Below, one piece after another: positions 1-32,000 of a stretch of DNA of 32,000 bases. Where the stretch lies: NCBI GenBank assembly GCA_963692945.1, contig OY843585.1:1170001-1202000 (forward strand). The letters are read 5' to 3'. How positions within the stretch are numbered: position 1 is the stretch's first letter; every line of letters starts with the position of its first letter. Under the pieces are notes generated by a model, which did no database searches, was not told the origin of the DNA, and saw nothing but the letters and a program-made list of their open reading frames with translations. Source of the DNA: Bdellovibrionales bacterium (GTDB taxonomy: Bacteria; Bdellovibrionota; Bdellovibrionia; Bdellovibrionales; UBA1609). The position numbers and the translations under genes are program-made.

Positions 1-1113
1 GAGAATTCAAGTCAAAAAATAGAAATTAAAGAAACAAAAGATGAAATTACAGAAATTAATAATTTTATTGAAAAAATTAATCAAGATATCGCAATATATA
101 ATGAAAAATTAAAAAATAAAGATCAAACCCAAAAAAAAATAAAAAATCAATTTTGGCAAATTATGCGTTGGAATTATGACAATGCACTAATTCAGCATGA
201 AAAAAATAAAGATAAAACTGAGAAAAAAATAGAAGAAATAAACAATGAGATAACAGGTATTAACAAAAAAATATCTCTTCAAAAAGAAAATATAAAACAA
301 CAACAAGAAAATATGATCAATATTGAAGGGGCAATAAATAATATCAATAATGGATTGAGAGAATTAGGAATTGAAGGATTCAATATAATAAAATTTCAGG
401 AAAATTCATATAAAATTGTGAGAGAGGGTCAGGAAGAAGGACAGTTTCAAACTCTCAGTGAAGGTGAAAAGATGATTATAAGTTTTCTCTATTTTATGGA
501 ATTATGCAAAGGAAAAGAAAGTAAGGAAGAAGTAGTAAAAAATAAAATTGTGGTGATTGATGATCCAATATCAAGCTTATCACATACTTATATTTTTAAT
601 CTCAGTATTTGGATAAAAAACCATTTTTTTAAATCAGAAAATTATAAACAGATTTTGGTATTAACTCACAGCTTGTATTTTTTTCACGAACTCATAAGAT
701 ACGATAAAAATAGAAAACTTTTTCGTTTTCTAAAACTATCAACAAATAAAATTCAAATTGAAAAAATGGAAGAAAATGAAATAAAAAATGAATACGAATC
801 ATACTGGCAAGTTATTAAAGACCATGAAAATGGCAAAGCATCAAATGGATTGCTTGCAAATAGCATGAGGAACATACTTGAACATTTCTTTGGTTTTATA
901 TATAAAGAAGGACTAGAAAAAAAATTAGAGTCCTTAGGTAAGGATAATAAATTCGAATCTTTTCTAAGGTATATGAATAGGGAATCTCATTCAGATGCTA
1001 TAAATATCACTGATGACAAAGAAATAGATTCAAAACTTTTTAAAGATGCTTTTAAAGAAGTATTTACTAAGTCTGGCTATGAAGAACACTATAAAAATAT
1101 GATGAAAACTTAA
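1..1113 (+). CDS. AAA_13-type (PrrC/RloC-like) ABC-fold ATPase, C-terminal ~370 aa; 5' end lies upstream of the window
   Basis: Frame 1 is open from nt 1 (ENSSQKIEIKETKDEITEINNF...), so the 316-aa track ORF starts at an internal Met. A Lys/Glu/Asn coiled-coil insert is followed by the ABC-signature-like LSEGEKMIISFLYF, Walker B IVVIDDPISSL and LTHS. This layout is typical of AAA_13 ATPases. The Walker A motif is not in the window. Confidence 0.6.
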   Translation, partial: ENSSQKIEIKETKDEITEINNFIEKINQDIAIYNEKLKNKDQTQKKIKNQFWQIMRWNYDNALIQHEKNKDKTEKKIEEINNEITGINKKISLQKENIKQQQENMINIEGAINNINNGLRELGIEGFNIIKFQENSYKIVREGQEEGQFQTLSEGEKMIISFLYFMELCKGKESKEEVVKNKIVVIDDPISSLSHTYIFNLSIWIKNHFFKSENYKQILVLTHSLYFFHELIRYDKNRKLFRFLKLSTNKIQIEKMEENEIKNEYESYWQVIKDHENGKASNGLLANSMRNILEHFFGFIYKEGLEKKLESLGKDNKFESFLRYMNRESHSDAINITDDKEIDSKLFKDAFKEVFTKSGYEEHYKNMMKT

Positions 1114-1215
1114 AAGTGTTTCATTTTGAGAATTTCTTTTTAAAAGAGCTTAAGCTTTGAACGATAGAATAATAACTGTTTAAAAACACTGGCTTTTTTT
1201 AAACAATTAAATCAC

Positions 1216-1327
1216 TATCCTAAGACCTTAAACTATCCTTTTTTTAAAACAAAATCTTACTTATTTATTTTTCTTAACTAAGGATATGTCAATATGATGT
1301 ATAATAGCATATGTCTAGTTAAGGATA
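1216..1327 (+). promoter_or_regulatory. Putative promoter/operator for the 1363-2301 gene pair
   Basis: TAAGGATA at 1279-1286 and 1320-1327 (direct, 41 bp apart) bracket a TATAAT at 1300-1305. The reverse-complement half-site TATCCT occurs at 1216-1221 and 1234-1239. An AGGAG Shine-Dalgarno at 1351-1355 lies 7 nt before ATG 1363. Confidence 0.3.
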
Positions 1328-1362
1328 ACTAGTTTTTTAACAAATAACATAGGAGTAAAATT

Positions 1363-1644
1363 ATGGAATCATATTTAGATATAAGTCGTTTTGAACCAGC
1401 TAGAATTGAATTTATAAATCAAGAAATCTCTCTAGAAAGAATTTTGGGAATCTATGACGAGCATAAAGATACTTTATTAGATCATTTAAAAAAAGATAAA
1501 GAAGAATTAGAAAATAGCTTAAAAATACCTGTAGATATAGGTGAAGAAATTCAAAAAGTACAACTTGAAGAAATTGAAAAAACAAAACAAGCTATTAAGA
1601 AAGTAGAAAATTACAAAAATACAAACTCTTACAATCTAAGGTAA
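1363..1644 (+). CDS. Hypothetical small acidic/coiled protein (93 aa)
   Basis: ORF with a good SD (AGGAG, 7-nt spacing). It ends 12 nt before the next co-oriented ORF. I recognise no motif. Confidence 0.45.
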   Translation: MESYLDISRFEPARIEFINQEISLERILGIYDEHKDTLLDHLKKDKEELENSLKIPVDIGEEIQKVQLEEIEKTKQAIKKVENYKNTNSYNLR

Positions 1645-1656
1645 TAGTACTTCATT

Positions 1657-2301
1657 ATGGCTTTAATTAAGAATAGTAAAGGTAAGGAAAATAGCGGATA
1701 TGTCCATATATTTGGCAATGAAAAACTAGGAAGGCTTATTAGTCGTGTTCATAGTGTTTCTAATAAAAATGGGCAAGAACTTAAAAACCTTATAAAAAAA
1801 TATTCAAAACAAATTCTTATAGATAAAAAAAAAGATATAGATAAACAAATAAAAGAATTTTTAAATAGTAGACAATCAGGAATATACCTTCTAAGTGTAG
1901 GAGATATAAAGCATAGAAAAAAACTAAAAGGAATGCAACCAGACTTCATTATTTTTAATAAGATAAATAATAAAAACCTAAAATGTTATTTATTGAAAGT
2001 TACAGACTCTTATAGGATAAGCAAACCTTATACAACAACCATAATAGATTCGATGGAAAAATTTAAATTTAAACATATAAATTTTCATTATAAATATTAT
2101 TGTTGTTTCAATGAAAGCACTAAAAACCAAGTTAGAAAAGGATTTGGAAATAAAATTAGAGAAAATCAATGTTTAACTGGAAAGGATTTATGTAAGCTAT
2201 TGAAAATTAATTATCAAGAAATAAAAAAAATAAGACAAAAAGACCAAAAAGATAATTTAAATTATTTTGTTCAAGAATTGAAAAGTATTTTTAAACTTTG
2301 A
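1657..2301 (+). CDS. Hypothetical basic protein (214 aa), function unknown
   Basis: ORF tightly coupled to the 93-aa ORF. It is Lys-rich and has a QPDFIIF...CYLLKV segment only loosely reminiscent of PD-(D/E)XK. No secure family assignment. Confidence 0.45.
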   Translation: MALIKNSKGKENSGYVHIFGNEKLGRLISRVHSVSNKNGQELKNLIKKYSKQILIDKKKDIDKQIKEFLNSRQSGIYLLSVGDIKHRKKLKGMQPDFIIFNKINNKNLKCYLLKVTDSYRISKPYTTTIIDSMEKFKFKHINFHYKYYCCFNESTKNQVRKGFGNKIRENQCLTGKDLCKLLKINYQEIKKIRQKDQKDNLNYFVQELKSIFKL

Positions 2302-2450
2302 AAAACACAATACAAGATGAAGAAGTAGATATTTTTAATAATCACTATATTTAAAATTTTTAGGATTAAAAAAACTTCTATTTAAAAATTGACAGAATAA
2401 AACAATATATATGTTTTTAAAAAATCATTTTAAAAACAATTAAGATTTTT

Positions 2451-4037
2451 TCATTCTGCAATTTCATCTATACATTTAATAATAAAATCTTCTAGAGTTT
2501 TAAAATCTTTATTCAATTGCTTTGCATCTTCTAATTCGTAAAACGAGTCATGTTTGCTTATATTTCCTCTAGAAGCAATTTCATTAATAACATTTTTAAA
2601 TCCATTTCTCTTATTTTTATTATACCAGTCATTTATTTTACTATCATAAAAACTCTTAAAAGAAGTACTTCTGGGCTTACCCATATAACAAGATAAACAA
2701 TCTAGAAAAGCCCAACCACCTATATAAGCTAAATAAGGATGTTCTACCAGAGATATTTTACAAAGCGAATTATATAAATAATATAATTTTTTATGGGTTA
2801 AATTTTCTAACTTGTCGCTAATATTATTTACAAGCAAGATTTTTGTACTACTTAAGGAGGTCGCTTTTTTCCTTTCCTCTTGTCCTTTTTCCGATCTTAC
2901 TATAATATTTTTATTAGAGATTACTGACATTACACTAGGAGTATCTTTATTTGATTTTTTGTCTTGTTTAGAGCGATAGTTATTAACTTGATCAATAAAT
3001 TTATCTTTTTGCAGTTCTTTTTTTAAAATAATGTACAAATCATGAATATCAGTAAATTTTGTTTTCATAAAATCAATTTCAAAATCATCTAAATGAAGTT
3101 CTCCATATATCCTTTCACTTGCATATTTATTTTTAGTTCCTGATAAGATTTTTGGACGATTAGGAGTTATAAGAGTTCCTTCAATTACTCTATTATTTCT
3201 GAAAAGCCGTATACCAGGTTGTTCGTAACCACCTTTTTTCATAATTACACAAAATCCTTTTACTTTACTTCCTTTATAATCTAATTCAATTTTCTTTTTC
3301 CATAATCTTGTTTTAGATATACTTTCCATCTTATTATTTACTAAAGGATAATTTAATGTTTCTGAAGGTTCAAAATAAGCTTTCGTCTTTTTTTTCCATT
3401 TTTTTGGTAAAATTTCATTATCATATTCAACATCTATTGATAAAAAATTTTTAAATTTTATAAATGTTTCTGCTAAATGAGGGATAACCATATCTTGATA
3501 ATATTCTTTTGACTCTATTCTTTTAGAATTTTTTATAATAATTTTTGTGTAATGATTCTTTTGCTTTTCAATTTTACTAGAAACAGAAACTGCTGTTTTA
3601 TTTTGTTCTAACAATTCATCAAGATTAAATTGAAATATCAATTTTTCTTTAGAATTTAAAGATGAGGTTTCAATTTCCCAATTACTACTGAACCATACAG
3701 CAGATGTTTTCATTCCTATACCGAATTTTGAAAGACTTGATTTTTTATGATTAACACTTACTCCCATTTTAATAGCTTTTTGAAAGTTTTTTCTATTTAT
3801 TCCACTAGCATTATCTAAAATAATTATTTCTTTCTTTTTACTATCTATAGAAATTTTTATCTTTAATTTTATATTCTTCTTTTCAATAACTTGAATAGAC
3901 TTTCTATTATCTATATAAGATTGAACAGAATTATCCACAAATTCTGAAAGAGCAGAATGAACAGAATAAGGTTGATTTTGTAACCATTTATACATAGTCA
4001 TTTCTGGAGAGACATCAACTTTAAAAGAATTAGACAT
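2451..4037 (-). CDS. GHKL (HATPase_c_3) MORC/paraMORC-like ATPase with an unknown ~130-aa C-terminal domain
   Basis: Bergerat-fold motifs are present: EFVDNSVQS (N box), ILDNASGI (G1), KFGIGMKTSAVW (G2), HYTKIIIKN. These are followed by GIRLFRNNRVIEG and IYGELHLDDFEIDFMKTKF segments, as in prokaryotic MORC-like proteins. The gene is co-oriented with the upstream C5 methyltransferase and starts 151 nt downstream of it. Confidence 0.7.
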   Translation of the reverse strand: MSNSFKVDVSPEMTMYKWLQNQPYSVHSALSEFVDNSVQSYIDNRKSIQVIEKKNIKLKIKISIDSKKKEIIILDNASGINRKNFQKAIKMGVSVNHKKSSLSKFGIGMKTSAVWFSSNWEIETSSLNSKEKLIFQFNLDELLEQNKTAVSVSSKIEKQKNHYTKIIIKNSKRIESKEYYQDMVIPHLAETFIKFKNFLSIDVEYDNEILPKKWKKKTKAYFEPSETLNYPLVNNKMESISKTRLWKKKIELDYKGSKVKGFCVIMKKGGYEQPGIRLFRNNRVIEGTLITPNRPKILSGTKNKYASERIYGELHLDDFEIDFMKTKFTDIHDLYIILKKELQKDKFIDQVNNYRSKQDKKSNKDTPSVMSVISNKNIIVRSEKGQEERKKATSLSSTKILLVNNISDKLENLTHKKLYYLYNSLCKISLVEHPYLAYIGGWAFLDCLSCYMGKPRSTSFKSFYDSKINDWYNKNKRNGFKNVINEIASRGNISKHDSFYELEDAKQLNKDFKTLEDFIIKCIDEIAE

Positions 4038-4054
4038 TTAAAACCTCTTTAGCA

Positions 4055-4140
4055 AACCAACTTTATTTGCTGGGCTAATTATTTAACAATCCTTGCATCT
4101 ACAATATCTTTAAAAGATTTGAAAGATAAAAATTCACTTT
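4055..4140 (-). pseudogene. Decayed remnant of a C5-methyltransferase 3' end (motif X region)
   Basis: 86 nt at 4055-4140 align without gaps, at roughly 80% identity by eye, to 4195-4280, the last ~28 codons of the intact methyltransferase. The offset is exactly 140 nt. The remnant frame contains a stop, and the GNAV motif has degenerated (KDIV). Confidence 0.55.
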
Positions 4141-4188
4141 TACACACTGGGTTAGTAACTTAATTTTATTTGTTTATCTAAAAAATTT

Positions 4189-5445
4189 TTATAAAACCAG
4201 ATTTATTTGTTGAGCTAATAATTCAACAATCTTAGCATTTACAGCATTTCCAAAAGATTTGAAAGCTAAAGATTCACTATCTGGTATAAAGGATAGAGAA
4301 TGTAAATTTTGTAACTTTGCAGCTTCAAGTTTAGATATATATCTCATTTCAAACCCAATAATAGGTCTTTGTGTGGAAGTCATAGCAACAAGTGAAGGTA
4401 TTTTATGAGGCTTCAATACACGAATACCAGAAGCTCTAAATTGCAAAATATGTTCCGATAATACATAATTATCTTTAGATCCTCTCCATTCTAGTATTTG
4501 CCAACTATTATAATTTTTATTCAATTCTTTTTTCCAACTATTTAAAAACCTTTTATTTTTCTTATATAAATTTCTAGTATAAACCACAGAGTTTTTTAAC
4601 CAATCAGGTACTTTATTTGCTTTTCTTACATAGGAAGGTAGTCGAGAAAGCAAATCATTTCTGGAAGTGCAGTTATTTAATTTTTCTCCATAAGATCCCT
4701 TATATTTATACATATCTTTTAAACTTATTTTTTTAAAATTTAAAGGATAAGTGGCTCCTATTTCTGAAGCCACAATAGATACAGATGAAAGAGTATTAAT
4801 CTTACAGTTATCTAATAATTTTTGCCATTGCTGAATTTGAAGTTTTTTTTCTGATTCTATTTTTTTATGACTATCAGAAGAAATGAGTATATCTTTTAAT
4901 TGTTTCATGGATTGTTTTTTATTTGGCCATTGAAACTTTTTTAAATGTTTATTACTTTTAAATCCTAAAATAAAAATACGTTTTCTATTTTGAGGAATAC
5001 CAATGTCTAGCGGAGAAATGACTTTATAAATAACTTCATAACCTAATTTATTAAATGAATTTTTAATAAATTTCCAAAATTTTCCACCTTCAATATTTAA
5101 TATATTAGGTACATTTTCTAAAATTAAAAAATCTGGAGAGTGATATTTTGTAATTCTCAAGATATCCTTAATTAATTTTCCTGAATTTGGACATTTATAT
5201 CCATCTTTTTTCCCTGCTAATGAAAAAGACTGACAAGGAAATCCTGCACATAAAATATCATGCTCTGGAATATCTGTCTCACAAATTTCTCTTATGTCCC
5301 CTTTAGGTTTAATACCAAAGTTTTTATAGTAAAGTTTTTGTAACTGAGTATTGATTTCAGATGCAAATACACATTCAAAATTTCCTGCATTGAGTAACCC
5401 TTTATGAAATCCACCAATACCAGAAAAAAGATCAATAAATTTCAT
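4189..5445 (-). CDS. DNA (cytosine-5)-methyltransferase
   Basis: The canonical C5-MTase motifs are all present: I FSGIGGF, IV GFPCQSFSLAGK, VI ENVPNIL, VIII QNRKRIFILGF, X GNAV. A long variable (TRD) region lies between VIII and X. Confidence 0.93.
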   Translation of the reverse strand: MKFIDLFSGIGGFHKGLLNAGNFECVFASEINTQLQKLYYKNFGIKPKGDIREICETDIPEHDILCAGFPCQSFSLAGKKDGYKCPNSGKLIKDILRITKYHSPDFLILENVPNILNIEGGKFWKFIKNSFNKLGYEVIYKVISPLDIGIPQNRKRIFILGFKSNKHLKKFQWPNKKQSMKQLKDILISSDSHKKIESEKKLQIQQWQKLLDNCKINTLSSVSIVASEIGATYPLNFKKISLKDMYKYKGSYGEKLNNCTSRNDLLSRLPSYVRKANKVPDWLKNSVVYTRNLYKKNKRFLNSWKKELNKNYNSWQILEWRGSKDNYVLSEHILQFRASGIRVLKPHKIPSLVAMTSTQRPIIGFEMRYISKLEAAKLQNLHSLSFIPDSESLAFKSFGNAVNAKIVELLAQQINLVL

Positions 5446-5671
5446 AGCAAAAGATATATCGGTTTTTTATCTTTAGTTACTTAGTTAATAATTTGGTAAG
5501 AAACAGACTAAAGTCATAAAGTTTAAAAGTTTATTCTGACAGGAATTGTCAATTAAAATCGCTGTGGCTTTTTACTCTATCAGTTATTTAATGAACACTT
5601 TTTCTCATTGCATTATACCCCTACTGCCTATATATTCCTGAGTTCAGTAATTTTCTCTTAGAGGGAGTAGA

Positions 5672-6649
5672 ATGAATTTAAAATCTAGTTATACTAACAA
5701 AAAAGGATTTTTTTTGGGTGAAAAAAATTTAGAACAACTAAATGACTTAGGTCTTATCACGGAAAATATCATTTCTCCAAGTAAAGAGATGCTTGCCTAT
5801 GAAACCTTGTGGGCTATCCATGATATTAAAGAGAAAATGTTAAGAGAACTTTTTAGCAATCACATTCCATCTAAAGCTTTACTGGAAGTATCGTCAGCAC
5901 AAGCTGATTTTTTTGAACCAGAAAAATCTTTAAATGAAACTGAAAATAAAGTTAGTGTATTTTTAGAAGAGCAATCACTGGATCAAAATCATTTTTCATT
6001 TATTGTAAATAAAAACTTTCAATGTCCTGAAGTTTTAATGAAAGAATATCCTGTCGGATTATTTTACTACAAAGGAGATTTAAGTTTTCTAGAAACAAGA
6101 CTGATTTCCATAGTGGGTTCTAGAAAGCCATCTAAAGAAGGAATAACAAGAGCTCAAAACTTAGCTAAAGGATTGGTTGAAGAAAATTTTACTATTGTAT
6201 CTGGCTTAGCAGAAGGGATAGATGCATCGGCTCACAAATCAGCTATTGAAAATAATGGCAGAACCATTGGAATTATAGGAACACCAATCAATGAATATTA
6301 CCCTAAAAGTAATAAAAAATTACAAGAAGAGATTGAAAAAAATCATCTTCTTATAAGTCAGGTTCCGTTTTATAGATATGCTAATGAACCTTTTTCCAGT
6401 CGTAAATTTCATTTTCCAAGAAGAAATAAATTAATGGCTTCCATATCAGAAGCTACTATTGTTGTGGAAGCTTCGGACACAAGTGGTTCTCACTCTCAAG
6501 CTAGAGAATGTCTTAAACAAAAGAAAAAATTATTTATACTAGATTCTTGTTTTAATAATGAAAAAATTAAATGGCCTAAGAAATACTTAGAAAAAGGAGC
6601 TATTAGAGTTAAAGAACTTTCAGATATCTTAGAAAACATCAATGAGTGA
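5672..6649 (+). CDS. dprA: DprA/Smf-family (SLOG Rossmann) protein, lacking a long C-terminal winged-helix extension
   Basis: EYPVGLFYYKGDLSFL...ISIVGSRKPSKEG...IVSGLAEGIDASAHKSAI...GIIGTPINEYYP...RRNKLMASISEATIVVEASDTSGSHSQARE matches the DprA core. SD GAGGGAG lies upstream of the ATG. The gene is divergent from the methyltransferase. Confidence 0.8.
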   Translation: MNLKSSYTNKKGFFLGEKNLEQLNDLGLITENIISPSKEMLAYETLWAIHDIKEKMLRELFSNHIPSKALLEVSSAQADFFEPEKSLNETENKVSVFLEEQSLDQNHFSFIVNKNFQCPEVLMKEYPVGLFYYKGDLSFLETRLISIVGSRKPSKEGITRAQNLAKGLVEENFTIVSGLAEGIDASAHKSAIENNGRTIGIIGTPINEYYPKSNKKLQEEIEKNHLLISQVPFYRYANEPFSSRKFHFPRRNKLMASISEATIVVEASDTSGSHSQARECLKQKKKLFILDSCFNNEKIKWPKKYLEKGAIRVKELSDILENINE

Positions 6650-6695
6650 AGGTAAATGGCGTAAGATTGAAGTAGAAAACTTTTAGTTATATATA

Positions 6696-8612
6696 TCAAT
6701 CTTGATTCTCAAAATATTTTAAAATACCTTGTAATAATTTATTGTATTCATCTTCAATATTTTCATATTTTAAATTTTCAAAAATTAGATTCTTAGTTTG
6801 TTTAATTATGTCATCAATTTCTTTATCTAAATCAATCTGTTTTTTTTGCTTTAACCAATTTTTGATATTTTTAATATTGTTTCTTTCCTTTAAAATATTT
6901 TTATCAAATTTTAAATCTCTTATATCTTTATCATTTAAAACCTTGTTTACCTGCTCTACAATAAAATTATTTTTTATAAAATCTTCACCTGTTACTGCTT
7001 TAATTTTTGAATCAATATCCTGATAATTTTTCCAACTCCCAAATATTTTCTGCTTTTTATGTTGTTTCTTGTACTGTTTAGCCGTCTCGTCACTATCACT
7101 GATAATTAAGCATTTTCTTTTTGCCAGCTCAATTAATGGAGTAATTGTTTTTATATTTTTTACACCTTTAACATGACAAAACCCTATTTCTTTAAATTTT
7201 TCTTTTATTTCTTCAGTCTGTTGTTCTAAATATTTTTGAAATAAAAATTTATCTCTCCATCCTTCAAAAATAATATTTTTTTCTTTTAAAAAATCAAAAG
7301 TGGAAAATCCAAGAGCATTATATAGCAACTCTTCCTCTGTTATATTTGATTCTTCCGCTTGACTGATATTAGTAATTTCATTTTCCTTTTTAACTATATA
7401 ATGTCGATCAATATCACTAGAATCAATCATAAAGATAGAATGTGTGCTATAAAGAACATAATTCTTATTTGCAATTTTAATCAACTCATCTCGTAAATAA
7501 CGAGCTCCGCTTGGGTGTAAGTTTATTTCAGCCTCATCTACTAAAATCAATGTATTTTCTAATAAATTAGTTCTTACACGTGTTGAAATCATTAACAAAA
7601 AAGTAATAAATCTTTTAAAACCATCACTTCGTTTATCAAAATCATAAATATTTCGTTCTTTTATTCCAGGTATAATAAGATCACTATCTTTTTTAAGAGA
7701 AAATTCTATATTTTTATATTCTTTCCATACTTCTCTGAAATGACTTGTAGTTTTTCTTGCAATACCATCAAGATAATTTTGAAACTGATTTGAACTATAT
7801 CCTTTTTTACTCATAATATCTTCTGAGATATTTCTAATACCTGAAAGAGTAAACATATTTTTTAAAGGTATACAAGAATCTGGATTATTTGCAAATCCAT
7901 CAATATCTACAGATCTAGGTAACAAATTTTCTTCTTTATACTCCCAAAATATAATTTTTGGTAAATTTCTTTTTGTGATATCTGAAATAATACCTCCAAC
8001 TAATTTCTCTAAGTCTTGAAGCGTAGCATCTTCTAAATAATCTTCTGGAAGATCGGACCAATCTTTGAGTTTAATTAATGGCCATTTTGAAAGAAGATAT
8101 GCTTTATCTTTTAATTTTAACTGATAATCAGCAGGACAATTCTTACTTGGCTTCATCCATCCATTCAATAAATTAAATCCATCTTCTAATTTATAGTAGT
8201 TACAATTTTTATTTTCATTTAAAATATCAACCTGATATAATCCTTTATTTTGAGTATTACAAAAACCCTTTACAGATTGATTTTGACCATTCAAAGATAC
8301 AATTTCTGGATTCTCTTCATCTGAAATAATGTATGATGATAAAATTGTAAATATTTCATCTAACTCTTTTTTTTCAAATTCAAAGATGAATTTCACAAAT
8401 GACTTTTCAACTATATCTTCATCAGGTAATGCTTCTCTTTGATCTCTCAGTTTTTCTGGTTTATAACTATCCCCCAATAAAGACAATGCTTTTAAAATAT
8501 TGGATTTACCAGATTCATTTATACCTACAAGCACACGACAAGTAGGATTAAATTTAAATGTAATTTCTTCGATAGAACGAAAATTTTTTATATTCACTTG
8601 TTCAATTTTCAT
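6696..8612 (-). CDS. OLD-family nuclease (N-terminal ABC-type ATPase + C-terminal Toprim)
   Basis: N-terminus MKIEQVNIKNFRSI...GINESGKSN (Walker A); LILVDEAEINLHP (Walker B); STHS. C-terminus IIFEGWRDK (Toprim Glu) and LIISDSDETAK (DxD). Confidence 0.8.
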   Translation of the reverse strand: MKIEQVNIKNFRSIEEITFKFNPTCRVLVGINESGKSNILKALSLLGDSYKPEKLRDQREALPDEDIVEKSFVKFIFEFEKKELDEIFTILSSYIISDEENPEIVSLNGQNQSVKGFCNTQNKGLYQVDILNENKNCNYYKLEDGFNLLNGWMKPSKNCPADYQLKLKDKAYLLSKWPLIKLKDWSDLPEDYLEDATLQDLEKLVGGIISDITKRNLPKIIFWEYKEENLLPRSVDIDGFANNPDSCIPLKNMFTLSGIRNISEDIMSKKGYSSNQFQNYLDGIARKTTSHFREVWKEYKNIEFSLKKDSDLIIPGIKERNIYDFDKRSDGFKRFITFLLMISTRVRTNLLENTLILVDEAEINLHPSGARYLRDELIKIANKNYVLYSTHSIFMIDSSDIDRHYIVKKENEITNISQAEESNITEEELLYNALGFSTFDFLKEKNIIFEGWRDKFLFQKYLEQQTEEIKEKFKEIGFCHVKGVKNIKTITPLIELAKRKCLIISDSDETAKQYKKQHKKQKIFGSWKNYQDIDSKIKAVTGEDFIKNNFIVEQVNKVLNDKDIRDLKFDKNILKERNNIKNIKNWLKQKKQIDLDKEIDDIIKQTKNLIFENLKYENIEDEYNKLLQGILKYFENQD

Positions 8613-8746
8613 AAAAGATACTCTTTCGTTTTTGGATAAATTCTTTTTAAATCATTAATACAGAGAAGAAGTCAATGTTTTTTAAGATAAATCTTTCTAT
8701 AATTTGACAATCTACATTAGAAGTGTCCTAGTAGATTTATAATCTT

Positions 8747-8775
8747 AAAAAACGAAAGCGAGTTATAAAACTCGC
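8747..8775 (-). terminator. Rho-independent terminator after the DUF5131 gene
   Basis: On the minus strand, GCGAGTT-TTAT-AACTCGC (7-bp stem, 8758-8775) is followed by TTTCGTTTTTT. A second imperfect hairpin (CCTTAATAGT/ACTACTAAGG) lies at 8781-8804. Confidence 0.55.
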
Positions 8776-8892
8776 CTCGTGCCTTAATAGTCGCAACTAC
8801 TAAGGGATGTTGATAGCAATGTTAGTTTATTTCCTAAGAAAATCAAGTTTAAAATTTAAAGACATGCTTTACAGCTGAAATTCTTGGTTAAT

Positions 8893-9612
8893 TTACAGAA
8901 AATAACGAGGCATTTGATCCCAAGTGCGTCCTTCTAAAATACGACCTGTCTTATGCTTTCTAACTCCACCCCATTGTTTAAAAAAGAAAGGAACATTCTT
9001 TGCTACACATTGATCTCTGATTTCAGTCACCCATTCTGGTTTCATAGGACGAGCCTTTGGGCCTGATTCCCCACCAACAATAACCCAATCAATTCCCTTT
9101 AATTTTAATCTCTTTGGAAGATGCCCTAAAAGAGGTTCTATAGACAAAAACTTTACCTTTGCCTGTGTCTTTAAGAGATGGTCAATTCTGCTTAAATAGT
9201 TCTTATTTTCTATACTGACACCCATCCAAATATTTTTTGTCCAATTCAACTTTGAAGATAATTTTTCCAACCTATCTGCTCTTTTTGTTAAGACTTGGAA
9301 TTGATGTTGAGGGCAGTTGTTCATCACATCAAAAACTTTTTTAATAAAATCCAAAGGACTATCTTTATGAAAAAGATCACTCATAGAATTTACAAAAATT
9401 ACTTTTGGCTTTTTCCATTGCATAGGAATATTTAAAGCCTGTTTATGAAAAGTCAGTTTAAATCCATTTCTATAATTATATTGTTTCATATTTTGCAGTC
9501 TGTAGGACATCCTCTCTGCATAACAATTTTTACATCCAGGACTGATCTTATTACAACCAGTCAAAGGATTCCAAGTTGCCTCTGTCCATTCAATACTTGA
9601 TAGTGTCGCCAT
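8893..9612 (-). CDS. Phage Gp37/Gp68-family protein (DUF5131, three-Cys motif)
   Basis: The N-terminus [30 protein letters not shown] is the hallmark of this family (Cx6CxxC). It lies 13 nt downstream of the TcmP-like gene. Confidence 0.8.
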
Positions 9613-9625
9613 CTCTAACCTGTTT

Positions 9626-10525
9626 TTAAAATTTCTTTAAAATATCCTTAGCAATTTTAACTCCTACTCTATTTTCAGCAGCAAAACAAAATAAAAACAA
9701 AGGATTGTTTTTTGAATTATATAATTTTGCAGGGTTAGTTGCTACTTCTTTAAATACAGTTTTAAGTCTTTTTATAAAAAACCGACCTATTTCATCCAGA
9801 TTTACTTTTTTTATTAGGTTATTCCCTTCATTTTCAAAAAATGCTGTTTGAGAATCTGTCTTGTAAAACCTAGATTCCCAATCTGTTGTACCAAACAAAT
9901 TATTTAATATATCCCTATGTTGCTCATTTATTTGCCCATCTTTTCTCAAAAGTCTATTCACACCTACTCCCAAAGGAAATAAAACCCATAAATCTATAGC
10001 CTTTGTCTGTGCAATAGATTTAATAGTTTCCCATTGAATTTCCATACCAAAAGGATCAAGGAACATAACAGCACGATGACTTTTCCAATTCCTTTTACAT
10101 AATTCTTGAATATATTTATTTGCATCTCTATTTATCATTTTTATTTTATCTTTTAATATTGGATATTTATCTTTTAGTTTTGACAATTCTTTAAAATTTT
10201 TTTCATTTTTTTCAATAAAGATATATTCTTGAAATAATGGTTGAACTTCCAGTGCTTTTACTGCTGAACCTTTTATAAAATTTAACTCCTCTGTATCTTC
10301 TTCTAAAAGAGGATAAGTATCTGATTTTTTTCTCCGAGATACTCTATATCCAGTTCCAGCAAAGGCATCAATATAAGCAAAATTAAAACTTTGTCTATTC
10401 ATTATTTTAGAATAAGCAGATAAATATTTATAAAGTATCTCAAGTTTTTGATTTGTCCAATCACCACCAAATTTTTGATTTGTTATTTGTTTATACATTT
10501 TATTTTTTTCTTTGCTTTGGTCCAA
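9626..10525 (-). CDS. Three-Cys-motif partner protein TcmP-like (methyltransferase-like fold suspected)
   Basis: [23 protein letters not shown]...[12 protein letters not shown] resembles the TcmP N-terminus and a DxFAGxG SAM-motif-I-like element. It shows the canonical pairing with a Gp37/Gp68 gene. Confidence 0.6.
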
Positions 10526-10765
10526 ACTTACCCCGTTCAGCTACTGGCAATCATATCAATAATTAATTTTTTATCTATTGAAAAAAATATTTTTTGCTTA
10601 GCACAAACTTATTTTAAATAAAATTGCAATCACTAAAAAGAAAAATCTAAGTGGCATGTTTTTTGCATATCTACTACCTCAACATATCTAAATAACTCTT
10701 ATTATTTCCTATCACTATAGAAAAGACTAGATTTTGTAGTCCCATTTATGGTATTATCATAAAAA

Positions 10766-10915
10766 ATGATGCATGCATCTTTGGAGTTTCAAGAGTGGTT
10801 AGAAGAACTTCCTTTGAGAACTCAATATGGAGGAGGTAAAAATGGCCAAAAAAAAGACATCAAAAAAGCAAAAATTCTTGCTCAAAGATATGCCAAAAAT
10901 GAATCTAAAGAGTAA
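10766..10915 (+). pseudogene. Collapsed RelE/HigB-like 'addiction module killer' remnant (49 codons)
   Basis: The small ORF MMHASLEFQEWLEELPLRTQYGGGKNGQKKDIKKAKILAQRYAKNESKE joins a killer-family N-terminus (F.EWL..L) directly to the family C-terminus (GG.K..Q.KDI..AK). The ~50-residue core in between is missing. It overlaps the antidote start. Confidence 0.5.
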
Positions 10916-11168
10916 AAAAGGAATTAAACCTTTTACAGCTTCTAAGAATTTAAAAAATAAAAATTATGTAAAAAAAGTTCTTTTTGGCTGCTTTGTTCAT
11001 AATGACATGGAAGGCTTTAAAGAAGTGTTGCGAACTCACTTTGATCTTGTCAATAAAGATGAAGTTATTAAAAAAGTTAATATTTCTAAAACCACTTTTT
11101 ACCGAACTTTATCAAAAAAGAGCAACCCTACTCTTAGGAATATATCAAAACTTCTTAAAGCGATTTAG
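10842..11168 (+). CDS. HTH 'addiction module antidote' (HigA-like) protein
   Basis: The C-terminal HTH reads VNISKTTFYRTLSKKSNPTLRNISKLLKAI. The track ORF starts at 10827, but GGAGGAGG at 10829-10836 is a strong SD for the ATG at 10842. Confidence 0.65.
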   Translation: MAKKKTSKKQKFLLKDMPKMNLKSKKGIKPFTASKNLKNKNYVKKVLFGCFVHNDMEGFKEVLRTHFDLVNKDEVIKKVNISKTTFYRTLSKKSNPTLRNISKLLKAI

Positions 11169-11277
11169 TGACAAGCCGTTAGTCGTAAGTTATTCACTTT
11201 ACAGTAAGGCACTCACTTTATAACAAAGCGTCTCAAAACAGAGAAATGTATTCTATTTTACAAAGAAAGATATTAAG
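11067..11277 (+). repeat. Direct repeat copy 1 (3' end of antidote gene + ~110 nt downstream)
   Basis: 11067-11209 equals 13357-13499 with only 2 mismatches in 143 nt. Similarity then continues with two indels (about 20 nt and 8 nt) to ~11277/13540. Confidence 0.9.
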
Positions 11278-11634
11278 TAATGATCTTACTCATACCAACC
11301 AGATATCATTAAATAACATCTAGTTTTTAGTTTTATTAAAACATTCAAGCCATAACCTCCATGCAATTTCTTGACCACTCTGCCATACTGAAATTACTAA
11401 ATACCAATGCAATGCCTCATACCAACAATTATTAACAACTCAACCAGTACAACCAATAAATCAAACTTACAACATTCAAATATTTTAACGTTATTATTTA
11501 CTAAAGCAACACAGACAAAAGAATTGACTCTCTTTTTTAAAATGGTTTAATTGTAGCAACACAGACGCTACTTTGAGTATAATCAAGTCAACGATGTTTT
11601 TTTTAATTGATTAGTATTAACTAGGGCAATAAAA

Positions 11635-12864
11635 ATGGCTTCATCTTCTAAATTACCTGTAAATATTGAAACTCTAAAGTGGGCTAGAGAGAATGCTGGT
11701 TTTACTCAAAATGATGTTCCAGATTTTGATTCCAATGATATTAAAAAAATAGAAAAAGGTAAAAAAAATATCACTCTAAAAGAAGCTAACACCTTAGCAA
11801 ATAATTATGGAGTATCTATACACATATTTTCACTTCCTCCTAAAGTAAGTTTAGACAGTAGCATTAAAGATTTTAGGAAACTTCCAGATTCTAAAAAACA
11901 TGTTTACAGTAAAGAGTTAAGACTCTTCATAAACAAGATGAAATATAGACAAGAATGGATGAGAGACTACTTAAAAGAAGAAAACGTTAGCCCTCTTAGT
12001 TTTATAGGTTCAGTGAATGTTAAAAACACTAATCTACAATCTGTAGCAGAAGAAATTGTAAAAACATTTTTTCAATCCAGACAAAAATATTTCAATTTTT
12101 TTAGAACGAAAAAGAAAATAAAAGAAACGCTCAAAGATAGAAAAAAAACTAAAGAACAGTTTCTTAATGATTTGATAAAAAGATTAGCAGATTATGGAAT
12201 TATTACTTTAAAATGTAAGGGGTTTGATAACAATAATAAAATAGATCTTGAAGATGCTAGAGGGTTTGTTTTAATAGACAAATATGTTCCATTTATTTTT
12301 ATCAATTCTTCAGATCACATAACAGCACAAATTTTCACTCTCATGCATGAGATAGTTCATATATTTATAGGTGAAGAAGGAGTTTCAGGCAATTTAGTAA
12401 AAAATAACAGTAACCAGATAGAGTTATTTTGCAATCAAGTTGCATCAAGAATACTGTTGCCAGAAAAAGATTTAAACATCACTTCTATTGATAAACACTT
12501 TTTTGAAAATAAAATCAGAAAAATATCAACTTCTTTCTTTATAAGCAAACTATCTGTTTTATTAAGGTTAAAAGAAATCTCTTTAATAACATCTAAGAAT
12601 TTTGATAAAAAATGGAATGAATATCAAAAAGATATGAAAGAATGGATAAAAACTCAAGAAGAAAACAAGGAAAAAAACAAAGAAAGAAATACTAACAGTG
12701 GTAATTATTACAATACAGCAATTAGCAGAAGAAATAGACAGTTTATCAAATCAGTCTATGGAGCTTATCAACATAAATCTATTACAGCCTCACAAGCATT
12801 GTCTCTCTTAGATGTAAACATGAAAACATTAAAAAAACTATATCAAAAAGCTATCAAGAAGTAA
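11635..12864 (+). CDS. XRE-type HTH fused to ImmA/IrrE (DUF955, COG2856) zinc metallopeptidase
   Basis: N-terminal HTH (LKWARENAGFTQNDV...ITLKEANTLANNYGVS). The HExxH motif lies in FTLMHEIVHIFIGEE. The gene ends 8 nt upstream of the PIN-like gene. Confidence 0.8.
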   Translation: MASSSKLPVNIETLKWARENAGFTQNDVPDFDSNDIKKIEKGKKNITLKEANTLANNYGVSIHIFSLPPKVSLDSSIKDFRKLPDSKKHVYSKELRLFINKMKYRQEWMRDYLKEENVSPLSFIGSVNVKNTNLQSVAEEIVKTFFQSRQKYFNFFRTKKKIKETLKDRKKTKEQFLNDLIKRLADYGIITLKCKGFDNNNKIDLEDARGFVLIDKYVPFIFINSSDHITAQIFTLMHEIVHIFIGEEGVSGNLVKNNSNQIELFCNQVASRILLPEKDLNITSIDKHFFENKIRKISTSFFISKLSVLLRLKEISLITSKNFDKKWNEYQKDMKEWIKTQEENKEKNKERNTNSGNYYNTAISRRNRQFIKSVYGAYQHKSITASQALSLLDVNMKTLKKLYQKAIKK

Positions 12865-12872
12865 GAAATAAA

Positions 12873-13361
12873 ATGATTTATTGTTTAGATACAAATTTAT
12901 TTATTGAATGTTGGAATAATTATTATAGAAATACATTTTTTAATCAGAAAAATTTTTTTGATTTATTAAAAGAAAAATCTTCTTTTTGTGATTTATATAT
13001 TCATGAACAAGTTAAGATTGAGCTTCAAAAAAAAGACGATGAACTCCTAAATTGGTTTAATGAAAATATAGATATTTTTAAATCATTTGATAATAAAAAT
13101 AACGAAATTATGGATACATATATTAAAATTAACAAAAAATATCCAGGGTTAAAAAAGAATAGTCCAGATTCAGCAGACCCTTTCATTATAGCATCTGCTA
13201 TAGTTTTAAAAGGTAAAATTGTTTCTGATGAAAGAGGAGGAGGTCAACTACCTCAAGAAAGAAGTAAATATAAAAGCATACCACAAGTATGTGTTGCAGA
13301 AAAGATAGATCATTTAAGTATTTTTGACTTTATCGAAGAAGTTAAAATTAAATTTAATTAA
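12873..13361 (+). CDS. DUF4411 PIN-like nuclease-fold protein
   Basis: The N-terminus MIYCLDTNLFIE has a PIN-type acidic residue, with later acidic positions (SADPFIIASA, VSDE). It shows the canonical pairing with an ImmA/IrrE gene. The stop codon falls in the first bases of repeat copy 2. Confidence 0.6.
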   Translation: MIYCLDTNLFIECWNNYYRNTFFNQKNFFDLLKEKSSFCDLYIHEQVKIELQKKDDELLNWFNENIDIFKSFDNKNNEIMDTYIKINKKYPGLKKNSPDSADPFIIASAIVLKGKIVSDERGGGQLPQERSKYKSIPQVCVAEKIDHLSIFDFIEEVKIKFN

Positions 13362-13540
13362 AAAAGTTAATATTTCTAAAACCACTTTTTACCGAACTTT
13401 ATCAAAAAAGAGCAACCCTACTCTTAAGAATATATCAAAACTTCTTAAAGCGATTTAGTGACAAGCCGTTAGTCGTAAGTTATTCGCTTTACAGTAAGGT
13501 GTCTCAAAATGTATTCTATTTTGTAAGGAAAGGCATTAAA
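13357..13540 (+). repeat. Direct repeat copy 2 (start-less fragment of the antidote gene 3' end + downstream sequence)
   Basis: See copy 1. It encodes KKVNISKTTFYRTLSKKSNPTLKNISKLLKAI* with no start codon. Confidence 0.9.
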
Positions 13541-13577
13541 AGATTAAAAATTTTATCAATTTATGCTATAATTAAAG

Positions 13578-13605
13578 TTGACATCTATTGAATTTTTACT
13601 AAAAT
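13578..13605 (+). promoter_or_regulatory. Sigma-70-like promoter of the Panacea-domain gene
   Basis: TTGACA (13578-13583), a 16-nt spacer, then TAAAAT (13600-13605). GGAGGAG SD at 13613-13619. Confidence 0.45.
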
Positions 13606-13621
13606 CCAACCTGGAGGAGTT

Positions 13622-14104
13622 ATAAATACAAATTCTATAACAGAAAAAATTTCAAAAGATAGACCTTATCTTTCTGCTGATGATTTATCTCAATACATTG
13701 TAAAGTGGTGTAAAGAAAATGACGAAAAATTAACGGCTATGAAGCTTCAAAAACTCCTTTATTACTGTCAAGCGTGGTCTATTGTGAAAAACAAAAAACG
13801 AATGTTTGACGAAAAAATAGAAGCTTGGCAATATGGAACTGTTATCCCTGAAATCTACCAAAAACATAAAGGTAAAAAAGAAATTACTTGTTGGAATCAT
13901 GGAAGTTTAGAGAAAATAGAATCCGATTCAACCCTTAAAGAATTTATAGATTCTATCCTTCAAAATTATGGAACAAAAAGTGGGAGTTTTTTAAGTCACC
14001 TAACACACTCAGAAGATCCCTGGCTTCAAGCTAAAGATAGAGCTGATAAAGAAATCACAGTGGAAGATATTTACAATTATTATAATCCAGAAGACTCTAA
14101 TTAA
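13622..14104 (+). CDS. Panacea (DUF4065, SocA/GepA-like) antitoxin-domain protein; start codon uncertain (non-ATG)
   Basis: KLQKLLYYCQAWSIV...EAWQYGTVIPEIYQ is the Panacea core. The frame is open back to 13592 and encodes domain-like residues (SADDLSQYIVKWCKENDEKLTA) upstream of the first ATG (13739). Between the SD and 13739 there are only ATA/ATT codons. Confidence 0.65.
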   Translation: MNTNSITEKISKDRPYLSADDLSQYIVKWCKENDEKLTAMKLQKLLYYCQAWSIVKNKKRMFDEKIEAWQYGTVIPEIYQKHKGKKEITCWNHGSLEKIESDSTLKEFIDSILQNYGTKSGSFLSHLTHSEDPWLQAKDRADKEITVEDIYNYYNPEDSN

Positions 14105-14173
14105 TACTCAAACCTAATATATCTTTTTATTTCCTTATAAACATTTTCTATTTTTTTTGATATTTCTTCTTTT

Positions 14174-14545
14174 TTATTTATTAGATTCATTTTCATTTTG
14201 TAACCACACCTCTAACTCCTTAAAGATGCTTTTTATCATTTCAAAAACTGTATGCAATTCATTAATATTTTCTACACAATATTTAGCAGTATTTTCAAAG
14301 CGTTTTTGTAGACCCCATAAATAAAAACCAAGCAACACAGCAACAGCAGGTAAGATACCTGCACCCATAGCGTTCCATAACGAGTGATTTATAATAAAAA
14401 ATTCTTTATCTAGTAAATATCGCCAATCTACCAAAACACAAAAGATTACAACAAGAAATAGACTGAGAATAAAAACTTTTTTATTAAAAAAATTCATGTT
14501 AAAATATTTTCTGAGAATAAAAACTTTTTTATTAAAAAAATTCAT
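14174..14545 (-). CDS. Small 2-TM membrane protein (107-123 aa depending on start)
   Basis: Two hydrophobic helices (VFILSLFLVVIFCVLV, GAGILPAVAVLLGFYLWGL). The N-terminus is duplicated in frame by a 48-bp tandem repeat, giving candidate starts at 14497, 14545 and 14563. It is co-oriented with and downstream of the ParA-like gene. Confidence 0.5.
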   Translation of the reverse strand: MNFFNKKVFILRKYFNMNFFNKKVFILSLFLVVIFCVLVDWRYLLDKEFFIINHSLWNAMGAGILPAVAVLLGFYLWGLQKRFENTAKYCVENINELHTVFEMIKSIFKELEVWLQNENESNK

Positions 14546-14558
14546 ATTACAACATTTT
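14463..14558. repeat. 48-bp tandem duplication (2 copies, 45/48 identical) covering a start codon
   Basis: 14463-14510 versus 14511-14558. It duplicates MNFFNKKVFIL plus upstream sequence, in frame (16 codons). Confidence 0.9.
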
Positions 14559-14638
14559 CTCAAAAAAATTAGAAAAACATTGTCTCAGTATGGCCTTAAT
14601 GAAAAATCTAAAAAAATTGTAACCTAATTTTACACAAG

Positions 14639-15754
14639 TTAAGGGTTTTTAAATGGTTTTATATTGTAATCATCTTCAATCAAGCTTCTTATTCTTGTAG
14701 CTAAAGTATCAAACGAATTATTAAATTGCTCCTGATTTTCTTTCATTTGTTCAAGTACTTTCCCTTTAAAATCAAGTTCTTCATCAGTTAATTCAAAAAT
14801 AGGCTTACTGTGTTTCTGTGATAGAGCAACTAAAGAATTGAAATCACCAATGCTTATTAAATTGTACGGAGATTCATCTTTTATATGCTTATTAAATAAT
14901 TCCTCTGTAATAACCATATTATGTTTATTTAAATTTTTAGCTAATATATCTTTAGAAGCTATTTGAATCTTTTCAATCCAATCTCTAAAAGATTTAGCTA
15001 TACCTTGTTGTTGTTTGTTTCTTTTTTCTTCACTATCAAAAAAACCAGATATTTTCTTTGTATAAGGTCTGTATTTTTGTGAAATAATACCTAACATACG
15101 AGGAGGAGATTCTGGTAAAGCATTGGGGACAGATTGATCTCGAAATTCCAAAAAATCCTCATCCCATTTTGGAAGCATTTCCCCTAAAGATTGTATCGCT
15201 TGATATGAAAAAAAATCTGGTGATGTAGGAATTAAAAAGTAATCACTACTCATTAAAATAGAACGATTCATAGCTCCTGCATTTGGACTCATATCAACTA
15301 AAATCATTTCACATTTATTAGTTTTAGCCGTTTGTCTTATGATATTATGAAAAGCACCAATAAATTGTTTTGTAAATGGCAAAAATTTTCCACTTGTAAT
15401 TCCAGTTGCCAAAGATATATCTAAATCTGACATTGAGAGATGACCTGCAACAAGTAATAAATTTTCATTTAATGTCTTACATGGCTTAACAGGTTGAATC
15501 GTTATAGTACTTCCTGAAATTATTCCCGATATTTTAGTATATATATTGTCATTGGCTACATCTTTATAAAATGAATCCAGATCATCTTTTTTTTGTAACC
15601 CTAATACATAGGCTGTCAAATTACATTGAGGATCAGCATCTACAATCAAGGTTTTTATTCCTTTTTTAGCAAAAGTCCACCCTAAATTAAATGCAGTGGT
15701 AGTTTTACTAACTCCACCTTTATGATTGAATAGAGAAACTAGAATTGGAGACAT
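14639..15754 (-). CDS. Long ParA/MinD-family ATPase (deviant Walker A) with ~170-aa C-terminal extension
   Basis: LFNHKGGVSKTTTAFNLG (KGGxxKT deviant Walker A), IVDADPQCNLT, ILVDMSPN. Confidence 0.8.
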   Translation of the reverse strand: MSPILVSLFNHKGGVSKTTTAFNLGWTFAKKGIKTLIVDADPQCNLTAYVLGLQKKDDLDSFYKDVANDNIYTKISGIISGSTITIQPVKPCKTLNENLLLVAGHLSMSDLDISLATGITSGKFLPFTKQFIGAFHNIIRQTAKTNKCEMILVDMSPNAGAMNRSILMSSDYFLIPTSPDFFSYQAIQSLGEMLPKWDEDFLEFRDQSVPNALPESPPRMLGIISQKYRPYTKKISGFFDSEEKRNKQQQGIAKSFRDWIEKIQIASKDILAKNLNKHNMVITEELFNKHIKDESPYNLISIGDFNSLVALSQKHSKPIFELTDEELDFKGKVLEQMKENQEQFNNSFDTLATRIRSLIEDDYNIKPFKNP

Positions 15755-15979
15755 ATTAAAATTCCTTTCTTAAGGGTAACACTTTTAGCCTGTTCTTAAA
15801 AATTGTCAACAATAAAATTTCAGACATTCTTGAACTATTGGTGTATCATTAGTCAAAGCAACTAATATATAAATCCATACTTTTTGATTAAACTACTTTT
15901 AATCTTAGTTTTCTCTTTGCTACTATAATAAGACATAGGTCTGTATAGTTATCCTGATTTACCACCCACAAACCCAAAA

Positions 15980-16921
15980 TCACTTCTTAGAGCGTTTGTC
16001 CTTGTAACAACTTTCATCGGCACGCTCATATATGTTTTCCCATTTTTTATCTGTTTCTTTTCTAGTTGCTACACCTATGGATATAGAAACCTCAATCTCT
16101 TGATCTTCAAACACAAACGGATGTTTCTCAATATTTTTTATAATTCTTTTACTAACGTTTTTTCCAATCTCAATAGAGTTTGGTGTAAAAATACAAAACT
16201 CATCTCCTCCATAACGAAACACAACATCCTCACCTCTACTGGCCTCCTTCACCAAAGAAATAATAGTTTTTAAAATATAATCTCCAGCTAAATGCCCATA
16301 GTTATCATTGATGGATTTAAAATTATCAACATCAAAAACAATAAGACTTAATTCCTCAGAATTGCTAAACAACTCTCTACCTTTAACCGTTAAATATTGG
16401 CGACTACCAATCCCCGTTAGAGAATCAGTGTAAGCCTTATCCAATAAAGATTTAGAAGAAAGAAGCTCTACACTTCCTTTTTTTAAAAATTTAAAAATAA
16501 GATCACTAGCCCTTATAAGATCATTATTCAAAACTTCATACTCTTTACGAGGCTCTAACATCTGATCATTCTTATAAGTTTTATTTGTGGAATCTAAATC
16601 TATAATATAAAAAACACCTTCCCTATGTATAATTTGAAAATGAGATTTGCTCAAATTTTCATGATTGACAAAAACATCTGATAACCGTTGAGACCTCCCC
16701 ACAGTTACAATGGGCTCAGTTAAAGGCCATGAAAAACCAACCAAATCTTTAGGTCCAATTAAAAGAACAAGAGAGGCTGGAGTGAATCGAGCAGAAGATA
16801 TTTTTATCTTCAAAGTGTTTTCATCTATAGCAACACGAGTGGCTTCACCAACTGTTTCTTCAGGACGCTCGTCTTTTTTTAGCTCATTTTCTTTTTTTAA
16901 ATCTTTATCGTCTTTCATCAT
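15980..16921 (-). CDS. FHA-domain diguanylate cyclase (GGDEF)
   Basis: FHA: VTVGRSQRLSDVFV...LSKSHFQI...YIIDLDSTNKTYKN. GGDEF: DNFKSINDNYGHLAGD...FRYGGDEFCIF. Confidence 0.9.
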   Translation of the reverse strand: MMKDDKDLKKENELKKDERPEETVGEATRVAIDENTLKIKISSARFTPASLVLLIGPKDLVGFSWPLTEPIVTVGRSQRLSDVFVNHENLSKSHFQIIHREGVFYIIDLDSTNKTYKNDQMLEPRKEYEVLNNDLIRASDLIFKFLKKGSVELLSSKSLLDKAYTDSLTGIGSRQYLTVKGRELFSNSEELSLIVFDVDNFKSINDNYGHLAGDYILKTIISLVKEASRGEDVVFRYGGDEFCIFTPNSIEIGKNVSKRIIKNIEKHPFVFEDQEIEVSISIGVATRKETDKKWENIYERADESCYKDKRSKK

Positions 16922-16978
16922 TTCCTCTACATCCTTTTTTTAAATCTTTATCGTCTTTCATCATTTCCTCTACATCCT
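16891..16978. repeat. Perfect 43-bp tandem duplication spanning the stop of the PGI-like gene and the SD/start of the GGDEF gene
   Basis: 16892-16934 is identical to 16935-16977. It duplicates GAGGAAATGATGAAAGACGATAAAGATTTAAAAAAA on the minus strand. Confidence 0.95.
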
Positions 16979-18076
16979 CTTATAATAATCCACCCAAGGT
17001 TGATTGTAAATATCAACACCTGTCCATTCCCCTATTCCATATAAAATTTTATACAAAACATATAGTAACTCTTCAACGGACTCCATATTTTTTTGCTCTA
17101 AGCTAAAAACCAAATTTGAAATTTTATGTTCTTCTAAAAGAAGTTTTAATTTTTGTTTTTCTGTATCTAAAAACTCCTCTTCACCCTTTATATCAATGCC
17201 CCAAAACCACTTTTTTGCTTTAGAAACAAGCAATTCTTCCAAGAAAGCATGCTTTACATCTAGAAAAGAACAATGTCTCAAATAGTTTATAGGTTTTTGA
17301 GATTCTTTTTTAAAAAGAGATTCAGACCAAGCCTTTTCCCACCAACAAGCTAAACTTTCCATTTGAGGATGAAGGGAGCAAAAAAAATTATCTTTATCTG
17401 CCTCTATTTGAGACAAAATAAGATCTAAAGCTTTTTCTACCTCTGAAACAAAGGTCTGACATCTTTTTGATGTGGAATCCATTCCACTAGGTGATAGTCC
17501 ACATAAATAACTTTGTAAAAAACCACTCAATGTAAAAAAAGAAAACCGACCAGACAGTAAATCTTTTACAATATAAATAGAAGTCTCTTGCTCCTTAGCC
17601 CATTTATACAAATAAGAGTTTGTATTTGAACTTAAAACAGTGATTTTATTTTTTAATGAAATTTGTTGTTCAACATACAGTTTTTTTAAAAACTTAGCAT
17701 AGTAAAGCACCTCTTTTGTTTCTCCACTCTTAGAGATAAAAACCCAATGAGATTCTTTTAAATCTTCTTTAGTTAAAGACTTCAAGGACGCTAAAGTTTG
17801 AGAGTCTAAACTTTCTATGAGGGTCACGGCAGAACCCTCCTTCGGGAAAAGATTTTTTAAAATAGAACAAGTTGAACCTGACCCACCAAAAGCATAAATA
17901 AATGTTTTCTCACTGGTTTGTTTAATTTCATCAGATATTTTTTTAGCATCAATGAGATAGTCTTTTTCCTTGTCTGAAAAGAAAAGGCTGTTTGAAAAAT
18001 TTTTAGAAGATTTTACAATTTGACTGTGATAATTTCTAGATTCTTTAGAAAGAACTCTATAAGAATGAATCTTCAT
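16970..18076 (-). CDS. Short, divergent glucose-6-phosphate isomerase-like SIS-domain protein
   Basis: IYAFGGSGSTCS, WVFISKSGETKEV (PGI ISKSG.T.E signature) and LSGRFSFFT (G-R-F-S signature). At 368 aa it is shorter than typical PGI. Confidence 0.5.
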   Translation of the reverse strand: MKIHSYRVLSKESRNYHSQIVKSSKNFSNSLFFSDKEKDYLIDAKKISDEIKQTSEKTFIYAFGGSGSTCSILKNLFPKEGSAVTLIESLDSQTLASLKSLTKEDLKESHWVFISKSGETKEVLYYAKFLKKLYVEQQISLKNKITVLSSNTNSYLYKWAKEQETSIYIVKDLLSGRFSFFTLSGFLQSYLCGLSPSGMDSTSKRCQTFVSEVEKALDLILSQIEADKDNFFCSLHPQMESLACWWEKAWSESLFKKESQKPINYLRHCSFLDVKHAFLEELLVSKAKKWFWGIDIKGEEEFLDTEKQKLKLLLEEHKISNLVFSLEQKNMESVEELLYVLYKILYGIGEWTGVDIYNQPWVDYYKRM

Positions 18077-18085
18077 AAACTCTTT

Positions 18086-18880
18086 TTAACTTTGATCGTC
18101 TTCTGAGACAATAGAAGATTGGGTTTCGGATTGTTGTTTTACACGATACCCTTCTAAATTATGTATCGTGGCTCGCAATACAGAAACCGTTTTACGAGAA
18201 CTGTTTTTAAGTTGAGTGATATAGTTTTGTAAATCATTACTCTTCCTATAAGCTGTTTTTAAACTCTCATTTAATTTATTAAGTTTATTCTTTAACTCTA
18301 TGATTTGCTTGTCTTTATCTCTCTTTAAAACAGAGCCTTCTAACTTTAAAAGTTCAAGTTTATTTTCTAAGGAATTTTCACGAACACGAATATTTTGCAA
18401 GTCCTTAGATAGTCGGGATTCTAAATCCTTTTTATACTCTTTCAAGCGATCAACCTCTTTTCTTGTATCCTCTAAAGTTGTCAAAAGCACTTCCTTTTCG
18501 CTTTCAAAACCAGCTTTTTCATCTTCTCTGTGACTATGGCTCTCTTCTAACTCAACCATCAATTTATCCACTTTTTCTATCAAAACATCTCCAGAAGAAG
18601 TTAGGCTTTCATTGATGCGACGAAGATCTTCTATCTCCCTTTCTAATTCAACAATTTTTTCTTGAGCAATCCTTAAACTCTCAGACTGCACAAGGTTTAT
18701 CTTCAAGGGCGATACTTCAACACCATCTTTTGATAGATTTTGAATTTTACGCATCTGTTTCGCTCTTAAAACTTCTAATCTATCAAGATTTGTTTCAGAA
18801 GATTCTTGTTCTTGTTGAGGTTCTTGGCTTTCTTCTAAATGATCTACTGGTTTTTCTGCTAAGTTACTCTTTTTACTCAT
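18086..18880 (-). CDS. Acidic coiled-coil protein, function unknown
   Basis: Long ORF with heptad-like Glu/Lys/Leu-rich sequence. SD AGGAG lies 7 nt upstream of the ATG. Confidence 0.55.
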   Translation of the reverse strand: MSKKSNLAEKPVDHLEESQEPQQEQESSETNLDRLEVLRAKQMRKIQNLSKDGVEVSPLKINLVQSESLRIAQEKIVELEREIEDLRRINESLTSSGDVLIEKVDKLMVELEESHSHREDEKAGFESEKEVLLTTLEDTRKEVDRLKEYKKDLESRLSKDLQNIRVRENSLENKLELLKLEGSVLKRDKDKQIIELKNKLNKLNESLKTAYRKSNDLQNYITQLKNSSRKTVSVLRATIHNLEGYRVKQQSETQSSIVSEDDQS

Positions 18881-18920
18881 AACAAACTCCTACTTTCCCC
18901 TTACTTACTTTTCGGAAAAA

Positions 18921-18951
18921 TTAGGTATTTTCTAAAATTTTAAATACCTAA
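18921..18951. promoter_or_regulatory. 10-bp inverted repeat in the divergent promoter region between the coiled-coil gene and gdhA
   Basis: TTAGGTATTT (18921-18930), an 11-nt spacer, then AAATACCTAA (18942-18951). Confidence 0.3.
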
Positions 18952-19018
18952 ACTGTTTTTTTGTATATATTGCACAATTTTTACCCTTATCTATTGCCTT
19001 TACCCCTATTTTTATGAA

Positions 19019-20314
19019 ATGAAAGTAAAAGATATGTCTCAAGACCAAAATGACGAACTTTTAAGAAGCCCCTTATACAGAAATGTTCTAGATTCCCTAG
19101 AAAAAGCTGGTGATGCTATAAATATTAATGCCACCGTTCTTGAGCGTCTCAAAAAACCAAGGCGATCCATTAGAGTGTCTATACCCGTTCGTATGGACGA
19201 TGAAAGAGTTCAAATTTTTAATGGTTATAGAGTTCAACACAACCACACTCTTGGTCCCTTTAAGGGAGGCATTCGCTACCACAGTTCCGTCAATGCGGGA
19301 GAAGTGGCCGCTCTTGCCAGTTTAATGACTTATAAAAACTCTCTCCTCAATTTACCTTTAGGAGGTGCTAAGGGTGGAGTGCAAGTTAATCCTGACTCTC
19401 TTTCTAAACGAGAATTAGAAGCTCTTACTCGTCGTTTTGCTACTGAACTTGGTCCTTTTATCGGACCTGAAAAAGACATTCCCGCTCCTGATGTAGGAAC
19501 AAACTCAGAAACAATGGCTTGGATATTAGATACTTTTGCCCTAGAAACAGGTTTTTCTCAAACAGGTGTCGTAACTGGAAAACCCGTAGAAATTGGAGGC
19601 TCTAGAGGAAGAGAGTCGGCAACCGGTTTAGGTGTTGCCTATATTGCTGAAAAAGCTTTGGAAACTCAAAATAAAAGCATCTCTGATGCAACCTTTGCCA
19701 TTCATGGCTTTGGTAAAGTTGGAATGCATACAGGTATTGAAGCTCATGCTATGGGTGGAAAAATCTTAGCTGTCAGTGATATCAAAGGAGGTATCTTTAA
19801 TCCAGAAAGTATCAATATCAGTGAACTGTTTCGTTACTTAAAAACCAATAAATTTGTTCAAGGTTTCCCTGGAGCAAAAAGTATAACAAACGAAGAACTT
19901 TTAGAATTAAATGTAGATGTCCTTTGCCCTTGTGCCTTAAGTGAAGTGATTAACAAAAAAAATATGAAAAATATCAAAACAAAAATCATTGTTGAAGGAG
20001 CCAACGGACCCATGACTCCTGAAGCCTCCGAGTATCTTTTAGAAAAAGACACTCTTATCATTCCTGATATTTTAGCAAACGGTGGTGGTGTTGTTGTAAG
20101 TTATTTTGAATGGGTTCAAGATATTGGCTGGTTGTTTTGGACAGAACAAGAAGTCCGCTCCAAATTGAAAAAAATAATGAGTCATTCCTTTGATAAAGTA
20201 TGGAGTTTTGCAACAAAATATCAAAAATCTAATAAAGATTTACGACTGGCCGCTATGTCTGTTTCTCTATTAAGATTAGAAAAAGCAATGAAGTTACGAG
20301 GTCAAGCTTGGTAG
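19019..20314 (+). CDS. gdhA: Glu/Leu/Phe/Val-family glutamate dehydrogenase
   Basis: GPFKGGIRYH, LPLGGAKGGV, GFGKVG Rossmann motif. The start could alternatively be the ATG at 19034. Confidence 0.92.
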   Translation: MKVKDMSQDQNDELLRSPLYRNVLDSLEKAGDAININATVLERLKKPRRSIRVSIPVRMDDERVQIFNGYRVQHNHTLGPFKGGIRYHSSVNAGEVAALASLMTYKNSLLNLPLGGAKGGVQVNPDSLSKRELEALTRRFATELGPFIGPEKDIPAPDVGTNSETMAWILDTFALETGFSQTGVVTGKPVEIGGSRGRESATGLGVAYIAEKALETQNKSISDATFAIHGFGKVGMHTGIEAHAMGGKILAVSDIKGGIFNPESINISELFRYLKTNKFVQGFPGAKSITNEELLELNVDVLCPCALSEVINKKNMKNIKTKIIVEGANGPMTPEASEYLLEKDTLIIPDILANGGGVVVSYFEWVQDIGWLFWTEQEVRSKLKKIMSHSFDKVWSFATKYQKSNKDLRLAAMSVSLLRLEKAMKLRGQAW

Positions 20315-21312
20315 TAAAACCTTGGCTGTGGGTTCCTCCACAATGGATACATCACTTTGCACCTTTATTTTTAAAAATTTATAGTTCTCTTTTTTCATCA
20401 CCCACTCCTCATTGGAAATCTGTTTCTTGGAGACATCTTTATTTCCCCAACCCTCTTGGAACAGCTGGTGGTCTAGACAAAAATGCGAAACAGATTAAAG
20501 ACTGGTGGTCTTTGCAAGCTGGTTTTTGTGAAATAGGAACGATCACTCCTAAAGCACAAAAAATCAACCCTTCTAAAACAATAGATCGCAATCTTAAATA
20601 CCTTTCCCTTTGGAATCACATGGGCTTTCCAAATAAAGGCTTACAGTTTGTAAAAAAACAACTCCTCTCACTTCCTGAAAAAAAACAAACCCCTATTTTA
20701 ATTAACATCGGGAAAAACAGAGATACGAGCACAGAAGAATCTATAGAAGATTACAAAAAATGTTTGGAAGAATTGCATCCCTTTGCTGATATTTTTGTTA
20801 TCAACATCAGCAGTCCCAATACAAAAAATTTAAGAACTCTTTTTCATGAAGACACACTTTTTTCTTTTTTAAAAACTTTAAAAGATTTTTCTATGACCTT
20901 AAATCCAAAAATTCCTCTTTTACTAAAGTTAAGTCCTGATGAAACAAAACAAGATTTTTTTCGCATCTTAGACCAATCTTTAGAATCTCATATAGATGGA
21001 TGGTGTCTATGCAATTCCACTTCCAAACGAACCATTCCTAATTTATTTCCCGCTCATGGAGGTGTCTCTGGCAAACTCCTAGAAAAACAATCTCTCTCTC
21101 TTTTAAAAGATTTAAAAAAATATGTTGAGCGTAAAAACGCAAAAGACAAATTGATTGTTTCGTGCGGAGGAGTTCTCACTCCGGAAGAGGTTTTAAATCG
21201 TCTTAAAGAAGGAGCTCATTTGGTACAAGTTTATTCAGCTATTATTTTTCAAGGACCTGATTTTTTTAAAAATGTTTTTAAGTATGTGTCAAAGTTAGAG
21301 AAACCACTATGA
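20308..21312 (+). CDS. pyrD: Dihydroorotate dehydrogenase (class 2-like)
   Basis: NPLGTAGGLDKNA, CEIGTITP, INISSPNT, LLLKLSPD, HGGVSG. The TTG start overlaps the gdhA stop by 7 nt. Confidence 0.88.
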   Translation: MVVKPWLWVPPQWIHHFAPLFLKIYSSLFSSPTPHWKSVSWRHLYFPNPLGTAGGLDKNAKQIKDWWSLQAGFCEIGTITPKAQKINPSKTIDRNLKYLSLWNHMGFPNKGLQFVKKQLLSLPEKKQTPILINIGKNRDTSTEESIEDYKKCLEELHPFADIFVINISSPNTKNLRTLFHEDTLFSFLKTLKDFSMTLNPKIPLLLKLSPDETKQDFFRILDQSLESHIDGWCLCNSTSKRTIPNLFPAHGGVSGKLLEKQSLSLLKDLKKYVERKNAKDKLIVSCGGVLTPEEVLNRLKEGAHLVQVYSAIIFQGPDFFKNVFKYVSKLEKPL

Positions 21313-21722
21313 CAAAATCTTGGAAAGTTGTCTCTGTTGGTTTGATTTATAAAAACAATCAAGTTTTAATAGGGCTTCGCTACCCTACAGAAAAACAAAC
21401 AAATCTATGGGAATTTCCTGGAGGTTCTATTCAAGAGGGAGAACTTCCCCAAGACGCAATGATTAGAGAATTAAAAGAAGAATTAAATATTGTTGTGGAA
21501 GAATGGAAATTAGCAACCTGTCTATGTGATTACAAACAAGGTCAACCTTATATTATTGTTTTTCACCATGTTTTAAAATGGTCAGGAGCCATTCAAAAGA
21601 CTTGCCATCAAGACCTCCAATGGATCTCTCTTTCAGAATGTAAAGAAAAAAAATTACCTAATATAAATCCAATTTTATTTGATAAAATCTACGAGGTTTT
21701 AAGCTGTCAGTTGACTTTGTAA
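21309..21722 (+). CDS. mutT: NUDIX hydrolase (MutT-like)
   Basis: Nudix box GGSIQEGELPQDAMIRELKEELNI. ATGA overlap with the pyrD stop. Confidence 0.8.
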   Translation: MTKSWKVVSVGLIYKNNQVLIGLRYPTEKQTNLWEFPGGSIQEGELPQDAMIRELKEELNIVVEEWKLATCLCDYKQGQPYIIVFHHVLKWSGAIQKTCHQDLQWISLSECKEKKLPNINPILFDKIYEVLSCQLTL

Positions 21723-22675
21723 AATGTACTATATATCTCTTCTGCTTTTTTACGAACTTTTTCATCCTTATCTTTTTTTGCTTGTTTTAACAAAGGAAGA
21801 AAGTCTTTTTCTGTTCCCATACTTAATTTTATTAACTCACCCACTTGTAAAATAACTGAATAGCGTATATTTTCAAACTCATTTTTCAGACCTTGGCTTA
21901 ACAAAGAAAGAGCTTCTTTTTTCTTTCCTGCTTTTATTAACTTACCCGTTTGGAAAACAACTGCGTAAGACACATACTCACTCTCATCTTTTATCCCTTG
22001 GTTTAAAAATGGAAGAAATTCTTTCATTCCTAATTTCATTAACTCATTTGCTTGATCAACAACAGCCTTACGGACATTTTTACTCTTATCTTTCATACCT
22101 TGTTTTAATAAAGGAAGAATCTTTTCTTTTAATCCCACCTCTATTAACTTATTTACTTGATTAATAACAGTCTTACGGACAACCATACTCTTATCTTTCA
22201 TCCCTTGGTTTAAAAGCGAAAGAGTTTCTTCTCTTAATCCTACTTTTACTAACTTATCCGTTTGATCAATAACTAACTCTCGTATATCTTCATTCTCATC
22301 TTTCAAACCTTGGTTTAAAAACGAAAGAGCTTCTTTTCTTAACCCTACCTCTATTAATCTACCTGTTTGATGAATAACTTCCATTCGTACAGATATTCTC
22401 TTATCTTTCATCCCTTGGTTTAAAAGCGAAAGAGCTTCTTTTGTCTCTCCTTGTTTTAATAATACATCCACTTGATTAATAACTTTCTTACGCGTATATT
22501 CACTCTCATCTTTTATCCCTTGTTGAAAAGAAGTATAACATTCACCTTTCTTTAGATCTGTAGCATAAGATAGAGAACTTAGTGTAAGTAAGAAACAATA
22601 AAAGACCTGCTTTTTCATAAAAATATTCATCACCATTTTTAACCAATAAAAAAAAATAAGCTTTTTTACAACCAA
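21707..22675 (-). CDS. Secreted HEAT-like repeat protein (eight ~35-aa repeats)
   Basis: Signal peptide ...FLLTLSSLSYA. Repeats have the form LNQGMKDK..VR..VI.Q...LI.VGL..EAL.L. At the DNA level, a 37-nt block at 22189-22225 recurs at 22399-22435. The true start is probably an internal Met (22636-22618). Confidence 0.7.
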   Translation of the reverse strand: MVVKKLIFFYWLKMVMNIFMKKQVFYCFLLTLSSLSYATDLKKGECYTSFQQGIKDESEYTRKKVINQVDVLLKQGETKEALSLLNQGMKDKRISVRMEVIHQTGRLIEVGLRKEALSFLNQGLKDENEDIRELVIDQTDKLVKVGLREETLSLLNQGMKDKSMVVRKTVINQVNKLIEVGLKEKILPLLKQGMKDKSKNVRKAVVDQANELMKLGMKEFLPFLNQGIKDESEYVSYAVVFQTGKLIKAGKKKEALSLLSQGLKNEFENIRYSVILQVGELIKLSMGTEKDFLPLLKQAKKDKDEKVRKKAEEIYSTFYKVN

Positions 22676-22747
22676 AATTTAAATAAAGTGTAAATTTTTC
22701 ACAGTGAAACGGTAGTTTTTCTCTAATATGTTATGTTTCTTACTCTG

Positions 22748-23066
22748 TCAGTCTTTGTTTACTTCTTCTCTCAATTCTTCTTTTATTGCTTCATTCACTT
22801 GGTAAATAGCTGCCTTATATACGTCTTTCATGCTCATCTTTCATCCCTTGTTTTAACAAAGAAAGAAATTCTTTTTCCCTTCTTGCTTTTATTAATACAT
22901 CCACTTGAGAAATAACTCTCCCACGAATAAGTGAATTTTTATTTTTCATATCTTGTTTAAAAGAAAGGTAACATTCACTTTTCTTTAGATCTGTAGCATA
23001 AGATAGAGAACTTAGTGTAATTAAGAAATAAAAAAAGACCTGCTTTTTCAAAGAAATATTTACCAT
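22748..23066 (-). pseudogene. Frameshifted short paralogue of the HEAT-like repeat gene
   Basis: Same signal peptide and first repeat (MVNISLKKQVFFYFLITLSSLSYATDLKKSECY...). The frame breaks at an imperfect 13-nt tandem duplication (ATGAAAGATGAGC ATGAAAGAC, plus-strand 22823-22844). The continuation DVYKAAIYQVNEAIKEELREEVNKD* is in another frame. Confidence 0.55.
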
Positions 23067-23123
23067 GGTTTTCAACCTATAAAATAAAATAGATTTTTTT
23101 ACAAGTAAAAAATAATAATTGAA

Positions 23124-23336
23124 TGCAAAAAACAGTAGGTTTTTTCTATGCAAAAACCAGAGTTGCGAAAAACCGTAGTTTTCCTATATCAAAAAACAAT
23201 AGGTTTTTTCTAATTCACCTATGCGAAAACCAGTAGGTTTTCTCTATGAATATCCCTCCTTGTTTTCTGAACTTGAAGAGTGTCCCTCTTACGATGAAAG
23301 GTCAGAAAACAAGGAGGGATAACACTAGAGTTTTGG
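23124..23336. repeat. Mosaic intergenic repeat: array of ~25-nt palindromic motifs + 19-bp-stem hairpin + terminal repeat
   Basis: The motif TGCRAAAACCAGTAGGTTTTYTCTATG occurs at 23124-23150, 23164-23188, 23189-23214 and 23221-23248. A hairpin runs ATCCCTCCTTGTTTTCTGA (23252-23270) / TCAGAAAACAAGGAGGGAT (23302-23320). ACTAGAGTTTTG lies at 23324-23335. Confidence 0.85.
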
Positions 23337-23408
23337 AAACTAGACTTTATCCCAACTTAATATAAAAAAGTAATTACAAAAAACTAAACCCTAGCTCATA
23401 ATTAAACT

Positions 23409-23702
23409 ATGAAAAAACTAACGAAACAAGCTGTGAATAAATCGGAAATCATTTCTGAACTAGCTACAAAGAAAAAGATACCTATTCGGCTTGCTACTTT
23501 AGTTTTTGAAACTTTTTTTGATGAAATTGTAAAATCTCTTAAAAAAGAACAACAGATTCAAATCAGAGGTTTTGGTTCTTTTGAACTTAGAAGTTATAAA
23601 TCTTATAAAGGTAAAAACCCCAAAAACAATAAACCCATTAAAGTGAAATCTAAAAAAATTCCTTTTTTCAAAGCAGGAAATATAAAAGACGAACTGCTTT
23701 AA
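23409..23702 (+). CDS. HU/IHF-family DNA-binding protein
   Basis: IRGFGSFELRSYKSYKGKNPKNNKPIKVKSKKIPFFKAG is the HU/IHF beta-arm region. Confidence 0.85.
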   Translation: MKKLTKQAVNKSEIISELATKKKIPIRLATLVFETFFDEIVKSLKKEQQIQIRGFGSFELRSYKSYKGKNPKNNKPIKVKSKKIPFFKAGNIKDELL

Positions 23703-23715
23703 AGAAATAAAAAAA

Positions 23716-25227
23716 TTATTGATTCAGTAAAAATTTTACAATCTCAGCCAAATTCTCTGTGTCCTTTTTACAATACTCAAGTAAATTTTTCTTAATCACT
23801 TCTTTTTCTTCCTGACTCACAGAAGAGGAAATCATTTTTTTGTAAGACCTTTGAGCTGCCGTTCCATCTCCAACGTCCATACTCTCATAGGAAAATTTCT
23901 CTCCCAACAAAGCGGGTGCTACTTTTTTTAAGCTAAAACTAAATTCAAAAGCAGGGTCATAAAAATGTTCACGAAGGATAGGAAGAGGGTCTTCCATTCT
24001 TTTGATAAGATGTAAAAGTTCTTTTTTGTGTTTGGGAGAAAATTGTGCCAAACCTCGAATCACATGAATTTCAAATTTTTTATAATAAGCAATGACACTT
24101 CCCTTTTTTTCACAAACCTTGAGCAACTCCTCTATGAGAGAAGGACGAGGGTCATCCTTTTGATCGTATAAAAACTCGTAATGTTCTAGAGAAGATTTTT
24201 TATCTCTTAAAATATGCACACTAAACTGAAAGGGCAAATGGTTATAAGGAGAAACTTTATCAAATTGTGGGATGGCTGAGTTAAAAGTTTCAAAATCTAA
24301 AAAGATAAAAGGATAAGACCATGACGACAAATCTTTACGAATGGCTATGGAGTTTTTAAAAATCTCACCTTTCTTATGACATTCAAGCATTCGCTCTTGT
24401 TTTTCACTTAAACCAACAAGACGATCATCACTAATATCTATAACTCCCTTATTAAAAAAATCCCATTTTTCTTGAAGTGCTGGTATATTCAAAACACTGA
24501 CAGGAGGAACTTCTGCCTCTTTCCAACAATGATCTTTAAACCCACATTCACTAGGTTTTAAACAATGCTCTCCAATGGAGATTTGAGGAGGGCTTTCTTG
24601 CTGAATAGCTTCAACTAGAGTTTTTAATTTTTCAGGAACACTCCTATAATGCTCTCTGATTTGACTCGTAACATCTTCCATCTTAAATAAATCACTGAGA
24701 TCAGGAAATTCACATCTTGAATTCAAATGCACTAAATAAATCTTTTCAATTTTTAATCCACTGTTAGCAATAATCCAAGACTGCAAAGTCAAATCTTTTA
24801 TATGCTCTTCTTTAACACTTGTAGAAGATTTCACTTCGTAAAGAGACCACTTCTGACTTGTTTCAGAGTAATTTATAATATCCATTCTGGAATAAGCCCC
24901 TTGGTAGAGGAAAGCGGCTTCATAAATTGTTTTTTCACCTTGCTCTATAAATTGCTTCGTTTGCTGCACAGAATCTATAAATTCCCAAGGCTTGCAATGA
25001 ATTGCAGAACCATTAGGGAATAATTTTCTAGCTTCCAAACCAACTTCATTTCCTTGATCAAACAAGGCTTGTAAATTTTCAGAAACAGGAGCTTCTTTTT
25101 GGGGATCATGTAGAGTGAGATACAAAGACTTAGGACATCTATAACCTCTCATAATTTTAGACTTGCTTAAAATTTTAGGAATGGATTTCATAACCTCTAT
25201 GAAAACATCATTTTCTTTTATTTTCAA
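23716..25227 (-). CDS. DUF2779-like protein (Cas4/PD-(D/E)XK-like N-terminal module)
   Basis: LSKSKIMRGYRCPKSLYL...IYEAAF...RMDIINY...WSLYEVKSSTSVKEEHIKDLTLQSWI matches my memory of DUF2779. The likely true start is Met13 (25191). Confidence 0.55.
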   Translation of the reverse strand: MKIKENDVFIEVMKSIPKILSKSKIMRGYRCPKSLYLTLHDPQKEAPVSENLQALFDQGNEVGLEARKLFPNGSAIHCKPWEFIDSVQQTKQFIEQGEKTIYEAAFLYQGAYSRMDIINYSETSQKWSLYEVKSSTSVKEEHIKDLTLQSWIIANSGLKIEKIYLVHLNSRCEFPDLSDLFKMEDVTSQIREHYRSVPEKLKTLVEAIQQESPPQISIGEHCLKPSECGFKDHCWKEAEVPPVSVLNIPALQEKWDFFNKGVIDISDDRLVGLSEKQERMLECHKKGEIFKNSIAIRKDLSSWSYPFIFLDFETFNSAIPQFDKVSPYNHLPFQFSVHILRDKKSSLEHYEFLYDQKDDPRPSLIEELLKVCEKKGSVIAYYKKFEIHVIRGLAQFSPKHKKELLHLIKRMEDPLPILREHFYDPAFEFSFSLKKVAPALLGEKFSYESMDVGDGTAAQRSYKKMISSSVSQEEKEVIKKNLLEYCKKDTENLAEIVKFLLNQ

Positions 25228-25260
25228 ACTGATATTTTCAAACTAATAAAAAAATCTATT

Positions 25261-26472
25261 TTATTTTTTATAGGGAAAAGGCCTAATCTCTGATAAATGA
25301 GTTCTTTGACTAAGAGATAAAAACAAACGATCTAAACCGACAGCAATTCCAGAGCAAGGTGGCATTCCTTGAGACATACATTCCAACAAATCCTCATCAT
25401 AGGAAACAGCATCCTTTCTGTTTTTTAAATGCTGTTGAAATATTTTTTTTTGCTCCTCTTTATCTATCACTTCATAAAAAGCATTAGCCAACTCAAACCC
25501 TCTCAAATAAAGTTCAAAACGATCAGCCCAACCTCTAGAATTCAACCGAGCATAAGCTCTCAAAGAGGGAGGATAATCTCGGATAACAGTTGCTTGATTA
25601 AACTCTAATTCTTTTTCAATGCAATTTAAAAAAAGCAGATGAAACAAATCTTCCCAAGTGTCATTCTTTAAAAAAATCAAATCCTTCTTTTGAGCTAAAG
25701 ATAGCAACTCTTCCCTTGTTGTTTCTGGAGTTAAAGAGAAATCTAAAAATTTTAAAAATAAATCTTTGACACTATACTCTTTAAAGGTGAATGGATTTCC
25801 TTTAAAAAAAGATTGCTGACTTAAAAAAGTAAAAAAATCAAAAACATCTTGAATCAAATCCTCTAAGGAGAAAAAAGAACGATACCACTCCAACATAAAA
25901 AACTCAGGCTCATGAATAGAACTCAACTCTCCATTCCTAAAACACTTTTTAATTTCAAAAAAATCTGTCCAATCTTGACATAAAAGTTTTTTTAAATGCA
26001 TTTCAGGACTTGTAGGTAAAAAAAGTTTTTCTTTTTTACCATCTAATTTTATCTCTGTTTCAAAAGGTATAAGATGAGGTTCCGTTCCAGGACATTTCAC
26101 AAGAGAAGGAGTCTCTACACAAGCTAAACCTTTGGATTTAAAAAAAGAACGAACCAGATCTAAAAAGTCAGACCAATCCTTAGCCACAGATACATAGCTC
26201 TCATTCTTTTTGAAAGTTTTTTTACAAACAGAAAGAATTTTGCAATCCACTACAACAGCTTCTCCTTTTTTAAACGGATTGATTTTTACAGCCACCCAAT
26301 CTCCTGAATGGGCTTTAATATCTAATTGGGTATGGCAAAGAAGAGATAGACCTTGAGACCTTAATTCAAAACGACTTGTTGATAGAGGGTAAAAACGCCC
26401 TCCCAACCAACAAGGGAAACTTTTATCCTCTTGATGAAAAAACCGAGTTAAAGAAAAAAAAGAATCTGTCAT
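25261..26472 (-). CDS. epmA: EF-P lysine aminoacylase EpmA (GenX/PoxA)-like class II aaRS paralogue with ~90-aa N-terminal extension
   Basis: Motif 2 FRNGELSSIHEPEFFMLEWY; motif 3 GIAVGLDRLFLSL. The TAATG overlap with the upstream lipoprotein gene suggests translational coupling. Confidence 0.7.
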   Translation of the reverse strand: MTDSFFSLTRFFHQEDKSFPCWLGGRFYPLSTSRFELRSQGLSLLCHTQLDIKAHSGDWVAVKINPFKKGEAVVVDCKILSVCKKTFKKNESYVSVAKDWSDFLDLVRSFFKSKGLACVETPSLVKCPGTEPHLIPFETEIKLDGKKEKLFLPTSPEMHLKKLLCQDWTDFFEIKKCFRNGELSSIHEPEFFMLEWYRSFFSLEDLIQDVFDFFTFLSQQSFFKGNPFTFKEYSVKDLFLKFLDFSLTPETTREELLSLAQKKDLIFLKNDTWEDLFHLLFLNCIEKELEFNQATVIRDYPPSLRAYARLNSRGWADRFELYLRGFELANAFYEVIDKEEQKKIFQQHLKNRKDAVSYDEDLLECMSQGMPPCSGIAVGLDRLFLSLSQRTHLSEIRPFPYKK

Positions 26473-27161
26473 TAAAAATCAGAACTACATAAACTCTGAG
26501 AAAATTGATAATAAGAACTTGGCTCTATTTGAAAACTATTTTTTAAATCAAAAAAAGGATGGTAAACCCCTAAATCATCTCCCTTGTCTTGTTTAAAATG
26601 ACTAGGGTTCGATAAAAAAGGAGGAATTAAAAACTTTGTAAGTCTTGCTGGATTAGACTTACCATCCTTTCTAAGATAAGTAACCAACTGAACCATATCC
26701 CAATCTTGTGTAACATCACATATTCTAAAATAATGCTCCTGAAAAAAATTTTTTGTAGAAGATTTTATATCTTTTTCAACCAAAAAAGAATCTATTATAG
26801 ATGACTGAACCAATGGAATGGAGTCCTCTCCATTTTCATAAACAGTAAAAGATAAAGACTTCCCATATTTAGAAACACCATCCTTAAGAGACAAAGGATA
26901 GGCTTGTAAAAAAAATTGTTCTGTATTAAAAAAACTATCAGGATATTTTAGAATTTTCAGATCTATACAATCTTTTTTATTTTCAACCAATTTCACCTTA
27001 CCATGAAAAGTATTATCACTAAAGGTATTGCATTTTAAAAATCGCCCCTCTATAGGCACCGTTGAAGCATAAACAGATGCAAAATCCTCCTCTGTTTTTT
27101 GCACTTTCTCAGCACAAGATAAAAACAAAAGAGATAATAAACTTATTAGACAGAGTCTCAT
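26472..27161 (-). CDS. Lipoprotein, function unknown
   Basis: Signal peptide with lipobox MRLCLISLLSLLFLSC. Confidence 0.65.
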   Translation of the reverse strand: MRLCLISLLSLLFLSCAEKVQKTEEDFASVYASTVPIEGRFLKCNTFSDNTFHGKVKLVENKKDCIDLKILKYPDSFFNTEQFFLQAYPLSLKDGVSKYGKSLSFTVYENGEDSIPLVQSSIIDSFLVEKDIKSSTKNFFQEHYFRICDVTQDWDMVQLVTYLRKDGKSNPARLTKFLIPPFLSNPSHFKQDKGDDLGVYHPFFDLKNSFQIEPSSYYQFSQSLCSSDF

Positions 27162-27317
27162 ACTTACTTTTCGGCAAAAAAGATTGAAAAACTTACACTT
27201 TTTTACCTTAAAAGCTCTTATTTCTCATCTTTTCTTGAAACTGCAAGAAAAAATATTGAAATTTTTCTAAAAAACTTGTACATATTCATTCAATTATTCA
27301 ATTAAAGAGGTGTTCTT

Positions 27318-28262
27318 ATGAAATCTAAATTATTTTTATTTATTTTATTATCTGTTTTTAGCTTTAAGTCTCTAGCTGATGTGGCCACTGCCGCTGCTTT
27401 TGCAGCAACAGCTGCTGCAGTTGCTGCAACAGTTGCTGTAGGATCAGCAGCTACACTTGCTTCATTCCCTATTATAGACAAGTTAGACGAACGAAAAGAA
27501 CTAAGAAATGAATTGTATAATTTACACCCTATTATTAAAGCCCTCATTCGGAATGATGTAGTTTTTGTAATGGAAAATATAAATAGAAACAATGTCAACG
27601 ATAAAATTTATGGGGAATTTTCTTTGATTCATATAGTCAGCCTACTAGGTGATAGCCTAATAGGTAATACAACATATATGGATCATATTTTAAGATTAGG
27701 AGCAGACCCGAACCAACGAGTTACACTAAGTACACGAAGTTTATTAATAGAATATTCATTCACCCCTATTGATCTCTTAAAATATAACCTTGCAGTCATT
27801 GCTCCTTTTCCTAAATATATTGGGAGCAAAAATCGGCGTAAAAAACTTCAAAAACAAACAGATAAGATGATAGAAATTTTAGAAAAAGCTGGAGGAATTC
27901 ATACACAAGAGATTGAAAAACTTCTAGAGATGCCAAAAGTAAACCATAAATTATTTAAAACATTGGGTGGCCTTCTAATGCATGATGTTTCTTACCTAAC
28001 AAAAAAAGAAAACTATGAGAGACTTGTCATCTTCAGTCAAAGTTTACCTGCCAGAGACAAATTATTTCTAAACTCTCATCTTGGGGATAAACCCTCTTTT
28101 AACTCTGATTTATATAAAGCCTCTCCTTCTAAATTCAAATCCAAGGAAAAGTATGCAACGAAGGTGCTTGATAATGAGGATAGAAAGCAAAAAAAGCAAG
28201 AACAGAAAAACAACTCCAGAGTTAACTGCAAAAACACTTTTAGTCAATTAAGAGAAGCATAA
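27318..28262 (+). CDS. Secreted ankyrin-like repeat protein, tandem paralogue A
   Basis: Signal peptide MKSKLFLFILLSVFSFKSLA, then an Ala/Thr/Val-rich segment. The ANK-like element is GEFSLIHIVSLL...ILRLGADPNQRV. Confidence 0.65.
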   Translation: MKSKLFLFILLSVFSFKSLADVATAAAFAATAAAVAATVAVGSAATLASFPIIDKLDERKELRNELYNLHPIIKALIRNDVVFVMENINRNNVNDKIYGEFSLIHIVSLLGDSLIGNTTYMDHILRLGADPNQRVTLSTRSLLIEYSFTPIDLLKYNLAVIAPFPKYIGSKNRRKKLQKQTDKMIEILEKAGGIHTQEIEKLLEMPKVNHKLFKTLGGLLMHDVSYLTKKENYERLVIFSQSLPARDKLFLNSHLGDKPSFNSDLYKASPSKFKSKEKYATKVLDNEDRKQKKQEQKNNSRVNCKNTFSQLREA

Positions 28263-28293
28263 AAAACTCTAGTTCATTCCCATGGGTGTTCTT

Positions 28294-29181
28294 ATGAGAT
28301 CTAAATTATTTTTATTTATTTTATTATCTGTTTTTAGCTTTAAGTCTCTAGCTGATGTGGCCACTGCTATTATGGCAACAGCTGCTGTAGGAGCGACAGC
28401 TACACTTGCTTCAATCCCTATTATAGACAAGTTAGACGAACGAAAAGAACTAAGAAATGAATTGTATAATTTAAACCCTATTGTTAAAGCCATCATTCGG
28501 AATGATTTAAAATTTTTACTAAACAATATAAATAAAAACAATGTCAACGATAAAATTTATGGGGAATTCTCTTTGATTCATATGGTCAGCCTAATAAGTA
28601 ATAATACATCACTGATGGATTGGGTTTTAAGTTTAGGAGCAGACCCGAACCAAAGAGTTACACTAGGTTCATTAACACAATATTCATTCACCCCTATTGA
28701 TCTCTTAAAATATAACTTTGCAGTCATTGCTCCTTTTCCTGCATTCTATATCGGCAACAAAGATTGGCGTCAATTACTTCAAAGAGAAACAAGTAATATG
28801 TTACATTCTTTAGAAAAATTTGGAGGAACTCATACAAAAGAGATTGAAAAACTTCTAAAGATGCCAGAAGTAAAACATAAATTAATTAGAGCATCTGAAC
28901 TGATAATACTAACACGGATACATGATGCTTCTTACCTAACAAAAGCAAAAAACTATGAGAAACTTGTACGCTTCAGTCAAAATTTATTTGACAGAGACAA
29001 ATTATTTTTAAATTTTCATACTGGGTATAAAGAATCTGCTTTATATCAAGCTTCTGCTTCTAAATTCAAATCCAAGGAAAAGTATGCAAAGAAGGTGCTT
29101 GATAATGAGTATGAAGAACAAAAAAAGCAAGAACAGAAAAACAACTCCAGAGTTAACTGCAAAAACACTTTTAGTCGTTAA
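28294..29181 (+). CDS. Secreted ankyrin-like repeat protein, tandem paralogue B
   Basis: Collinear with paralogue A, including the identical signal peptide and C-terminal tail KFKSKEKYA.KVLDNE...QKKQEQKNNSRVNCKNTFS. The start is taken at the Met aligned with paralogue A (the track ORF begins at 28282). Confidence 0.65.
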   Translation: MRSKLFLFILLSVFSFKSLADVATAIMATAAVGATATLASIPIIDKLDERKELRNELYNLNPIVKAIIRNDLKFLLNNINKNNVNDKIYGEFSLIHMVSLISNNTSLMDWVLSLGADPNQRVTLGSLTQYSFTPIDLLKYNFAVIAPFPAFYIGNKDWRQLLQRETSNMLHSLEKFGGTHTKEIEKLLKMPEVKHKLIRASELIILTRIHDASYLTKAKNYEKLVRFSQNLFDRDKLFLNFHTGYKESALYQASASKFKSKEKYAKKVLDNEYEEQKKQEQKNNSRVNCKNTFSR

Positions 29182-29190
29182 GAGAAATAT

Positions 29191-29358
29191 ACAAAACTCT
29201 AGTTCAAAAAAGTATTTCCTACTCTTATTTTAACGAGCTTTTCATCGTAAAAGGGGACACTCTTCAAATCTCGTTAAAATAAGAGTTACTTAATAGGCTT
29301 ATGTTTGAACTAGAAAAAACCTGCTGGTTTTCGCACAAGGGAAGAACGAGAGTTTTGT
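29191..29358. mobile_element. MITE-like mosaic element (168 bp) with 13-nt terminal inverted repeats
   Basis: ACAAAACTCTAGT (29191-29203) pairs with ACGAGAGTTTTGT (29346-29358), 12/13 complementary. An internal perfect 17-bp stem pairs 29221-29237 with 29270-29286. One reverse-oriented 25-nt palindromic motif lies at 29311-29335. Confidence 0.6.
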
Positions 29359-29427
29359 AAAAGAAGTCCCTTTAGTCCAGCCTTTTAAGCGAAAACATCA
29401 ATAAACTTTGCTATTTTTAAGAAAAAT

Positions 29428-29457
29428 TTGACAATGATTTTTTAAGCCGTCTAGAAT
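29428..29457 (+). promoter_or_regulatory. Sigma-70-like promoter, possibly giving a leaderless mRNA
   Basis: TTGACA (29428-29433), an 18-nt spacer, TAGAAT (29452-29457), then only 6 nt to ATG 29464. There is no SD. Confidence 0.35.
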
Positions 29458-29463
29458 TAGGAC

Positions 29464-30141
29464 ATGCGTTTTTTATTCATTCTCTTTTTACCTCTCTTCT
29501 TAATTTCTTGTAATATTGAACCAGACCATTCTCGTGAAAGACGACGAGATATAGATATAAAACAAAGAGAGCGAGTTCCAAGACCAAACAAGCCGGAAAA
29601 TTTAGAAATAGATCTTTCCATTATAGAAGGTGAGAATCAAAATGCAAACAATGAACAAGGTGCGAATCAAAACGCAAACAATGAACAAGGTAACACTCAA
29701 GATGCAAACAATGAACAAAGCAATCCACTAGGTCATTTTATATTACCTATAAGATTAGTAGATGTAGATACTAATATCGTACTTCATTCTAATGAAGAAA
29801 GAACACATATTACTATAAAGACAGCACCGGAAAACAAAGTTTTTAAATTGATTGCAGGTCTTAAAGGTGTCGTCTCTATGGACAAGCAAGTTTTATCTAT
29901 TGTTTCAAAAGGTGTAGCACTCCAGTTGGAGTTAAATTTAAAATCCTCTAAACTTTTGGTTAAAGCCTCGCAGGAAGTTACAAAAGAACAAATTTTAGGA
30001 GAAACTACAAAACCAATTGTTGTTTCTATAAAAAAAGACGAAGAGTTTATTCCTATTTGTTTAAAAATCTCTGATAAAACACAGGGTAAGGTGAAAATCA
30101 CTCACACAAAAGATCTTTCTGAAAACGACCCTTGTAATTAA
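29464..30141 (+). CDS. Lipoprotein with internal decapeptide repeats
   Basis: Lipobox LFLISC, followed by three 10-aa repeats G(E/A/N)(N/T)Q(N/D)ANNEQ. Confidence 0.65.
   Translation: MRFLFILFLPLFLISCNIEPDHSRERRRDIDIKQRERVPRPNKPENLEIDLSIIEGENQNANNEQGANQNANNEQGNTQDANNEQSNPLGHFILPIRLVDVDTNIVLHSNEERTHITIKTAPENKVFKLIAGLKGVVSMDKQVLSIVSKGVALQLELNLKSSKLLVKASQEVTKEQILGETTKPIVVSIKKDEEFIPICLKISDKTQGKVKITHTKDLSENDPCN
29629..29718 (+). repeat. 3 x 30-bp in-frame tandem repeat
   Basis: GGTGAGAATCAAAATGCAAACAATGAACAA / GGTGCGAATCAAAACGCAAACAATGAACAA / GGTAACACTCAAGATGCAAACAATGAACAA. Confidence 0.95.
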
Positions 30142-30144
30142 TTT

Positions 30145-30349
30145 ACAAAACTCTAGTTCAAAAAAGTATTTTCTACTCTTATTCTAACGAGCTTTGAAGA
30201 TCTTACCCATAAGCGAAAAACAGTAGTTTCACCTATGCAAAAACCAGCAGGTTTTCTCTATGAATATCCCTTCTTGTTTTCTGAACTTGAAGAGTGTCCC
30301 TCTTACGATGAAAGGTCAGAAAACAAGGAGGATAACACTAGGATTTTGT
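30145..30349. mobile_element. MITE-like mosaic element (205 bp) filling the convergent gap between the lipoprotein gene and pyrG
   Basis: ACAAAACTCTAGT (30145-30157) pairs with ACTAGGATTTTGT (30337-30349). Two palindromic motifs lie at 30213-30237 and 30236-30262. A hairpin at 30266-30333 is near-identical to the one at 23252-23320. Confidence 0.6.
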
Positions 30350-30350
30350 T

Positions 30351-31961
30351 TTAAGGATTCTTAATACAAGATTTGATAAAACTCATAAACAAAGGATGAG
30401 GATCAGTAGGTTTTGATTGAAACTCTGGATGATATTGAACCCCAACAAACCAAGGATGAGAGGGCAGCTCTAAAACTTCAATCAGATTTCCCGTCCCCTT
30501 ACATCTTCCCGATAATTTCATACCATTTTTTTCAAAAATTTGAGAAAAACTAGGATTAAATTCATAACGATGACGATGCCTTTCTTCTATAAAATCTTTC
30601 TTATAAATTTTTTTCACCTTAGAATTTGTATCTAATACACAAGGGTAAGAACCTAATCTCATACTTCCACCTTTATATTTAACATTTTTTTGATTGGGCA
30701 TAACATCCACAACACAATATTCAGATTTTTTGTCACCTATAAACTCTCTACTCGTTGCATTTTTAATCCCACAAACATTACGAGCAAACTCTATTGCCGC
30801 CATTTGCATACCTAAACATATCCCAAAAAAAGGAATAGACTTTTCACGAGAGTATTGAATGGCTTTTAATTTTCCATCAATACCACGATCTCCAAAACCT
30901 CCAGGAACTAAAATACCATCTAAATCTTTAAACTCAGATAAACCATTTAGTTTTTCAGAGTTAACATATTTTATACGAATCTTAGCTTGATTGGCTAACC
31001 CTCCATGAATAAGAGCTTCATGTATAGATTGATAACTATCTCTTAAATGAACATATTTACCTACCAAACCAACAGTGATTTCTGTTTTTGGATTTTTAAT
31101 TTTAGTCACAACAGATTTCCATTTAGAAAGATTAGCCTTAGAAGTTTTTAAGGCTAATTTCTTAATCACTTTCTCATCTAATTTTTCTTTACTGAGTAAC
31201 AAAGGAATTTCATAAATGGTTTGAGCATCTTGAACTGTAACAATATCATTATGACTTAAATTAGAAAAAAGAGCTATTTTTGATTTTAACTCCTGATCAA
31301 TAGGATGAGAACAACGACAAATCAAAAAATCAGGTTGCAATCCCACCTCCCTTAAAGCTTTAACAGAGTGTTGGGTTGGTTTGCTTTTCAATTCACCTAC
31401 GGAAGGAATATAAGGAACAAAAGTCACATGAGCAAAAACGGTGTGTTCCATACCAAACTCTATACGCAACTGACGAATGGCTTCAATAAAAGGAAGACCT
31501 TCAATATCTCCAACAGTTCCACCTATTTCTACAACTGTAATATCAGAACCTTGAGAAACTTTAAAAAGACGCTGTTTTATTTCATCTGTAATATGAGGAA
31601 TCACTTGAACCGTCCGACCTAAGTAATCTCCCTTTCTCTCTCTTTCTATAACCTTCTGATAAACCTGACCTGTTGTAATACTATGATTTTTTGTTAAAAC
31701 CAAATTGGTGAATCTTTCATAGTGACCTAAATCAAGATCAGTTTCAGCTCCATCTTGAGTGACATAAACCTCTCCATGCTGAAAAGGAGATAGAGTTCCA
31801 GGGTCCACATTGATATAAGGATCACACTTAACAACACTGACTTTATAACCACGAGATTCTAAAAGAGTTGCTAAGCTGGCCGAAACCAAACCTTTTCCTA
31901 CAGAAGAAACAACTCCTCCTGTCACAAAAACAAATTTACTATTTTTTAACTTTGAATTCAA
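30351..31961 (-). CDS. pyrG: CTP synthase
   Basis: FVFVTGGVVSSVGKG N-terminus; glutaminase domain GICLGMQ and HRHRYEFN. Confidence 0.95.
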   Translation of the reverse strand: MNSKLKNSKFVFVTGGVVSSVGKGLVSASLATLLESRGYKVSVVKCDPYINVDPGTLSPFQHGEVYVTQDGAETDLDLGHYERFTNLVLTKNHSITTGQVYQKVIERERKGDYLGRTVQVIPHITDEIKQRLFKVSQGSDITVVEIGGTVGDIEGLPFIEAIRQLRIEFGMEHTVFAHVTFVPYIPSVGELKSKPTQHSVKALREVGLQPDFLICRCSHPIDQELKSKIALFSNLSHNDIVTVQDAQTIYEIPLLLSKEKLDEKVIKKLALKTSKANLSKWKSVVTKIKNPKTEITVGLVGKYVHLRDSYQSIHEALIHGGLANQAKIRIKYVNSEKLNGLSEFKDLDGILVPGGFGDRGIDGKLKAIQYSREKSIPFFGICLGMQMAAIEFARNVCGIKNATSREFIGDKKSEYCVVDVMPNQKNVKYKGGSMRLGSYPCVLDTNSKVKKIYKKDFIEERHRHRYEFNPSFSQIFEKNGMKLSGRCKGTGNLIEVLELPSHPWFVGVQYHPEFQSKPTDPHPLFMSFIKSCIKNP

Positions 31962-32000
31962 AACGGTTATCCCTTAACACTGATTCTTTTTAACTAGAAT

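Follow-up and report, generated by a model that had tools for sequence, protein, structure and literature searches.

[quoted passage not shown] PDC-M41 is one of 145 'guilt-by-embedding' PDC candidates, which were predicted from their location inside BREX, DISARM or type I restriction-modification (R-M) systems (Payne et al., bioRxiv 10.1101/2024.01.29.577857). As it designates an embedding-predicted candidate, the label says nothing about mechanism or activity. No functional study of TcmP, DUF5131 or PDC-M41 was found in the searchable literature, in agreement with the first-pass annotation of this DNA, which knew of no experimentally defined function. PDC-M41 is not among the PADLOC PDC systems tested in two published studies, and other PDC systems have failed when tested. 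Two further entries are related to this one. PDC-M30 combines a longer TcmP-like paralogue with a DUF5131 protein, and the radical SAM mobile pair, made of proteins A (TIGR04471) and B (TIGR04470), is also a two-gene module, the word 'mobile' being taken from the family name only.

In the window, by which we mean the whole stretch of 32,000 nucleotides that was analyzed, both genes are encoded on the minus strand and in the same direction. The TcmP gene comes first (9626..10525; ORF of 299 aa when read from the TTG at 10525) and is followed by the gene of the DUF5131 / phage Gp37-Gp68 family (8893..9612; 239 aa, ATG start). As originally annotated, the two ORFs are 13 nt apart, the spacer (9613..9625, minus strand, aaacaggttagag) being read directly from the sequence. 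Both family assignments were confirmed by profile searches: the 299-aa protein matched TIGR04474 with 214.9 bits (cut-off 53) over profile positions 1-261 of 263, and its partner matched PF07505 with 347.1 bits (cut-off 28.9) over positions 2-243 of 243. In PADLOC, TcmP scored 371 bits on PDC-M41A and the DUF5131 protein 406.7 bits on PDC-M41B, both nearly end to end. [quoted passage not shown] The window pair is an instance of this catalogued candidate and not a discovery in itself, and its novelty is lowered by the existing entry. The first-pass annotation mentioned neither this entry nor the fact that DUF5131 is already placed in a radical-SAM subgroup.

The comparison with the two other entries is less close. 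The DUF5131 component is common to PDC-M30 (395.5 bits on PDC-M30B, with no PADLOC model matched other than this one and PDC-M41B), whereas the window TcmP does not match PDC-M30A. A PDC-M30A-like protein encoded on S. meliloti pSymA is longer (415 aa; the matching models have 368-372 positions) and, together with its DUF5131 partner, faces another TcmP gene, of the PDC-M41A type, in convergent orientation; this second gene is located after hna. With regard to the radical SAM mobile pair, the window DUF5131 protein is homologous to protein A (99 bits on TIGR04471, E 2.5e-28, under the cut-off), and the canonical radical-SAM partners that TcmP has at some other loci resemble protein B (~46 bits). 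Since these scores are far under the equivalog cut-offs (355 and 410 bits), the window pair does not represent a radical SAM mobile pair system. Furthermore, the partner found in the window is a protein with a predicted methyltransferase fold and not a second radical-SAM enzyme.

The start codon of TcmP is ambiguous. The public gene call begins at the ATG at 10498 and yields 290 aa; as TcmP homologues start about 8-10 residues ahead of the conserved FGG, this ATG appears more likely than the TTG at 10525. The 13-nt spacer holds a GG-rich element resembling a ribosome-binding site (GGTTAGAG), which implies that the pair is co-transcribed, possibly with coupled translation. A consensus scan gave a sigma-70-like promoter candidate with an extended -10 element (TAGATA, 16 nt, TG-TATGAT) at 10550..10577 on the minus strand. 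Such sites were not enriched over shuffles in the AT-rich region around the pair, and the candidate is weak evidence for this reason. At the other end, the same kind of scan predicted a terminator-like hairpin with its T-run at 8745..8778 (minus strand). Its stem-loop (8778-8755) has a stem of ten pairs, four of them GC, and is followed by a run of T (CGTTTTTTAA); it lies 115 nt past the DUF5131 stop codon and ahead of a gene for an OLD nuclease. The scan of 8400-11000 gave this site only, and 0.8 such sites are expected by chance; the position of the hairpin is thus meaningful, the count is not. The statement that the pair has its own terminator is thus upheld by the presence of the hairpin, with the reservation that it depends on one consensus structure. 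No credible RNA element or repeat was found when 8400-11700 was scanned with Rfam and searched for repeats, the sole Rfam match being DnaX (19 bits, E 0.53).

The TcmP family is represented by 4,797 clusters (50% identity) with E <= 1e-3, and a Pfam profile search matched TcmP to no family. In an alignment of 30 homologues, the D, F, A, G, T and G of motif I (IDAFAGTG) are invariant. This is the DxFAGxG element that had been pointed out at the beginning, and the SAM binding then suggested for it fits the Rossmann methyltransferase model given below. The other SAM motifs are likewise conserved: an invariant glutamate (E96) ends beta2 (motif II), DAN follows beta3 (motif III), and motif IV, after beta4, reads D-P-[FY]-G (here LDPFG(M)) and is invariant or nearly so in the 30 homologues. 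Motif IV departs from the canonical PP(Y/F); Trm1 carries DPFG.

When both proteins were compared with the PDB by sequence and by profile, only chance matches were obtained (IFRD2, PPR, PAN3, ferritin), so that fold comparison alone was informative. Structure prediction and Foldseek, which had been proposed for both proteins, were carried out. The AF2 model of TcmP (pLDDT 86) displays a class-I methyltransferase topology. Its best PDB matches are 2oo3 (DUF519), 3axs (Trm1) and 6qe5 (RlmJ), with E values of ~1e-5 and modest TM-scores of 0.46-0.50, and every Foldseek match with a probability of 1.0 is a class-I SAM enzyme. The fold predicted for TcmP is that of a SAM-binding class-I (Rossmann) methyltransferase, and its closest relatives are RlmJ/DUF519, with RlmJ responsible for 23S rRNA m6A2030, and Trm1, responsible for tRNA m2,2G26. 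It differs from both in several respects. Similarity at the sequence level is not significant: an hhalign comparison with E. coli RlmJ placed IDAFAGTG on LDTHAGAG and, with a gap, FLDP-FGM on LIDPPYEM, at a probability of only 11%. The D-P-P-Y of RlmJ corresponds to D-P-[FY]-G in TcmP, and a conserved N-terminal helix (FGGxWTxxKL) and a C-terminal domain are peculiar to TcmP. Finally, RlmJ and Trm1 are housekeeping enzymes that work alone, whereas TcmP belongs to a mobile pair with a radical-SAM protein.

The Foldseek matches of TcmP also include small-molecule SAM enzymes, namely NNMT, COMT, spermidine synthase and AzeJ, and no effector (nuclease, pore or NADase) or sensor was recognisable in the pair. 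Both observations would suit an antiviral small-molecule synthesis, in which a free nucleotide or a metabolite is converted into an inhibitor of replication or transcription, or else a depletion of SAM during infection. Viperin provides a precedent, as prokaryotic viperins are radical-SAM defence effectors that need no nuclease. Such a role is nevertheless quite unlikely for the present pair. Neither protein matches the PADLOC pVip model, the best TcmP matches are polynucleotide methyltransferases, and no nucleotide kinase or other partner from nucleotide metabolism is conserved nearby. In addition, the substrates of the closest radical-SAM relatives are macromolecules: DNA for spore photoproduct lyase and protein for lipoyl synthase.

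The DUF5131 protein, which also matches phrog_2045, contains the Cx6CxxC cluster initially read from the sequence (C20, C27 and C30). The three cysteines are invariant in 30 homologues, as are a fourth cysteine (C202) and a GGESG motif. This triad departs from the canonical radical-SAM motif CX3CX2C, and PF04055 was not matched at E <= 0.01. When the DUF5131 profile was aligned by hhalign with the canonical radical-SAM partners of TcmP, the triad fell on CX3CX2C with a 3-residue insertion. The alignment was not significant (E 0.04-0.11) and was dropped as proof of homology between DUF5131 and these partners. The AF2 model (pLDDT 82) is a partial TIM barrel, with six beta-alpha units past the Cys loop. 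Its best PDB folds, lipoyl synthase and spore photoproduct lyase, are weak matches (E 4e-3 to 1e-2, TM-scores 0.38-0.55), the highest query TM-score (0.55) being that of spore photoproduct lyase. DUF5131 is listed in SFLD/RadicalSAM.org as subgroup Megacluster-5-2, and spore photoproduct lyase is grouped with it in Megacluster-5, in a neighbour subgroup (PMC9477430). On the basis of this curated classification and of the TIGR04471 match, DUF5131 belongs to the radical-SAM superfamily, with a non-canonical Cx6CxxC triad. The metal or Fe-S centre first suggested for the triad fits membership of this Fe-S superfamily, and the protein would carry a [4Fe-4S] cluster.

The partnership was surveyed in 80 genome loci containing TcmP, 77 of which could be assessed, and separately in 59 viral contigs. 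TcmP adjoins a radical-SAM protein in 77 of the 77 assessable loci. The neighbour is of the DUF5131 type in 70 and a canonical CX3CX2C protein in the remaining 7, these last being PF04055 radical-SAM proteins of the PA0069/Rv2578c (SplB-like) group. DUF5131 lies directly downstream of TcmP on the same strand in 66 of the 80 loci, the genes overlapping or being separated by ~0 to 64 nt. The two genes are also adjacent in 58 of the 59 viral contigs. As 52 of these viral pairs are convergent, they are not co-transcribed, and adjacency is kept nonetheless. The conservation of the pairing, claimed from this single locus, is therefore well founded, and the association of TcmP with a radical-SAM partner is obligate. 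The two proteins probably also form a physical partnership. No fusion of TcmP with a radical-SAM protein was found among the top 150 TcmP matches. Three longer proteins considered as possible fusions were rejected: the 552-aa P0242 is a tandem duplication of TcmP, and P0243 (412 aa) and P0273 (382 aa) are extended at the N-terminus by unrelated sequence. Among phage records, 181 contain DUF5131 and only 5 contain TcmP, which indicates that DUF5131 has roles independent of TcmP; in the early regions of phages its gene is often next to DNA methylases.

The substitution of DUF5131 by SplB-like proteins in the 7 loci above, and the partial TIM-barrel radical-SAM core that DUF5131 appears to have in common with SplB, PA0069 and Rv2578c, bring DNA repair into consideration. 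In this case DUF5131 would reverse a lesion by radical chemistry, TcmP would be a lesion-recognition or accessory subunit, and the location in an island would be incidental to mobility. The grouping with spore photoproduct lyase in Megacluster-5 (PMC9477430) and the top TM-score of this enzyme point in that direction, and phage DUF5131 genes sit among recombination and replication genes. The alternative partners of TcmP come from the PA0069/Rv2578c families, which we take to be SplB-like 'DNA repair photolyase' proteins. We nevertheless regard repair as very unlikely, as it leaves unexplained the obligate pairing with a protein bearing a full set of SAM-methyltransferase motifs. The flanks of the pair are enriched in defence families and not in repair genes, and its distribution is patchy and mobile. 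DUF5131 itself, with its Cx6CxxC in place of CX3CX2C, is ~100 residues shorter than spore photoproduct lyase, and no lesion-repair role is indicated for it.

The pair is scattered sporadically over many phyla, and DUF5131 proteins from distant lineages are 70-80% identical, which points to horizontal transfer. It was found in prophages, on plasmids and beside integrases. In the viral contigs, ~27 of 59 pairs lie within 6 kb of a contig end, a proportion not clearly above expectation. This distribution bears on a further explanation, namely that the pair modifies a tRNA or rRNA nucleotide as a housekeeping or accessory function that tunes translation, with no role in conflict. The nearest solved folds of TcmP, RlmJ (rRNA m6A) and Trm1 (tRNA m2,2G), would agree with such an activity, and many radical-SAM enzymes modify RNA. 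Moreover, some Blastocatellia and Poribacteria loci retain the pair in a conserved neighbourhood of housekeeping-looking, non-defence genes. The sporadic occurrence with horizontal transfer, the presence in prophages, on plasmids and by integrases, and the defence-enriched immediate neighbours all speak against it, and we give this explanation only a very small chance of being correct.

The immediate surroundings of the pair in the window are those of a defence island, as had been proposed from its position between an OLD nuclease and toxin-antitoxin (TA) modules. The island comprises PDC-S06, a type II R-M system, a PD-Lambda-5-like protein, a ShosA-like protein, OLD and an ImmA/DUF4411 pair. 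The OLD nuclease was confirmed by its AAA_15 and OLD-like TOPRIM domains and by a PADLOC Old score of 113.7 bits. The 'TA modules' consist of an ImmA/IrrE-HTH and DUF4411 pair, a SocA/Panacea protein and a small HTH ORF. No tRNA gene was found flanking the island. In the closest relatives, the pair adjoins AbiE, a PLD-SNF2 helicase, an MmeI-like methyltransferase, an integrase, RhuM/Fic, a reverse transcriptase and a STAND NTPase. On S. meliloti pSymA, a TcmP gene lies immediately after hna, a validated defence gene, and the two are induced together. The check for enrichment in defence islands that the first-pass annotation had called for gave a positive result, within limits: the 135 immediately flanking proteins matched 271 PADLOC models and 101 proteins five to seven genes away matched 25, a small proxy in which models and not proteins are counted and in which R-M models are numerous. 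The pair is associated with defence genes, and its setting in the window is a defence island.

The neighbours themselves are variable. Clustering of the neighbouring proteins in 77 loci revealed no universal third gene, a restriction endonuclease-like (Res-like) protein being present in 8 of them, and no conserved nuclease was found next to the pair across ~140 loci, of which ~10% have Res-like genes. OLD was considered as a third component and rejected. The terminator-like hairpin separates it from the pair, and besides the window an OLD-like gene adjoins the pair at one other locus only (L020), where it follows DUF5131.

At least 7 loci share a particular arrangement on one strand, in which a BPTD_3080-family restriction endonuclease (Res), TcmP, DUF5131 and an N6/N4 DNA methylase (Mod) follow one another with gaps of 0-37 nt. 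This co-directional insertion of the pair within R-M genes could mean that it places a protective mark on the chromosome, prophage or plasmid that carries it, as the 'M' arm of an R-M-like set or as a means by which mobile elements escape host restriction, and does not itself attack invaders. The motif IV of TcmP, which resembles that of amino-methyltransferases, would be compatible with such self-marking. DUF5131 is, furthermore, common in phages (the 181 records mentioned above) and often adjoins DNA methyltransferases in their replication and recombination region, as in prophiT36-2a and Gordonia phage Bakery. This explanation is possible but doubtful. No nuclease is conserved by the pair in the ~140 loci, and the R-M systems in which it is embedded already own a methylase. 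In the temperate Gordonia phage BaxterFox, the pair is located between the integrase and the immunity repressor, that is, in the lysogeny region, a typical site of host-protecting genes.

The same nested arrangement recalls the genetic logic of PrrC in type I R-M systems (EcoprrI), where an accessory module is likewise lodged among R-M genes. PrrC is cited as almost exclusively embedded in type I R-M (bioRxiv 10.1101/2024.01.29.577857). The two are not homologous: PrrC is an ABC-ATPase anticodon nuclease, and the window pair stands outside any R-M operon. By analogy with PrrC, one may speculate that the pair is coupled to R-M in the manner of a guard.

Taken as a whole, the reading that we prefer is that of a mobile two-enzyme SAM-dependent module which modifies nucleic acid and acts in conflicts with phages or mobile elements; we give it about an even chance of being right. 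The proximity of the TcmP fold to rRNA and tRNA methyltransferases, with its modest TM-scores, was counted against it, as were the lack of a recognisable effector or sensor, the non-canonical motif IV, the missing PF04055 match and the weak structural matches of DUF5131, the TcmP-independent occurrence of DUF5131 in phages and the housekeeping-looking Blastocatellia and Poribacteria loci. Both the nucleic-acid substrate and the defence phenotype are inferred by us. According to this scheme, the pair would be a self-contained, horizontally mobile module whose two enzymes both depend on SAM and act jointly on a nucleic-acid base. TcmP would bind SAM and a polynucleotide and would probably offer a base of the latter in a flipped-out state; it may also act as a methyltransferase on an exocyclic amine. 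DUF5131 would be a radical-SAM enzyme of the spore-photoproduct-lyase clade, the [4Fe-4S] cluster being held by Cx6CxxC. It would cleave a second SAM molecule to a 5'-deoxyadenosyl radical and carry out radical chemistry at the site handled by TcmP. The effector step would be a covalent modification of nucleic acid with no nuclease cut, and its target may be invader or self DNA or RNA.

A more specific form of this scheme, which we consider unlikely, would make the pair a novel type of immune effector that operates without a nuclease. Here TcmP, as an RlmJ-like base-flipper, would hand a DNA or RNA base of the invader, or one exposed by infection, to a radical-SAM enzyme of the spore-photoproduct-lyase clade, and an undescribed radical-derived modification, crosslink or lesion would block phage replication. 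When nested in R-M genes, the pair would serve as a PrrC-like back-up that fires once R-M is inhibited.

TcmP represents a sizeable family which lacks a Pfam model; its members always accompany a radical-SAM enzyme and cluster near restriction and other defence genes. With two genes and 1.6 kb, the system is small enough to be tested easily. For mutagenesis and for the choice of homologues, the comparison offers several handles: the three invariant cysteines of DUF5131, the methyltransferase motifs of TcmP, the interchange of DUF5131 and canonical radical-SAM proteins as partners, and the operons of the Res-TcmP-DUF5131-Mod type. To our knowledge, viperin is the only radical-SAM defence effector, and it acts on free nucleotides. 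If the pair does modify nucleic acid, radical-SAM chemistry performed directly on polynucleotides would join the defence repertoire, and its study could reveal a new DNA or RNA modification.

The two genes were recovered on the minus strand of the window where the first-pass annotation had placed them: the TcmP open reading frame (ORF; 9626-10525, 299 aa when read from a TTG) and the DUF5131 ORF (8893-9612, 239 aa), separated by a 13-nt spacer (aaacaggttagag) that contains an RBS-like element. The public gene call for TcmP begins at an ATG at 10498 and yields 290 aa. Since the homologues begin 8-10 residues ahead of a conserved FGG in the alignment, this start is the likelier one. A promoter-like site with an extended -10 lies at 10577-10550, sites of this kind being unenriched in this AT-rich DNA. 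The terminator attributed to the pair fared less well: a hairpin (8778-8755, 10 pairs and a T-run) does follow the DUF5131 stop codon by 115 nt, ahead of the co-directional OLD gene, and is only suggestive of a terminator because about 0.8 such sites are expected by chance within 8400-11000, where this single one was found. Neither Rfam elements nor meaningful repeats were found in or around the pair.

The 239-aa protein matched PF07505 (DUF5131, once phage Gp37/Gp68) with 347 bits, in agreement with the family first proposed for it. It also matched phrog_2045, a family of unknown function, PDC-M30B of PADLOC and, well under the equivalog cut-off, TIGR04471, 'radical SAM mobile pair protein A' (99 bits, E 2.5e-28). 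No Pfam family was matched by the 299-aa TcmP. Both proteins matched the components of the PADLOC phage-defence candidate PDC-M41 over nearly their full length (TcmP 371 bits, DUF5131 407 bits). The PDC systems are 145 untested candidates, chosen for homologues embedded within BREX, DISARM or type I R-M loci (Payne et al., bioRxiv 10.1101/2024.01.29.577857). In a literature search, no paper was found that mentions PDC-M41, nor, as the first-pass annotation had supposed, one that assigns a function to TcmP or DUF5131, and PDC-M41 was not among the systems tested in two studies of other PDC systems. [quoted passage not shown] The pair is real and conserved, and had been correctly read; it already has an NCBI name and a catalogue entry as a defence candidate that is untested, and the window adds one further instance of it.

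The partnership of TcmP with a radical-SAM protein is the strongest result of the analysis. One genome per GTDB species was scanned, which gave 586 confirmed TcmP loci, and the best 80, from many phyla, were examined. In 66 of the 80, DUF5131 lay directly downstream on the same strand, either overlapping TcmP or 0 to 64 nt away from it, and in four it was otherwise arranged (genes in reverse order, an ORF inserted, the copy disrupted, or a divergent copy in convergent orientation). In seven others, five cyanobacterial and two verrucomicrobial (Pedosphaera sp. and Verrucomicrobia subdivision 3 MAGs), TcmP was adjoined by a canonical CX3CX2C radical-SAM protein. The last three being too near a contig edge to assess, a radical-SAM partner stood beside TcmP in all 77 assessable loci among the best 80, and the pairing is as conserved as had been stated.

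Two canonical partners were compared with PF04055 and scored 37.6 and 49.6 bits. This partner type is most like the PA0069/Rv2578c families and 'radical SAM mobile pair protein B', and none of the PADLOC models searched corresponds to it. We take it to belong, with DUF5131, to the same SPL-like branch of the superfamily. Its replacement of DUF5131 beside TcmP independently supports DUF5131 acting as a radical-SAM enzyme. In Lyngbya sp. PCC 8106 (locus L011, 7227-9191, minus strand), the canonical partner has 654 aa versus ~322 aa in related loci; a ~335-aa insertion with LAGLIDADG-like blocks starts exactly at the third Cys of CX3CX2C (GCLHGCTF/C...THN/CYVPS). It has the look of an intein that interrupts the Fe-S cluster motif.

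Furthermore, 59 viral contigs in IMG/VR encode TcmP, and DUF5131 is adjacent in 58 of them. In 52 (among loci L090-L148) the two genes are convergent with overlapping 3' ends, so that the linkage is kept even without co-transcription. The layout is thus nearly always convergent in (pro)phage contigs (52/59, and also phages L084 and L086), in contrast to the co-directional operon of bacterial chromosomes; on a Leisingera plasmid, DUF5131 comes first and TcmP second. Clustered at 50% identity, the TcmP family forms 4,797 clusters with E <= 1e-3 (1,172 with E <= 1e-30); among the best 150 TcmP matches, no TcmP-radical-SAM fusion was found.

The DUF5131 family is highly conserved, homologues from several phyla having 68-80% identity to the window protein. 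In the alignment, the cysteines of the Cx6CxxC cluster pointed out on first reading (C20, C27 and C30) are invariant, as are C202 and, among the blocks, FFF-QWGG. Six beta-alpha units come after the Cys loop in the AF2 model (pLDDT 82), which gives a partial TIM barrel. The best PDB matches of the model were radical-SAM enzymes, namely human and mycobacterial lipoyl synthase and spore photoproduct lyase, with modest scores (E 4e-3 to 1e-2, query TM up to 0.55). PF04055 gave no match to DUF5131 in profile search, and in an hhalign comparison with canonical radical-SAM proteins, which was not significant, the Cys motifs correspond to CX3CX2C with a three-residue insertion. Therefore, it is the curated classification, the TIGR04471 homology and the modelled fold, and not the canonical motif, that support superfamily membership. 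The Fe-S cluster of DUF5131 is a presumed one. DNA repair of the kind performed by spore photoproduct lyase, our third-ranked alternative, would be in keeping with these matches and has a slight chance of being correct.

In the AF2 model of TcmP (30 homologues; pLDDT 86, pTM 0.84), the strands are ordered as in class-I SAM methyltransferases, and a single variable loop (residues 52-73) is disordered. All confident Foldseek matches of this model were class-I SAM enzymes. The top three families were the DUF519 protein 2oo3, Trm1 (3axs) and RlmJ (6qe5), the top matches having E about 1e-5 and TM 0.46-0.50. Trm1, a tRNA m2,2G methyltransferase, and RlmJ, a 23S rRNA m6A methyltransferase, resemble the model in fold; housekeeping RNA modification is ranked fourth among the alternatives, with the smallest chance of all. 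IDAFAGTG after beta1, the glutamate ending beta2 (IFIE), DAN after beta3 and D-P-[FY]-G-M after beta4, all expected to bind SAM, are invariant in the alignment. With the modelled fold, the invariance of IDAFAGTG supports the SAM binding that a DxFAGxG element had suggested. PDB sequence and profile searches with TcmP found nothing, and a profile-sequence comparison with E. coli RlmJ was weak (E 0.0027, probability 11%); in this weak comparison, motif I (LDTHAGAG) and the amino-methyltransferase motif IV (LIDPPYEM) of RlmJ aligned with IDAFAGTG and FLDP-FGM of TcmP, respectively. From the model and the alignment we conclude that TcmP probably binds SAM and resembles methylases of exocyclic amines on flipped-out bases in polynucleotides; it may be an active methyltransferase. 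Beside this resemblance, viperin-like small-molecule synthesis or SAM depletion, ranked second among the alternatives, appears very unlikely.

Family membership, the modelled folds, the conserved cofactor motifs, the obligate pairing and the association with defence genes are established by the analysis. Our preferred reading, to which we give about an even chance, is that the pair is a two-enzyme, SAM-dependent nucleic-acid-modifying module in phage or mobile-element conflict. TcmP would bind the putative substrate, possibly with methyl transfer, and DUF5131, perhaps in a complex with it, would perform 5'-deoxyadenosyl-radical chemistry at the same site. The nucleic acid would be covalently changed, not cut by a nuclease.

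The first ~14 kb of the window are a defence island by profile-based gene annotation, as first described, and OLD, R-M-like, ShosA-like, ImmA/IrrE-HTH and DUF4411 genes lie around the pair. The order is PDC-S06, REase, GHKL, m5C methylase, ShosA-like, OLD, TcmP-DUF5131, HTH, ImmA/DUF4411 and, last, SocA/Panacea; ordinary genes follow (ParA-like protein, GGDEF protein, glutamate dehydrogenase, dihydroorotate dehydrogenase). The AAA_13/PDC-S06 ORF (163-1113, plus strand) corresponds to the models' last ~320 residues only (profile positions 400-723 of 727); its start, preceded by a stop codon, is 162 nt from the edge of the window, and the gene is probably truncated or disrupted. A type II REase-like ORF (1657-2301, plus strand) lies near the minus-strand genes at 2451-5445 for an m5C DNA methylase and then a 528-aa GHKL-ATPase protein (HATPase_c_3) whose C-terminus resembles PD-Lambda-5_A; the three may form a composite R-M or methylation-linked system. 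The DprA/SLOG protein (5672-6649, plus strand) matched the Shosta component ShosA with 271 bits. No ShosT-like gene lies beside it; it is flanked by the m5C methylase gene and OLD, encoded on the other strand. It could be a DprA-like defence gene of another kind, or an orphan.

The OLD-family ATPase-TOPRIM nuclease, located between the ShosA-like gene and the pair, was rejected as a third component: the hairpin stands between, and among ~140 loci an OLD-like gene follows DUF5131 in one other only. In that locus (L020, 2862-4880, plus strand), a 672-aa OLD-like ATPase directly after DUF5131 has 23% identity to the window OLD (E 2e-12); as the only other case among ~140 loci, it points to probably coincidental co-embedding. 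Divergent from TcmP on the plus strand, a 49-aa ORF (10766-10915) overlaps the start of a 113-aa HTH ORF (10827-11168). By eye, these look like a degraded killer/antidote (HigB/HigA-like) toxin-antitoxin pair; Pfam and PADLOC searches with the HTH ORF gave no match. The ImmA/IrrE-HTH (409 aa) and DUF4411 genes (11635-13361, plus strand) lie 1.1 kb from the pair, and a homologous pair is found in an unrelated Chromatiales MAG, where it precedes TcmP by ~4.6 kb (L064, 2759-4593, plus strand).

Elsewhere, one of the three closest TcmP relatives has AbiEi/Eii, a PLD-SNF2 helicase, an MmeI-type methylase and an integrase beside it, another has NYN and RhuM/Fic proteins, and the third directly follows a STAND NTPase, with a reverse transcriptase nearby. 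Clustering of the neighbours of the 77 loci revealed no universal third gene. When non-redundant proteins at positions -2, -1, +2 and +3 were compared with those 5-7 genes away (PADLOC, E <= 1e-8), 135 flanking proteins matched 271 models versus 25 for 101 distant proteins, a semi-quantitative support for local association, since models were counted, not proteins, and many are R-M models. The flanking matches were to type I, IIG and III R-M, HmaC, MADS, SoFic and PDC-S02/S09/S28. In at least seven loci of different phyla, a BPTD_3080-family restriction endonuclease (NF046055, 1205 bits), TcmP, DUF5131 and a ~900-aa N6/N4 DNA methylase are co-directional in this order and tightly packed, with gaps of 0-37 nt; in two further loci the N6/N4 methylase is just upstream. 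The loci noted for this arrangement were L007, L017, L028 and L038, also L010, L019 and L020, and L062 and L080. The four genes may be a functionally coupled R-M variant, not just an embedding.

On S. meliloti 1021 pSymA (L087, 1250381-1263223), a PDC-M41A-type TcmP directly follows hna, a validated defence gene modelled by PADLOC as PDC-S28. In a published table the two are induced together (PMC12445080). A 415-aa PDC-M30A-like paralogue and DUF5131 converge on hna-TcmP, giving two TcmP-type genes and one DUF5131. PDC-S28 was also matched by a neighbouring gene in one of the 80 genome loci.

Among 50,697 phage records, DUF5131 is present in 181 and TcmP in only 5, which argues that DUF5131 also works without TcmP, perhaps with other methylases. 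The carriers are mainly actinophages, with Burkholderia, Rhizobium, cyanobacterial and haloarchaeal viruses, and in several phages DUF5131 comes after a DNA methyltransferase in the recombination/replication region. TcmP-free DUF5131 keeps a DNA-modification or anti-restriction role in play; self-marking or anti-restriction modification is the first-ranked alternative, unlikely but ahead of the others. The direction of the presumed modification, towards invader or self, and its phenotype are conjectural. The temperate Gordonia phage BaxterFox carries the pair with the integrase on one side and the immunity repressor on the other. Its full-length DUF5131 ORF (L084 4001-4729, plus strand; KU963263.1 32200-32928; 53% identity to the window protein) is on the strand opposite to the deposited annotation, which has small hypothetical genes 39-41 there, gene 39 being named 'metallo-protease' in the RefSeq copy; the record is probably mis-annotated at this position.

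New here are the fold assignments for TcmP and DUF5131, the interchangeability of DUF5131 and canonical radical-SAM proteins as TcmP partner, the recurrent Res-TcmP-DUF5131-Mod operons and the convergent layout in phages. An unlikely reading, of high interest if true, is that the pair serves as an immune effector that uses no nuclease and applies radical-SAM chemistry to polynucleotides.

Follow-up and report, generated by a model that had tools for sequence, protein, structure and literature searches.

Within the window analysed here, by which we mean the whole 32-kb stretch of DNA, a two-gene cassette lies between two nearly identical direct copies of a sequence, hereafter X, that includes the 3' end of a neighbouring antitoxin gene. 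This arrangement raises the question of whether the cassette was inserted as a mobile unit and left X as its footprint, or whether the pair arose in another way. The preliminary description had read it as the product of a single-crossover integration of a circular molecule or of a recent insertion with a long target duplication.

The direct repeat and its junctions

The repeat pair and its continuations are as follows.

11067 to 11209, no strand assigned: repeat copy A (X_A), the last 33 codons of the antidote gene with the stop codon and 41 nt downstream; ATTAA at its start
11210 to 11276, no strand assigned: tail A, the diverged continuation, with 20-nt and 7-nt insertions relative to tail B; ATTAA at its end
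13357 to 13499, no strand assigned: repeat copy B (X_B), a non-functional 3' remnant of an antidote gene that lacks a start codon; the PIN gene ends in its first 5 nt (ATTAA)
13500 to 13539, no strand assigned: tail B, the diverged continuation; ATTAA at its end

The 143-nt direct repeat was recovered at the coordinates first given for it, with 141 of 143 nt identical, mismatches at 11137 (G/A) and 11196 (A/G), a spacing of 2290 nt between the copies, and longest unbroken identity blocks of 70 and 58 nt. A chance origin is ruled out, because a 22-mer from X occurs exactly twice in the window and in none of 100 shuffles; an example of sequence within X is GTGACAAGCCGTTAGTCGTAAG. That copy A includes the end of the antidote gene was also borne out, with the stop codon at 11166-11168. 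Copy B is a 3' fragment of a HigA-like gene of this kind, fused exactly at the native stop of the PIN gene through a 5-nt ATTAA overlap; the junction can be placed exactly at the stop because the C-terminus and stop of the PIN gene are native. The weaker, indel-bearing homology reported past X is real as well and reaches 11276 and 13539: the two continuations have in common GTCTCA and an exact 16-nt block, AAATGTATTCTATTTT, beyond which a 17-nt stretch shows 5 transitions and there are two indels, one of about 20 nt and one of 7-8 nt, until the homology ends on the right at ATTAA (11272-11276 and 13535-13539), a rare pentamer with a frequency of 0.003 per nt. These downstream tails were checked in the related loci L001, L002, and L003 and are not conserved there.

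The near-identity had been taken to argue for a single recent event, which is too simple. At 11209/13499, identity breaks from 141/143 (99%) to about 35/40 (approximately 85%) plus two indels (Fisher test, p = 0.006 for substitutions and p = 0.0005 with indels counted), although for the non-coding part of X alone (1 mismatch in 41 nt) the lower divergence relative to the tail does not reach significance (p = 0.06-0.11). Because identity drops so abruptly at this point, the repeat pair is mosaic, an older duplication combined with a recently homogenised tract, and the 2 mismatches in 143 nt against 5 in 40 nt with 2 indels thus indicate a history in two layers. In tail A, the extra unit differs by about 30% from the unit next to it and is therefore old.

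The bracketed cassette

Between the copies lie the following features.

11277 to 11634, plus strand: non-coding region 5' of the cassette, with a G-poor, CA-rich stretch and promoter-like hexamers
11635 to 12864, plus strand: gene for a fused Xre-type HTH and M78 ImmA/IrrE metallopeptidase, 409 aa, with an HEIVH motif
12873 to 13361, plus strand: gene for a DUF4411 PIN-like nuclease, 162 aa, full length, with a native C-terminus ending in KFN before the stop

The 2147 nt between the copies hold, as had been proposed, one two-gene module, which consists of the HTH-M78 gene, the DUF4411 PIN gene 8 nt downstream of it on the same strand, and 358 nt of non-coding upstream region. The gene identities assigned earlier were right: the HTH-M78 protein contains PF06114 (E = 1e-10, 42 bits vs a cut-off of 22), and the PIN protein matches PF14367 over profile positions 1-159 of 159 (E = 1.2e-25, 90.7 bits). 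The match to HTH_19 at residues 12-61 of the HTH-M78 protein (E = 3.5e-5, 24 bits) is below the cut-off. Nine homologs of this protein are 45-52% identical to it. In an alignment of the PIN protein with three homologs, the acidic residues D6, E50, D56, D102, and E120 are invariant, and the PIN homologs share a terminal (K/I)FN followed by the stop. The upstream region carries CTCATACCAAC twice (at 11289 and 11416) and AGCAACACAGAC twice (at 11505 and 11555), the latter around promoter-like hexamers, and the AGCAACACAGAC pair is a probable promoter/operator of the cassette. In comparison with relatives, the upstream region is not conserved. By analogy with its family, the HTH-peptidase would bind the PIN nuclease and hold it in check; it would also repress its own promoter, and a trigger would set the nuclease free.

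The antidote gene, its gutted toxin, and the neighbourhood

The genes on either side of the repeat pair, with the promoter match nearest to it, are these.

10766 to 10915, plus strand: Gp49/HigB-like toxin remnant with an in-frame internal deletion of about 52 codons, leaving a stub of 48-49 aa
10899 to 11168, plus strand: intact gene for a HigA-like "addiction module antidote", 89 aa; the mechanical ORF runs upstream to 10827
13578 to 13605, plus strand: best sigma-70-like promoter match in the region (TTGACA-16-TAAAAT, 11/12), just 5' of the Panacea ORF
13619 to 14104, plus strand: SocA/Panacea-domain antitoxin gene (PF13274, 66.4 bits vs a cut-off of 25.7)

The 113-aa "antidote" ORF in the mechanical list is probably the 89-aa gene with its start at 10899, and the 5' extension of the ORF overlaps the deleted-toxin remnant. 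The antidote protein matches the whole TIGR02684 profile at 27.7 bits (cut-off 53.7) and PF21716 at 17.7 bits (cut-off 27), and its homolog P0003 carries PF21716; we read the protein as a divergent relative of the TIGR02684/PF21716 family that scores below the cut-offs. It is 75% identical to P0002 and 67% to P0003, and its 90% cluster holds this genome only. In L001 and L003, homologs of the antidote gene lie directly 3' of a Gp49 toxin gene, so that an intact Gp49/HigB toxin directly upstream of the antidote is present at these homologous loci and absent in the window. Positions 10721-10819 of the window align with 383-485 of L001, and 10829-11167 with 642-980; between these two blocks, the window therefore lacks 156 bp that the L001 toxin gene has, and the translated stub joins the N-terminal 17 aa to the C-terminal 29 aa.

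On the other side, the conserved N-terminal 39-40 codons of the Panacea gene contain no ATG, GTG, or TTG; the first canonical start is at 13739, and the start codon of the homolog P0125 aligns with GTT at 13619. No co-directional toxin partner of this gene was identified. Elsewhere in the window, there is a perfect 43-nt tandem duplication (16891-16976) and also a 48-nt tandem, and a dprA gene lies 5 kb from the cassette. Tandem paralogs at 27.3-29.2 kb have a patchy identity of 81-99%, and from this patchwork it follows that nearby repeats in this genome undergo conversion-like exchange. An Rfam scan of the window returned no RNA family, and there are no other intergenic repeats common to the island, X itself being present in two copies in 32 kb.

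Relatives and database searches

Exact-protein look-ups with the antidote and PIN genes returned no record, so there are no strain-level relatives on record. A 22-mer from the non-coding part of X had 0 matches in genome, metagenome, and viral contig collections, and no empty site, donor allele, circular junction, or further copy of X was found in any collection searched. A synteny search anchored on DprA had as its nearest result a Bdellovibrionales MAG (61% identity) in which synteny did not extend past dprA, and the sole match in plasmid and phage DNA searches was a 94-nt Leptospira DUF4411/XRE segment. Among relatives, the two-gene cassette is a self-contained unit in unrelated contexts. 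We inspected the flanks of six homologous cassettes, and five have no flanking repeat, while the sixth lies between copies of an array repeat in L003. In this locus, an element of about 130 nt with long-range pairing potential occurs in five copies on the same strand, which lie between TA and defence cassettes, and one island holds duplicated cassettes of 92% identity. An ImmA-DUF4411 pair is followed there by 130 nt and then by Gp49 and an antidote homolog, the ImmA-PIN pair being a distant paralog (about 30% aa identity) and not an orthologous cassette. The L003 inter-cassette element is absent from the window (nhmmer), and a pattern scan for it in metagenome and viral contigs gave 0 matches.

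Tests for dedicated mobility

As an insertion footprint, the X-cassette-X structure stands in its anatomy, with X including a gene 3' end, but it comes without a recombinase, an att/attC-like fold, or, in the collections searched, an empty site, and the six relative cassettes have no comparable bracket. A Pfam scan of nearly all window ORFs of at least 90 aa over the 32 kb, the cassette included, detected no recombinase or transposase domain. DNA folding of X, and of X with its tail, on both strands gave z-scores of -0.6 to +1.0 and hence no significant fold, and neither RYYYAAC/GTTRRRY boxes nor a dif-like 11-6-11 site were seen by eye in the sequence; an attC-like or otherwise structured att site was therefore rejected, there being no fold above shuffled controls and no boxes. 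A transposon or IS was likewise rejected, on the absence of a transposase and of an inverted repeat at 11277/13356 and on a duplication of 143-211 nt, as against the short target-site duplications (2-15 bp) of such elements. To our knowledge, no transposase offers a precedent for a "target duplication" of 184-211 nt. It had also been suggested that the cassette can be lost by recombination between the repeats; this is possible in principle, given the 70- and 58-nt identity blocks.

Origin of the repeat pair

The explanation that we tentatively favour is that the X pair is a partial gene duplication made by general recombination in a decaying TA/defence island, and not the footprint of a self-mobilising unit, a second Gp49-antidote module having been truncated 3' of the PIN gene and homogenised by gene conversion. 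The ancestor would have had the order Gp49-antidote, ImmA-PIN, Gp49-antidote, Panacea, with both Gp49 modules in direct orientation, and the two modules would be old, their downstream tails being about 15% different and carrying indels. A recent gene conversion or homologous exchange may have brought at least the final 143 nt to near-identity, and a deletion at the ATTAA microhomology would have eliminated the second toxin together with the first two-thirds of the second antidote, so that the remaining fragment abuts the PIN stop. The loss of the second module would be tolerable because the first antidote copy remained. Copy A is the working 3' end of an antidote gene whose Gp49/HigB toxin is already gutted. 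The repeats would now be passive; a RecA-type exchange between them would remove 2290 bp, leaving the intact antidote followed by Panacea, and the addictive cassette may select against such deletants.

Several observations support this truncation history: L003 has ImmA-DUF4411 followed by Gp49 and an antidote, which is the proposed precursor order; decay by deletion is seen next door in the in-frame 156-bp loss from Gp49, together with a Panacea gene that has no canonical start; and the window contains other recent small duplications, such as the 43-nt tandem. Against it, three events (duplication, conversion, and deletion) are required, the L003 precedent is a distant ImmA-PIN paralog, and neither a genome with an intact second module nor any close relative was found in the databases. 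That the deletion should end precisely at the PIN stop is a coincidence, unless PIN was kept intact by selection, and ATTAA at both ends of the homology fits insertion or templated copying equally well.

Insertion by homologous recombination in X is possible, although we consider it rather unlikely. DNA carrying an antidote 3' end and ImmA-PIN would have entered an antidote-Panacea locus, either as a circle by a Campbell-type single crossover or as a linear fragment by homology-facilitated illegitimate recombination anchored in X and joined at ATTAA; tail A would be donor sequence and tail B recipient sequence. The X-cassette-X structure, with its gene intact on the left and reduced to a fragment on the right, is the expected product, the unlike tails fit two parental molecules, the PIN/X junction shows the ATTAA microhomology, the cassette does move, as its self-contained occurrence in unrelated contexts of relatives indicates, and a gene for DprA, which is associated with the uptake of transforming DNA, is 5 kb away. 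However, empty site, donor allele, and circle were all missing from the collections searched, no recombinase was found among the window ORFs scanned, and the cassettes of relatives lack a bracketing repeat in five of six cases, the sixth being flanked by the L003 array repeats. Moreover, the donor must already have had an illegitimate junction between PIN and an antidote fragment, as well as an X that is 99% identical with a tail that is only about 85% identical; because both must pre-exist, insertion needs as many steps as the deletion route, and truncation of a second module is equally simple or simpler.

A local templated duplication appears improbable. Here, replication would have switched template at the ATTAA that follows the PIN stop, to the antidote 3' end lying 2.29 kb upstream, copied some 180-210 nt there (from ATTAA to ATTAA), and switched back, so that a short dispersed duplicate was placed 5' of the Panacea promoter. 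The segment does open and close with ATTAA, PIN natively ends in this rare pentamer, and the window holds fresh small duplications (the 43-nt and 48-nt tandems). Yet a single copying event should give uniform identity, and the last 40 nt contain 5 substitutions and 2 indels against 2 in 143 nt; the extra unit of tail A is old, about 30% diverged from its neighbour; and the ATTAA observation was made post hoc in AT-rich DNA.

We give very little credence to a dedicated, integron-like or Xer/dif-module-like cassette-shuffling system with X as its site and a recombinase encoded elsewhere in the genome. That chromosomal integrons and pdif modules often carry TA cassettes speaks for such a system, as do the five same-strand copies of about 130 nt between the TA/defence cassettes of L003. 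For the window, this reading is largely refuted: the L003 element is absent, X does not fold above shuffled controls, GTTRRRY/RYYYAAC boxes and a dif-like 11-6-11 site are lacking by eye, there are only two copies in 32 kb, 70% of X is coding sequence of one gene, and no recombinase was found among the window ORFs scanned. Finally, a falsely duplicated segment is scarcely credible even for a 1.56-Mb contig that is probably metagenome-derived, as the copies differ at 2 positions and their tails by indels, unique sequence lies on both sides of each copy, the left junction of copy B is an intact native gene end, and a 143-nt repeat is short relative to long reads.

Significance

The locus offers a clean, datable example of rearrangement and decay in a TA island, where within 3.4 kb one antitoxin gene is partly duplicated, a toxin gene is gutted, and another antitoxin gene lacks a start; its repeats are a natural substrate on which to measure how an addictive cassette is lost through repeat recombination. 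For now its importance is small, and only additional X-bracketed cassettes or empty sites that revealed a recurrent mechanism would raise it. A more interesting lead, the five-copy inter-cassette repeat array of L003, lies outside the window. It is a remote conjecture that TA cassettes are shuffled in a lineage-specific manner, with modules that circularise at AT-rich microhomologies (ATTAA) and re-enter via the conserved 3' ends of resident antitoxin genes; if this were true, the shuffling would be a recombinase-independent or trans-acting counterpart of integron/pdif exchange, and it might relate to the L003 array.

Comparison with known systems

Fused HTH-COG2856/DUF955 (ImmA/IrrE, M78) proteins with DUF4411.1 PIN partners have been predicted to form three-component TA-like systems (Makarova et al. 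2009, PMC2701414; Matelska et al. 2017, PMC5499597). The cassette has the same architecture, with an N-terminal HTH, an M78 domain with HExxH, and DUF4411 directly 3' on the same strand, and it is about 50% identical to its nearest database relatives. Both cassette proteins match chains of a single PDB entry, 9vzy, which holds both proteins (HTH-M78 with chain A, E = 3.5e-17; PIN with chain D, E = 5e-7); our literature search found no relevant paper on this entry. The module type is thus already predicted in the literature, with a structure solved as a complex in 9vzy, and the cassette itself shows no difference from it; only the flanks, with the duplicated end of a neighbouring antitoxin gene, are unusual.

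For these flanks, four known systems can be compared. The first is the attL/attR direct repeats of integrative elements, which insert into the 3' end of a tRNA or protein-coding gene and bring a replacement 3' end. The locus is alike in that foreign genes lie between an intact gene and a partial 3' duplicate, but no integrase lies in or near the insert, which is only 2.1 kb with two genes, X has no recognisable core or arm structure, and no excised form or empty site of the cassette is known. With integron cassettes and pdif modules the locus shares a small, promoter-bearing TA cassette flanked by repeated DNA, and the relative L003 has a true multi-copy inter-cassette repeat; unlike attC or pdif sites, X has no hairpin, conserved boxes, multiplicity, or recombinase, and no tyrosine recombinase was found among the window ORFs scanned. 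Homology-facilitated illegitimate recombination, which de Vries and Wackernagel are said to have described in naturally transformable bacteria in 2002, shares with the locus a long homologous anchor (X) and a junction at a short microhomology (ATTAA). Its classical cases replace or delete recipient DNA, whereas here the anchor is directly duplicated, and dprA is the only competence-associated gene that was seen. Decayed or truncated TA modules and gene-conversion mosaics of nearby paralogs occur in genomic islands, and with these the locus shares an internally deleted toxin, an orphan antitoxin, a start-less antitoxin fragment, a start-less neighbouring antitoxin, and patchy repeat identity, with no difference identified. 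The X-cassette-X structure is accordingly filed under decayed TA modules and gene-conversion mosaics.

The repeat and its diverged continuation

A repeat search of the window returned a 143-nt direct repeat, X, with a spacing of 2290 nt, and pairwise alignment with a script located two mismatches between its copies, at 11137 (G/A) and 11196 (A/G). A 22-mer from X is present at just two places in the window and is absent from shuffled sequence. X is thus real, as the preliminary description held, and its statement that the copies enclose one two-gene module is also borne out by domain search. The features concerned are as follows.

Features around the repeat
About 10766-10915: toxin remnant, an in-frame 48-aa stub
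10827-11168: antidote ORF as annotated (stop codon 11166-11168)
11067-11209: copy A of X (last 33 codons and stop of the antidote ORF, plus 41 nt downstream)
11210-11276: tail A, diverged continuation of X
11635-12864: HTH-M78 (ImmA/IrrE) gene, 409-aa product
12873-13361: DUF4411 PIN gene, 162-aa product
13357-13499: copy B of X
13500-13539: tail B
13578-13605: strong promoter-like site downstream of copy B, followed by a SocA/Panacea-domain ORF

Past the 143 nt, the homology goes on far more poorly, through the common blocks GTCTCA and AAATGTATTCTATTTT and then five transitions in 17 nt, with two insertions in tail A relative to tail B (about 20 and 7-8 nt). Its final common bases are ATTAA (11272-11276/13535-13539), so that the weaker, indel-containing similarity described earlier does exist and reaches 11276/13539. 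X differs at 2 of 143 nt, whereas the tail has 5 substitutions in 40 aligned nt and two indels (Fisher's test, p = 0.006 for substitutions and p = 0.0005 with indels counted; p = 0.06-0.11 when the 41 non-coding nt of X alone are set against the tail). Because any one recent event, be it a duplication, an insertion or a templated copy, should leave the identity even throughout, this unevenness argues against such an origin, and the earlier reading of the near-identity as the mark of a single recent event is too simple. The extra 20-nt unit of tail A is a diverged copy of the unit preceding it, so it predates the near-identity of X. The pair has the look of an older duplication on which a recent homologous exchange, ending near 11209/13499, has been superimposed. 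Two tandem paralogs in the window (27318-28262 and 28282-29181; no Pfam match) have patchwork identity over 27309-29181, with 99% in the first 83 nt and 81-93% elsewhere, which points to conversion-like exchange between neighbouring repeats; such exchange seems to occur in this genome.

Genes at the two copies

The ORF whose 3' end lies in copy A is an end-to-end but weak match to the "addiction module antidote" family, with scores below cut-off (PF21716, 17.7 bits; TIGR02684, 27.7 bits), and just two relatives of its product were detected among 5.8 billion clustered proteins (P0002, 75%; P0003, 67%). In the related loci L001 (which encodes P0002) and L003, a Gp49/HigB-type toxin gene lies directly upstream of the antidote homolog and overlaps it. 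Against its 78%-identical L001 counterpart, the window's toxin gene is missing 156 bp (about 52 codons) from its middle, in frame. By comparison with L001, the antidote gene natively starts at 10899 and encodes 89 aa, and the annotated 113-aa ORF is an artificial extension across the toxin remnant. The deletion would leave the antidote gene as an orphan antitoxin or regulator.

Three PIN homologs share the C-terminus ...(K/I)FN followed by the stop, with the gene ending AATTAA or AATTAG, so PIN is intact in the window, with the antidote fragment starting exactly at its stop. The 5-nt ATTAA, which has a frequency of 0.003 per nt on this strand, is common to the native end of PIN and the antidote gene at 11067, and it also closes the homology on the right. 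This suggests joining at a microhomology, although the pattern was picked out post hoc in AT-rich DNA. Lacking a start codon and lying out of frame with PIN, copy B is a dead pseudogene fragment; its role would be that of a recombination substrate and nothing beyond.

In alignments with homologs, the Panacea protein is matched over a further 39-40 codons 5' of its first ATG (13739). None of ATG, GTG and TTG occurs in this conserved N-terminal stretch (13601-13738), and GTT (13619) stands opposite the start codon of a 61%-identical homolog (P0125). Either the start codon has been lost (a pseudogene), or a non-canonical start is used (ATA at 13622), or the sequence itself is in error here. The window shows no evident toxin partner in the same direction.

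The HTH-M78/DUF4411 cassette

The first cassette protein combines an HTH with an M78/ImmA-IrrE domain and an HEIVH motif, and its partner is a DUF4411 PIN-like protein of full length; they match two chains of a single PDB entry, 9vzy. The pairing of HTH-M78 with DUF4411.1 is a predicted three-component TA-like system (Matelska et al. 2017, PMC5499597). The closest relatives have 45-52% protein identity and occupy unrelated settings, some amid housekeeping genes and some in defence islands, and DNA homology to them is limited to the two genes (11630-13362). Upstream of the ImmA gene, the sequence is very low in G (4-8% over 11300-11500) and contains CTCATACCAAC twice (11289 and 11416), as well as two exact AGCAACACAGAC repeats (11505 and 11555), 50 nt apart on either side of promoter-like hexamers, which may form an operator. 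From knowledge of the family, the HTH-M78 protein probably represses its own promoter and probably also sequesters the PIN nuclease, which a trigger acting via the peptidase domain would free.

Surrounding island and other repeats

The cassette lies in a low-GC defence and TA island (1-15.8 kb).

Members of the island
Within 1-10525: AAA_13 ATPase (fragment)
Within 1-10525: PD-Lambda-5_A-like HATPase adjoining a C5 DNA methylase
5672-6649: dprA
Within 1-10525: OLD-family ATPase-TOPRIM nuclease
Within 1-10525: TcmP/DUF5131 pair, matching the PADLOC candidate system PDC-M41
ParA-like ATPase, along with the toxin/antidote, cassette and Panacea modules

Housekeeping genes follow, including those for glutamate dehydrogenase, dihydroorotate dehydrogenase, HU, a class II aminoacyl-tRNA synthetase and CTP synthase; the window has no tRNA genes. 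The nearest genome in the species-level collection, a Bdellovibrionales MAG, has a 61%-identical DprA and no synteny with the window. In locus L004 (8001-12051), dprA has an ImmA-DUF4411 cassette no more than 2 kb away; that cassette lies in the opposite orientation, and its PIN gene has decayed. Modules of this kind may repeatedly land near dprA in the lineage.

Fresh small duplications are present in the window. A perfect 43-nt tandem duplication (16891-16976), which looks very recent, spans the start of a minus-strand FHA-GGDEF gene (ribosome-binding site and first 10 codons) as well as the stop codon of the gene upstream, with the proximal copy alone in frame. A 48-nt tandem repeat (14463-14558, 94% identity) lies inside the 5' end of a 129-aa membrane-protein ORF (minus strand), whose true start is probably downstream of it. 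A 104-nt intergenic repeat (23214-23317 and 30228-30331, 97% identity; partial inverted copy near 29270) carries a 17-bp perfect inverted repeat, CCCTCCTTGTTTTCTGA...TCAGAAAACAAGGAGGG, and a small AAAACC/GGTTTT hairpin. Rfam yields no match to it at the gathering threshold; a REP- or MITE-like element and a small RNA are candidate identities.

Origin of the bracket

Our preferred account, held tentatively, is that copy B is what remains of a second toxin/antidote module. L003, part of a 1.63-Mb ENA contig (ERZ25068449 contig_1), has two ImmA-DUF4411 cassettes in one island, with duplicated island segments at 92% identity; 130 nt beyond the first cassette lies a Gp49 toxin gene and then an antidote homolog (49% protein identity to the window's), giving the order PIN, Gp49, antidote. 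Given an ancestor of the window with this arrangement after PIN, a single deletion that began at the PIN stop and ended at the ATTAA within the second antidote gene would yield the present structure, and loss of the second module would be harmless, the upstream antidote copy surviving. Insertion by homologous recombination, Campbell-type or homology-anchored, ranks next and is possible though less probable; it takes about three events, as does truncation of a second module. The uneven identity of X and its tail counts against a local templated copy, which we consider improbable.

A dedicated cassette system is very doubtful, since the window holds no structured site, attC box, recombinase or third copy of X: Pfam searches of ORFs of at least 90 aa (nearly all of those listed) found no recombinase or transposase domain; X, with or without its tail, folds no better than shuffled sequence on either strand; and no attC boxes or dif-like sites are visible in the sequence. 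The island has no other common intergenic element, and the X 22-mer had no matches in genome, metagenome and viral collections. No bracketing direct repeat occurs at five of six homologous cassettes of relatives, and the sixth sits between copies of L003's own array repeat. The X bracket is thus peculiar to this locus and has no accompanying mobility machinery or structured site, and the cassette is mobile only in the loose sense shared by all TA pairs. Recurrent cassette exchange through antitoxin 3' ends and the ATTAA microhomology merits equally little credence, and an assembly artefact less still.

Cassette loss by recombination between the copies, as proposed in the preliminary description, is sound in principle given uninterrupted identity blocks of 70 and 58 nt. 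Such a deletion would leave an intact antidote gene, then tail B and Panacea, and deletants may be counter-selected by the presumed addictive behaviour of the cassette.

Comparison with known systems

The array in L003 comprises five same-strand copies of a roughly 130-nt element, which set apart BrnTA, ImmA-DUF4411-Gp49-antidote, a two-gene unit, ImmA-DUF4411 and AbiE.

Copies of the L003 element (same strand)
641-786
1402-1547
4576-4721
7404-7544
10227-10372

Distant segments of the element could pair (AGTGACCA..AGGA with TCCT..TGGTAACT), and two changes there are compensatory; the element belongs to no Rfam family, is absent from the window and had no matches in metagenome and viral pattern scans. 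Its array resembles an integron in layout, but the element does not carry GTTRRRY boxes. Set against the known predicted DUF4411.1 TA-like family, the window's cassette is an ordinary member, and the locus as a whole is a new instance of known things: the cassette type, partial gene duplication, TA decay and gene-conversion mosaicism.
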